In this document: piece after piece, positions 1 through 64,000 of the stretch | Position numbering within the stretch: position 1 is the stretch's first letter | Layout: every line of letters begins with the position of its first letter | NCBI GenBank assembly: GCA_002269645.1 | Contig: NIVC01000659.1 | Location: 426,232-490,231 of the forward strand | From: Macrostomum lignano | Lineage: Eukaryota | DNA: 64,000 nucleotides | Direction: 5' to 3' | The notes under the pieces: generated by a model | Seen by the model: the letters and a program-made list of their open reading frames with translations, nothing else | What the model was told of the DNA's origin: nothing | Database searches by the model: none | Program-made: the position numbers and the translations under genes

Positions 1-415
1 TTCTTATAGACAGTTCAGAAGCGATTCTCATAGACAGTTCAGAAGCGATTCTCATAGACAGTTCAGAAGCGATTCTCATAGACGGTTCAGAAGCGATTCT
101 TATAGACGGTTCAGAAGCGATTCTTATAGACGGTTCAGAAGCGATTCTCATAGACGGTTCAGAAGCGATTCTCATAGACAGTTCAGAAGCGATTCTTATA
201 GACAGTTCAGAAGCGATACTCAGACGGTTCAGAAGCAATTCTCATATTCTGTTCAGAAGCGATTCTCATATTCTGTTCAGAAGCGATTCTCATATTCTGT
301 TCAGAAGCGATTCTCATATTCTGTTCAGAAGCGATTCTCATATTCTGTTCAGAAGCGATTCTCATGTTGTGTTCAGTAGCGATTCTCATATTCTGTTCAG
401 AAGCGATTCTCATAG
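1..415. repeat. 24-bp minisatellite (GTTCAGAAGCGATTCTCATAGACA / ...CATATTCT), runs off window start
   Basis: Direct tandem periodicity of 24 nt, with two unit variants in consecutive blocks. Confidence 0.95.
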
Positions 416-1065
416 ACTCTCGACTCTCATAGACGTCTCAAAAGCGATCCTCCCCAAAGAAAGCAAAAACTAACAAAGGAACTTACACATCAGCTGACAG
501 AAATATTGAGAAGCTGCTCATAGAACGGTTTGTTTTTATGGCCTGATGCAGAAAGGGTGCTAAAAGAATGGATGAATAAACTACGTGACAAGAGGACAGC
601 TCCACAAGACAGTGATATAGGACTGACTGCAGAAGAGACCGAGAATTAGCGGTGGCCAATAAACAGAGAGCGCTGCTCTCACAACTATCTAACCAATCAC
701 TCCGACTGCAGTCGGGGCATAAGCATTAATCTGACATCGATGCATCATCAGTAGACTATACGGCTACCATAAAGTGTCAGCATATGATACATTTGATACA
801 GACTTGACCCTGGCACCTGATTGTAGGAGTCGCACGTTTACAAGTTCACAGTTTTTATTGCACCTCTCTATCTTAAAGAGTATCAAAATGCATTTTAACC
901 CTTTTTAGTCATTTTATTAGCTGACAAATGTCGGGCAGATTTGCTAGATAAGCAGCTTTCAAGTTTGAGAAAATATTTTGAATAATTAGAAACGAAAAAG
1001 TAAAATGATTTTCTGACTATTATCATATAATCATTAGGACAGCTAACCATGGCCCTAGCAGCAGA

Positions 1066-2545
1066 TGCCATGACTCAAGCGGGAGCTGCTGAGATGCCAT
1101 GGCTCAAGTGGGAGCTGCTGAGATGCCATGGCTCAAGTGGGAGCTGCTGAGATACCATGGCTCAATGGGGGAGTTGCTGAGAAACCATGGCTCAATGGGG
1201 GAGTTGCTGAGATGCCATGGCTCAATGGGGGAGTTGCTGAGATGCCATGGCTCAATGGGGGAGTTGCTGAGATGCCATGGCTCAATGGGGGAGTTGCTGA
1301 GATGCCATGGCTCAATGGGGGAGTTGCTGAGATACCATGGCTCAATGGGGGAGTTGCTGAGATGCCATGGCTCAATGGGGGAGTTGCTGAGATGCCATGG
1401 CTCAATAGGGGAGTTGCTGAGATGCCATGGCTAAATGGGGGAGTTGCTGAGATGCCATGGCTCAATGGGGGAGTTGCTGAGATGCCATGGCTCAATAGGG
1501 GAGTTGCTGAGATGCCATGGCTCAATGGGGGAGTTGCTGAGATGCCATGGCTCAATGGGGGAGTTGCTGAGATGCCATGGCTCAATGGGGGAGTTGCTGA
1601 GATGCCATGGCTCAATGGGGAGTTGCTGAGATGCCATGGCTCAATGGGGGAGTTGCTGAGATGCCATGGCTCAATGGGGGAGTTGCTGAGATGCCATGGC
1701 TCAATGGGGGAGTTGCTGAGATGCCATGGCTCAATGGGGGAGTTGCTGAGATGCCATGGCTCAATGGGGGAGTTGCTGAGATGCCATGGCTCAATGGGGG
1801 AGTTGCTGAGATGCCATGGCTCAATGGGGGAGTTGCTGAGATGCCATGGCTCAATGGGGGAGTTGCTGAGATGCCATGGCTCAATGGGGGAGTTGCTGAG
1901 ATGCCATGGCTCAATGGGGGAGTTGCTGAGATGCCATGGCTCAATGGGGGAGTTGCTGAGATGCCATGGCTCAATGGGGGAGTTGCTGAGATGCCATGGC
2001 TCAATAGGGGAGTTGCTGAGATGCCATGGCTCAATGGGGGAGTTGCTGAGATGCCATGGCTCAATGGGGGAGTTGCTGAGATGCCATGGCTCAATGGGGG
2101 AGTTGCTGAGATGCCATGGCTCAATGGGGGAGTTGCTGAGATGCCATGGCTCAATGGGGGAGTTGCTGAGATGCCATGGCTCAATGGGGGAGTTGCTGAG
2201 ATGCCATGGCTCAATGGGGAGTTGCTGAGATGCCATGGCTCAATAGGGGAGTTGCTGAGATGCCATGGCTCAATGGGGGAGTTGCTGAGATGCCATGGCT
2301 CAATGGGGGAGTTGCTGAGATGCCATGGCTCAATGGGGGAGTTGCTGAGATGCCATGGCTCAATGGGGGAGTTGCTGAGATGCCATGGCTCAATGGGGGA
2401 GTTGCTGAGATGCCATGGCTCAATGGGGGAGTTGCTGAGATGCCATGGCTCAATGGGGGAGTTGCTGAGATACCATGGCTCAATGGGGGAGTTGCTGAGA
2501 TACCATGGCTCAATGGGGGAGTTGCTGAGATGCCATGGCTCAAGG
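1066..2545. repeat. 30-bp minisatellite GAGTTGCTGAGATGCCATGGCTCAATGGGG, about 49 copies
   Basis: Near-perfect tandem array with two single-G losses near 1620 and 2219. Confidence 0.97.
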
Positions 2546-4250
2546 AAGATGCTGAGGCATAGAAAGTCTGATCTCGGAGGCAATTCTTTTAAAAATAACA
2601 ACTTTGACAATAGAAATATTAGAAAAATATACACGTTTTTAGTAATTTTATTCTTTTCTTTGTTGCCTATGATTACCCAACGAGGGAGATTTACATTGAG
2701 AGTAGAAAGCTAGATTTTGCATTAGTATCTATGCATCCTAGTCTAAAAATAGGTCCGTCCATTTTATTTGCAATATTCCCGCCCCGTGGGAATAAACTGA
2801 TTGAGAGCTTGACGACCCAAGGAGGCCTCAAATGAAAAAAACTGGAGCAGGGATTTATTTATTTTTTCATTAAATTTAAAGTCGGCCTTATTTGTAAAAC
2901 TAAAACTTTATAAGTTCATAGTAATAATTCAAGGCTCTCAGAGCGTCTGCTTGGTCGGTTCCCACGCTGCTTGAGTCTTCTTCTCAAGGGGCATCGGGTA
3001 TGTTGGAATGGGAAGGCACAGATTTCAGACCCGCCAATCTGCAGGATATATACGGTGCATGCAGTATAGTATATATATAAAGGCCGAAAGCTTCCAAGCA
3101 GCCCCCAAACCCGCTCCAATACACAAAGATGGGGCTTTCGCCAGCTCTCAATCTCTCCCCCGCCTCTCTCAATACATCTAGCTAGACTCAATATATTAAA
3201 TTATTATCGCAGACACAAATCTAGAGCAGGCTCTCGGCAAGCCTGGTTGCCAAGGCTTGGGGAGGATGACGGGGATGGGACGGAATAACCTCTGGGGGGA
3301 TTCTGCTCCGTACAGTTGGAAGCCGGCACAGTCAGGGGACACATTGACATTACACACACAAGGGAGCATAAAAGTACAAAATAAAACCTACACTCGCGCG
3401 TGTCAACAGTCGGTGCCAAGAAGTTTCTATGCCTACATGCATGCATATCAGATTCTATCAAGCATTTTGTTGATTAATTGACAGATTCGTGACTTTGGCA
3501 CGCGAAGATCCAAAACGATTCATAAAGCAAGCGGGCCTAATATTGCAGTTACGGAATGAAGGTCAAACCTTTTAGATTTCAAAATTTGGAATGCAAAATT
3601 CTGTTGCAGCTTGCAAGATCCACGTGACCATGGCAGGGACACTTAAGTTCAGAAATCTGAACTGGAAAGAACCTGTCTTTCTCCTGAGTTTTTATCATTG
3701 ACTTCTTTCATTCTCATAATTTAGGCATTATGAAGTTTCAATTTCAACCTTAATATTTTAGATTTATTCGAATAGTTTATCATTTCCTTTCTAGGTGCTG
3801 TTTTCACTCGTCAAGTCTACATTAATTACTCTTCAACAGATAACAAAGCACGTCACGCTGGTACCTTCGCTAAGCTCGAACTGGCGCCCGCATTGAAGCT
3901 CGGATGGAATGAAAGAAATTCATTTCGCAAAAAGGATTTTAAAATAATTAAACCTGCTCCGTATGCCTCCGTTTTCATCTGTTCTGGTTCTTATTTAACT
4001 AATTAATATCCGGGCTATTGATGAGCTCGAATTCGAATAGGCTCTTCAGTTTGAATTGCTCCCCGGCATATACGGGCTAGGGGGAACAGGGAACCAGGGG
4101 ATCTGGAAATCTTTTATGATAGGGAAGATCAGTGCCATTCATAACAGATTAAAACATGTTGAACAGGTAAGACTTTGATCAGGTATCTGACAGATATGGT
4201 TATGTATGCGTTGGGAAAGAGATTGCGTGGTATCGAAATCGGTAAACCGA

Positions 4251-5860
4251 GTATCAAACAGCTAACACAGGTATCAAACGGGTAACACAGGTATCAAACA
4301 GCTAACACAGGTATCAAACAGCTAACACAGGTATCAAACAGCTAACACAGGTATCAAACGGGTAACACAGGTATCAAACAGCTAATACAGGTATCAAACA
4401 GCTAACACAGGTATCAAACAGCTAACACAGGTATCAAACAGCTAACACAGGTATCAAACGGGTAACACAGGTATCAAACAGCTAACACAGGTATCAAACA
4501 GCTAACACAGGTATCAAACAGCTAACACAGGTATCAAACGGGTAACACAGGTATCAAACAGCTAATACAGGTATCAAACAGCTAATACAGGTATCAAACA
4601 GCTAACACAGGTATCAAACAGCTAATACAGGTATCAAACAGCTAACACAGGTATCAAACAGCTAACACAGGTATCAAACAGCTAATACAGGTATCAAACA
4701 GCTAATACAGGTATCAAACAGCTAACACAGGTATCAAACAGCTAATACAGGTATCAAACAGCTAACACAGGTATCAAACAGCTAACACAGGTATCAAACA
4801 GCTAACACAGGTATCAAACAGCTAACACAGGTATCAAACGGGTAACACAGGTATCAAACAGCTAATACAGGTATCAAACAGCTAACACAGGTATCAAACG
4901 GGTAACACAGGTATCAAACAGCTAACACAGGTATCAAACGGGTAACACAGGTATCAAACAGCTAATACAGGTATCAAACAGCTAATACAGGTATCAAACA
5001 GCTAACACAGGTATCAAACAGCTAACACAGGTATCAAACAGCTAATACAGGTATCAAACAGCTAACACAGGTATCAAACAGCTAACACAGGTATCAAACA
5101 GCTAACACAGGTATCAAACGGGTAACACAGGTATCAAACAGCTAATACAGGTATCAAACAGCTAATACAGGTATCAAACAGCTAACACAGGTATCAAACA
5201 GCTAATACAGGTATCAAACAGCTAACACAGGTATCAAACAGCTAACACAGGTATCAAACAGCTAATACAGGTATCAAACAGCTAATACAGGTATCAAACA
5301 GCTAACACAGGTATCAAACGGGTAACACAGGTATCAAACAGCTAATACAGGTATCAAACAGCTAACACAGGTATCAAACAGCTAACACAGGTATCAAACA
5401 GCTAACACAGGTATCAAACGGGTAACACAGGTATCAAACAGCTAATACAGGTATCAAACAGCTAATACAGGTATCAAACAGCTAACACAGGTATCAAACG
5501 GGTAACACAGGTATCAAACAGCTAACACAGGTATCAAACAGCTAATACAGGTATCAAACAGCTAACACAGGTATCAAACGGGTAACACAGGTATCAAACA
5601 GCTAATACAGGTATCAAACAGCTAACACAGGTATCAAACGGGTAACACAGGTATCAAACAGCTAACACAGGTATCAAACGGGTAACACAGGTATCAAACA
5701 GCTAATACAGGTATCAAACAGCTAATACAGGTATCAAACAGCTAACACAGGTATCAAACGGGTAACACAGGTATCAAACAGCTAACACAGGTATCAAACG
5801 GGTAACACAGGTATCAAACAGCTAATACAGGTATCAAACAGGCAATCCAGGTATCAAACT
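4251..5860. repeat. 20-bp minisatellite GTATCAAACAGCTAACACAG, about 80 copies, three interspersed variants
   Basis: Direct tandem periodicity; variants ACAGCTAAC, ACGGGTAAC and ACAGCTAAT. Confidence 0.97.
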
Positions 5861-6349
5861 GTTAGTTATCCATGTATGCTTAAAAGGTAATCTAAAAAGC
5901 TCAAAATAAAAAAGAAATGTCTGTCTAATACACATTGGTATATCTAACATAAAAGCAACAAATAAATAAGTAAACAAGAAACACAAACAAAAATCCAAAG
6001 GAAGAACTGGAATTTGTCAATTATTTTATCCCAAAAGCAGTGAAATGTTCTTCAATACGGATTCTACAAAATTGATAAAAGCAAAACAAAGTGAAATTGC
6101 AAGAAACAAGCCAAACGGGCAGCATGTACAGACATGTCACATTATGAATTAGGTAGCTTAAGTTGCGAACTGTATGAAACGCTGTGTCCTTCAGGTTCTT
6201 ATCAGCACTGGCTAATCAGACAGCGAAGATGGGCACGCATGTGATTGACACCAAAGACTGAGAGCGTAAATATGGAAATGTCTATCATACTGCATGGCCT
6301 GATAAGAGTATGGTTTCCGGGGTGAAAGAAATGGGCGATTTTTAACGCT

Positions 6350-6965
6350 GTTTAGGGGCAAATCTTAAAGCTATTTAGGGCTATTTAGGGGCGAATCTTA
6401 GGGCTTTTTAGGAGTGATTGTTAGTTCTATTTAGGGGCGACTCTTAGGGCTATTTAGAGGCGACTCTTAGCGCTATTTAGAGGCGATTCTTAGCGCTATT
6501 TAGAGGCGATTCTTAGGGCTAATTGGAGGCGATTCTTAGGGCTATTTAGAGGAGATTCTTAGGGCTATTTAGAAGCGATTCTTAGGGCTATTTAGATGAG
6601 ATTCTTAGGGCTATTGAGAGGCGATTCTTAGGGCTATTTAGAAGCGATTCTTAGCGCTATTGAGAGGCGATTCTTAGGGCTATTTAGAAGCGATTCTTAG
6701 CGCTATTGAGAGGCGATTCTTAGGGCTATTTAGAGGCGATTCTTAGCGCTATTTAGAAGCGATTCTTAGGGCTATTAAGGGGTGATTTTTAGGGCTATGT
6801 ATGGACAACTCTTAGGGCTATTTATGGGCGACTCTTAGGGCTATTTATGGGTGACTCTTAGGGTTATTTATGGGCGATTTTTAAGGCTATATTTAGGAGC
6901 GATTCTTAGGGCTTTTTAGGGGCGATTTTTACGGCTATTTATGGGCGATTCTTACAGTTATTTAA
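6350..6965. repeat. 23-bp degenerate minisatellite GGCGATTCTTAGGGCTATTTAGA
   Basis: Tandem periodicity with a conserved centre and degenerate edges. Confidence 0.9.
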
Positions 6966-7104
6966 GGGTAATTCTTCAATCATGTTTTATAAAGAATCTC
7001 AAGAACTATTTAGGACCACTCTTTCACCCTTGAAGGACAATTCATGGTACAGCTAAGGACCAAAACCAGAGACAAATTCAGGCAGAAAGATTCGCAAATA
7101 CATA

Positions 7105-7615
7105 TCAGGTACTGGACAAGTTTTCAGTCTGCTGAGAGGCACCAGGCGCTGCTTCCAATTCCACCTGTTGTTGCTGCTGTTGCAGTTTCTTCTCCTGCGC
7201 CAGCTGCTTTCGACACTTTTGAGTTCGCCGCATAAACTCGTGCCCGACGCAGTCCAGTATTTCAGCCGCGGTTTTATTGCGACAGCATCGCTTGCACAGG
7301 GCAAATGAGCACTTCAGCGAGCTCGGATTGCGGCACTCCGAGCACTCTGGCGCTGGCAGGTTCGGCCCGCAACCGCCGTTTGCCAGCTTGCGCAGCTCCC
7401 GGGCCCGCTGCTTCCGCTGCTCTTTGGCCAGTCGGCGTTGACGCCGCTGCTCTGCCAGCTTGCCGCTCTCCGCCAGGCTGCGCGCTTTGCGGCGATCCCG
7501 CTGCTCGCGAGCCTCCGCCGCCTCGGCCGAGCTGGCAATCACGGCGGCCGCTGCCGCGTCCGGCGCCACGTCGCCTTGGACAGAGGCTGATGCTGCGGCT
7601 ACGGCCATTGGCGAG
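7105..7615 (-). CDS. DUS1L: tRNA-dihydrouridine synthase 1-like, exon 4 (last)
   Basis: Acceptor ttcgatccccgcag|C at 7615. Encodes the Cys-rich C-terminus CSECRNPSSLKCSFALCKRCC...DCVGH typical of DUS1L. Splice phases give a continuous 533-aa CDS: 17684-17252, 9691-9244, 8341-8132, 7615-7105. Confidence 0.9.
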
Positions 7616-7789
7616 CTGCGGGGATCGAACAGGAGAAAGGGAATTGTTGACAGCTTCTAAAGGCGATGCATGGTTAGGTCTCCAAATATCAGCTAACCAT
7701 TCCTGATCCTCTGTCCGCTTTCTGGGACACCGGCGCCCTCCTAGACAACAGAATTCAAGTCCCACCTTTCTGGATCCCCAGACTAAAGT

Positions 7790-8070
7790 TCCACCCTCCC
7801 AGGTCCTCAGTTGCTGGGCCACCAGCCTCCCAGGTCCTCAGTTGCTGGGCCAGCCTCCCAGGTCCTCAGTTGCTGGGCCAGCCTCCCAGATCCTCAGTTG
7901 CTGGGCCAGCCTCCCAGATCCTCAGTTGCTGGGCCAGTCTCCCAGATCCTCAGTTGCTGGGCCAGTCTCCCAGATCCTCAGTTGCTGGGCCAGCCTCCCA
8001 GATCCTCAGTTGCTGGGCCACCAGCCTCCCAGATCCTCAGTTGCTGAGCCAGTCTCCCAGATCCCCAGTT
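7790..8070. repeat. ~28-bp minisatellite CTCAGTTGCTGGGCCAGCCTCCCAGATC in DUS1L intron 3
   Basis: Tandem periodicity of 28-31 nt. Confidence 0.92.
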
Positions 8071-8131
8071 GCTAGGTTGAAACTTGAAACCCAATGTACT
8101 AAAGCAAATAGCACAGGTAGTCCAGACGCAC

Positions 8132-8341
8132 ATATGCCTCCTATACGGCTGGCAGAGCCAGAATCTCAGCGGCAGCCGGTCAATATAGGCTCGCACATCC
8201 GGCTCCATAGCTTCAGCGGCGGCTTTGGCATTGGCCAGGTGCGGCTCACAGAGCGACTCGGCCAGGTCCATGGCGGCCTGCAAATCGTCCAGCGAGCTGG
8301 CCGCGGCCACTTCGTCTCGAATCTTCGGGAATATCGTGCAG
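8132..8341 (-). CDS. DUS1L: DUS1L exon 3
   Basis: Acceptor atcggcag|C; encodes CTIFPKIRDEVAAASSLDDL...FWLCQPYRR (DUS1L WxCQPY motif). Likely donor AT|gtgcgt; a GC donor 5 nt earlier in the same phase is possible. Confidence 0.85.
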
Positions 8342-8369
8342 CTGCCGATCGATATAGGGGGGGGGGGAC

Positions 8370-9185
8370 CGGTGTCTCAGATAACATGGTAGACAGGTGT
8401 CTCAGATATCATGGCAGACAGGTGTCTCAGATATCAAGACAGACAGGTGTCTCAGATAACAAGGCAGACAGGTGTCTCAGATATCAAGGCAGACAGGTGT
8501 CTCAGATAACAAGGCAAACATGTGTCTCAGATAACAAGGCAGACAGGTGTCTCAGATGTCATGGCAGACAGGTGTCTCAGATATCATGGTAGACAGGTGT
8601 CTCAGATATCAAGACAGACAGGTGTCTCAGATAACAAGGCAGACAGGTGTCTCAGATATCATGGTAGACAGGTGTCTCAGATAACAAGGCAGACAGGTGT
8701 CTCAGATATCAAGGCAGACAGGTGTCTCAGATAACAAGGCAAACATGTGTCTCAGATAACAAGGCAGACAGGTGTCTCAGATGTCATGGCAGACAGGTGT
8801 CTCAGATATCATGGTAGACAGGTGTCTCAGATATCAAGACAGACAGGTGTCTCAGATGTCATGGCAGACAGGTGTCTCAGATATCATGGTAGACAGGTGT
8901 CTCAGATATCAAGGCAGACAGGTGTCTCAGATAACAAGGCAGACATGCGTCTCAGATAACAAGGCAGACAGGTGTCTCAGATGTCATGGCAGACAGGTGT
9001 CTCAGATATCATGGTAGACAGGTGTCTCAGATATCAAGACAGACAGGTGTCTCAGATAACAAGGCAGACAGGTGTCTCAGATATCAAGGCAGACAGGTGT
9101 CTCAGATAACAAGGCAGACATGTGTCTCAGATAACAAGGCAGACAGGTGTCTCAGATGTCATGGCAGACAGGTGTCTCAGATAGC
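8370..9185. repeat. 25-bp minisatellite AGACAGGTGTCTCAGATATCATGGC filling DUS1L intron 2
   Basis: Tandem array occupying about 90% of the 902-bp intron. Confidence 0.95.
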
Positions 9186-9243
9186 AATACCAAGACAGAC
9201 AGATGTTCAGACACCACAGATAAACTAACAAGTGAAGACTCAC

Positions 9244-9691
9244 AGGTGATGCAATAATTTGAACACGTGACCCCTGGCGTAGGACAACGGACACGGATAG
9301 TCCCTGGCCAGCTGCAGGTACTCCCGGCCAATAACCCAGGCTGGCTGGTGCTCGGCCGACTCAAATAGGCCAGGATTGTGCAGGTGACCTTCGGCTGACA
9401 TCACTCCGCAACAGCCAGTATTGGCTAGGCAAGCCAACGCGTCGGCCAAGTATTCAATGTTGCCATTGGCAACCACAGGTACGTTGACGGCTTGGCGAAT
9501 AGCTTGAATATGAGACCAGCTGGCTAAACCGGTTTGACAGCCTTTCTGCTCTCTGGTTCGGCCGTGCACAGTGAGTATAGATGCCCCAGCAGCGACAAGG
9601 CGTTGAGCATAGTTGACAGATTTTTCTACGCTTTCGAATACGCGAATTTTTGTCGTTATTGGGACGGACAGCTCGGCGGCGCACTTCGAGA
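9244..9691 (-). CDS. DUS1L: DUS1L exon 2
   Basis: Acceptor ccgttgccag|TC, donor CT|gtgagt. Contains DUS motifs KIR, TVHGRT, VANGNI and GVMSAEG. Confidence 0.95.
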
Positions 9692-12600
9692 CTGGCAACG
9701 GTTTTTTTTAAAGAACATCGGGTATTATTGACTAGTACAGTGCTATTCCGTTATACTACTCACAGCTATCCTACAGTAGTATATAAAACACATGCGATAA
9801 AGTTTAGCTAGTAAATGATGGCAAAGCATCTGAAACTTTTGAGCTTTCGCTGTTGTGCCCCAAATTCTAATCAATGGACCAGCGGAAGGATTGATTTAGG
9901 AAAGCAATTTCCTCCGAAAGCTGTAATCGATAGCTAGTTAAGGTAGCAGCTCAATGTCAGGTGCCCCGGAGCATCCAGAGACTGAGTTGCTTGAGCAAAC
10001 CAAGCACAATAATTATATAAAGAATTCCCTTATTGATCCAACAATACCTTACGGTTGGATGGCAAGACAGGGAGCCAGCATAAACACTATACTGCATCAG
10101 CTTGTTTTCAGTAGCCCAGCCTCTCTTAGAGTGACGCAATTGGATCGCAGATGCGGCATCAAAACTCAAAGATTGTGCACTTTTTTGAGGCCAATTTTCA
10201 AGTAAACTCAATACAAAAATCAATAATTGCATTTGCTCTGAGGCAGTGAGGATTAACATTCTTTTGAATTTAGCATGCACAACATGTTACTCTGTTCTAT
10301 TTTATATAGGGAAAGTTTATTTTCAAAAATGTTCAACAAAATATGGCCTCCAAAAGTTACGATCTTTGAGTTTTATGTCATGTTATACTACAGTGGTCCT
10401 TGATGCGCGCTTGTGTCACTGACAGCACAATTTATATCAGATATCTATATTAGCTCCAATGCTGAGTATTTAGCTGCTCCGCTTCACCGCGGATTCACAA
10501 ACAGAGTCAATTACAACCACCAGTGCATAGCTTTAGAAGTTAAAACTCGTAGTTAGGCAAACAAATCAAATAATGTCGAACAAGTCTTCTATTTTAAATT
10601 TGTTATAATGCCTGCATTTTATTGTTTTTAAAAAATCTTATTGCGAGCTATACGAAACCTAAATTTCTCAACACGCAGTCGTTACTTGGTAACGATGGCC
10701 TCAATGCTGGATAAAATACAGCTTATGAATACAATTTAACCCATTCTTTTTATATATAGAGTAAGAATTACTCTGCTCTCGCTTTCTCAATCTGAATGCG
10801 GGCACAAGTCAATTTATGCATCCATGGCCTTTTTGCAATAGCAGATCTTGATACTTAAGCTACATTGTGAAAGACCTTTAAAGAGCAGAAAAGAAATCTC
10901 GCTCCAAGAAAAAAGTGGCTTTTCATACAGCGAGTCGGTCACACAACGCGCCGGATTATATTGAAAAGAAGCACAGACCTACGTGTTTCTTGTGAATCTT
11001 ATTGATTGAATATGCTTTTGTGATCATGTTCTTATTTTTCAAAGTAAAAATCAGTTAAATATATAAGGCTTTGAGCACTGCTTCAAATCAAGGCTGCAAT
11101 TGATCAAAAGACAGCGAGGATCGGCAAACATCCAATCATACCCAGTTCGTTGAGTAGTGAGCACGCACCTGAACACGTGCGCTAAGCACACCGGGATATC
11201 TCAACTTTCCCAGTGTGGTTGGCTCCTCATAACCGAGAATTGCACAAAAAACCGCTGGCAAGATTCCGCGAACGAGTCCAAAGTATTGTTTACCGCACGT
11301 GGAAACGCATTACCACTCTCTGCTACGAGTACTCAGCCCTTTCCTTAAGCACATATTTGGTAGATAGAAGGAAGATTGGGAAAATTTTCATCAAGCTATA
11401 CGAAACCGATAAGAAATATTTGTTAAATTATAATAATTTTCGATTCACAATATACGCAAGAGTAGGCCCGCCCCGGTCTAACACGAACTAGTTGCCCACA
11501 GAAAAATGCGTGCAACGCGACATATCTAGCTAAGCCTCGCCACCAGGGCTGAAACTCTGACAGTGATATCCTTCCTAATTCCTATCCCAGCTCCCATATT
11601 TTTGGGCCGCGCAAATTCGCAGTGCCCGCCCTAGCTGCAGTACATACCCAGCTAAACCCCTCTAACTAATCTTGCCACCTCTTCACTCGTGCTCTCCATC
11701 ATCCGGCAGGCAGGCCGGCTTGCCTACCTTTGCCCTGCCTCGTTGGCGCAGCGCGCAAAAATGCGAAATACTCGTAGTAAAAGTATATACAACCAAAGGG
11801 GGGTAGGGGAAAAGGGCGTAAAGACAGAATGCGTCCTTTTACCCGAATCGGACTAGGCAGGAGAGAGAGAGATTTTAGACCAGCAACCAAAAGACTGACT
11901 GATCAGAAGTGCTGCAGCGTCCCGTCTGTTTCAACCGCGACGCGTGCACATGATCTGCGATTTAATCGAATTTCTTTAAAGACTACTGCTGAATTATTTC
12001 TACAAGTAACATAATTTAACCGGCAAGGAAGGCGTAAGGAAGGAGTTATATTCGATGCAAAAATACCTACAGTTGCTACAAGAATGGCTGCCGTCGGCAA
12101 TCGAAAAGTTGAGTAAAGTAGCTCAAATCTATGCGCATTACTCAGTTTTTTCCAGCATGGTGTCGATTTCAGCAAGAGGCTAATCATTAAAAATTGATCA
12201 ATAGCTGGACAAATTCAAGGCAATTCGAAGCAGCTGAGCTCGTGAATATCCGATCTAAAGCAAGAAAATGTTATAACAAGGCTTAAACCTGGGTAGTGCG
12301 CCGTGTTAATTATCAAGTATCAAACACTCCGCGACCAGGAGTATTAGATTTCAAACCAATAAGCTCAAGACGCTAATGTAGTCCATGGGAATTCGAACCA
12401 GATGGAGCGTGTTTATCTAACCTCCGACAAACTGACGCAGAAATAACTAAATGTACGGTTGAAAAATCTTTAATATAGACTGGAAATGGAAACGCAACCT
12501 ACTTAGATTGTCTATTAATCAGTCATATGATAGCACAAGGAAATGATTTATTACAAAGGGCAGTGCAATCTAGTAGCCGTTACACTGTCAGTAGCAAAAT

Positions 12601-13405
12601 ATTTAACAATTAGTAGAAAGCAAGCATGCAAAGCGAGAGAGACGGTGTGGGTGATAAAAATTAGATGTGCACTTATAAATCTAAAAAATGACTGATCGAC
12701 AATGAGGAGAAAGCATGGATTATAATATCCAGGGGGTTTTCATGTAAAGATTATCAATTATAAATTTCGTTTCCTAGAGAATAATGTAACACAAGCAGAC
12801 TTAAAATAGCGCTTTAATAAGCAAGCATATTATAAACAGAATTTGTTTTTAAAGCTTTTGGTCGTTACTGTTTGAATCGACAGACAAGTGGTTCGCAACG
12901 GTCACAACCACAAGGCAACGGGGGTTATTCATAGAGCAATGCTTGTGTGCTTGATAAAACAAGTCAGAAAGATAGTCGCACAGTGTGCAGTTGCGTGTCA
13001 ATCAAGCGTGCGAATGGAAATTCTAAATGAACGAGTTCAGTACTATTACTATCAGCAAAGTCCAAAGTGTTAGCGAATTTTTTTATTAAACACAGTCGAA
13101 TAGACTAGGCGCTATTCCAATAGCATAGTCAGGACAGCAAGTTCAGGTCTCATTTTTTTTTCATTTAGCGTAACAACAATACAGCCGATGAACGGTCAAC
13201 AGAATAAACAATAAACTAGCTTCGAAAAGTAATAATAATATTTCATTCTAAAATATTACTAGGCATTGCACCATGTAACACATCGTATTAACTATGATGA
13301 CCGACGATTCAGCTGCTTTAGAGAAGGACATCAGAAACACTGGATAGCAGCAGGTGCTAGCAGTTGAACCAGTAATAAAAACACAAAAGCCACGAACTGA
13401 ATTCA

Positions 13406-14467
13406 TCACACCTTGTCAACAGAAAATACCTGGATGCGATAATTGCGGGCGTCAACAACGTACAATTTAAGCGACGTCGGATCAAAGGCCAGGCCGCGCG
13501 GCTTGTTAAACTGGCCGGGGCCGGAGCCCTGGCCGCCGCAGAAAGTCAGCAGGCGACCCTCGCCGTCGCCTTGGCCAGTGATAGCAAAACTAATTAGCTT
13601 GACACTGTGATCGCCCTGCATGCTGGACGAGGAGACGAACACTGTGTCGGGCAAGGGACCCGGGACAAGAGCAAATGGTTCGCCAATACTGTCAAGTCCA
13701 GACAGGCGGACACTGCAACGCTGATGAGTTTCCAGCAGTAGTACATGGCCGGACTCGAAGTCTCCAGTAACAAGTCGCTGCTGCTGCTGCGGTCCGAGGC
13801 TGCACTGACAGACACCGCGAGTGTGAATGCCGGTAAAGTAGCCGGGCGAGTCCTCGTCTGGCACAGGTCGATAAGACTGCAGATCGTAGACTCGAACTCG
13901 GCGGTGACCGGAGTCGCAGACGTACAGCCGGTCGAATGCGACGCACATGCCCATCGGGGCGCAGAGCTCGTCTGGCCAGCTGATCACGTGACGCACATCG
14001 CCGGCCAAATCGCATACGTAGATAAAGTCGAATTCGCAATCGGCAACATAAAGAGAACGGTCATGAATGAGTATCCGACCGATGTGATAGCGTTGCAGCA
14101 ACGCCTCGGAGTTGGCCGGCACGCCGGCAATGTGAACGGCGCTGTGCAGGCTAAGCGTGACGTCGGCCACGTGACGACCAGTTTGATCGAAAACAAGCAA
14201 CGAATGACAGGGGAATCCGGCGCTAACATACAGACAGGGACTGGGCATGTCTGTCTCGCCAGCCTGCTTAGCCACTTCGCCGTTGCCTAGCAGGCGAACT
14301 ATAGAACTGCTGCCAGTTCGAGGGCTTAAAACGCAACCGACAGTGTCCAATGCTATGGCAATATCGTAGATTTCGTGCAGAGCCTCTCGCGGTCGATTAT
14401 TTCTACTGGCCTCCTCGGAGGTCATTTTCAAATGGACTGGCCATTCGTGCGAATAGGCTAAGCGCAT
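13406..14467 (-). CDS. Intronless NHL-repeat beta-propeller protein (~353 aa), nested in DUS1L intron 1
   Basis: NHL-type repeats LYVADC, PMGMCV..RLYVCDSGHRRVRVYD and GQGSGPGQFNKPRGLAFD..LYVVDARNYRIQVF. First ATG at 14467; the ORF-track start at 14524 is not ATG. AATAAA on minus near 13082-13087. Confidence 0.85.
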   Translation of the reverse strand: MRLAYSHEWPVHLKMTSEEASRNNRPREALHEIYDIAIALDTVGCVLSPRTGSSSIVRLLGNGEVAKQAGETDMPSPCLYVSAGFPCHSLLVFDQTGRHVADVTLSLHSAVHIAGVPANSEALLQRYHIGRILIHDRSLYVADCEFDFIYVCDLAGDVRHVISWPDELCAPMGMCVAFDRLYVCDSGHRRVRVYDLQSYRPVPDEDSPGYFTGIHTRGVCQCSLGPQQQQRLVTGDFESGHVLLLETHQRCSVRLSGLDSIGEPFALVPGPLPDTVFVSSSSMQGDHSVKLISFAITGQGDGEGRLLTFCGGQGSGPGQFNKPRGLAFDPTSLKLYVVDARNYRIQVFSVDKV

Positions 14468-16859
14468 TGCCGCGAAGGATTTGGTTGATAAACTTGAGAG
14501 AAGACCAGTGTAGTTTAATAACAATTCTTAGTCAGCTGTCTTCAATGCCGAATCTATGCCGATACGTTGCTGGATACTGGTTGCTTATTCTCTTGTCGTT
14601 CTATCTTTCCGTTTTTTTGTTTGTTGAGACCACTTGACAGAAGAGCTTTATTTTAAAGTCTTTTTTTGTGGATAAAAAACGGTCGACAAAACCGTAAAAA
14701 CGCTAGCAAGATAGTTGACGCCGCAAATGTAGTTGGTGCAGTGGCTAGACCGTTCAACCAGCGGGTGGGGAGGGAGGCAAAGCAAGAGCTAAAATAGCTC
14801 GACAGAGTTAACGGCAACAGCCGATTGGCTGGAAGGTAGACAAGCAGATAGTTGCTTGGCTAAGCAGCTGGCTTGCTTTGGGACGGCGGTTAGGTGTGGA
14901 AGGGCAGAAAATGTTAAAATAGAAATCTAAGCGAAGGCGATAGAAGTTATTTAAGAAAAAACTGCGCCCACCGGCGACTAGGAATAGAGAGAGAGAGAGA
15001 GAGACAGAGAGATCTACTTCTGTTCTTTGCTCAGTTTATTCAGTTCTGTTCTGAACAAAAAATATATATTAGCTATTTGAGAACGATGCGGCTCTTAAGC
15101 CAACTGGAGACAGGGAGATAGAGATGGGTGGATAGGCAGAAAGGAAAGGGAGAGAGAGAGACAGACAGAGATAGTTTGGTGCTAGGGGTTCAAGCGTTGA
15201 ACAGTCACGCGCCGGTTGCAAGACGAGAATAATGGGGGAAAATGTGCGCTTAGCGCCTATAGTCGTTGGCTAAAAGAACTAAACTGAATGGTGGTTAATA
15301 GGCTTGCGTACAAGCAAAGCAAAGCGCGACTACAGCTTAGAGGGTAGAGGTGGGGGGAGAAGTGCTGGACTGCGCACAACTCGGTTGACTACACCGCTTC
15401 TCTCTCCTCTTCGCTATCACTAGAGCTATCTTCGCTTAAAATAAAAACTTAGAAGAATCAGGTCTCAAACTTTAGAGCTTACACTATACTGCGGGACTCC
15501 GATAGGGCGTCTTTATAAGGCGCCTTAATAAACAACAGTATTTAGTGCCAGCTAGTATAAACAGATAGGAAGGAATGGACACGGTATCAGATGCACGCCT
15601 TGTCAGTTGGGATATCCATATATAAGATATAGTTGTAGAAAGGGGAGACTTTTTAGAGAAATGCCAATGCTACACAAGCAATCCAAACCAGCCAACCAAA
15701 GCGCACAGTCTAACCAATGGCGACATAGGAACGGGAGCACTCTGTGGAAGGCGGGCCATCCGGTCAATAAGGTTGGGGAAGGTTCGAGAGATGGGAAACT
15801 CCGACAAGAAAGTTGGGGAGGGGGTTTGCATAGCTGGAGGGAGAAGGCGAGGAAGTGCGCGAAGACGAAGTCCCTCCAAACTGCTCCGGGATTGGCTCTG
15901 CTATGCTGGGCGGGTCATGGGAAAGAAGGAATCTTCTTTCAACACCCGACAAGAGAGCGCAGAAGAGAAGCGAGGAGAGGAAGGGAGGTAGAAGCCTAAA
16001 CTTCCAGCTTCAATCTCCCGTCACTTGTGTTCAATGTTCATTGAATCCCAATTGCATTTACAATGCAAAGCAAAGGGCATGTACGCCCAACCGCCAAGAG
16101 AGCCGTTAACAGGGGTAGAGCAGCTGAATGAAGGCCAGCGCTGTTAACATTTTATATATATTTCTATATCCAAGCAGCTTTTCTTTGAGCTCAACAATAG
16201 CGTAGTCTCGTCGGAGTGGGGAGGAGGGAACAAAGATAGAAGTCAATCCTCTCTACCTATCAATACCTTTGTACTTGCAGCCTGCACTATGGAAGAATAG
16301 AATGCAGAGCAGGTAAAAGTACCTATTAGGCTATAGGTTTGATTGCATCCACAGCCATATTAATTCATGACTTCAAGCACTGAAAATCCCCCCTCAGAGG
16401 CTTGTGTCGTGAGATGTATGTAAAAGACTGCATGTATAGAAATAATAATTGTCAAGTTGTCGCAATCGATTTTCGTTCATAAATTCAAGCGAGCCAAGCC
16501 AAGCTTAAAAGATATTCGTAATTATAACGTCCAGGACGCGGGGGGACAGGCGATTAGCATATTATGCAAATAGGCTGGTAAGGCTGGAGAACAAGGACTG
16601 CCTGTTTAATAGTCAACCGAAGTTAGACGCCGAATTTACGCCCCAGTAGCGACATAAAAACTGATTCAGGGAGAATGCGGGCAGGGCATCTCCTACTATC
16701 TTGCTAAAATACAAGATTAGAAAAAAAGCAACAGAAGAATCGTCCTAAGTCGCTTCAATTTTACCCCGTAGATTAATAGACGATTAAGATTAAAATAGCA
16801 TTCAAAAGCAAATAAAAAGGCAAAGACAGAGATATAAGATAGATCAGGGAAAAACAGGC

Positions 16860-16908
16860 GCAAGACACTAAAACACACAAAAAGGATTAAGACAGACAGA
16901 GACACTAG

Positions 16909-16946
<38 letters not shown>

Positions 16947-16959
16947 TAGACAGACAGAG

Positions 16960-17002
<43 letters not shown>

Positions 17003-17041
17003 GACACTAGGACAGACAGACAGACAGATAGACAGACAGAG

Positions 17042-17096
<55 letters not shown>

Positions 17097-17180
17097 GAGG
17101 CGGACAGACAGACAGACAGAGAGACAAACAGACAGACCGACAGACAGACACTAAGACAGACAGACAGACAGACAGGCAGA
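16860..17180. repeat. (GACA)n microsatellite just inside the DUS1L intron 1 donor
   Basis: Direct tetranucleotide run. Confidence 0.95.
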
Positions 17181-17251
17181 CAGTGCAATATCATCAAGAG
17201 CTCCACACAGACCCGGATCAAAGCCAAGCAGTACAAACAAACCAGACTCAC

Positions 17252-17684
17252 TCATGCCGCAAATCAAGTCCCATTCGTCCTGCAGAAAAGCGCCGTAGTG
17301 GCCGCGCCTGGCAATACTCTGCGGACAGCCCAGATTCAAGTCGATAGCGTCGCAGGCGTGCTGTGCCAGCTTGGCGGCCTGACAAAGCGTGTCAGCATCG
17401 TTGGCGCAGAACTGCACAATTAGCGGGCGATCCTCCGGGCAAGTCTGCAAGCTGAGCTGCCGATAGTTTTTATCCCTAACAAAAACGCTGGCGTGAAACA
17501 TCGGCGTGTAGCAGAGCTGAGCGCCGTGCCGTCTGGCCAGCAGGCGCCAAGCCAGTTCGCTCTGGTCCACCATTGGCGCCAGTATGAAGCGCGGCGCGCC
17601 CAGAGTGTCATTGTAAAATTGCCAGGCCGCCGAAGATGGCAACGCCGAAGCGTCCGACGGGGTGTTCTCAGAATCAGATGACAT
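17252..17684 (-). CDS. DUS1L: DUS1L exon 1
   Basis: ATG at 17684. Motifs [28 protein letters not shown] and IDLNLGCPQ (catalytic Cys), then GHYGAFL. Donor ATGA|gtgagt. Confidence 0.95.
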
Positions 17685-17809
17685 GAATGGAAGATAATAC
17701 ACAACGGGATAAACTTGCTGAGCAGAGGAACTAGGGAGAAATAACTGCTAATGAAACACTAACAGCCTTAACAAAGGGCTTTGATCCTAGACTACGGTTT
17801 AAGAGGAGC

Positions 17810-18535
17810 TGGCACCTGAGGATCTGGGAAGAGGGCTGGCACCTGAGGATCTGGAATGAGCTGGCATCTGAGGATCTGGAATGAGCTGGCAATTGAGGAT
17901 CTGGGAGCTGGCATCTGACGATCTGGGAGGAGCTGGCATCTGAGGATCTGGGAGAAGATGGCACCTGAGGATCTGGGAGGAGCTGGCATCTGAGGATCGA
18001 GGAGTCAGCATCTGAGGATCTGGGAGGAGCTGGCATCTGAGGATCTGGGAGGAGATGGCACCTGAGGATCTGGGAGGAGCTGGCATCTGAGGATCTAGGA
18101 GTCAGCATCTGAGGATCTGGGAGGAGATGGCATCTGAGGATCTGGGAGGACATGGATGGCACCTAAGGATTTGGGAGGAGCTGGCATCTGAGGATCTGAG
18201 AGGAGATGGCACCTGAGGATCGGGGAGGAGCTGGCATCTGAGGATCTGGGAGGAGCTGGCATCTGAGGATCTGGGAGGAGCTGGCATATGAGGACCTGGG
18301 AGGACATGGCACCTAAGGATTTGGGAGGAGCTGACACCTGAGGATCTGGGACAAGCTGGCACCTGAGGATCTGGGAAGACGAGCTGGCACCTGATGATCA
18401 GAGATTATCTAGTACCTGAGGATCTGGGAAGACGAGCTGGCACCTGAGGATCAGAGATTATCTAGTACCTGAGGATCTGGGAAGACGAGCTGGCACCTGA
18501 GGATCAGAGATTATCTAGTACCTGAGGATCTGGGA
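17810..18535. repeat. ~25-bp minisatellite CTGGCATCTGAGGATCTGGGAGGAG, ending in larger composite units
   Basis: Tandem periodicity; last three units about 50 nt. Confidence 0.9.
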
Positions 18536-19247
18536 TGCCTGTGGACTGTCACTTTCTTGAGGATCAAAATTTTAAGGATGCTAATGGACTGTCACTTCAT
18601 TTAGTAGACCCTATCGAGTATTTGGAACATGCAAATTGTTAGATGACATGACAGATAATGAAGTAAGTCAACCCAATAAGCAGAAGGGCAGGGTTTACTA
18701 CATTAGCAGGCCGTGGCCCAGATAATGCATAGGGTTCTGCAGTTCTACAGAAAATATATACAAAACCTCATTAGTATTTAATAAAGGGCAAACATTCTTA
18801 AGGCTGTATACGAAGAGCTGAAGGCATTCCTACACTCCCTCTATATAAGGGCAATCCTATGTTAGAATTTACACTATTAGTAATGCCAAGCTCAAATTCT
18901 CAATTTGCTCTAGTGGCTACTTAGCTCGTAGCTGCACACTTCTAAACCAGTCCAGAAGGGGGGGGGCAAATAAGTAATTAGAGCTTGAGCAAATGTGAGT
19001 TTGGCTCTGACTGCAACTATAGGAGATTTGCACAGCATTCCTATAGGGCAAAATGAATTACCCTATCTAATGTATTCTGATGGACAGATATAGGAAAATA
19101 GTAAAGCCATTGGCTACAACTTGCTGGCAAGAAAAAAAACTGTCTGTGCTAAGCCGTAAAGTGGCCCCCGCAGGATTGGGGATAAATATTAAGCTGCTTA
19201 GACTATGTTTGTGCTAACGGTGGCTTATAGATAGGGGTGCACCCAGA

Positions 19248-19865
19248 GTACCGAATGAAGTATGAGAGTTCCGAATGAAGTATGAAAGAGTTCCGAATGA
19301 AGTATGAAAGAGTTCCGAATGAAGTATGAAAGAGTTCCGAATGAAGTATGAGAGTTCCGAATGAAGTATGAAAGAGTTCCGAATGAAGTATGAAAGAGTT
19401 CCGAATGAAGTATGAGAGTTCCGAATGAAATATGAGAGTACCGAATGAAGTATGAAAGTCCTAAATGAAGTATGAGAGTTCCGAATGGAGTGTGAGAGTC
19501 CTAAATGAAGTATGAGAGTTCCGAATGGAGTGTGAGAGTTCCGAATGAAGTATGAAAGAGTTCCGAATGAAGTGTGAGAGTCCTAAATGAAGTATGAGAG
19601 TTCCGAATGGAGTGTGAGAGTTCCGAATGAAGTATGAAAGAGTTCCGAATGAAGTGTGAGAGTCCTAAATGAAGTATGAGAGTTCCGAATGGAGTGTGAG
19701 AGTTCCGAATGAAGTATGAAAGAGTTCCGAATGAAGTATGAAAGAGTTCCGAATGAAGTATGAGATGTGTGAAAGTCCTAAATGAAATATGAGAGTTCCG
19801 AATGGAGTGTGAGAGTCCTAAATGAAGTATAAGAATTCTGAATGAAGCATGAAGTTCCGAAATAG
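19248..19865. repeat. 20-22-bp minisatellite GAGTTCCGAATGAAGTATGA(AA)
   Basis: Direct tandem periodicity. Confidence 0.92.
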
Positions 19866-20752
19866 ACAGTAGGTTGCTAAACTGGCTTTATTGGTGCCAA
19901 ACTGGGCGTCAAGGGCGTAAAACTACAGGATATAGACACTAAACTACAAAATATAGACACTAAAACATAAGATATAGGCACTAAAATAGACACTAGACAA
20001 TTGCTATTTCTAATGAAAGCGAACGCACAATAAGCAAGACCATAACAAAAAAGCTGATAGCAATTGATAAAAGAAACAAGGGACGCCATGTATTGTAATT
20101 TGCTTAATTAATAGTCCAACCTGACATAAAGTACATTGTTAGATATAAGAGAAGATAGGAAAACAGTTGACAAAAATTGAGAAATTTATATTCATTTCAT
20201 TCATTTATTTATTCTTATGTATATTAAACGTGAAGTTAAGAGAGCGAGGAGCCATTCCAGAACAGAAAAAGAGGCTTACCGGGCAGAGCAGATTAGGGCA
20301 GCGGAATATGCGTGGCATACTACTGTAGCTTACTGACAATCTTATTGTTTAGAAAAAAACGCGGCATTTGTTACTTGCAAGTAACAAGACGAGAAGGCGC
20401 AATTCAATTGGACCATTTTGTATGCTAAGAATTCTTTACTCACTCGCTGAATAAATATAGAGAAACGGGGTGTCCCAAAAACTGTGAATGAAGGAGAATT
20501 TTTATCGATTTCTAAGACAAGGAAGCCAGTAGGCCTGGCTACTAAATAAGAGCATTAGAAAGTTCGATTGCAATATAACTAATCCGTCTCATTTCTAGCG
20601 GCTCAACCGAAATCGATCCTTATTGAGCCTGCTCTGACCATCTATGAGGGAGAAAAATCGAACCAGCAACCTATACTTTGACCTATTTAATTATATCTAG
20701 CCCGCACAGTCCTGTAAGTTGAGACAATCGCACAGGCGCCGTCACTCTCTCT

Positions 20753-20986
20753 TCACTCTTTCCTAGCCCGTTTCTTCTCCGCCTCGGCCTCGCGCTCCGC
20801 TTCAATCTCGGCCATCAGTGCTGACAACCGTTCGGCCGGGAGAATCTCCCATTCCGGTACGCCGTCCCGGCAGCGCATCACGCCCAGATCGACATTCTTA
20901 GCGCCGCTCTGCACCACCTCCAGGATAGCTCGGAGGGCCAGCTTAATAGCGCCGACCTCGTCAGCTACGGACTCGGGAGTGTACAT
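20753..20986 (-). CDS. PSMA7: Proteasome subunit alpha type-7, exon 2
   Basis: Acceptor catttccccag|ATG; encodes AIKLALRAILEVVQSGAKNVDLGVM and the charged tail EAEKKRARKE. Confidence 0.93.
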   Translation of the reverse strand: MYTPESVADEVGAIKLALRAILEVVQSGAKNVDLGVMRCRDGVPEWEILPAERLSALMAEIEAEREAEAEKKRARKE

Positions 20987-21109
20987 CTGGGGAAATGGGG
21001 GGGTCGAAAGTGTTATGTAAATTTCAGAATATTGTCTTCGACTTTTTACTTGTTGTATTATTCCTGCCTGCGTGCATATTGGTTAACCAAACCACGGTAG
21101 AACTTGAGA

Positions 21110-21575
21110 CGTAGGATATGAGACTTGGATTTAAGACTTGGGATTTGAGATTTGGAATTTGAAATTTGAGACACGTGATTTGGAATTTGAGATTTAGGAT
21201 TCGGGATTTGAGACTTGGGATTTAGGAGCTGAGAGTTGGGATTTGGGATTCGAGATTTAGGATCGGGATTGGGGATACATTAGGATCGAGATTAGGGGGT
21301 ACATTGAGATCGAGATTAAGGTACATTAGGATCGAGATTAGGGGGTACATTGAGATCGAGATTAAGGTACATTAGGATCGAGATTAGGGGGTACATTGAG
21401 ATCGAGATTAAAGTACATTGGGATCGGGATTGGGGGTACATTGGGATCGATATTAGGGGGTAAATTGGGATCAGGATAGCTGGTAAATTGGGATCGGAAT
21501 AGGGAGTACACTGGGATCGAAATTAGGGGGTACATTGGGATCGGGCTGGGGGCGGGGGTACATTAGGATCGGGAT
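21110..21575. repeat. Degenerate GGGATTTGAGA and TACATTGGGATCGAGATTAGGGG repeats in the PSMA7 intron
   Basis: Two abutting short-period arrays. Confidence 0.8.
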
Positions 21576-21622
21576 TGCTGGTATACTGGTGCCAAACGCT
21601 ATGCTCAACAGTATCAACTCAC

Positions 21623-22147
21623 CTTCTCAAGAAACTCTCTAACAGTTTTGTCATTCTTGCCAACCGCATTAGCCAGCCATTCGTTGTAAGCGCCAGACGG
21701 ATCTGTGCAGTAAAGATGCGGCGTGCCATCGACATTGAAGCCAACCAGCAGGGTAGACAGGCCGAATGGCCGCCGACCAGTGGACTGCGTGTACTTCTGC
21801 TTGATGCCGGCAACGAACCGGGCAATGTACTCCAACGTGACGGGATCTTCAACTGTCAAACGATGCGATTTACATTCCACTCGGGCGCGATTAATTAAAA
21901 TACGAGCATCGGCCGTCAAGCCGGCAAACGCCATGGCCACGTGATTGTCTAGTAGGGCCATTTTACGAACAGTTCGATCGTCCTGCAGCTTGGCAGCGGC
22001 TTTTTTCTCAACAGCCAGCACGGCGCAATTGCCGCCACGAATGCCAACAGCTGTGGAGCCTTTCTTCACGGCCTCCTGGGCGTATTCTACTTGGAATAGA
22101 TGGCCGTCTGGCGAGAAGACGGTGATGGCGCGATCGTAACGGGACAT
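21623..22147 (-). CDS. PSMA7: Proteasome subunit alpha type-7, exon 1
   Basis: [35 protein letters not shown] is the alpha-7/alpha4 signature; RPFGLS motif; donor AAG|gtgagt. Confidence 0.96.
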
Positions 22148-22950
22148 GATGTACTTCTGACTGATCACATAAGTTTTAGAAACAGGCGTTGATATTTTAG
22201 TTCTTGGATTTGCGACATCTTGGGATTATGATGTATTCAGGTTTTTGATTCCCCTCCTTTTGTGGTATATAAGCCAGCTGGCGTCAGTCAAGGAATTTTA
22301 AATCAAATTAAACACCAACATCTCTACCCTACTCTTTACACTGCTAAGGCTATGCCTCACAGAAGTTGCAGAGAAATCTGCAGACTATATGTTAAATTTG
22401 ACAACCGAGTGCCTAATATAAGTATATGCAGTATTATATTGTATTCTAAGAAAAAAGATTTTACAAATTCAATATTTCTTACAAATGTGTTATTCAAAAT
22501 TTGTACTAAAAGGGATCCTTGATGCACTTGATAATAGGGGCATTACCTTTGCCAATTACCTTTGCTGGATAGAGATAAAAGCTAAACTTGGAGGTGTTGG
22601 TGCCACATAATCTGGGACCTAGATAACTATATAGAAATTGCCTATTCTCTTCTCAATCAATTGTGCAACACTGACTAGCTGGAGGATGTGGTCACTAAGG
22701 ATAAAAATGGTGCCTTTACCTCAACATCCATTGCAAATGGCAATGATATAGCCTTAGTATGAAGTCACAGTATGAGCTTTATCCTTAGAAGCTCATATTA
22801 TCTATCTTCTAGGATGCCAAAATAATTGTGATATAGCAGCTACTGCCCGAGAACTAGACAATCATTGCCAACTACTATTAGCAATAGCTGGACTGTCTGC
22901 AACAGGCTTTAACCAAGAAGTGCCGAGAATATCATAGTCATCTTGCTATA

Positions 22951-24514
22951 CACTGTGTTCCAACTTATTATATATCAGTTTTTTTTAAATAATTTTTTCA
23001 TGAAGCAGCAAAAGTCATAATTTTTTAGCAGGAAATGTATTTCGTAACAATACTGGTAAGACTAACCACCAAAACTGAATGAAATTGAACGCGTATCTTC
23101 AAAATGATAAACAAAAAATTCACTTTTCTGCTGTTCCAGATAATTATGCAACTAGGAATAAAACATCGTCAGTATGAAATATTGATTGAAAATCGGAGAA
23201 TTTAGTCTCCCAAGCAGCAACACACAATTAATAGTTAATGCGGGCACCCTTCACTTGCAATATTTTTACCAAGCGACTGTCCATCGATGATGTCAGCTTC
23301 TTTACATGTGATTTAGGTATATTGGACACTTCAGCTTGCACAGCAGCCCACAGATCATGCTTGGAATGATACTGCTTACCATTGCTGTACAAGCTACGCT
23401 TCAAAATGCTCCAAAGATTTTCAATTGGATTCAAATCCGGAGAATTCGAAGGCCAATCCATCAGCTTGTCGTCCTTGAACCCGAGGTCATTCAAGAAATT
23501 GGTCGTCAGCTTCGCAGCATGGGAGGGAGCATTGTCCTGCATGAAAGTCAGCTTCTTTCGGCGAGCTGCTGGCTGGCGTCGCAGCCAGGGAACAAAATTC
23601 AGCTGCAGCAACTGACGGTAAGCTTCACCCGTGACCTTGACGCCATCAGGAACACGGAATGGGCCAATGATGGTGTTGTTGACAATGCCAGCCCAGATCA
23701 TGATGCCTCCACCGCCTTGCTGACGCCTCACGCGCTGCCCTGACACCTCGTCTCCAACCATCCAGCCTCTGGCCCAGCCATCAGGCCCATCCAAAGTGGC
23801 CCTGGTCTCATCTGTAAAAATGACTGAACTGAAGTCAGCCTTCAAATACTTCTGCGCCCAGCTGAGGCGCAGCTGGCGATGGCGAGAGGTCAGCATCGGC
23901 TTGGCGACAGCCTTGCGGCATTGAGCGATGGATGCAAGAGTGCGGCACCGCGTAGTTCTTGGCACATGGCCAAGATCCACTTGCTCAAAGATGAACTTGC
24001 TGGTGGCCAATGGATGTTTAAGGATTTCTCTTTTGATTTCTCGAAGTTTTCGATTCGAAATGCCTCGAACACTAGTTTTGCGAGTCCGCTGCCTTGATTT
24101 GGTGACATCAGCCAAGAATTTCTTTACTGTACGATGATCTCTGCCAAGCTGCTTGGAGATAGACAAAATAGTTTGGCCAGTTGCCAAAAGTTGCCCGATT
24201 TGAGATTTTTCCTTATCGGAGAGATCCTGGCGCTTGCCCATGGTTGATACACACAGAAAATTGTGAGAGAAATTCAGCTGCAGAACCACACAGTGAAATT
24301 CTGTGGCTTGCATAATAAGTTGGAACAGTGTAGCAGCTGTGTTGCGCAATGAAAGTTTGTTGGCACGTGCTAGCAAGAAGTTTAGTGAATGGCAGAGCTG
24401 CACAGAGTGTGTACTAGCTTGATGTACACCTGACACAAGCAGCAAGTCGCTGCGATCAATAATTTTGAAAATATTCAATTTAACACTCTTTGCTTAATAA
24501 CTTGGAACGCAGTG
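22951..24514 (-). mobile_element. Full-length Tc1-superfamily DD37E (TRT-like) transposon, 1564 bp
   Basis: 20-bp TIRs CACTGTGTTCCAACTTATTA / TAATAACTTGGAACGCAGTG (2 mismatches), TA on both flanks, intact transposase. Confidence 0.93.
23228..24241 (-). CDS. Tc1-like transposase, 337 aa, DD37E
   Basis: Starts MGKRQDLSD (HTH region LGRDHRTVKKF). Motifs FTDET, QDNAPSH and WPSNSPDLNPIENLW. 37 residues counted between the second D and the E. Confidence 0.93.
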   Translation of the reverse strand: MGKRQDLSDKEKSQIGQLLATGQTILSISKQLGRDHRTVKKFLADVTKSRQRTRKTSVRGISNRKLREIKREILKHPLATSKFIFEQVDLGHVPRTTRCRTLASIAQCRKAVAKPMLTSRHRQLRLSWAQKYLKADFSSVIFTDETRATLDGPDGWARGWMVGDEVSGQRVRRQQGGGGIMIWAGIVNNTIIGPFRVPDGVKVTGEAYRQLLQLNFVPWLRRQPAARRKKLTFMQDNAPSHAAKLTTNFLNDLGFKDDKLMDWPSNSPDLNPIENLWSILKRSLYSNGKQYHSKHDLWAAVQAEVSNIPKSHVKKLTSSMDSRLVKILQVKGARINY

Positions 24515-26016
24515 TATGACAATGCACTGGCACACAATGCTTAGGCCTAGTCAATGTGCAAGAAGCTGCCAGTGCTAGGTTGGGAGGTCCTGGCCTTTGC
24601 TATCTATCTTAAAGCCTAGATCTTAGGCCCTATGCTTAACAACTACTACTTTTTGCTGTGCTAAACTTAGTCTATGGCCAATCAGAGCTTCAAAGACAGG
24701 AGGACCTAGAAAGGCATCGGCAAAACTTCTTTGACTCATATAATATAGAATGCTGAATAGTATTGCAACAATGCAACTACAAGGGCATTCATTCTCTGTA
24801 GTCTATTTGCATATTGGTAGTAAGAGTTGGATGAGATCTTGATCTTGATATTTACTTACTTCTTATTACTGATGGGGGTATAGGCACCGCAAATAGGTTG
24901 CAAGGTCCCTATTGCAACCTAAAGGTAAAAGCGAATCTTGATCTTGATTGTTAATAACTTGGCTTTTTTAATCTTAGGCCTTAATTCCTAATCTTAATTT
25001 TAATCAAAAAGTTAACTTGAATAAGTTAATAAAAAAGATAATTTATAATTGTTACTTGGTGATTACAATATTCTTATATATTTGATATATCAAGTACTTA
25101 ATAAGCTTCATATTTTAAAATAATTTCATTCTCTTGGGTTTTATCATCATTGCAGAAATTTAACAAATAATAGGCCTAAATTATTAGCACTAATATTCAA
25201 AATATAAAAAATCACTAATATTCAAAACTACAATTGGATCAGCTGGACTGCCTGATCTCCCTTATGTTTGATTTTTTGCCTTGTGCGACGCTGACTTCCT
25301 TCATCTACATCATTGGATATTTCATCTCAATCCAGCATAGTTGTCTAAGCTTGTTCTTTGTCCTCAAGGTTTAGAAGTTTAGAAAATGATTTATTGCCTG
25401 TGCTGTTGACATATCACCTACTATATCGCTTCTTCTTTTTTCCACCCCTCCATTGCACAGTCCTGTTAATCATAGTGCCAGTTTGCTTTGATGTAAATTT
25501 AGGTTGAGGTACTCTAAGGAATATGGAAGCTTCGTCCACTTTTTCTCCTTAGAATAGAATGTAATATAAGAATAAATAAAATTTGAGAATGTCAAACTGG
25601 TAGCACTTGCTTTTCACTAATCTAAACCAACTCTCTACATGCGCAGTGCGCATTAAAATAATAAGATTTTGTATTTATTTTATGCAAACTTTTTTATTTC
25701 ATCAGTCACAATGCTATCAATTAAAATTGTATCTAGCCCTATCCAAAGAAATATATCAGTCAATTGTGCAGTGCAAAAAGTATTTTAGCACCAAAAGTAT
25801 GGGTGTACTGATGTTTGATTGCATGGCATGAAACTATACAAAAGTCCAAGTAGGCAGGTTAGTATACACAATGCAAAAAAGTTAAATAGTGCTGCATGGC
25901 TTAACAAAATCAATTTAACTGATTGAACCCAATGAGTCAGTGTTTATTAGTTTATAGAGAATCTTTTAAAAAATTACTGTGAATCAGCCAATATATGTAC
26001 CTCATGCATGCAAATA

Positions 26017-29133
<3,117 letters not shown>

Positions 29134-29452
29134 TCTTACTATATATTCACACAAATAAACAAAATTATTATCACAATCCAATGCACTGTGAAGATATGTA
29201 TATATATATATATACATATAGAAACATCAGTTTTTCTCAAAAAGTTCTTGAGCAAGAAGCTTTGAGTTTGGTTTGAGTTATGATAATCACTTAGTGTCTA
29301 GGTAAAGTTCTAAATGTCAATTTTCAGCAACAGAAAGCAAGCAGAAGTCCTCAAAATTAAATATCAATCTAATAGTAAGAAACTACCAGTTTTTTGCAAA
29401 TTGTAAAAAATCCTTTTGATCTGTAGCTGTAATTTTTTCAAGTCATTTATTT

Positions 29453-30018
29453 GGTATAGGACCAAGATGGCCATACACCAAGATGGCCACAATATTGAAT
29501 ATTTATTATATCTACTCTCTTTTACTATCCTTAATTAGCAATATAATATATTAAATTATTTTTGTTTAATCAATTATATTCATAAATACTGATACAGTAA
29601 TAGATTTGAAACTAATTAGGCCTACTTATAATACAACACATTTAATCTTTTTTAGTGTTTATGGCAATTTATTCTCTATCATTATATCTATCAAATCTAT
29701 CATGATCTGTTTATTAAGAAACTATTGCTAATGGTAATGCTAGCTATACAAATAATTAGGATAAATTTATGAATATCATAGGATATTTATTTTCTGCTAG
29801 GTTACTTGCTTTATATAGTAGATAAATAGGTAGGCCCCTACAGGTCAGGCTACAATAAAAGCTAGGCCTAAGTCCAAAGGGAATTATTAGAATACAATTC
29901 CATTATAACATCTATTTTCCTAATTACTAAAAAAGGAAAGGAATTAAATATATGTAACTAGTCTTATTATTATCTATTTAAACATTTAATAGAGCTATGG
30001 CCATCTTGGTCATGCGCC
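29453..30018. mobile_element. Putative MITE with GG-ended TIRs
   Basis: TIR core GACCAAGATGGCCA / TGGCCATCTTGGTC; flanks ATTTATTT / ATTTATCT (8-bp TSD, one mismatch); AT-rich interior. Confidence 0.55.
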
Positions 30019-31597
30019 ATTTATCTCATAGGTGCTGTTTTTTCTGTAAAAAATCATGGCATTTAGTGTTTTAAAAGTAGAGATTTTTGTTATTTCTGAA
30101 TAGGCCTTATAGGCCTATCAATCTTGAATATCACACAGGGAATCCCTACATGTTCAACTAGAAAGTTAAACTATGGCAATGTGGCAATAAGATATCTAAG
30201 ATGTTTATTATTAAACCAATTATTGTTAAACCTAATTAGGCCCCTATCATAAAAAATGGTATTAACAATTGTAAATCTACATTATTGCCAAATTGGCTGT
30301 TACCAAAGTGGTCATTTTTTGTTACAAAAGTGGCTGTTACCAAAATGGCTGTTACTGAAAAGGATTGTATTTGTAGAATAAATACTAAAATAGGCCTAGG
30401 CCCTCTGTTGCTAAGTCAAGTAAGATAGAGCCTAGCCCTAGGTCCTATTGTCCAATCCCTAGCAGCCCTAGTTGGCACTTGGCAGTAGGTTATTGCTTTT
30501 TGTTGGAGATTACATCCTATATACTAAAAATGAGTTGTCTGTATGTGTATGTATAAGATTGAATACTATAGGCCTACTTATATAATAATGGGCCTAGCTA
30601 GGCAGTAGGCCTAATTAATAGGCCTAGGGCCTAACAATAACAATATTAAAAATTGTTCAAAGCAAAATAACTCAAACTTTCGAGAACTTTCCCTAACCTA
30701 ATCATATAGGTTAGGCTAGGCTAGGCTAGGGGCCTAGTTCCTAGGACAGTCGACACTACTCGACAAGCTACGAGTATGACCAGTAGGCTAGGCCTAACGC
30801 TAGCTGATATTAAGTGTACGAAGTATTATGCAGAATTGCAGCATGCAGACAAATAACAATTTCCAAAAAACGAAAATATTTCAGATATATTTTGTGATTC
30901 CAATTGAAAAAAATTCAAGATTTGGCGGATGCTACATCAGTGCATTTATTGTAATGTGTTTGTCACGCGGGCTATTTGTTGCTTGAAATTTCCGGCATGA
31001 TGACACGCAAAAATTAAATTTACAACTAAAAATTAAAACAAAAATGAAATACTTTAAGAGAACAAAAGTAAATTTAATTTCTTTTAAATATTGCGATACA
31101 TTATCCTAAAACAAACACATTGCAGTGTAGAATTTAAAAAATAATTTAAAAACAGAAGTTGTTTTGAGTTGTCAACGAAAATATATTTATTGACATAAAC
31201 ATAATTCACAGAAGCAGGATATTATTCATAAGCAACTATCCAATATATTTGGATTTACAATTTCTGTCTGTGTCAGAACTGCGTAGTATTTTTCTAGCAG
31301 AAGAATTGAATTTTTAGAGCAAGTTATTCTTTTCCATTTGTCTGATCGCATTGAATTCATTTTTTTATTTTTTGCTTTTGACAAATTTCAATAGGTCTTT
31401 GACTTTGTTTTTATGACCATGGCCTGGGTCCATGACTAGTTAGTTAGTTTACTTTCTTAATAAGCCAGAATTGCAAACAAAAAATCGCAACTATTTTTTG
31501 CTATTTTTCTGAATTTTTTACTTTAATAAGCTTAAAATAAATCACATATCTAGATATATGACTTTGTTTAAAATATTGATTCGTAATATTTAATATT

Positions 31598-31987
31598 GGC
31601 AGTTGTTATTTGTCCAGTAACCGGACAAATAGTCTTTTTGCCATTTGTCCAGTTAAATTGCTATTTGTTTTGTGATGAATATTCTAGATTTTTAAGACTT
31701 TCTTATATACTAATTAATATTTTGTTGTATATAAGCAAAACCAGTATATGCAATTTGGCATAATTTGGTGTATAAGACACACTACTCACTAGTATAACAA
31801 TATAATAATCAAGATATGAGTAAGAAGTCTTTGAAGTCTAGGAATATTCACCTTTGTAGTTTCTATAGAATAGATATTTTAGCATTAATAATTTAACCAG
31901 ATAAATAGGAAATCATGGCCATTATCTAGTAACTGGACAAATAACCACATTGCTGTTCATCTAGTCACCAGACAAATAACAACTGCC
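31598..31987. mobile_element. 390-bp MITE with 9-bp TSD (Mutator-like)
   Basis: Perfect 17-bp TIR GGCAGTTGTTATTTGTC; perfect TSD TTTAATATT at 31589-31597 and 31988-31996; internal GGACAAAT subterminal repeats. Confidence 0.82.
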
Positions 31988-33290
31988 TTTAATATTTTAA
32001 GCCATCTTGCCCATCCATACTAGTAATATTAACAATACTGAGAATTTGCCATGGGCCATGGCTTATTATTAATTAGCTATTGATATAGATATTGGAAAAT
32101 TATAAATATAGCAAAACACTATATGCCACTTATTGTAGCATAGGGATAGCATTGCAAAATTATAGCCTCTATACTCTAGATCATATAGACACTCAAAAAT
32201 TTGGGTATGTATTGCCTTTAAGAATTATGCATGACTCTTAAGAAAATTTTGTATGCATACCTAATATGCACTTCATAGAATCATATAGAAAAGTTAGTAT
32301 TAAGTCAAAAAACAACTAAAAATATTGATATTTTAGCATAAATTTCAAACTTTCTTGCTTCTAAGCTTATTAACAATACATTAAAACTAAATTTTGTATA
32401 TATTGATTTTCTGTTATAAATATAATAGTATAGGCAAGAAAGAAAAATAATCAACCAAATTATTAGTCAAAAAGGGTCATTTATTGTTGCAACACTGGCC
32501 TAGATTTGAGAGTGTAGACATGTATTAAAAATGTTTTTGGTGTGCATTTGTATCTCTTCGATTTTTGTTTAAGTATGCTCCGAGCATGATTTGAACTACT
32601 GAACTATGGTGTAGCCATCAAAATTTAAAAGCTTTATCTATAAAATCAAAACCTAGATTTACCTTTACCTTTGTTATTAGACATTTTAGACTAGGGTAAC
32701 AATTGTCTAGATGGTTTTCTACCTGAAACTTATTATTTCTAAGCATATAATTAGGATTGAAAATTTTACATTTTACTTAGTACAACTTCATAAGAAAATT
32801 AAACTCTAGGCATTAGCCACTAACCCTCTATATTATATCATATATATATTTATTAATCTAGGCTCAGCTATTTTACCTAGTTATGAATAGGCTCTATTCA
32901 CTAATAATTACACTGCTTGTATACTTTGCCAAAGGTTAGTAGTTACAATTATCAAAATGCAGTGGTCTAAAATTAGAAATCAATTTCTTACTTTCTTACC
33001 TGTTGACATACTTTTAGATGCAATTGCTGTGTTGAATATATGAAATATGCTGAAAACAAAATATTTCTATTTAAATTGTACTAATTCAATGAGTTATTTC
33101 TAATCCTTAATAATGAGTGCTACATTGTATGCATTGATGTTCCATCCATTGCAATGCAAGGCAATGCGATATAGATAAAAATGACATCAAGTAGAAGACC
33201 GTCTGTGCCATCAAGCCACCAGCAGTAACCGTCCAGCAAGGGTAGCGCAATTGTTTGCTCAATAATTATTGTCAAATAGCAGCAGAGCTT

Positions 33291-34472
33291 ATGGACTTGT
33301 ACATAGAGTGCCTGTCTGGCACAGTATTCGAGGTGCGCGTCTCACCCTACGAGACAGTGCTAGCCGTCAAAGCCAAACTGCAACGAATGGAGGGCATCCC
33401 CATCAGCCAGCAGCACCTGATCTGGAACAATCACGAGCTCAATGACGATCTGTGCCTGCAGGACTACCTGATCCCGTCTGGCAGCAAGCTCAAACTCGTG
33501 CTCGGCATGCGAGGCGGCCCAATCAACACTCGTCGAATTCTGATTCCGCCAGACGATTCGCCAAGCATCGAGGGTGCTGGCAGCGGCGGCGGCCGTCAGG
33601 TCACCGTGGTGGTGCTGCGCGACGGAGAGCAGCTGGAATTCTACAAGCTTCTTGGTGGCAGCAGCGGCGGCGGTGGCGGCAGCCCCCTGGCGGCCATCGA
33701 CAGCGCCGGCTCGCGCACCGGCTGGATCGGCAGCGGCAGCCGCTCCCGCCGGGATAACCGGGACGGCCATCAGCAGCAGCAGCGGCCGGACGATCCGCCC
33801 AATAGCGGCCGGGCTTTGCGCGACAAAATGCAGAAACTGCAGCAGCAGATGGACAAAATTCGACTGGGCAGGCAGGCCAGGGCTGCCGCCGCCGCCGCCG
33901 CATCTTCAGCTGCCAATTCGAACGGCGCTGCGCCCGCTTGCGAATCCACTAAGCCGCCTCCCCCTCAGCCTTCACTCCCGCCTGCGCCGTCTCTGCCGCT
34001 TCCGCAACAGCGAACTTTCAGGCGTCTGCCGCCTTTGCTTCCGCCTCCGCCCGCTGCCACTCTGCCGCCCGCCCCAACCCTGCAGCAGCAGCCGCCGCAA
34101 CCGCCTCCTCCTCCTCCTCCGGCGCCGCCGCCAACAACCGGCCGCTTGCTGGCCGGCCGGGCCAAATCCGGCCACAGACTGCCGCCAATGCCGCCGGCGG
34201 AGCCCATTGCGACAGCGGTTGCCGTCTCTGAAAACTCGATGACGACAGGCACGACGACAGGCACAACGACGCTTTCGCCGACGCGTTGCACCGCCTGCAA
34301 GAAGCGAACCGGCCCGGCCACGTCCTACGGCTGCCGGTGCGGCGGCAATTACTGCGCCAAGCACCGCTATCCGGAGACGCACGCCTGCACCTTTGACTTC
34401 AAGTCGGAGGGGCGTCGACTGCTGCGCGAAGCCAACCCGCTCGTGGCGGCCTCAAAGCTGCCAAAGATTTGA
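33291..34472 (+). CDS. ZFAND4: AN1-type zinc finger and ubiquitin-domain protein (ZFAND4/ANUBL1), intronless
   Basis: N-terminal Ubl MDLYIECLSGTVFEVRVSPYETV...LKLVLGMRGGPI; Pro-rich linker; C-terminal AN1 finger CTACKKR...CRCGGNYCAKHRYPETHACTFDFK...NPLVAASKLPKI. Confidence 0.92.
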   Translation: MDLYIECLSGTVFEVRVSPYETVLAVKAKLQRMEGIPISQQHLIWNNHELNDDLCLQDYLIPSGSKLKLVLGMRGGPINTRRILIPPDDSPSIEGAGSGGGRQVTVVVLRDGEQLEFYKLLGGSSGGGGGSPLAAIDSAGSRTGWIGSGSRSRRDNRDGHQQQQRPDDPPNSGRALRDKMQKLQQQMDKIRLGRQARAAAAAAASSAANSNGAAPACESTKPPPPQPSLPPAPSLPLPQQRTFRRLPPLLPPPPAATLPPAPTLQQQPPQPPPPPPPAPPPTTGRLLAGRAKSGHRLPPMPPAEPIATAVAVSENSMTTGTTTGTTTLSPTRCTACKKRTGPATSYGCRCGGNYCAKHRYPETHACTFDFKSEGRRLLREANPLVAASKLPKI

Positions 34473-34644
34473 ACAAATTTGTTAAAATCGCTGTTGGTAA
34501 ATGCAGTCTGCTGAGCACTTTATTGGAGAGCATTATGTATTGATAAAATTTCAGTAATACGGATTCCGTAACTTGTTTATTAATAACTATATTGGCGCTT
34601 GTGATAATGAGGGTATTGGAATATTTGCATTTTGGATTTTGAGG

Positions 34645-35030
34645 CTTGTGCCAGTCCCATCCCTGAGAATGGCAATGTGTGTGCCAGTCCCATCCCTGAG
34701 AGTGGCAATGTGTGTGCCAGTCCCATCCCTGAGAATGGCAATGTGTGTGCCAGTCCCATCCCTGAGAATGGCAATGTGTGTGCCAGTCCCATCCCTGAGA
34801 ATGGCAATGTGTGTGCCAGTCCCATCCCTGAGAATGGCAATGTGTGTGCCAGTCCCATCCCTGAGAATGGCAATGTGTGTGCCAGTCCCATCCCTGAGAA
34901 TGGCAATGTGTGTGCCAGTCCCATCCCTGAGAATGGCAATGTGTGTGCCAGTCCCATCCCTGAGAATGGCAATGTGTGTGCCAGTCCCATCCCTGAGAAT
35001 GGCAATGTGTGTGCCAGTCCCATCCCTGAG
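34645..35030. repeat. 33-bp minisatellite GTGCCAGTCCCATCCCTGAGAATGGCAATGTGT, about 12 copies
   Basis: Near-perfect tandem array about 170 nt past the ZFAND4 stop. Confidence 0.96.
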
Positions 35031-35849
35031 GACTGCAAGGGTTTGCTGTCACTGCCAATACTCCAAAGCCGATGTCAGTGGTCTCCGATACCCTCACTGA
35101 GTGCGGTTCGTCTAGCATTCCGAATTAATGTGATTTTGCCCCAGTCACCATCGGTCCAGCTTAACTCTCTGAGCCGTCTTTCCTTAAATAAAAAGCAGTT
35201 TTTTTTACTTAAAAGAAAGCATCTTTCCTCACTGTTGGTTATGATTTTGTTTATTCCTGATGAATTTATTCTCCTAATCTTCACTTGCCCCTTCTTTTTA
35301 ATGAACAATGGATTGCTAGCTAACATAAGTAGGACAGCACTAATCGTGATTACTCAGCCTAACAGATTAATAACTGCCCATATTCTTCTCAGCCTGTAGT
35401 TTCTGTGCCTTCCTCCATCTTCTTCTAATATACTATTCATTGTCTATTGTTGGGTTTTTCTATAAACTGCTTTTGACACAAAACTGTCAGATTGTTAAGC
35501 TGTCAGTTTAAGCACTCATGTAGATGTCATATGGATCTATATATTATTCTAGAAATTCTTGCTGTGATTTATTTATTATTGTGTTATTTTGCTCCATTGT
35601 CTCGCTTTTGTACATTATAAATTAATTTTAGTGCACATATTAATACTGTTTAATGCACTCAGTTCCTGTCTGTGAGGCTAGCTAAAGTGCAACAAGGGAG
35701 CCTTGTTGATACTTTAATGCTACAACTAATACAATCTAGAATCATCAAGCACACTGTTGATTTTCCCAAATGGCGAAATGGATTGTTAACAATTGGACCT
35801 TTTTTAATCCTGCTAATGCTGAAGCATGGCAGTTGACTGCCGAAGATTT

Positions 35850-36215
35850 AGGGTATTTGGGATAGTAGGGTTAGGATTAACGATTAGGGATTAGGGATTA
35901 CGGTTAGGGATTTGAGATTAGGGTTTATGGATTAGGGACTACGGGTTAGGGATTTGAGATTAGGGATTAGAGATTAAGGATTAGGGATTAAGCTTTGGGA
36001 TTAGGTATAGCTTATGGACTGGGGATTATTGTGTAGGGTTTATGGATTAGGAGTTAGGGTTTACTTAGGTATTATAGTTGTGTTTAGGGATTAAGGTTTA
36101 TGGATTATGGTTTAGAGATTAATGATTAGGTTGGGGATTAGAGCTTAGGTTTGAGTCTAGCAAATAGAAATTAGAATAGAGTTCATGTTAAGGTTCGGGT
36201 TAGGGTTAAGCAATG
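35850..36215. repeat. Degenerate (TTAGGGA)-like tract
   Basis: GGGATTA / GGGTTA units, heavily diverged. Confidence 0.75.
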
Positions 36216-36577
36216 CTGGGTTAAAATCGGGTACCCGACTGTTTAGGTGAAGATCAGATTCAGCACTCAATTCTTGGCAGTCAGTTGTCACAGTCCCCAG
36301 TAATATAACAACTGTACAGGCAGAAAATCTGCAGAATTCTTTAAATTGATAATGTATAATCTATTCCGATTGCAACATTTCCGTCATCCTACTTTTCTAG
36401 TGTAACTAATCAGTAGCATATCATAAAATATTTTGATATATGGTCAATAACATTGTTGAGGACTTTCAGCTCAGTGCTTTTCCAACTCTTTCTCAATGTA
36501 AACAATTTTTCAAGGGGTTCACCCGTTGAAAACGTTACCGTGTCAAGAATCACTAGAGTCATTGCAAACTGCTCACT

Positions 36578-37800
36578 TGTGACTCTCGCGACTCTGGAGC
36601 GACTCTTGTGACTCTAGCGACTCTGGAGCGACTCTTGTGACTCTAGCGACTCTGGAGCGACTCTTGTGACTCTAGCGACTCTTGTGACTCTAGCGACTCT
36701 TGTGACTCTAGCGACTCTTGTGACTCTAGCGACTCTTGTGACTCTAGCGACTCTTGTGACTCTAGCGACTCTTGTGACTCTAGCGACTCTTGTGACTCTA
36801 GCGACTCTGGAGCGACTCTTGTGACTCTAGCGACTCTGGAGCGACTCTTGTGACTCTAGCGACTCTTGTGACTCTAGCGACTCTTGTGACTCTAGCGACT
36901 CTTGTGACTCTAGCGACTCTTGTGACTCTAGCGACTCTTGTGACTCTAGCGACTCTTGTGACTCTAGCGACTCTTGTGACTCTAGCGACTCTTGTGACTC
37001 TAGCGACTCTTGTGACTCTAGCGACTCTTGTGACTCTAGCGACTCTTGTGACTCTAGCGACTCTTGTGACTCTAGCGACTCTTGTGACTCTAGCGACTCT
37101 TGTGACTCTAGCGACTCTTGTGACTCTAGCGACTCTTGTGACTCTAGCGACTCTTGTGACTCTAGCGACTCTTGTGACTCTAGCGACTCTTGTGACTCTA
37201 GCGACTCTTGTGACTCTAGCGACTCTTGTGACTCTAGCGACTCTTGTGACTCTAGCGACTCTTGTGACTCTAGCGACTCTTGTGACTCTAGCGACTCTTG
37301 TGACTCTAGCGACTCTTGTGACTCTAGCGACTCTTGTGACTCTAGCGACTCTTGTGACTCTAGCGACTCTTGTGACTCTAGCGACTCTTGTGACTCTAGC
37401 GACTCTTGTGACTCTAGCGACTCTTGTGACTCTAGCGACTCTTGTGACTCTAGCGACTCTTGTGACTCTAGCGACTCTTGTGACTCTAGCGACTCTTGTG
37501 ACTCTAGCGACTCTTGTGACTCTAGCGACTCTTGTGACTCTAGCGACTCTTGTGACTCTAGCGACTCTTGTGACTCTTGTGACTCTAGCGACTCTGGAGC
37601 GACTCTAGCGACTCTTGTGACTCTAGCGACTCTTGTGACTCTAGCGACTCTTGTGACTCTAGCGACTCTTGTGACTCTAGCGACTCTGGAGCGACTCTTG
37701 TGACTCTAGCGACTCTGGAGCGACTCTTGTGACTCTAGCGACTCTGGAGCGACTCTTGTGACTCTAGCGACTCTGGAGCAACTCTTGTGACTTTTTAGCG
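36578..37800. repeat. 18-bp minisatellite GACTCTTGTGACTCTAGC
   Basis: Long perfect core with GACTCTGGAGC variants at the edges. Confidence 0.97.
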
Positions 37801-38474
37801 ACTGGTGCGATGGAGAAGCGGTTGTTGAGTCTGGAGCGCATCACGTGAGTTATAGAATCAAAAGAGTCGTGAAAAAGTCATCCAAGAGTCGTTGTGTTAG
37901 CGCTTAACTTTCTACTGACTCAAGTAGACTAAATAGAGTTGTTATAAATGCGAAATGCGATTCTAATTCATAAAGTGACGCAAATGCGCTTTAGACGCAA
38001 CTCAGTGATTCTGCAGCGACTCGGGCACGCCTCAGATGCGACTGACTACGGCCTCAGAGTCGTTTCAGAGTCGCAGACATGGCCTGAGGTACCGTTTTCA
38101 TACAGAGACCTGCTTCCGTTTGCTAGAACACTAGCTATTTACCCCATTTTAATCAATCGAAAATTTATTGTTGCACCGTGATAAGATAAGCCCGTTTGTT
38201 TAATTTTAACAAATTTGTAGCTGCTTAACCTTTTCCCAAATACATGAAAATTATTTTTGTTCTGATTGTTGCATAGACACGCCAGCCATAGCCGCTGTTT
38301 TAGTAAAAAATTATTTTTGTTTTCGTTTGTTAACTTTGCTTTTTTCCGGTGTTTTTAATTTTTTATCACACAGTATAACAAAAGCTTTATTAAGGAAAAT
38401 AAAAGTTTCGTTGAAAACTATTCAAATAAGAGCATAATTGAACTCGTTTTAACAAATCAACTCAACGTCAGAAC

Positions 38475-38762
38475 TCAAATAATTGTCGCCAATCTTCCAA
38501 AGTTGGCGTTATAGATATCAATAATATCCGGCAGAAGTCCGAAGAAGGTCATTAGAATAACAAAAAACGACGCCCAAAGTGCGAGAATATTTGCTAAGCC
38601 TCCGATAACAGCCGGCAGAAGTCCGAACAGCATCAATAACAGTCCGAGAATGAGGGCCAGTCCCGCTAGAATCACCGGCAGAAGTCCGACCACGGCCATG
38701 AATACGTCGAAGACAGCCGCCAGTGCCTCGCGAAACTCTGGCACAACTGGGACATGCTCCAT
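38475..38762 (-). CDS. Orphan 95-aa hydrophobic protein with three GLLP repeats
   Basis: ATG-initiated ORF; 59 consecutive uncharged residues; internal DNA triplication preserves frame; AATAAA on minus about 90 nt past the stop. No recognised family. Confidence 0.5.
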   Translation of the reverse strand: MEHVPVVPEFREALAAVFDVFMAVVGLLPVILAGLALILGLLLMLFGLLPAVIGGLANILALWASFFVILMTFFGLLPDIIDIYNANFGRLATII

Positions 38763-39011
38763 TCAAGGCGACAAGGATTGCAGACCTTTTTATTCGAAAA
38801 TTTTCGTTTATCGTTCAAGTGAAACATTCTTAAAGGTGTCGAATTCATTTGGCTCTGAGATCCTGAGGTATTCAGTGCGATACCATAGATAGAATTAAAG
38901 GAAGTAACTCGGAACTTCGGAAGGGATCGGAAGAATTAAACAAAAGCATTACGCAGCGCAAAACTGGATATTTCTTGTTGTCACATAAATTCCACGCTAG
39001 ATGTACATAAG

Positions 39012-39420
39012 GTGAGGTTACAATCCCATCCTACGCGAGGTTACAATTTCCCATTCTGCACGAGGTTACAATCCCATCCTGAGGTTACAATCCCATCCTA
39101 CGCGAGGTTACAATTTCCCATTCTGCACGAGGTTACAATCCCATCCTTCATTAGGTTAAATTCCCATCCTTCATAAGGTTTAACTCCCATCCTACACGAG
39201 GTTACAATCCCATTCTACTTGAGGTTACAATCGCATTCTACGTGAGGTTACAATCCCATTCTACATGAGGTTACAATCCCATTCTACATGAGGTTACAAT
39301 CCCATTCTACATGAGGTTACAATCCCATTCTAAATGAGGTTACAGTCCCATTCTACATGAGGTTACAATCCCATTCTACGTGAGGTTACAATCCCATTCT
39401 AAAACGAGGTTACAATCCTA
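39012..39420. repeat. 23-bp minisatellite GAGGTTACAATCCCATTCTACAT
   Basis: Tandem periodicity; homologous to the array at 41900-42735. Confidence 0.9.
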
Positions 39421-39594
39421 TTCGCTAAGCAAGTTGTGGTGGAATTTAAGTCGCTCCCATCTTTTCTCAGCCGGTTGTGTCAATGGTAAACCGGCCTCAT
39501 TTTAATTTAAAAAATCTGGTTAGAGAACAAACTCTATTGTCTGTGTTTTCGGTCTTAATTTTTTCAGAACTCCATATAGGCTCAGCAGATCGAT

Positions 39595-40070
39595 GACGCC
39601 CCTGTCTTGGTGGGCGCCCCTGTCTCTTGGTGGCTGCCCCTATTTCTTGGTGGGCGCCCCTGTCTCTTGGTGGGCGTTTGTGTCTCTTGGTGGGCGTTTG
39701 TGTCTCTTGGTGGGCGTTTGTGTCTCTTGGTGGGCGCCCCTGTCTCTTGGTGGGCGCCCCTGTCTCTTGGTGGCTGCCCCTATTTCTTGGTGGGCGCCAC
39801 TGTCTCTTGGTGACGCCCCTGTCTTGGTGGCTGCCCCTATTTCTTGGTGGGCGCCCCTGTCTCTTGGTGAGCGGCCCTGTCTCTTGTTGGGTGCCCCTGT
39901 CTCTTGGTGAGCGGCCCTGTCTCTTGTTGGGCGCCCCTGTCTCTTGGTGAGCGGCCCTGTCTCTTGTTGGGCGCCCCTGTCTCTTGATGGGCGCCCCTGT
40001 CTCTTGGTGGGTGCCCCTGTCCCATGGTACGCGCCCCTGTCTCTTGGTGGGCGCCCCTGTCTCTTGGCCC
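39595..40070. repeat. 20-bp minisatellite CTGTCTCTTGGTGGGCGCCC
   Basis: Direct tandem periodicity. Confidence 0.92.
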
Positions 40071-40164
40071 CCTCTGCAAACGCCACAATCAGTCCGTCTG
40101 CACCCGCTACCTGTTTAGTGGCGGCCATTTTGCTGTATCTGCTTGCAGGTGTCGGCCATGATGG

Positions 40165-40480
40165 CTGGCCACAGGCAGGCCCAGCTGCTCTTTGCTACCC
40201 AGTGAGTCGCATTGCCCTAATGACTCCTCTATCGCCTCGAACACGTCAAAAATATCGTCAGAGTTATCAAATAAGTGCCACCGCAACGTCCCACGGGATG
40301 ATTATCAACGTATTTTGCCGTTTTCAGCTTTCTCAATCAACGATTCTTCAACGACGTTGAATCCAACGGTTGGTATTTTTTGACCATTTGGGCCGGTCTT
40401 TGGCAAGGTTCAACAGGCTGGTGTTTCCAGTCGATGCTAAGACTGGCGACAACGAGAGATTGCAGGGGAAGTCGAAGTGT
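40165..40480 (-). pseudogene. Decayed ARF-family GTPase fragment
   Basis: Manual translation gives, in order, GNTSLL (G1-like), IPTVGFNV (40376-40353), WDV (40293-40285), HLFDNSD and LGLPVA, split over frames with stops. Confidence 0.6.
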
Positions 40481-40759
40481 ATAAAATTTAGTACTGCTAA
40501 TCTAGCAGGTTGGAGTTTTAAGCACTCACAGAATTTCGCATTCCTTATAAATATTCAACTGCAAGCCATAACTACCAATGGCGGTTCTTTTGTCGCATTT
40601 TAAGATACGTGCCGTAAAATGAAAGTTTGTTTATTTATAAATAAAATTTATTAACTCTAGCGAACGATTAGATACACTATACAGTAATATGGTAGATCTG
40701 TGAAGAAATAATCATGATTTAAAAGTCGCAGGCACAAGTCTCTTGCATCGTCCCCACAA

Positions 40760-41461
40760 CTACCGCAGCATCACGGACTTCACCAGGCTGTACAAGCCGC
40801 TCCTCCAGCCGGAGCCTGCTGTCAGCTCTGCAGCTTTGCTCACTTCACCGACCTTGTCAAGTCCCTCCTGCTCAGACAGGCTCTCCATCTCCAGCTCCTT
40901 CGGCAGCTCGTGCAGCGCGGAGGCGATCAGCCAGTCGACGGCTTCGGCCAGACCCGCTCCGGTAGCCGCCGAGACCTCGAAGCAGCGGCAGGGCCTTCGA
41001 ATCGATGCGGCCACCTTGCGCAGCTCATTGCAGGTCTCGGCTACGGCCTGGAGCTTCAGGTCGGACTTGTTGCACAGCAGCGCCAGCGGAATGTCGCCAA
41101 GTTCGCAGTCGTCCAGCTCGCTGCACAGCCTGTTGAGCTCGTCAACGGACTCGCCAAGGCGGTCTCGGTCTACGCCGTCCACAATGTACAACACACCGCG
41201 AGAGTTCGAGTAGTAGTGCCGGTACAGGGCGCGCGTCTTTTCCCGACCGCCTTGTCCAATGTCCCAGACGGTCAGGTTGGCCCGGCCTTCGATGCAAAGC
41301 TGCTCAACATTGAAGCCAATGGTGGGAATTGTGAACACGAGCTCTCCAGTTTTCAGTTTGTACAGAATCGAAGTCTTGCCGGCCGCGTCTAGGCCCCAGA
41401 TTAGGATGCGGAGGTCCGGGGTTCGACGACAGAGGAGCGCTGAACTGATAGCCTGACCCAT
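40760..41461 (-). CDS. ARF/ARL-family small GTPase, copy 1 (233 aa, intronless)
   Basis: Gly2; G1 GLDAAGKT; G2 [10 protein letters not shown]; G3 WDIGQGGR; G4 NKSD; G5 SAA; ~50-aa C-terminal extension. Confidence 0.92.
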
Positions 41462-41899
41462 GTTAAAATAAGCCTTTAAAAATGCAATGAGAAGCTCTCT
41501 AAAATGTAAACTTCATTTAAATGCCGCAGCTTTGAGGTGGCGTGTGAGCTTCCAGCCTGGCAGTCGGACAAGGAAAAAGGGTTGACGGCTACAGAAGAAT
41601 TGCTTTTGTTTATAGCTGGGCACGAATGTACATTGACTGTACGCGGGCCGGTCCTCTGTCTCCTCCGTACGTACGAGACTGCCACTTAGCAACGGCGCCA
41701 CTTGTATGCCCTGTTTCTCTCTGCTTCTCTCTTCATCTCTTACTCTGCATGTGTACTCTGAGTGCACTCTTTGAAAATGTTACAAGAGCTTTATCATGGC
41801 CGCGATGCGTCTGAGAATTTAGTGGAATTGTAACAACGGCCCAGTAGAGCAAAGAAAGCATTACGTAGAGCTGGATATCTCTTGGTTTATCGCAAAAAT

Positions 41900-42735
41900 C
41901 CCATCTTTTATGAGGTTAAACTCCCATCCTTCTTGAGGTTAAACTCCCATTCTTCATGAGGTTAAACTCCCATCCTTCATGAGGTTAAACTCCCATCCTT
42001 CTTGAGGTTTAACTCCCATTCTTCATGAGGTTAAACTCCCATCCTTCATGAGGTTAAACTCCCATCCTTCTTGAGGTTTAACTCCCATTCTTCATGAGGT
42101 TAAACTCCCATCCTTCATGAGGTTAAACTCCCATCCTTCTTGAGGTTTAACTCCCATTCTTCATGAGGTTAAACTCCCATCCTTCATGAGGTTAAACTCC
42201 CATCCTTCTTGAGGTTTAACTCCCATTCTTCATGAGATTAAACTCCCATTCTTTTTGAGGTTAAACTCCCATCCTTCTTGAGGTTAAACTCCCATTCTTC
42301 ATGAGGTTAAACTCCCATCCTTCATGAGGTTAAACTCCCATCCTTCTTGAGGTTTAACTCCCATTCTTCATGAGGTTAAACTCCCATCCTTCATGAGGTT
42401 AAACTCCCATCCTTCTTGAGGTTAAACTCCCATCCTTCTTGAGGTTAAACTCCCATTCTTCTTGAGGTTAAACTCCCATTCTTCTTGAGGTTAAACTCCC
42501 ATTCTTCATGAGGTTAAACTCCCATCCTTCTTGAGGTTAAACTCCCATCCTTCTTGAGGTTAAACTCCCATTCTTCTTGAGGTTTAACTCCCATTCTTCA
42601 TGAGGTTAAACTCCCATCCTTCATGAGGTTAAACTCCCATCCTTCTTGAGGTTTAACTCCCATTCTTCATGAGGTTAAACTCCCATTCTTCTTGAGGTTA
42701 AACTCCCATCCTTCTTGAGGTTACAATCCTATTCA
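41900..42735. repeat. 23-bp minisatellite GAGGTTAAACTCCCATCCTTCAT
   Basis: Tandem periodicity; paralog of 39012-39420. Confidence 0.93.
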
Positions 42736-43054
42736 ACATGAGGTTGATTCGACTCGTATCTGGGGCGCCCATCATGCAAGACCCTAATCATTAGCACCCA
42801 ATTAAATTAAAATATCTGCGCACCCTACTGAAAATTAGTACATATTGAGGTTTAGTTATGTAGATTTCCCAAGGAGAATTCGAACACACCAGTAACACAG
42901 CTTGATTTAATCGCATTTCTTAGCATTTCAAAAGAAAATCGTTATAAAAGTTATTGTATTTTACTATACAAATCAAATGTAATGCGGTGTATCTGTGCAG
43001 AAGTGATCATGATTTAAAAGTCGCAGGCACAAGTCTCTTGCATCGTCCCCACAA

Positions 43055-43750
43055 CTACCGCAGCATCACGGACTTCACCAGGCTGTACAAGCCGCTCCTC
43101 CAGCCGGAGCCTGCTGTCAGCTCTGCAGCTTTGCTCACTTCACCGACCTTGTCAAGTCCCTCCTGCTCAGGCAGGCTCTCCCTCTCCAGCTCCTTCGTCA
43201 GCTCGTGCAGCGCGGAGGCGATCAGCCAGTCGACGGCTTCGGCCAGACCCGCTCCGGTAGCCGCCGAGACCTCGAAGCAGCGGCAGGGCCTTCGAATCGA
43301 TGCGGCCACCTTGCGCAGCTCATTGCAGGTCTCGGCTACGGCCTGGGGCTTCAGGTCGGACTTGTTGCACAGGAGCGCCAGCGGAATGTCGCCAAGTTCG
43401 CAGTCGTCCAGCTCGCTGCACAGCCTGTTGAGCTCGTCAACGGACTCGCCAAGGCGGTCTCGGTCTACGCCGTCCACAATGTACAACACACCGCGAGAGT
43501 TCGGGTAGTAGTGCCGGTGCAAGGCGCGCATCTTGTCGCGACCGCCAATGTCCCAAATAGTGAGCTTTGCCCGGCCTTCCACGCTTACCAGCTCAACATT
43601 GAAGCCAATGGTGGGAATTGTGCACAGGAGCTCTCCAGTTTTCAGTCTGTACAGAACAGATGTCTTGCCGGCCGCGTCTAGGCCGCAGATTAGGATGCGG
43701 AGGTCCGGGGTTCGACGACAGATTAACGCTGAACTGACGCTCTGACCCAT
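43055..43750 (-). CDS. ARF/ARL-family small GTPase, copy 2 (231 aa, intronless)
   Basis: Same G-box set with G3 WDIGGRDK; C-terminal two-thirds nearly identical to copy 1. Confidence 0.92.
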
Positions 43751-44454
43751 GCTGGAGAAGAATTGGGCGTCTTAGAAAGACGGAAATTTTCCATCTACTG
43801 CATATAAATGCACTGGCGGGGGTGAGGCAGTGACGTCGAAACTTCCAGCCTGGCAGTTGATTCTATTTTTAGAAATCTGCGTACGGCAAGATTGTACACT
43901 CCAATTGCAACACTCTTCCTCTCTGTGTCTCAGAGACTGCTAATAATTGTTCATACCTAGGTACATGAGTACATGTACTCGTATGCATGTCGAACTAAAT
44001 CTATGCGAATGTTAAATTAGGTAAGGCTTTCAAACCTACTGGTCAAGTCACCTTAAGAGCGTACCGAAGAGTCTGACTCTGCCATTTAAGGCACTTTTTG
44101 CTGCAATTTTATTGCAAATGTCTTGCCGTCACCGTTTTTCAACAATGCCTCATTTTTCATTTCTCTTTTAGGCTTTTAGACTAAAAATGCGTCGGATATC
44201 TTAACCTTGGATCATGAAGACCTTACGTGATTAAGGTTACTAGCTGTTGCATCACTGAAATACTTGGCCTACGGAGTAACGGCAGGGTGTACAGGATAAA
44301 AGTACTACTTTTAGTACTACTGTTGTACTACTTGCAGTAGTACAGTACTACTTGTACTGTACTTGTACTGTTGTACTACTTGCAGTAGTACAACAGTACA
44401 CGAGTGTTCACACAGCGGCCCACCAAGAGACAGGGGGGCAGTCAACCTAGGTGT

Positions 44455-44552
44455 GAACTAACTAACAAACAAACAGACTAAGTAACTAACTATCTAACTA
44501 ACTAACTAAACTAACTAACTAACTAACTAACTGACTAACTAACTAACTAACT

Positions 44553-44607
<55 letters not shown>

Positions 44608-44652
44608 CTAACTAACTAACTAACTAACAAAATAACTAACTAACTAACTAAG

Positions 44653-44718
<66 letters not shown>
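44455..44718. repeat. (TAAC)n microsatellite
   Basis: Direct tetranucleotide run. Confidence 0.95.
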
Positions 44719-44929
44719 GCCACCTCCTCCATCGCAAAGTGAAGATCTCAGAGGCCAGAGAATCGTCAGGACCAACTCTGCATTGAAGTCAAGTCTCACG
44801 AACTGCAGAACAGGCAAGAAATTCACTTGCTCTTTCTTTTATAGGTCTGTCGCATACCAAAGTCAAGACACGCATTAGAAATTTTTTGCTTCAAATGTTC
44901 GTTGGAAGTTTTACAACAAAAAAATCCAA

Positions 44930-45132
44930 ACTATTTTGAAAATGTAAACTTACACGCGTAAAAACGCTTTTATTATCTAAAATTTAAAACTTCGGTCGAT
45001 TAAAAGTGAGCCGCAAGCCACTCCCACTCAAAGCATAGACTTAAGATAGACTTAATGAGTAGTCTCCAAGGTCCAAAGCGCTTAACCGATTTTTAACTCC
45101 GGTAGCCATGCAACACCGCTGCGTGCTGCTCT
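44930..45132 (+). pseudogene. Truncated duplicate of the fibrinogen-like gene promoter and first 8 codons
   Basis: Matches 50290-50516 (AAAAGTGAGCCGCAAGCCACTCC; CCAAAGCGCTTAACCGAT; AACTCCGGTAGCCATGCAA..CTGCGTGCTGCTCT); homology stops abruptly at 45132. Confidence 0.8.
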
Positions 45133-46849
45133 TAATTTATTTTTAATGCGTAATACATACAAATTGTAGAGTTTAATGTGTAGAAATTGTCCTTTCCCTT
45201 AACGTATACCATAGCAGGCATTGAAATTTTCTGACCAGGTTAGAGCTCCGCTCCACAGTGGCAATGAACAGCTGGTTGTTGTTAAACGGGGGTGGGAGGC
45301 GTGTGCCTATCGCGGATCCTGCGGAGGGGCTCTGCCGCAGGATATTTAGGGCCATAAATTAACTACCAGGGGCATAGAGCCCGAGAGGCCCAGATTGGGA
45401 CTAGGACTCAAGGGCCTAGTTAAATAGCCTTATTGGATGCAACCAACCCAAGCCTATGGACTAAGACACCGCCTACTCACAGTGGAAAATTTTGGAAAAT
45501 TACTAGAAAGCGGTCCGAGAGCGGAAAGACCCGAGTCTACGGAAATGGCTTTCAGATTGGAGCGAGTCTGGGCAGCTTATTTACCAAGGGCGAGTCTCCT
45601 ATCAGGTAGGCAGAAGCTACAAGATCCTCCTATAGGGCTGCAAGCCACAAGGCTTTTTCACTACCCAGCTCTAATAAGCCCAAGACTAGGGGTTGGAGAA
45701 GGGGCACCAAAGAGCAAAGGGACACCGGACTCAGCCGGTATTCTCCGACTCGGGACGAAAAGCAACCCCAGGACACCAATCCACAGTCAGTGATGAGAGC
45801 CAGAGACACAATAATGAAGTACACGCTGTTTGCTTCCCGGATTAGGCCCTTGGGGATTACCTTAAACCTCGAGCCTCTTCAGTGGGAAGTCCTTTCAGCG
45901 CGCAGTAGCGTAGGTAGTGCTGCCACCAGTTCCTTCAGGTCTCAGCCTTCGGCGAGGTGAGCTTCCCGTCGGAACGAAATAAACAAGTCAACGAACTCAG
46001 CACAGCGTGCAGATTTGCAGATTAATGAACAAGGCGTCCTGATCAGCAGATCCCCGCCGGGCTCAGGGGTGGCTGGGAAGGCAGTGTTAGCCTCCCTTAG
46101 GCTTGGGCGTCTAAGTTTTAGTCAGGCCAATTGGTGATAGCTTAAATGGGCAACTGAACGAAGTCCGGAAAACTAGACAAGAAGAAGATTCCGAAGACGA
46201 ATAGTCAGAATCTCAGGCACTCGGCTACAAATACTGATGACTGAAAACTGAAAGCTGAAAACTCCTTGACGGAAACAAAGGGGAGAGGGGTCCTATTTAT
46301 AGCCGGGAAACACCCGCGCAGAAGACCTCGTGACTCGTTCTATTTTTAGAACTGACGTCACTTGAGAGTCTCGGGCAGAGTACTAGCGCGCGGAAGACCT
46401 CGTGACTTGTTCTATTTTTAGAACTGACGTCACTTGAGGGTCCCCCGGCAGAGTGCACATGGCTGTGACTCAGTTGCTATTTTTAGCAACATGAGTCACT
46501 CCTCTCCTTAGAGAAGGGAGGGGACCGAAAGCATGTGACTCTCCCGGTAAACAGGGCCAGCAAGTGCAGTAAACATGTTTACTGCACTTTAAGACTTCAA
46601 GAAAGCAAGGCAAGGGGAAAGCAAGGGGAAACAGAGACTGACGAAACAAGGACAACCCACAACAGAGAGGCTGAGGGCTGAGAAACGAAGGGCAGCACGG
46701 GCAGAAGGAGGGAAGGGAGCAGCAACAGACAGCCAAAAGGAGGGAGGCGGGAAGCTGACCAGCGGCAGACAGCAACCCAGGGCGAGGGCGAGGGCAAGGG
46801 CAACTGCTGACAAAGTGCGACGCCTAACACCAACTAGCGGATCACTACA
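45133..46849 (-). mobile_element. Truncated LTR element: 5' LTR (46849 to ~45930), PBS and non-coding leader
   Basis: Begins TGTAGTGATCCGCTAG, as does the LTR at 59509; TATAAA box; PBS-like TGGTGGCAGC at 45928-45919. No canonical CA end immediately before the PBS; no recognisable gag. Confidence 0.72.
46340..46589. promoter_or_regulatory. LTR enhancer cluster: 3 MEF2, 2 CRE, 2 AP-1, forkhead palindrome
   Basis: CTATTTTTAG at 46340, 46412 and 46477; TGACGTCA at 46353 and 46425; TGACTCA at 46466 and TGAGTCA at 46492; 28-bp perfect palindrome at 46562-46589. Function inferred from consensus matches. Confidence 0.6.
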
Positions 46850-46899
46850 CTAAGCAGGGAGACAACCAGAGGAGCCAGCAGATGGACCAAGGGAGGGCA

Positions 46900-47764
46900 A
46901 CATGGACCAGAAAGGGTAGAGCTCATAACTCCAAAGCTTGGGCGGCTGAATTGCCAGGGATAAAACACGAAGCTAAAAGCACAACGCGTGCAACCAGGGG
47001 GCTCAAGTCCCGATCTAGCCACACTGCAGTACAGTGTCACAATCACACCAGGTACACCCCCCTAAACCAAGGCAGGGCAGCCGCTGGATGAGTGTCACAC
47101 GGATGAGATCAACAACTAGCTTGGCTGCGGCGAATGTGATACGAGATCATTTTCGAAACTTTGGAGTGCCAGAGAAGCTATTCAGTGATGGAGGCCCGCA
47201 GTTTTCTGCTCGCGAGTTTCGACAGACAATGGCTGAGTTTAAGGTGGAGCACCGAACCTCGAGTCCGACGTACCCGCAGTCGAACGGGAGAGCCGAGCGC
47301 TACGTACAGACAGCCAAAAAACATGCGGAAGAAATGCTCCGAGACAGGCCAAAGTCTGGAGTTGGCACTGCTTCCCTACCACATCACTCCGGTCGGCAGC
47401 GGCTTTCCAAGCCCGGCGGAGATGGCTTTCGGCCGTAAGCTTCGTTGTGACCGCAGCGAATTTCAAGGACTTGCGGCCAAAGGAAACTCATCTTCACTCT
47501 AGCATTGAGGCTTTTTAAAAGGAGCGCGTTAGAGCAGCGCAGCTGTACAATCGCGGAGCTCGACCGTTGCAGAAACTAGCAGCTGGTGATCTGGTGTGGT
47601 TACAACGCGGTCGTCGCGAGTGGGTGGCAGCTGAGATTGATAGCGATTGTGAAAACTCTCCAAGTTCGTACTTGGTTCAAACAGAGACTGGACAGTTGCT
47701 CAGACGGAACCGTCGCTTCATCAGGCCATATTATTGCATTACTTTCTGCGTTCATCTAATATAG
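46900..47764 (+). mobile_element. Degenerate Ty3/Gypsy integrase fragment
   Basis: FGVPEKLFSDGGPQF...HRTSSPTYPQSNGRAER, then SPAEMAFGRKLR and SYLVQTETGQLLRRNRRFIRP; frameshifted. Confidence 0.85.
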
Positions 47765-49399
47765 CTCGTATCTCCGATTGCATGAAGTACTGACCTAATA
47801 CCAAATATGATTTTTGTTTTTGATCCTGTTCAGAATATTGCGTTTTTAATACCTTCATCGGGGATACACGTTCGCCCCAATGTTTTTCGTTTAGATCGTT
47901 TTCGAAAAAAATTTCTTTCGTAAGGGAGATGTTGCGATTGCATTGTGTTTCGATTTATCTGGTGACTTGGTTTAACTGAGCCCTCTAGCTCAATCCATCC
48001 AATAATGTTGAATTGCGCACTGGCTTTGTGTATGCGTTCTACAATGTACATCGCTCGCCTAGTTTAAAAGTATAAGTCCGTGCTGGGCCAGTTTGAGCCG
48101 TGAGTGTTCTTGACTAGCCTAACAAACTGACTTTCATTAATAACTTAACAATCAGGATCTGGTTGACTTCGAGTTCATTCACCTTGCTGTCCTGCTCGTT
48201 CTAGCTGCGCTTATTTGGATTCTCCCTTGACCATAGATCGGCGACCGTGCTGTCGCTGCCGTGGACGTAGCGGATGCTGACCAGCGCAGTCGTTCGATCC
48301 AGCATAGGATGCGCAAGGACTACTAGACTAGCTTGAAGGACGCAACACTTGCAAATCGTGCAAAAACAGTTGAAGGCCGATTATTAAAATGCCTGTATCG
48401 ATCCGATTCGATTGCATGTAGAAGGTTAATTTTTCGCCAAGTTGTTCAGATTTTTGTCCCCTACCAAGTATGTCAGTTAGTTTAGTTTCCCTCTAGATTT
48501 AAATGCAAGAAAGTACTGTATAATGGAGACACCCCATTTTTGGGCGTTTGGTAGCTATTCAAATCTTAAAGTTAAGGGGACAAAATTAATAAAGTAGCTG
48601 AAAATCTAAGGCGCACTTTTCTTGAATACGCTCGTAATTTCATAAGTGACGTTTCTGAAAATATATCGGAGTCTGGAGATCATATACAGAACCCGCATTA
48701 CTTTGGTCTATATCCTTTAAAATCTTTCTCACAAGATGGCCAGTCAGAAAAATGAGTGAGAAGAAAAAGCCAAACAACTCAAAGCAGACTCCTGTTTTAA
48801 CATTCTGTTCTCTATAATCTGTAAATTCAAGTGGCTTGCGCGTGGCAGTAGAATTTAGCAAGCAAGCAGAAGTGTATCGGGTTTATTTGCTTATAGCTAA
48901 GCTAATAAACAGCAATTGTTTGACAATTGAGGAGGTATGATAAACTATATTGAGCAGATTTAATTATCCGTCAAACAGTGTTGCAAAGTGATGAAACAGT
49001 ATAGAACAAAGAAAATGGAAAAAGTAAATAGCGAAAACAAGCAAAAATGCTTGTATAAATGCACAAAAATTCTTTTAACAAATTTAGCATAGTAAGAGTG
49101 GCTCATAAGCAGTGTTGGGATCATGTGTACAAATGGTGCATGTATATGCTGATAAACCCTCTTAACCCTGTCACTCTAAACATCAAAATCAAGTAAAAGA
49201 GGCATTTAGCATAGCTGGTCTGTCACCTCAGTCAGACCTAGGCTTCTGCAAACGGCACATATTATGTTGACAATCATGTAATTCGTCTATCTCACTAATC
49301 TATACGAGAACGAAAATCGGCCTTCAACTATTTTTACACGAATCGAGAGTGTAACGTCCTTATATACGAAGTGTTCCTAGTGGTCCGTAAGGATGCGCA

Positions 49400-50010
49400 G
49401 CAGTCCCAGCTTCCCTCCGTCAGCAGCATGCTCAGCGTGGTGTGGTCCGTGTAGACTGTCACTACCCTGCCGGAGGTGAACAGGTGCCATTTCTCGACCG
49501 ATCAGACGACTACGAGCGCCTCCTTTTCACTGACCAAGTAGTTGTATTCGGCCGGGGTTAGAGAGGGCGAGCTGTAGGCAATCAGATGCTCCTCGCCGCC
49601 TTATACCTGCGCCAGCACAACTCCAATTCCATGGGCACTGGCGTCGTAGCGAATGATGTTTTCCGCCTTCGAGTCAAACGGTTTGAGCACCGGCGCCATT
49701 GTCAGCTGTGACTTGATGGTTTGGAGCGACTTCTCTTGCTCGCTGCCCCCGACCATGGTTCGTTCTTGCGCAGCAGTCGTCGGATCGGCTCCGTCTTCGC
49801 GCCTTCGAGTAGGCGCAGACGAATCGGCTGTAGAAGTTGGTAGCACCTAGGAGAGCTGCCGCCTCCTTTGGGTTTTGATGGCTGCTACGTAGGACTCGAT
49901 CGTCTGGATGCCGCTACACAATATCCGGAAGCCGTGAAAGTCGACCTCCGATTGGCCGAAGACGTACTTATCGTTGAGGATGATGTTGTATGTAGGCACA
50001 GACAGCTTAA
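49400..50010 (-). mobile_element. Degenerate Ty3/Gypsy RT-RNase H fragment
   Basis: FGQSEVDFHGF; LTMAPVLKPFD..YDASAHGIGVVLAQ; IAYSS.SLTPAEYNY..EKEAL; YTDH; with stops. Confidence 0.82.
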
Positions 50011-50490
50011 GACAGTTTAAGTGGTACTGCGCCGTAGTTAAAGTACTGAATGGCGCCTGAGAAATCTGTGCCGGTAGGTCAGTACATGTATTTGACAGAT
50101 TTAGCAACCGTCAAAATAGTTTGATAGCTAGTTCAGCTGATGAAAATGCACCAGCGATCGTGCAGCCTGTGACTGATATTGAGTGTCTTCATTTGATTTT
50201 TAAACAATAAATGATTTGAAAAACATTTAAGCTACAGGCATTTGCTTGCTTTCTCTGTCTTTAAATGTAGGTTTTTTCTTATTTTAACTATTTGAAAATG
50301 TAAATTTTCACCTCGCAAAAAACTTTTTTGTTATATTTAAAAAAATTCAAGCGCTTAAAAGTGAGCCGCAAGCCACTCCAACTCAAATTATAGCCGTAAG
50401 CAGACTTTATCCTCAGCAAGCATTCTTCAGGCACTCCGAATCCAGTATTCAAGTTCCAAAGCGCTTAACCGATTAATAACTCCGGTAGCC

Positions 50491-52915
50491 ATGCAATGCC
50501 ACTGCGTGCTGCTCTCCCTTGTCCTGTGCGTGTCGCTCGTTCCGTGCGCCTCTGCCGCAGAGTTTCAAGTGGACTTCTTGAAGAAGATGCCTGAAATTAT
50601 CTACACCTTCTACGAGAAGTAGAGCTCGAACTGGACCTCAACATCACTAAGGTCGCCACGGAGAGTCCCGACGGGAAGCGGAAAGTCACCGGACTGAAGG
50701 TGATACCTGAACATGGAATGCAAAAGCAGGACTTCGGTGCCACCGTGCTGGGTCGAGTGTCCAGCGATGGAGCCTCCGGCAAACTGGTCTTCGTGTGCAG
50801 AACCTTGCGCAGGTGCATAAACATTGGGAAAAAATCACCAATCATCCGCTCTTCATCCAGCAGGCTGTGCAGTTCGCGCCCTTCGGTTTGCAGGGCCCCA
50901 TTCCCACTCAGTTCGGTGCCGTCCGCTCTTCATCAGGCCCTGCACCCCTCGCTGAGGTGGTCTTCCAGAGGCACCTGGACAACAGCCTCTCGTTCGCCCA
51001 GAACTGGCACGGCTACGTGAAAGGATTCGGAGATCCCAACGGCAATTACTGGATGGGTGAGTAGAGTAATCTGTTTACATCAGCTCACTATAAACCTGTG
51101 CATCAGTAAGAACTGCCAGCAAGGCCAGGCCGTAAAACTTAAATATCGTATAACTTCTGAAGGCCTTTTTCCTGGAAAAAATACACTGTTAAAATAGGAA
51201 AAATCATTTGTCATCACAAAATCAACGATTGCATTCGATCCGGGCAGTGAAAATTACCATTTGTTTTATTTAGACTGCAAAAGCTTTACTCTGTTGTATT
51301 GTATTTTTCCATAGTTGTATCGTGAAGTTTCATTGTCATGTTGTTTTTTAATTCATAAGCCCAAGGTTGTAAATGTTGTACTGGCAGTCTTGGGCCATTG
51401 TTGTAAGTAGCTATATATAATTCAATTTGAACGCAGTTAGAAAAGCTCCTCATAGCTATTTTAATTCCTAGACCTGACCTAAATAACCAAAGGTAGATAA
51501 TGTTTACATTATAATTTTTTGTATTGTAGTTCAGAAAGCAATCAGTTTTGAGTCAGGCTTTAGCCTGGATTTTTATTACAAAAATATCGTAATTGATTAG
51601 ACTCGATGAAAGAAGGAGCAAAACAAAACCCTGAGCTATAATGCCACTTGTGAGTATTTACAACTTTGGGCATAGGAAATAAGAAGCCCAGATCATCAAA
51701 TGCAGTCGTTTATTTTGTGATGAAAAAAGATTTTTTCCTATCTCCACGGTAGATTTTTCCAGGATTCAAAAATGGTCTAAAGAAATTACACGATATTTGA
51801 GTTTTACATTTGAGGCCTGCGGCTGAGTGACACTGAAGTATTGAGCCAAATCCGTGCCACTATCGCTAGCTATCTTAAGTTCCACAGCAGCAACCAATTA
51901 ATGAATCGTGCTCAGTCTGGCTCAGGGCATCAAGTAACAAAGATAACCAATAGCACTCACCACCAGAGAGAAAGGCATCGATCCGATTTGATGTATGTTT
52001 GACGAACGTGTTTAACAGGCATTCTCACAAATCACACGAAGGTACAGAACAGTTTCAGGTGCATCTGATTATCCAATTTCTTGCTTTGCTCGTATAAAGT
52101 TTCTCAAAGTTTAAGATTTGTAAATTTCCTGATTTTCTGGGTTGTAAAATTTCCAATGGGGCTGAGTGAGCATAGTCAGCGAACGCTCTAACATGTTAAA
52201 TACGCGGGGCTGCGTACTTTGTTGTTGCTCTAAAGACACGGCGACGTGCATGAGTGAGGGCGTTGAGTTCCTACAAAAGGAAGACTCACTTGGCACTTTT
52301 AAGACAAAGAAGAGTCGAGACAAAGACGATTAAGTTGCTGAACCTGACAAAAGGCTCAGCGTCTTTTGAAGTGGTTGCTGGGTGGAATTTGAGGGCTTAG
52401 TCGAACAGTACTGTATGGAGGTGAAAAATTAAAAAAATAAATTAAAGCAGTTTTTTAACTCATCAATCTGACAGGTTTAGAGCAGCTTTAATTAGCCATG
52501 ACAAAAGATCGCTATTGCAAGCTCATCTGAGGGAGTCCGACTCAACGGCAAAGTTTTGCGTGCGACTTTCAAGGACTTCGGGTTGCGCGGAGCGGACGAG
52601 AATTACAAGCTGGTGCTCGGAGACCAGGAGCCGGGTGGCGACCTCTGGAAGGAAACGGCAGCGTATCACAACGGAATGTAGTTCAGCACCTTCGATGCGG
52701 ATAACGATAATTGGCCAGGAGGGACATGCAGCACAGGAAATTACGATCGTATTGGCTGGTGGTTCAACGGTGGGGGTGACGAATGTCAGCGTTTTAATCC
52801 AAATGGTTTGATTTCTTACTCAAACAGCACATGCTGGGGTTATTGCTCAGCAATGAACGCACACAAATTACGGGTGTGCACAAAGAGCGCGAAGCTGTCC
52901 TTCAGCTGCAGCTGA
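50491..52915 (+). pseudogene. Secreted fibrinogen C-terminal domain (FReD) protein pseudogene, 2 exons (50491-51056, 52475-52915)
   Basis: Signal peptide MQCHCVLLSLVLCVSLVPCASA; VFQRHLDNSLSFAQNWHGYVKGFGDPNGNYWMG|LEQL; YHNGM*FSTFDADND; GWWFN. In-frame stops at 50620, 52489 and 52679 plus frameshifts. Confidence 0.85.
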
Positions 52916-52978
52916 GGCAAACCTGCTGGACCGGCTTATGTTGGGGACTGTGCAGTCTGCTTAAGTTTCACCTAATAA

Positions 52979-55900
52979 AGGGGATGTCAACTTAAGCACC
53001 AGAATGGAGCCCGAAGTTCAGCTCCGGCCCAAACCGACTGCAATCGATAACTTGTCGGCCCAGACGACTAGAATCGCCGAGACATCCCATCCGGCTCCCT
53101 TCCTTGGGGTCCCAGGGGATAAAGGGGATAAAATGGGGATCTCATGTCAACTTAAGGCTCTGGAATGGAGCCCGAAGTTCAGCTCCGGACCAAACCGACT
53201 GCAATCGATAACTTGTCGGCCCAGACGACTAGAATCGCCGAGACATCCCATCCGGCTCCCTTCCTTGGGGTCCCAGGGGATAAAGGGGATAAAATGGGGA
53301 TCTCATGTCAACTTAAGGCTCTGGAATGGAGCCCGAAGTTCAGCTCCGGACCAAACCGACTGCAATCGATAACTTGTCGGCCCAGACGACTAGAATCGCC
53401 GAGACATCCCATCCGGCTCCCTTCCTTGGGGTCCCAGGGGATAAAGGGGATAAAATGGGGATCTCATGTCAACTTAAGGCTCTGGAATGGAGCCCGAAGT
53501 TCAGCTCCGGACCAAACCGACTGCAATCGATAACTTGTCGGCCCAGACGACTAGAATCGCCGAGACATCCCATCCGGCTCCCTTCCTTGGGGTCCCAGGG
53601 GATAAAGGGGATAAAATGGGGATCTCATGTCAACTTAAGGCTCTGGAATGGAGCCCGAAGTTCAGCTCCGGCCCAAACCGACTGCAATCGATAACTTGTC
53701 GGCCCAGACGACTAGAATCGCCGAGACATCCCATCCGGCTCCCTTCCTTGGGGTCCCAGGGGATAAAGGGGATAAAATGGGGATCTCATGTCAACTTAAG
53801 GCTCTGGAATGGAGCCCGAAGTTCAGCTCCGGACCAAACCGACTGCAATCGATAACTTGTCGGCCCAGACGACTAGAATCGCCGAGACATCCCATCCGGC
53901 TCCCTTCCTTGGGGTCCCAGGGGATAAAGGGGATAAAATGGGGATCTCATGTCAACTTAAGGCTCTGGAATGGAGCCCGAAGTTCAGCTCCGGCCCAAAC
54001 CGACTGCAATCGATAACTTGTCGGCCCAGACGACTAGAATCGCCGAGACATCCCATCCGGCTCCCTTCCTTGGGGTCCCAGGGGATAAAGGGGATAAAAT
54101 GGGGATCTCATGTCAACTTAAGGCTCTGGAATGGAGCCCGAAGTTCAGCTCCGGCCCAAACCGACTGCAATCGATAACTTGTCGGCCCAGACGACTAGAA
54201 TCGCCGAGACATCCCATCCGGCTCCCTTCCTTGGGGTCCCAGGGGATAAAGGGGATAAAATGGGGATCTCATGTCAACTTAAGGCTCTGGAATGGAGCCC
54301 GAAGTTCAGCTCCGGACCAAACCGACTGCAATCGATAACTTGTCGGCCCAGACGACTAGAATCGCCGAGACATCCCATCCGGCTCCCTTCCTTGGGGTCC
54401 CAGGGGATAAAGGGGATAAAATGGGGATCTCATGTCAACTTAAGGCTCTGGAATGGAGCCCGAAGTTCAGCTCCGGCCCAAACCGACTGCAATCGATAAC
54501 TTGTCGGCCCAGACGACTAGAATCGCCGAGACATCCCATCCGGCTCCCTTCCTTGGGGTCCCAGGGGATAAAGGGGATAAAATGGGGATCTCATGTCAAC
54601 TTAAGGCTCTGGAATGGAGCCCGAAGTTCAGCTCCGGACCAAACCGACTGCAATCGATAACTTGTCGGCCCAGACGACTAGAATCGCCGAGACATCCCAT
54701 CCGGCTCCCTTCCTTGGGGTCCCAGGGGATAAAGGGGATAAAATGGGGATCTCATGTCAACTTAAGGCTCTGGAATGGAGCCCGAAGTTCAGCTCCGGAC
54801 CAAACCGACTGCAATCGATAACTTGTCGGCCCAGACGACTAGAATCGCCGAGACATCCCATCCGGCTCCCTTCCTTGGGGTCCCAGGGGATAAAGGGGAT
54901 AAAATGGGGATCTCATGTCAACTTAAGGCTCTGGAATGGAGCCCGAAGTTCAGCTCCGGCCCAAACCGACTGCAATCGATAACTTGTCGGCCCAGACGAC
55001 TAGAATCGCCGAGACATCCCATCCGGCTCCCTTCCTTGGGGTCCCAGGGGATAAAGGGGATAAAATGGGGATCTCATGTCAACTTAAGGCTCTGGAATGG
55101 AGCCCGAAGTTCAGCTCCGGCCCAAACCGACTGCAATCGATAACTTGTCGGCCCAGACGACTAGAATCGCCGAGACATCCCATCCGGCTCCCTTCCTTGG
55201 GGTCCCAGGGGATAAAGGGGATAAAATGGGGATCTCATGTCAACTTAAGGCTCTGGAATGGAGCCCGAAGTTCAGCTCCGGACCAAACCGACTGCAATCG
55301 ATAACTTGTCGGCCCAGACGACTAGAATCGCCGAGACATCCCATCCGGCTCCCTTCCTTGGGGTCCCAGGGGATAAAGGGGATAAAATGGGGATCTCATG
55401 TCAACTTAAGGCTCTGGAATGGAGCCCGAAGTTCAGCTCCGGCCCAAACCGACTGCAATCGATAACTTGTCGGCCCAGACGACTAGAATCGCCGAGACAT
55501 CCCATCCGGCTCCCTTCCTTGGGGTCCCAGGGGATAAAGGGGATAAAATGGGGATCTCATGTCAACTTAAGGCTCTGGAATGGAGCCCGAAGTTCAGCTC
55601 CGGCCCAAACCGACTGCAATCGATAACTTGTCGGCCCAGACGACTAGAATCGCCGAGACATCCCATCCGGCTCCCTTCCTTGGGGTCCCAGGGGATAAAG
55701 GGGATAAAATGGGGATCTCATGTCAACTTAAGGCTCTGGAATGGAGCCCGAAGTTCAGCTCCGGCCCAAACCGACTGCAATCGATAACTTGTCGGCCCAG
55801 ACGACTAGAATCGCCGAGACATCCCATCCGGCTCCCTTCCTTGGGGTCCCAGGGGATAAAGGGGATAAAATGGGGATCTCATGTCAACTTAAGGCTCTGG

Positions 55901-56287
55901 AATGGAGCCCGAAGTTCAGCTCCGGCCCAAACCGACTGCAATCGATAACTTGTCGGCCCAGACGACTAGAATCGCCGAGACATCCCATCCGGCTCCCTTC
56001 CTTGGGGTCCCAGGGGATAAAGGGGATAAAATGGGGATCTCATGTCAACTTAAGGCTCTGGAATGGAGCCCGAAGTTCAGCTCCGGACCAAACCGACTGC
56101 AATCGATAACTTGTCGGCCCAGACGACTAGAATCGCCGAGACATCCCATCCGGCTCCCTTCCTTGGGGTCCCAGGGGATAAAGGGGATAAAATGGGGATC
56201 TCATGTCAACTTAAGGCTCTGGAATGGAGCCCGAAGTTCAGCTCCGGACCAAACCGACTGCAATCGATAACTTGTCGGCCCAGACGA
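52979..56287 (+). repeat. Left arm: about 20.5 copies of the 161-bp unit
   Basis: ORF track recurs every 161 nt from 53004 to 56224. Confidence 0.98.
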
Positions 56288-56823
56288 TTATTCCATTCAA
56301 AACATCGATAGCTACGAAGGTGACTCCTGGAGAGACTTTGAGTTACACATCCAAGCCGCCGGGAGTGTTGGAAGTTTCGGCAAGCGACGCCGCTAGAAAC
56401 TGGAGCAACCGATTCGGTCGGTGGCATCCGTCTTGATTTTTCTTGATTTGATTCTGCCATAATTCAAAATCCTACCGCGTGATTCTTAGAGTGTGTGACA
56501 GCAGCGGACAATCGCTTTGGTTTTAGAGATCCAGGATTGCAACTTCTTCCTGGCTTCTACTCGTCAGCAAAAGCAGGAAGTAGGACTGCAGGCTGCGATT
56601 GTCATGTACGAGCGTAATGGCATTGCTCAAACTCCTGGGCTGCTACGCTTACCACCAAGATACATATGTAGCTATCGAAGGTCTGGTGCCGGCCTTCGCT
56701 TTGTTGATTTCGCTCTTCCACGCAGCCTTGTTGCCAGACTTTATGCTAGAGAAAACGCTTTACCACAGCAGCGAAAGCCTACTGAGCAACATTTTAGGGG
56801 CCAGCGAGAGGAGTTTCAGTCAG

Positions 56824-59368
56824 CCCAAGGAAGGGAGCCGGATGGGATGTCTCTGCGATTCTAGTCGTCTGGGCCGACAAGTTATCGATTGCAGTCGGTT
56901 TGGGCCGGAGCTGAACTTCGGGCTCCATTCCAGAGCCTTAAGTTGACATGAGATCCCCATTTTATCCCCTTTATCCCCTGGGACCCCAAGGAAGGGAGCC
57001 GGATGGGATGTCTCGGCGATTCTAGTCGTCTGGGCCGACAAGTTATCGATTGCAGTCGGTTTGGGCCGGAGCTGAACTTCGGGCTCCATTCCAGAGCCTT
57101 AAGTTGACATGAGATCCCCATTTTATCCCCTTTATCCCCTGGGACCCCAAGGAAGGGAGCCGGATGGGATGTCTCGGCGATTCTAGTCGTCTGGGCCGAC
57201 AAGTTATCGATTGCAGTCGGTTTGGGCCGGAGCTGAACTTCGGGCTCCATTCCAGAGCCTTAAGTTGACATGAGATCCCCATTTTATCCCCTTTATCCCC
57301 TGGGACCCCAAGGAAGGGAGCCGGATGGGATGTCTCGGCGATTCTAGTCGTCTGGGCCGACAAGTTATCGATTGCAGTCGGTTTGGTCCGGAGCTGAACT
57401 TCGGGCTCCATTCCAGAGCCTTAAGTTGACATGAGATCCCCATTTTATCCCCTTTATCCCCTGGGACCCCAAGGAAGGGAGCCGGATGGGATGTCTCGGC
57501 GATTCTAGTCGTCTGGGCCGACAAGTTATCGATTGCAGTCGGTTTGGTCCGGAGCTGAACTTCGGGCTCCATTCCAGAGCCTTAAGTTGACATGAGATCC
57601 CCATTTTATCCCCTTTATCCCCTGGGACCCCAAGGAAGGGAGCCGGATGGGATGTCTCGGCGATTCTAGTCGTCTGGGCCGACAAGTTATCGATTGCAGT
57701 CGGTTTGGTCCGGAGCTGAACTTCGGGCTCCATTCCAGAGCCTTAAGTTGACATGAGATCCCCATTTTATCCCCTTTATCCCCTGGGACCCCAAGGAAGG
57801 GAGCCGGATGGGATGTCTCGGCGATTCTAGTCGTCTGGGCCGACAAGTTATCGATTGCAGTCGGTTTGGGCCGGAGCTGAACTTCGGGCTCCATTCCAGA
57901 GCCTTAAGTTGACATGAGATCCCCATTTTATCCCCTTTATCCCCTGGGACCCCAAGGAAGGGAGCCGGATGGGATGTCTCGGCGATTCTAGTCGTCTGGG
58001 CCGACAAGTTATCGATTGCAGTCGGTTTGGGCCGGAGCTGAACTTCGGGCTCCATTCCAGAGCCTTAAGTTGACATGAGATCCCCATTTTATCCCCTTTA
58101 TCCCCTGGGACCCCAAGGAAGGGAGCCGGATGGGATGTCTCGGCGATTCTAGTCGTCTGGGCCGACAAGTTATCGATTGCAGTCGGTTTGGTCCGGAGCT
58201 GAACTTCGGGCTCCATTCCAGAGCCTTAAGTTGACATGAGATCCCCATTTTATCCCCTTTATCCCCTGGGACCCCAAGGAAGGGAGCCGGATGGGATGTC
58301 TCGGCGATTCTAGTCGTCTGGGCCGACAAGTTATCGATTGCAGTCGGTTTGGTCCGGAGCTGAACTTCGGGCTCCATTCCAGAGCCTTAAGTTGACATGA
58401 GATCCCCATTTTATCCCCTTTATCCCCTGGGACCCCAAGGAAGGGAGCCGGATGGGATGTCTCGGCGATTCTAGTCGTCTGGGCCGACAAGTTATCGATT
58501 GCAGTCGGTTTGGTCCGGAGCTGAACTTCGGGCTCCATTCCAGAGCCTTAAGTTGACATGAGATCCCCATTTTATCCCATTTATCCCCTGGGACCCCAAG
58601 GAAGGGAGCCGGATGGGATGTCTCGGCGATTCTAGTCGTCTGGGCCGACAAGTTATCGATTGCAGTCGGTTTGGGCCGGAGCTGAACTTCGGGCTCCATT
58701 CCAGAGCCTTAAGTTGACATGAGATCCCCATTTTATCCCCTTTATCCCCTGGGACCCCAAGGAAGGGAGCCGGATGGGATGTCTCGGCGATTCTAGTCGT
58801 CTGGGCCGACAAGTTATCGATTGCAGTCGGTTTGGTCCGGAGCTGAACTTCGGGCTCCATTCCAGAGCCTTAAGTTGACATGAGATCCCCATTTTATCCC
58901 CTTTATCCCCTGGGACCCCAAGGAAGGGAGCCGGATGGGATGTCTCGGCGATTCTAGTCGTCTGGGCCGACAAGTTATCGATTGCAGTCGGTTTGGTCCG
59001 GAGCTGAACTTCGGGCTCCATTCCAGAGCCTTAAGTTGACATGAGATCCCCATTTTATCCCCTTTATCCCCTGGGACCCCAAGGAAGGGAGCCGGATGGG
59101 ATGTCTCGGCGATTCTAGTCGTCTGGGCCGACAAGTTATCGATTGCAGTCGGTTTGGTCCGGAGCTGAACTTCGGGCTCCATTCCAGAGCCTTAAGTTGA
59201 CATGAGATCCCCATTTTATCCCCTTTATCCCCTGGGACCCCAAGGAAGGGAGCCGGATGGGATGTCTCGGCGATTCTAGTCGTCTGGGCCGACAAGTTAT
59301 CGATTGCAGTCGGTTTGGTCCGGAGCTGAACTTCGGGCTCCATTCTGGTGCTTAAGTTGACATCCCCT
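56824..59368 (-). repeat. Right arm: about 15.8 copies of the same unit, inverted
   Basis: Reverse-complement units every 161 nt. Confidence 0.98.
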
Positions 59369-59508
59369 TACATTAACTGTGATTAACAGAAACTCAAATG
59401 GGCAGATGAGTTGCAACTGAGGCTTTGTGACCTCATTAAATAAATGCATGATGCAGACTGTTGCAGCAGGCTTGAATAATATTCGACTGGCTTTCTGAAC
59501 TTGAATTT

Positions 59509-60187
59509 TGTAGTGATCCGCTAGTTTGGTGTTAGGCGTCGCACTTGGTCAGTAGTTTCCCTCGCCCTCGCCCTCGCCCTGGGGTCGCTGTTTGCCGCTG
59601 GTCAGCTTACTGGTGGCCTGTTTCCCCTTGACTGGTGACTTGCTCACATGACAGACCTTGTTTTCTTGAAGTCCTAAAAGTGCAGTAAACATGTTTACTG
59701 CACTCGCTGGTCTGTGTTTACGGCAGAATCACTTGCCTAAGGCCCATTCCTTCTCTAAGGAAAGGAGTGACTCATGTTTCTAAAAATAGATACTGAGTCA
59801 CAACCTAGTGCACTCTGCCAGGAGACCCCAAGTGACGTCAGGTCTAAAAATAGAACAAAGTCACCAGGTCTTGTGCGTTGGGGCAGTGGAGAATCCCGCG
59901 CTATAAATACAGACCCCCTCACCCTTTGTCGGATTTCCATCCTCCAATTATTTGTACTTTCTGTTTTGCAATTCAGCCTTGTACTTTTCAGTTAGCCGAC
60001 TCCCTTCGTCTGCCATGCTCTTCCCCACAGACAATCTCAATCGTTAATTCACCATAGATTATACAACTAACCTGTTCATTCTGTTAGTATAAATACAAGT
60101 TAAACTCGCGGATTAAGCCCTTCACCTTTTTTCTTTCTGCACCACTAATAACATATTATTAGTTATTAGTTTATTGTCTATTCGACA
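59509..60187 (+). mobile_element. 5' LTR of a BEL/Pao retrotransposon (679 bp)
   Basis: TG...CA ends; TATAAA at 59902; followed by PBS-like TGGTGGCAG at 60192-60200, which matches a tRNA-Leu-type 3' end. Confidence 0.82.
59679..59907 (+). promoter_or_regulatory. LTR enhancer/promoter: forkhead palindrome, AP-1-MEF2-AP-1, CRE-MEF2, TATA
   Basis: 26-bp palindrome at 59679-59704; TGACTCA 59768; CTAAAAATAG 59780; TGAGTCA 59794; TGACGTCA 59833; CTAAAAATAG 59844. Confidence 0.6.
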
Positions 60188-63100
60188 ATTTTGGTGGCAG
60201 AGCGTCATGGTCATCACACGATCGATAACTGACCAATCTGGCGACCAGACCCATCAGTCCCAGAATGACCACAGCACAGCCTCTGCAGAAGCGACCACTG
60301 CCACGGAGCAGCCACCCGTCGAAGCCAGCGACCCCCACCAGCCGCTTCATCCGCCACATCTGCTCCTCCCGCTGCTCCTTCTACGGCTCCGATATCTGCA
60401 ACAGCTCCACTGCCTCCGTCGACGTCAACGCCCTCCTGACCGCAATGACTGCGATGATGCAGCAGAACCAGCAGCTCATTCAGCAGCTCGCCGCCACCGT
60501 CCGTCCAGCCTCGACACCAGTTGCCTCAACGCCCGCATCAGATGCGCACGATCCGGCCGGGCTCATCCGCTCCACTGTCCTCAAAAAGGTCCGTCTCCCG
60601 ACATTCGACGGCACCGACCCTGCTGCATTTCCCGGGTTCTGGGACGCCTTCATCTACCGCGTCGACCAATCCAGCCTCAACGACGTCGACAAGTTCGAGG
60701 CACTCCGCGGTCTTCTATCCGGCCCCGCCCTCAGGAAGCTGGGCGCCCTTGATGCCTACCAACCCAACGCCTACGCCGAGGCCTGCCGCGTTCTCCAGGC
60801 TAACTACGCTGACGCGCAGGAGCAGAAAGACACCTGCTTCCAACGCCTCCTCGGACTATACTGCAGCTCTGCCTCCGACGTAGACGAGCTCGAGACCTTT
60901 ACCGACGCCCTCCGACTCGCTACCGGCCAGCTCCTCCGCCTTGGCGAGCCCGCCTTCACCCTCGACGGCTACGTCTACGCTCTCTGGAGCCGCCTCCCGA
61001 TCGAGCTGCAGAACGAGATCGGCAACCTTCGTGCTGCCAACGGGCAGCCTCTCGTGCCAACCATGACACAGCTCCAGAGCCACCTTGACTGTAAACTTAG
61101 GACTCTCCGGGCTGCCGCCACGACTACACCGACAGCGCCCTTTGCTACCGCAGACTTCCTGGGCAACACTGACTCTCAGCCGCCAATAGCGCGCTACCCC
61201 AGTGATCGCCGCCAGTCCACCACTCCTCGCACGGGCGCCACCCTTCACCACGTCACTCTGCACGCTTCGCTCCACCAACCAGCAACAGCACAAGCCCAGC
61301 CACTCATGCCTCTATTGCAACAGCTCCGAACATACCACCATGTCCTGCTGCAACATCCGCAAGCCGATGACCGGCTTAAAATCGTTCGAAATAAGAACCT
61401 TAGCCACAACTGCCTTCGCCGACACCAAACCAAGGACTGCCGCGACAACCGACGCTGTCGTATGTGCGACGCCGCACACCACACCTCGCTGTACGGGGCC
61501 TCCTTCGACGCCCGCTCCAGCCATCGCTCACCACCTAAGACAGCCCAAAACGCTCACGTTAATTCAAGTGGTGACGCCGACTCCAAAGAGACAGCCAACT
61601 CCCTAGTCTCTGCCGCAGCCGACGGAGGTCTCGTGCCGACCATCATGGCTACCTTCCGGGCGAAGGCCGTCAACCCAAAAGATGGCCGCTCCGTCGACTG
61701 CACAATTCTTCTCGACTCAGGCTGCTCGTACTCGCATCTCGACGGCACCGTTGCCCACAAGCTTGGCCTCAAATCCACCAAGAGACTCTCGATAGCCACC
61801 TCCACCTTCCACTCAGAGTCCAGGCGTCAGATAACGGCGGACCTCGTCAGTTTCGACTTCCAGGCCCCAGACGGTCGCCGCTGGCCAATCACAGCCCTCG
61901 CCTCCGACCAGCTAGCAGCCCCGATCCAAATACCGGCCGTAAAGCCCCCTGAAGATGTCCTTAACACCCTGGGCAGTGTCAACAACGGCGTCTGCAACCT
62001 CCCGCCCGACCACGATACAGACGGTACCCTCGACCTCATCCTCGGTGGTGACGTGAACCAGTTACTCACCGGTCTTGCAATTTCTGTCCTCGCTCTTCGA
62101 CCAACTCTAACGGCCTACCTGACGCCCTTCGGAGCTATCCTCAACGGTGCCATCAACGACACGGGTGCCCGCAACATCAACAGCTTCCTCGGGTCCTCTC
62201 AGGTTCTCGTCGCTAACACCTACCTCAACATCAACAACGACAACCTTCACCTCGACCGACTCCTGGACCACATGTCCAACCTTGAAGCTCTCGGCATAGC
62301 AAAGGATGCTGGAAGGCCGGACCCCAAGGATGACAGGCTCACTAAGCACCTGCTCGACACCATCACGCGTGATTCTGATGGTCGAAGCTCAGTCGACTTG
62401 CCATTTAAAATCAGCGCTGAACTGCTCTCATCAAACTTCGGGCAAGCCTTAGGACGAGCGCAGGCCACGCACCGGCGACTAAGCCTCCCGGAGCGAGAAG
62501 CCTACTACGCCGAGTTCGAAAAACGGAAAGCCGAAGGAGTCTTAGAGCGAGTTGACCCCAAGCGAGACAACAACGGGCAGATCCTTCACGTTCTACCGCA
62601 CTTCCCTGTCATCAAGGAAAGCTCGAATACCACAAAAATTCGCCCCGTTGTCGACGCATCAGCAAAGACCTCTCTTGCCGGCGCTACGCTCAATGATTTT
62701 CTAGAGCCTGGACCAAACCTGTTGACCTCTCTACTCCAAATCCTTTTAGTCCATCGCGCCCACCGCTTCGCCATCTCGTCCGACTTCCAAGCTGCGTTCT
62801 ATCAGATCGGGGTCAATGAACGCATCAATCTACGTATCATTGTCCAAGAGACATCTCTCAACCGCTCATCGACGGCAACTTTGAAAAATGGCGCCTCACC
62901 CGCATCGTCATGGGTGCTTCTCCCAGCCCGTGGATCCTTCTCGCAGTCCTGCCACAAGATTTGTCTCGACGCTCTTAACTCTGGAGAAACATGTCTGACT
63001 CGTACCGAGCTCGAACGCGTCATAGGTGGTCTCTACTTCGACAATCTAGAATCGTCGGAACCGACACTGAGGAGGACGCCGCCCGACTAGTCCGTGGACT

Positions 63101-63730
63101 TTGCGAGCTCTTCCGGCGTGCCTGCTTTCATCTTTGCGAGTTTGCCACAAACCTGCCCAGCTGCCTCTCCACGATTCCCAATGAGGATTGCATCCGCAGC
63201 CACAAATTCGGCCTTCTGGGTCTCACCTGGGCCACCAACGCAGACCGCATCACCCTCAAGAAGCCCAACCTGCCACGCCCAGAGGAACTGACCCGCCGAA
63301 AGATATGCCAAGGTGTCCACACCCCCTACGACCAGCCGGTTACGCCGCTCCACTCATACTCAGCGGTCGTCTTCTATACCGCCACGCTTTCCAAGCCACC
63401 GATCACTGGGACGAGATCGCCAGCTCTGAAATCAGAGACGCCTGGGCAAAGCTCGCACCAGATTCTCCGCCTCGACGAAGTCACCGTGCCGCGCTTCGCC
63501 ATTAAGGACGCCAGCTACTCAGTTCGTCTCGTTATTTTATCTGACGGTGCTCCTGGGGCCTATGGTTTTGCCATCTACGCCTGGCAGTGCGTCGGTTCCA
63601 GCGTCTCCTGCCGCCTCATCTTCGCTAAAGCTCGACTCACCCCAGCCACCAAAGCAAGGCCTCCTCGTCACGGTTCCGCGACTCGAACTCTGGGCAGCCT
63701 CAGTCATCCTCGACGCAATGCGCAGCCACT
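60188..63730 (+). mobile_element. BEL/Pao gag-pol internal region, frameshifted and truncated before integrase
   Basis: Gag LPTFDG..FWDAF; Zn knuckles; protease ILLDSGCSYS; RT LPHFPVIKES..KIRPVVDAS, LNDFLEPGPNL, SDFQAAFYQI, LYFDN; RNase H ILSDGAPGAYG, LIFAKARL, PRLEL, spread over several frames. Confidence 0.92.
60265..63090 (+). pseudogene. Longest remaining BEL gag-protease-RT ORF (941 aa), partly out of frame
   Basis: Probable true start MVITRS at 60207 is in another frame. The first knuckle (CLYCNSSEHTTMSC) and the RT motif WRLTRIVMGASPSPW are also in alternative frames. Confidence 0.8.
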
Positions 63731-64000
63731 TGCAGTTCGAAGGGGGGGGCGTAGCCCAGCGGTAGCGCAGCTGCTCTGGTGTGCCAGCGACCCAGGCCGA
63801 TTCCAAGTGCAGTCACATTAATTTGGGGCTGAATTGGAATCTCGGCTTGGCCTCTGCTCGGCAATTAACGGCCTTGAGAGCCAACCCCCCAAGGCGCAGT
63901 GAAGTGTACATGCCTAACGATAATATACAGTTAGGGCCGCTGTACACTCCTGTGTGAGTGTGTGCCTGTGTACGTATCGCGCGCTTGTGTGCCTGCTCAG

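Follow-up and report, generated by a model that had tools for sequence, protein, structure and literature searches.

Two LTRs of one abundant, recently mobile Ty3/Gypsy family of Macrostomum lignano lie in the 64,000-nucleotide stretch of DNA analysed here (the window; contig NIVC01000659.1, positions 426,232 to 490,231), and both carry, ahead of a TATA box, a block of forkhead, AP-1, MEF2 and CRE sites. Here, I propose that this block, free of heat-shock elements, is probably the element's own signal-inducible promoter, injury or starvation stress being its predicted trigger; from the sequence evidence I put the probability at about 0.58.

The LTR at 46 kb is flanked by a 4-bp target duplication, mismatched at one position, and is missing from the homeologous region on C25, where the site is empty; its core is 99.5% identical to the nearest other insertion. 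The insertion at 59 kb is common to two homeologous regions (L003 and L004), and is interrupted in the window by a BEL/Pao element (Table 1). The latter was considered as the owner of the 59-kb motif LTR and rejected, for its own LTR is a separate 261-bp insert inside the Gypsy LTR: at the L003 site the identical BEL/Pao LTR stands solo, with a 5-bp target duplication, and is followed by the remainder of the Gypsy LTR. Owing to this interruption, the two copies can be aligned solely over their initial 100 bp and over the core, which ends shortly after the TATA box; a previous sequence-only reading of the window had described the two as diverged LTRs.

In the family at large, LTR pairs with TG...CA ends are 98.6-99.9% identical in all five of the fetched two-LTR elements. 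The LTR end was located in 62 of 87 insertions; 14 of these continue into the primer-binding site, for which I take tRNA-Leu to be the primer, and 36 of the remaining 48 show an exact 4-bp duplication. A purine tract precedes the 3' LTRs, and Pfam places reverse transcriptase, RNase H and integrase in this order in pol, plus a gag zinc knuckle, with a protease motif recognised by eye; no env ORF was seen in the family element.

Table 1. Features of the two motif-bearing LTRs and of the nested element (window positions)
Feature	Position	Strand	Remarks
Solo LTR, Ty3/Gypsy, young	45815..46849	-	1035 bp, TG...CA ends matching family
TATA box, 46-kb copy	46293..46302	-	TATA at 46301; also matches MEF2 consensus
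CRE-MEF2 unit, 72 bp, two tandem copies	46315..46454	-	
CREs of tandem units	46425-46432, 46353-46360	-	
MEF2 sites of tandem units	46412-46421, 46340-46349	-	
AP-1 - MEF2 - AP-1 block, 46-kb copy	46466..46498	-	AP-1 46498, MEF2 46486, AP-1 46472
Third forkhead site, 46-kb copy	46547..46553	-	conserved family-wide; unnamed in the sequence-only reading
Perfect palindrome, 28 bp, 46-kb copy	46562..46589	-	26 bp shared with 59-kb copy; central 14 bp = DIV2
U3 part of older LTR, same Gypsy family, BEL/Pao-interrupted	59509..59926	+	
Perfect palindrome, 26 bp, 59-kb copy	59679..59704	+	DIV2 core 59685-59698
Third forkhead site, 59-kb copy	59715..59721	+	
AP-1 - MEF2 - AP-1 block, 59-kb copy	59768..59800	+	AP-1 59768, MEF2 59780, AP-1 59794; spacers 5, 4
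CRE - MEF2 block, single, 59-kb copy	59833..59853	+	CRE 59833, MEF2 59844
TATA box, 59-kb copy	59902..59909	+	
5' LTR of nested BEL/Pao element	59927..60187	+	261 bp, TG...CA; 25 bp past TATA box
Nested BEL/Pao gag-pol, broken	60229..63821	+	DUF1759, Peptidase_A17 in two separate frames

All the motifs named in the sequence-only reading, the 26-bp palindrome included, were found at their places in both copies, as was the tandem duplication of the CRE-MEF2 unit ahead of the TATA box at 46 kb. The two LTRs have indeed diverged outside the motifs: in the 213-column core, mismatches and gaps affect 27 of the 150 other columns and none of the 63 motif columns. The claim that the blocks are retained exactly holds for the motif letters, which are identical, and fails for the spacer letters inside the blocks, which differ. 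The 59-kb U3 holds eight canonical sites of four kinds, compared with a mean of 0.14 and a maximum of 3, and never four kinds, in 10,000 dinucleotide shuffles, the motif set being that of the sequence-only reading, picked after viewing the sequence.

That the motifs might be no better conserved than their flanks, which the sequence-only reading had named as its own refutation, was put to the family, where they proved far better conserved. Among 83 other insertions, lineage-shared changes fall in 2/63 motif columns versus 55/150 others (p=5e-8) and, restricted to the columns identical in both window copies, in 2/63 versus 33/123 (p=4e-5); none of 212 shifted masks equals the motif mask. Confined to 44 copies whose selection involved no motif DNA, the same conditional test gives no more than 1/63 versus 13/123 (p=0.037). 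Shared variants occupy 27-30% of the columns in the remaining LTR regions and none of the TATA columns. Since the copies share ancestry, neither the columns nor the age test are fully independent; column projections are pairwise, as the MAFFT core alignment displaces the third forkhead site. Could the motifs be chance matches in an ancestral LTR, common merely by descent? The set was picked after viewing both copies, and some unnamed stretches, namely the outer palindrome arms and runs in U5, match the motifs in conservation; yet the conditional test, the shifted masks and the shuffles largely refute such an origin, and the motifs are retained in relatives whose flanks are barely alignable, so that it is extremely improbable.

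Changes private to single copies tell another story: 30 fall in motifs versus 37 expected, which is not significant (P=0.14). As they are nearly as frequent in motifs as in flanks, the likely target of selection is the element as it replicates and not the inserted copies.

The AP-1-MEF2-AP-1 and CRE-MEF2 blocks look, from their sequences, like copies of one bZIP-MEF2-bZIP unit, within which AP-1 and CRE interchange at the same position. The second unit, CRE-MEF2, is duplicated again in young insertions; copies across the family contain one to three units, those with one being older than those with two or three. Murine leukaemia virus bears tandem enhancer repeats of 75 bp in its U3, and the SV40 repeat measures 72 bp; the likeness lies in a factor-site unit of about 70 bp, of variable copy number, placed just before the promoter, factors and sequence being unrelated. 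Conservation reaches deepest at the MEF2 site: its consensus is retained in 8 of 11 distant relatives, in one of them in spite of an altered A/T core, next to flanks of 22-55% identity, a MEF2 identity that is inflated because the anchor used for these relatives contained the MEF2 site. AP-1 or CRE sites flank MEF2 in nearly every lineage. A host promoter was also considered as donor of the CRE-MEF2 block and rejected, all 14 of the 14 further fetched sites being LTR relatives.

The core of the palindrome is the exact 14-bp FOXO-dimer site DIV2, known from a crystal structure and made of two inverted forkhead cores without spacer (PMC8034652); of 47 copies whose selection involved no motif DNA, 36 carry it exactly. 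According to the available part of that source, FOXO1 binds DIV2 cooperatively, an Arg and a Gln of wing 1 being required, and FOXM1 and FOXI1 likewise dimerise on it (PMC8034652). Both residues are present in three host FoxO loci (L199, L200 and L203), and the L199 exon, whose best alignment is with the FOXO1 chain 6lbi, has both identical; MEF2 genes are also present in the host. Two of 40 fetched DIV2 sites (L155 and L156) lie outside the family, with no MEF2, CRE or AP-1 site nearby.

In the distant relatives the DIV2 core is lost and the stem kept, which suggests that the palindrome served earlier as a hairpin. It has therefore to be weighed whether what is conserved in the palindrome is a hairpin, of RNA or of single-stranded DNA, at the 3' end of the element genome, DIV2 being a later or incidental addition. 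In one distant lineage (L237, L238, L240 and L271) both partners of one stem pair have changed, one pair is G-U and the loop differs; in another (L219) a stem of 8 bp survives although the centre is not palindromic. The outer arms are conserved nearly like the core. The compensatory change is, however, a single event, and the stem is lost in other relatives (L232, L236 and L243). Seven matches to the stem pattern were fetched, of which three are main-family copies and four, having the arms and another centre, are unrelated DNA and not family members. In the main family the letters of the would-be loop show no shared change, a constraint that pairing alone does not need. A hairpin, which concerns the palindrome only and leaves the MEF2, CRE and AP-1 sites unexplained, is thus an improbable account.

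Given the conservation of the motifs and the persistence of MEF2 in distant relatives, a signal-responsive LTR promoter is plausible, and to this extent the sequence-only reading of a retroelement wired to host signalling is upheld; muscle or neuronal expression is not distinguished by the motifs from induction by wounding or starvation. In the promoter I favour, MEF2 and the bZIP dimers flanking it (Jun/Fos, CREB/ATF) would form the central switch, silent in the resting state until Ca2+, p38 or JNK signals release it, much as in the BZLF1 promoter of Epstein-Barr virus (EBV); nutrient and oxidative stress might feed in through a FoxO dimer bound to DIV2 and through an E-box factor, presumably of the TFEB/MITF type. 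The element would benefit by being transcribed in stressed somatic stem cells able to rebuild the germline; selection would operate via the replication of source elements, and inserted copies would decay afterwards. The motifs name neither signal nor tissue, for identical factors operate in resting muscle and neurons.

The sites may be genuine and serve steady expression in a tissue (muscle, neurons, gut or a stem-cell subset) instead of induction. MEF2, a myocyte factor, has the site of deepest conservation, and all the conservation results are equally compatible with such expression. On the other hand, AP-1 and CRE bracket MEF2 in nearly every lineage, the SRF box is absent from all 87 copies, and steady expression in differentiated somatic tissue would offer little germline route to an element apparently lacking env; tissue-specific expression appears, on balance, somewhat unlikely. 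The LTR is contained in 24 runs, none of them on record as RNA; 14, in contig form throughout, are presumed to be RNA, and contigs of four of these span the LTR and extend into the primer-binding and purine-tract junctions of other copies. They were not counted as evidence of expression, because a multi-copy repeat can come from DNA.

As to the host, inserted copies could have been co-opted as enhancers that link genes to a wound or Ca2+ network. Exact CRE-MEF2 blocks number 785 in the genome and DIV2 sites 415, against 0 for the controls; in fish, according to the accessible part of PMC10232395, regeneration enhancers are marked by AP-1 motifs; and the 46-kb LTR has an ARF-like gene about 2 kb downstream, in the same orientation. 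The slight deficit of private motif changes (30 vs 37) is not significant, however, albeit a small co-opted minority among hundreds would be invisible to the tests used; at the homeologous site without the 46-kb LTR the promoter of the ARF-like gene is 99% identical, and the 59-kb LTR has two homeologs, one of which bears a change in the CRE and an 8-bp insertion in the palindrome. Co-option is therefore quite improbable, and the suggestion of a family spreading enhancers for host use found no support. A broader scenario, possible if unlikely as a whole, is that of an injury- and starvation-triggered family whose compact FoxO-dimer/E-box/bZIP-MEF2-bZIP switch was amplified in the latest burst, which would reach the germline through somatic stem cells during regeneration or degrowth, and of which a few LTRs would act on host genes; if so, the several hundred family LTRs would report wounding or starvation in a regenerating flatworm without further engineering.

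Stress-inducible LTR promoters are characterised by a U3 in which sites for host stress factors are conserved, as is the case here. Such promoters are already known, and heat-responsive ones have already been shown in this host: LTRs of M. lignano with heat-shock elements are induced by heat, and mutation of these elements abolishes induction (PMC12801592). Mlig-id115, id36, id55 and id38, from the same study, are likewise Ty3/Gypsy LTR promoters with stress-factor sites ahead of TATA. Unlike ONSEN and Mlig-id115, the family described here has no canonical three-unit heat-shock element in any of the 87 copies and combines four or five factors instead of one; induction has been demonstrated for those Mlig LTRs and is predicted for the present family. 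MEF2, CREB, AP-1 and forkhead go unmentioned in the available text of PMC12801592, and neither motif searched occurs in the text of its supplement 5, which is possibly incomplete.

A similar arrangement is known from the EBV BZLF1 promoter, where ZI (MEF2) sites adjoin the ZII (CRE/AP-1) element and MEF2 represses at rest and activates upon calcium signalling; EBV is a herpesvirus of unrelated sequence, and the accessible part of the source describes neither a forkhead dimer site nor a tandem unit (PMC8706188). The HTLV-1 LTR also binds MEF2 directly, in cooperation with CREB; this vertebrate retrovirus, unrelated in sequence, requires the viral Tax, whereas the family here has no known transactivator (PMC4374383). 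DIV2, matched over its exact 14 bp and faced by a host FoxO that retains both wing-1 interface residues, is known, in the available parts of the sources, from human promoters and reporters and not from transposons, while in the present family it forms part of a longer palindrome that may once have been a hairpin (PMC8034652, PMC8501956). In Drosophila, conserved predicted stress-factor sites in the LTRs of copia, gypsy, Tirant and springer have been offered as the cause of induction; that study covers recent insertions only and has, in its accessible text, no mention of MEF2, CREB or AP-1, whereas conservation here spans subfamilies and distant relatives (PMC10745035).

No prior description was found in the literature on Macrostomum LTRs or on MEF2-, FOXO- or AP-1-driven retrotransposons, a search mostly outside subscription journals and the 2020 LTR classification for M. 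lignano cited in PMC12801592. What appears new is a multi-factor block of fixed spacing, probably protected on replicating lineages yet not in inserted copies, combined with a FOXO-dimer site of natural origin and with a unit multiplying in young copies. If induction is true, the block would give a transposon a second, heat-independent route to tap host signalling in a regenerating animal, would bear on regeneration as an opening of the germline to new insertions, and would provide a short natural reporter; an LTR-reporter assay is established for M. lignano (PMC12801592).

Other candidate motifs fared unevenly. Metal-response elements match in 79 of 87 copies and are not claimed, because the aligned sites change in a large young subfamily; an AP-2-like site occurs in just 34/87. 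Upstream E-boxes, which are included in the promoter proposed above, are found, at least one per copy, in 75/87 and as pairs in 43/87, the 46-kb copy being without the pair. These paired E-boxes, like the DIV2 core of the palindrome and the kinship of the blocks as bZIP-MEF2-bZIP copies, had been overlooked in the sequence-only reading.

The motif block in the U3 of this Ty3/Gypsy LTR family, composed of a forkhead palindrome, an AP-1-MEF2-AP-1 block and a CRE-MEF2 block ahead of TATA, is a real and well-conserved feature. All motifs listed in the sequence-only reading were found in both LTR copies of the window, at the positions given there; over a 213-column core the two copies differ at 0/63 motif columns and at 27/150 other columns. 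The 59-kb U3 holds eight canonical sites of four kinds, dinucleotide shuffles (10,000) having yielded at most three; since the motif set was picked after the sequence was seen, this result concerns site density, not function.

From a starting set of 160 loci we excluded 20 3' LTRs, 6 loci whose start had not been located and 2 lying outside the family; upstream flanks then served to merge the other 132 into 87 insertions; leaving aside two without the 72-bp CRE-MEF2 unit and the two window copies, 83 were tested. Variants shared by at least three insertions served as a marker of change on replicating lineages, private variants being mostly post-insertion damage. The conservation claimed from two copies holds across the family, as shared variants occur in 2/63 motif versus 55/150 other columns (p=5e-8). 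Limiting the test to columns identical between the window copies, which removes the selection exerted by the earlier reading, gives 2/63 versus 33/123 (p=4e-5), and none of 212 shifted masks does as well as the motif mask. In 44 copies picked via motif-free DNA the counts are 1/63 versus 32/150 (p=1e-4), or 1/63 versus 13/123 in the conditional test (p=0.037). Elsewhere in the LTR (5' end, TATA region, U5), shared variants affect 27-30% of columns, and U5 also holds invariant runs of its own.

The further suggestion that the family might spread host enhancers is unsupported: private variants in motif columns number 30, against 37 predicted from flanking columns of matching base class (P=0.14), and of the two homeologs that the 59-kb LTR has, one carries a CRE change plus an 8-bp insertion inside the palindrome. 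In the other homeolog, 0/5 substitutions fall in motifs. Selection would seem to guard the sites for as long as the element replicates, with little or no protection once a copy is in place. The sites very probably serve the element's own transcription (roughly 0.85), the block being most likely its inducible promoter; that this promoter answers to stress is somewhat favoured. An env-less element (no env-sized ORF was seen in the family's two-LTR elements) would fire upon injury or starvation, somatic stem cells carrying insertions to the germline; the worm's gonads are reportedly rebuilt from such cells, by which new insertions could reach the germline (PMC12801592), and this would be a reason to fire. 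MEF2 genes were found in the host genome; binding of host factors to the conserved sites, induction, its signal and the cell type are what we infer.

The same design, MEF2 beside a CRE/AP-1 element, characterises the EBV BZLF1 switch, where MEF2 is described as repressive at rest and activating upon calcium (PMC8706188). MEF2 acts together with CREB on the HTLV-1 LTR (PMC4374383), and fish regeneration enhancers require AP-1 sites (PMC10232395). In mode of action the family is likened to other stress-responsive LTR promoters. A heat-shock-type LTR was rejected, the canonical heat-shock element occurring in 0/87 copies; the paper on heat-shock-element LTR families, in the portion available, names none of the block's factors (PMC12801592). 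No prior description of the block was found in the literature searched; it is a variant on already known stress-responsive LTR promoters, the block itself apparently being new, and is cheap to test, a reporter system being already established.

The 14-bp palindrome core matches exactly DIV2, a published FOXO-dimer site. Cooperative binding of a FOXO1 dimer to DIV2 via wing-1 Arg225 and Gln227, reporter activity 5.4-fold above single sites, and similar dimerisation of FOXO3, FOXM1 and FOXI1 have been reported (PMC8034652); host FoxO keeps both residues at three loci. Against a palindrome that is purely a factor site, one distant lineage preserves the stem by two-sided change with an altered loop, and another holds the stem around a non-palindromic centre. 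Two related non-LTR sites (L155, L156; G000 contig C104) carry an exact DIV2 with no MEF2, CRE or AP-1 nearby. Upstream lies an inverted E-box pair (at least one box in 75/87 copies, both in 43/87), with an additional CACGTG box in 60/87; we take these E-boxes to be TFEB/MITF sites. FOXO and TFEB co-occupy C. elegans stress promoters (PMC6199276).

The AP-1-MEF2-AP-1 and CRE-MEF2 blocks seem to be duplicates of a single unit. CRE-MEF2-AP-1 is present in one or two copies in intermediate relatives, and distant relatives have just one CRE-MEF2-half-CRE or CRE-MEF2-E-box; the MEF2 consensus is kept in 8 of 11 distant insertions (in one via a change inside the A/T core), at an ungapped flank identity of 22-55%, the alignment anchor including the MEF2 site. 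One distant lineage lost the module through rearrangement, and U3 is missing at three loci. Of the 87 insertions, 37 have the 72-bp unit once, 45 twice and 3 three times, and in 2 it was not found. Multi-unit copies are younger (median 0 private changes per 100 bases versus 0.97 in single-unit copies; same within the pattern-sampled set), which may reflect one burst rather than many events.

The assembly (764 Mb, 5269 contigs) has two or three copies of most loci. M. lignano is described as a hidden allotetraploid whose assembly is redundant (PMC12801592). Three parts of the LTR, used as DNA queries, gave 624, 855 and 741 initial candidates, of which 40 per query were scored; these figures are not copy numbers. 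The palindrome core has 415 genome occurrences and the CRE-MEF2 block 785 (controls 0 for both); 38 of 40 fetched core sites, taken among the first 50 listed, lie within the family. In five two-LTR elements the paired LTRs are 98.6-99.9% identical and come with a primer-binding site (PBS) and a purine tract; these elements encode a zinc-knuckle gag and a pol whose RT, RNase H and integrase follow the Gypsy order. The 4-bp target duplication was found at 36/48 LTR ends without a PBS after them.

At two loci (L091, L093; G000 contigs C1903, C2137) the element forms LTR-internal-LTR-internal-LTR tandem arrays spaced by ~7.9 kb. At another (L092), a ~430-residue spacer containing acidic repeats and without Pfam match (pol residues ~790-1220) separates RNase H from the integrase zinc finger. 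A long U5 stretch without shared variants (window 45870-45925, minus strand) ends, inside U5, in a PBS-like motif; 48/87 copies have a splice-donor-like motif close to the LTR end, and a short PBS-to-LTR-end piece is duplicated in many. These three are possibly structural RNA signals.

Features in the window
Feature	Position	Strand	Remark
NHL-repeat ORF	13406-14527	-	
Proteasome alpha subunit	21614-22225	-	
Tc1-type transposase	23228-24493	-	
Ubiquitin + AN1 zinc-finger ORF	33246-34472	+	MEF2-consensus site upstream at 32967
Second ARF-like GTPase gene, intronless	40760-41461	-	tandem pair, in three homeologous regions
First ARF-like GTPase gene, intronless	43055-43731	-	tandem pair, in three homeologous regions
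Solo LTR (46-kb copy)	46849 to 45815	-	missing from homeologous site on contig C25
Older Gypsy-type fragment, integrase core	47019-47438	+	adjoins solo LTR
Older Gypsy-type fragment, RNase H-like	49400-49900	-	recognised by eye
Fibrinogen-related domain gene-like exons	50600-52920	+	by eye; second copy in homeologous region
Foldback-like element	52979-59368		161-bp-unit arrays (~20 + ~16 copies), inverted, around ~530-bp core

The 59-kb LTR, common to three homeologous regions, is older than the 46-kb copy. A BEL/Pao element interrupts it 25 bp past TATA, so the gag-pol at 60229 was rejected as owner of the motifs; at one homeolog this element has been reduced to a solo LTR with a 5-bp duplication, and the remainder of the Gypsy LTR resumes behind it. 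Its landing point (window 59927) is close to the expected Gypsy transcription start, and the captured promoter could therefore have driven BEL transcripts. The Foldback-like element is missing at the homeologous locus L003, where the flanks meet at an A/T step without target duplication, a pattern resembling that of Spy-type DNA transposons. The second ARF-like gene has no MEF2, near-CRE or TATA-like sites upstream; the first has, within 150 bp upstream, a MEF2 site (43863-43872), a near-CRE (43831-43838) and a TATA-like box, all retained in the C25 homeolog, and represents a host promoter of similar grammar 2 kb away from the solo LTR.

Follow-up and report, generated by a model that had tools for sequence, protein, structure and literature searches.

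A candidate foldback-type element with inverted arms of a 161-bp satellite repeat in Macrostomum lignano

Positions 52979-59368 of the 64-kb stretch of Macrostomum lignano DNA analysed here (the window) hold two arrays of a 161-bp repeat that face each other around a 536-bp spacer. The question raised by this locus is whether it is a discrete mobile element or a rearrangement of satellite DNA. Its anatomy, its sharp common termini and its lack of coding capacity are demonstrated. The architecture matches that of the foldback structural class (Drosophila FB, Tetris, Galileo); membership is only partly supported, mobility being putative. We give about an even chance to the locus being a non-autonomous foldback-type DNA element.

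Anatomy of the inverted arrays

Tandem Repeats Finder detects a period of 161 in a left array (52984-56287; 20.5 copies, 99% matches) and in a right array (56824-59363; 15.8 copies, 99%), whose consensus units are reverse-complementary. Read unit by unit, the left arm (52979-56287, + strand, which is its G-rich strand) opens with AGGGG and a terminal unit of 160 bp, continues through 19 complete units of 161 bp and stops 85 bp into a further one. The inverted right arm (56824-59368, - strand) begins on the spacer side with 126 bp of a unit, followed by 14 complete units, the 160-bp terminal unit and a closing CCCCT. The description in the earlier note, two opposed arrays of about 20.5 and 15.8 near-identical units around a unique 536-bp spacer, is exact. 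The window shows 36 units in total, with unit anchors spaced by 161 bp throughout except for the first spacing at either outer end, which is 160 bp. As a head-to-tail monomer of 161 bp with 99% matches, the unit has the size (tested range about 150-180 bp) and the high homogeneity of a satellite.

The arms are of unequal length, 3309 bp on the left and 2545 bp on the right, and end on the unique spacer at different phases of the unit (position 85 and position 126, respectively). Aligned in register from the outer ends they are 99.69% identical (8 mismatches in 2546 bases), unit-to-unit variation being limited to an A/C polymorphism at unit position 46 and two single changes. The spacer, or middle domain (56288-56823), occurs once in the window and is unrelated to the 161-bp unit; no similarity to the unit or to the flanks was found, its internal symmetry amounts to short chance repeats and its ORFs give no Pfam match. 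Long inverted arms, a repeat number that differs between them and a non-repetitive, often non-coding middle domain are traits of the foldback class.

Coding capacity is absent from both arms and from the spacer. A 122-amino-acid ORF running through the arrays has no record in an exact protein look-up, no match in a homology search against 5.8 billion proteins and no Pfam family; lacking both family and homologue, it is rejected as a gene and regarded as a repeat artefact. Rfam searches, of the window at the gathering threshold and of the terminus at E<=1, gave no match, nor did a tRNA search, so the unit is not visibly derived from a tRNA or another structured RNA.

Near-identical repeats assemble poorly and the inversion is known from the assembly alone, which leaves room for a spurious inversion, or for a palindromic chimeric read, inside a satellite. 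Such an artefact is nevertheless very improbable. The arms are no mirror image of each other: their identity anchored at the centre is 26%, and both the truncation phase and the order of the position-46 variants differ. Two distinct junctions between unit and unique DNA border the spacer, the window has no sequence gaps, and an element of 6.4 kb is shorter than a typical long read.

Termini, flanks and genomic setting

The terminal 29-mer AGGGGATGTCAACTTAAGCACCAGAATGG occurs exactly twice in the window, at 52979-53007 (+) and 59340-59368 (-), with 0 occurrences expected by chance. It belongs to a variant of the unit in which AAGCACCAGAATGG replaces the AAGGCTCTGGAATGG of internal units (left terminal unit, 52979-53143, +), the sequence reading GGGGAT|GTCAAC where the join between units reads GGGGATCTCATGTCAAC. 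The right terminal unit (59204-59368, -) is the same save for the polymorphic position 46. Within the window this variant is confined to the two outer ends and there is no solo terminus. Its presence at both ends agrees with the first reading of the locus. The same reading gave the ends as AGGGG...CCCCT flanked by TAA and TAC; these letters are correct, but the inverted identity runs one base further on each side, giving AAGGGG...CCCCTT.

Outside AAGGGG the flanks resemble the unit no more than shuffled controls do, and a putative degenerate unit in the left flank (a CTTAAG...CACC echo) was rejected as chance level. Since the inverted identity ends at most 1 base from AGGGG on both sides and the flanks are unlike the unit, the edge of the array and the edge of the inverted copy coincide within 1-2 bases. 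This coincidence is simply explained by a defined mobile terminus, unlike the breakpoint of a random duplication. The sharp common termini thus argue for a discrete element over a random inverted duplication, and the earlier claim of a discrete structure holds for a locus with identical inverted termini and arms made wholly of tandem repeat.

The locus lies in a transposon-rich intergenic gap between an FReD pseudogene and a BEL/Pao LTR. The last coding stretch of the fibrinogen-domain FReD gene (52556-52915, +) carries an in-frame stop at 52679-52681, and this pseudogene frame ends 63 bp upstream of the element. An AATAAA at 52974-52979 overlaps the first base of the element. On the other side, the LTR of a BEL/Pao retrotransposon (59510-64000, +; gag-pol ORFs 60265-63090 and 62991-63821) starts near TGTAGTG at 59510, 141 bp past the element. 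The window is rich in tandem arrays, and two related minisatellites lie in inverted orientation at 7795-8079 and 17809-18544, about 71% identical and 10 kb apart.

No target-site duplication (TSD) of 2-12 bp is found for any boundary position between offsets -3 and +3, and the 25-bp flanks share no k-mer of 5 or more. The locus is therefore without the TSDs of the foldback class (7 bp in Galileo, 8-10 bp in Tetris, 9 bp in FB). The 3-bp TWA duplication of PIF/Harbinger elements is equally absent. With the extra A/T pair assigned to the element, the immediate flanks read ATA and ACA; otherwise they read TAA and TAC, which match at two of three positions, for which we calculate a chance probability of about 15%. 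Because this match is at chance level, the PIF/Harbinger-like assignment proposed earlier is unsupported; the window also lacks a PIF-type transposase, and no partner made of a DDE transposase and a Myb-like ORF is present among the window ORFs of at least 130 amino acids or the selected ORFs scanned with Pfam. From the proposal of a young, undescribed foldback or PIF/Harbinger-like family, the FB-type anatomy is supported and the PIF/Harbinger part is not.

The missing TSD and the single copy in the window would also suit a short satellite array that was duplicated locally in inverted orientation, without transposition, by a replication template switch or fold-back repair, each arm being resized separately afterwards. 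The near-identity of the arms and the density of tandem arrays in the window, including the inverted minisatellite pair, point the same way. Such a copy, however, would have to stop within 1-2 bases of where the array really ends, since beyond AAGGGG the two flanks have nothing in common, and we estimate this coincidence for a random breakpoint at about one in hundreds. The minisatellite pair, given its identity and distance, is a different kind of structure from the foldback arms. We consider local duplication unlikely; if it were a one-off rearrangement of this type, the locus would be an ordinary structural oddity of a repeat-rich region.

Each arm combines a precise outer terminus with an arbitrary inner truncation, at unit positions 85 and 126, and the spacer is unique and non-symmetric. 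These traits could result if an array-bearing element with a single defined end had inserted twice, independently and head to head, for example by 5'-truncated retroposition or as rolling-circle copies, the spacer being host DNA. Against this stand the 99.7% identity of the arms, the absence of a TSD around either arm taken singly and the absence of a poly(A) or other 3' tail at the defined end. A pair of insertions separated by 536 bp, with no other copy in the window, would moreover require a strong target preference, and the probability that we attach to this reading is small.

The case for a foldback-type element rests on the terminal variant confined to the outer ends, the coincident edges of array and inverted copy, the unequal arm lengths, the different inner phases, the lack of coding capacity and the transposon-rich setting. 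The absence of a TSD, of a second copy in the 64 kb, of a matching transposase and of an empty site in the window speaks against it.

Search for relatives and comparison with known elements

The window contains no second copy of the element or of its spacer and no empty site. The comparison made for an empty site used the second copy of a right-flank repeat (46275-46849), whose homology stops 140 bp short of the element. No transposase with matching ends, including the Mutator/Phantom and P types, is found in the window; its sole DNA transposase, a Tc1-like one, was rejected as a partner because the termini are unrelated. DNA pattern scans of metagenomes (two patterns) and of viral and prokaryotic genome contigs, collections that do not include the host genome, returned 0 matches, as did a search of published papers for literal strings of the element. 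Mobility is unproven because an insertion footprint is absent and a second copy was not found. The host is a metazoan that lacks a close annotated relative: PSMA7 matches many spiralians at 82% and one RNA-seq contig at 96%, the latter with only 80% identity in the DNA, and DUS1L matches at a uniform 60-68% throughout Metazoa.

FB elements of Drosophila melanogaster have arms of variable length and a variable middle segment, and most copies are non-coding. Their repeats are short (10, 20 and 31 bp), and they form a multi-copy family with 9-bp TSDs, linked to Mutator/Phantom-type transposases. The present locus resembles FB in its unequal inverted arms of tandem repeats that reach the termini and differs from it in its satellite-sized 161-bp unit and its lack of a TSD. 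Inverted arms with tandem repeats are common to FB and Tetris (PMC4079207). Tetris of D. virilis carries TIR-220 repeats of about 220 bp in its long inverted arms around a non-coding middle domain; no autonomous copy is known, and the TIR-220 repeats also form satellite arrays (PMC4079207). The likeness to our locus, satellite-sized tandem repeats inside long inverted arms and a non-coding middle, is one of architecture only, a sequence relationship not being expected. Tetris has in addition an inner domain, a unique domain of up to 866 bp that borders the repeats on the outside and, on complete copies, TSDs of 8-10 bp, whereas our locus consists of repeat from its very end and lacks a TSD.

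Galileo, a foldback-like element of the P superfamily in Drosophila, has TIRs of about 0.9-1.3 kb that contain 2-3 copies of a repeat of about 210 bp; its TSD is 7 bp long and a P-like transposase is known. It shares with our locus long TIRs with internal tandem repeats whose number differs between arms (PMC3573991); here there are 16-21 repeats per arm, and the known transposase sets Galileo apart. Both Tetris (PMC4079207) and Galileo (PMC3573991) are described as varying in arm length and in the middle domain. Chimeric Galileo copies have non-matching flanks in place of TSDs, and their TIRs are unusually divergent (PMC3573991), in contrast to the 99.7% identical arms found here. Satellite-like arrays able to expand are also carried by tandem-repeat-bearing MITEs and Helitron/Helentron elements, among them miDNA4 and Xstir of Xenopus and the oyster Helentron elements (PMC12628747, PMC7492417). 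All these mobile elements hold one direct array between conserved non-repetitive ends, whereas in our locus the arrays are themselves the inverted ends.

A foldback-type element would be built of two inverted arms wholly of 161-bp tandem repeat, with a specialised terminal unit at the outer end of each, and a short non-coding middle domain. A transposase encoded elsewhere would recognise the terminal variant as the element's end. Arm lengths would have been altered independently on each side through unequal exchange or replication slippage, and the arms could have stayed alike because they are young, because gene conversion acts between them, or for both reasons. Young age, as assumed earlier, is accordingly one reading of the 99.7% identity, which may instead reflect homogenisation between arms. 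Still assuming transposition, the missing TSD might mean that two copies at separate sites exchanged parts, as in chimeric Galileo, or that the TSD was lost.

By analogy to Tetris, the element may also seed satellite DNA. It is possible, if doubtful, that this is the first seen copy of an undescribed foldback family of a poorly sampled metazoan lineage, with arms made purely of a nucleosome-sized G-quadruplex-bearing repeat, that would also yield free satellite arrays and long-hairpin small RNAs. Were this so, the step from foldback element to satellite would be directly observable outside Drosophila. If mobile, the locus would widen the range of the foldback-to-satellite route, known from Tetris in D. 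virilis, to a distant, little-studied animal lineage, and, its arms being pure satellite from the first base, would offer a clean system for satellite seeding and spread.

G-quadruplex motifs and hairpin potential

Each full unit has one predicted canonical G-quadruplex motif, GGGGTCCCAGGGGATAAAGGGGATAAAATGGGG, as the earlier note had recognised. The canonical motif scan finds 20 in the left arm (+ strand; the first at 53106-53138) and 15 in the right arm (- strand), against only 5 in the remaining 57.6 kb of the window. Folding of a single unit reveals no excess structure over shuffles (z = -0.69), and since the hairpin at the unit start is not significant no structural role is claimed for the unit.

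The central 1.5 kb folded as RNA gives a near-perfect predicted stem of about 440 bp. Together with the 99.69% arm identity, this upholds the proposed potential for about 2.5 kb of near-perfect dsRNA: transcription through the locus would give a hairpin of about 2.5 kb that could plausibly serve as a source of small RNAs. The inverted repeat, whatever its origin, could accordingly be retained by the host as a hairpin-RNA locus for siRNAs or piRNAs, a view that fits the predicted hairpin and the position directly 3' of a gene-like unit on the same strand. Its probability is, however, slight: no other sequence in the window matches the unit as a target, the AATAAA at the left edge would tend to terminate upstream transcripts and the upstream FReD gene has an in-frame stop. 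At a near-perfect inverted repeat of 2.5 kb with one G-quadruplex motif per unit, replication is likely to be fragile, and rearrangement and the production of small RNAs are likely too, in this case beside a gene.

Architecture and integrity of the inverted arms

The element at 52979-59368 is made of a 161-bp tandem repeat unit set in two inverted arms around a short spacer. Tandem Repeats Finder identifies a left array at 52984-56287 (period 161 bp, 20.5 copies, 99% matches) and a right array at 56824-59363 (period 161 bp, 15.8 copies, 99% matches), whose consensus units are mutual reverse complements. Anchor-to-anchor spacing of the units is exactly 161 bp throughout, apart from 160 bp at either outer end. 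From its outer end inward, each arm opens with AGGGG and then a 160-bp terminal unit, which differs from every internal unit in that AAGCACCAGAATGG replaces AAGGCTCTGGAATGG and that GGGGAT abuts GTCAAC, the join between units elsewhere being GGGGATCTCATGTCAAC. Inward of the terminal unit, the left arm (52979-56287, + strand) comprises 19 complete repeats plus 85 bp of a further one, and the right arm (56824-59368, - strand) 14 complete repeats plus 126 bp of a further one. The remaining unit variation is minor, namely an A/C polymorphism at position 46 in both arms and two single changes. An in-register comparison anchored on the outer ends gives 8 mismatches between the arms in 2546 positions (99.69% identity). 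The outermost 29 bases (52979-53007, +; 59340-59368, -) are found at the two ends of the element only, with a chance expectation of 0. One canonical G-quadruplex motif, GGGGTCCCAGGGGATAAAGGGGATAAAATGGGG, is present per full unit, so that the left arm has 20 (+ strand) and the right arm 15 (- strand); only 5 canonical motifs occur in the other 57.6 kb of the window. The spacer (56288-56823, 536 bp) is single-copy within the window, shows neither similarity to the unit nor meaningful internal symmetry, and its ORFs have no match in Pfam. The structure reported in the earlier note was thus correct in every checkable detail.

The arms are not mirror-symmetric about the centre of the element (centre-anchored identity of 26%), the unit phase at the inner junction is not the same in the two, and the position-46 variants are ordered differently on the left and on the right. 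Each arm joins the spacer through a separate unit-to-unique junction and the window is gap-free. Neither a chimeric palindromic read nor one false join would produce such asymmetry and separate junctions in a gap-free sequence, and we regard an assembly artefact as very unlikely.

Folding of the central 1.5 kb predicts a near-perfect stem of ~440 bp (-1162 kcal/mol). This stem would suit a host locus for hairpin RNA, a role compatible with any of the origins discussed below; the window holds no target for such an RNA, and this putative role appears very improbable. Folding of the single unit gives no unusual structure (z = -0.69). The terminal variant disrupts a small hairpin; since this hairpin is not significant and the unit has no unusual structure, no function is attached to it.

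Termini, insertion footprint and origin

Inverted identity extends one base past AGGGG, to AAGGGG...CCCCTT, and ends there. Similarity of the 300 bases on each flank to the unit does not exceed that of shuffled controls; the boundaries of the element are therefore sharp. No target site duplication (TSD) of 2-12 bp flanks the whole element at boundary offsets of -3 to +3, with ~1 mismatch in 5 tolerated, and the 25-bp flanks have no common k-mer of 5 or more. The lack of a TSD genuinely counts against a simple, recent insertion event. The TAA/TAC flanks, listed in the earlier note with a foldback or PIF/Harbinger-like assignment, match at 2 of 3 positions, for which we calculate a chance probability of roughly 15%; with neither a TWA duplication nor a partner in the window, PIF/Harbinger is not supported.

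A local inverted duplication without transposition would account for the missing TSD and for the single copy in the window, where one further pair of related minisatellites is inverted (7795-8079 and 17809-18544). It requires, however, that the duplicated copy break off precisely where the array itself ends, an unlikely coincidence, and we consider this origin rather unlikely. Two independent one-ended insertions would explain why each arm is defined on its outside and truncated on its inside, but they demand two events 536 bp apart, and the arms, taken as separate insertions, have neither TSDs of their own nor 3' tails; this origin is improbable.

We favour, with about an even chance, the hypothesis that this is a non-autonomous foldback-type element, because it combines a shared terminal unit and sharp edges with a published anatomy. 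Both arms end in one and the same diverged terminal unit, and within 1-2 bases of it on either side all similarity ceases. This pattern is the decisive internal clue and is what an element with defined, recognised termini would be expected to display. The arms of the classical Drosophila FB element are tandem repeats out to their extreme ends, and repeats reach the termini here too. Foldback-type elements, as described for Tetris (PMC4079207) and Galileo (PMC3573991), likewise have arms of unequal length with a repeat number specific to each arm, and a short central domain that does not code. Chimeric Galileo copies have non-matching flanks at their borders (PMC3573991), a partial precedent for the missing TSD, although their terminal inverted repeats are unusually divergent whereas the present arms are 99.7% identical. 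On this hypothesis the terminal variant would be the end recognised by a transposase, unequal exchange or slippage may have altered the arm lengths, and the likeness of the arms could reflect their youth, gene conversion, or a combination of the two.

No further copy of unit, terminus or spacer is found elsewhere in the window. An overlapping ORF of 122 aa in the arrays served as query handle for public assemblies: exact look-up gave no record, a search of 5.8 billion proteins no homologue, and Pfam no family. Pattern scans of DNA in metagenome contigs (two patterns), viral contigs and prokaryotic genome contigs gave zero matches, Rfam and tRNA searches were negative, and literal sequence strings of the element are absent from the literature searched; all external collections scanned exclude the host genome, so these negatives carry no information on copy number there. 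Tandem-repeat arms have long been known in foldback elements. If the element represents a family, it adds to this structural kind in an under-sampled lineage, with the attractive features of satellite-only arms from the first base and one G-quadruplex motif per unit; a one-off rearrangement would be ordinary. Satellite seeding by foldback elements is documented for Tetris (PMC4079207), within a broad literature on transposable elements and satellites.

Genomic surroundings

Directly left of the element lies a fibrinogen-domain (FReD) gene (50491-52915, +). Its first exon is signal-peptide-like, and Fibrinogen_C is matched at 50795-51064 and 52682-52816. The gene is probably a pseudogene, because an in-frame stop (52679-52681) interrupts the conserved HNGM-x-FST motif. 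The frame closes at 52915, leaving 63 bp before the element, whose first base is also the last base of an AATAAA (52974-52979). The FReD intron contains a MITE-like structure, a 110-bp inverted repeat pair (51132-51239 and 51695-51807) 78% identical and ~455 bp apart. A BEL/Pao LTR retrotransposon (59510-64000, +) with DUF1759 gag and Peptidase_A17 domains starts 141 bp to the right; its gag-pol ORFs span 60265-63821, with pol in two frames, and it continues beyond the window end. Its LTR recurs, diverged and inverted, at 46275-46849 (-; 77-92% identity), but homology halts at the LTR edge, so this copy supplies no empty site. This copy has an internal 72-bp tandem duplication (46315-46454), and an integrase-core fragment lies at 47034-47438.

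The sole DNA transposase in the window is an apparently intact Tc1-like ORF of 416 aa (23228-24478, -) with DDE_3 and HTH domains. It was rejected as a partner of the element, to whose termini its own are unrelated. Short inverted repeats occur near it at 22956-22971 and 24312-24327.

The window comes from an animal genome. PSMA7 (20753-22147, -) has two coding blocks, 22147-21621 and 20983-20753, defined by alignment to a relative's transcript. Its product is ~82% identical to mollusc, annelid and bryozoan proteins alike and 96% identical to an RNA-seq assembly product whose contig is 80% identical at the DNA level. DUS1L identity is flat across Metazoa, at 60-68%. No housekeeping protein tried revealed a close annotated relative, and the host itself therefore appears to lack one. 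The genome looks intron-poor because PSMA7 is in two blocks and several further genes in the window appear as long single ORFs. A ubiquitin/AN1 zinc-finger gene and an NHL-repeat ORF are also present.

DUS1-like exons (9240-9698 and 17151-17702) are flanked on both sides by the related minisatellites at 7795-8079 (28-bp units) and 17809-18544 (25-bp units), ~71% identical, inverted and ~10 kb apart. Tandemly duplicated ARF-like GTPase genes (40760-41461 and 43055-43750, both -) each adjoin a 23-bp minisatellite (39013-39423 and 41895-42745) with units similar by eye, which suggests a segmental tandem duplication of gene and minisatellite across 39013-43750. Positions 1-45000 are unusually dense in long homogeneous minisatellites of 18-33-bp units (for example 1063-2543, 4251-5859, 6375-6954, 21115-21543, 35848-36149 and 36581-37774), among them TTAGGG-like interstitial arrays; this density may mark a subtelomeric or otherwise recombination-prone region. 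A GA-rich tract of ~1 kb lies at 27.7-28.8 kb.
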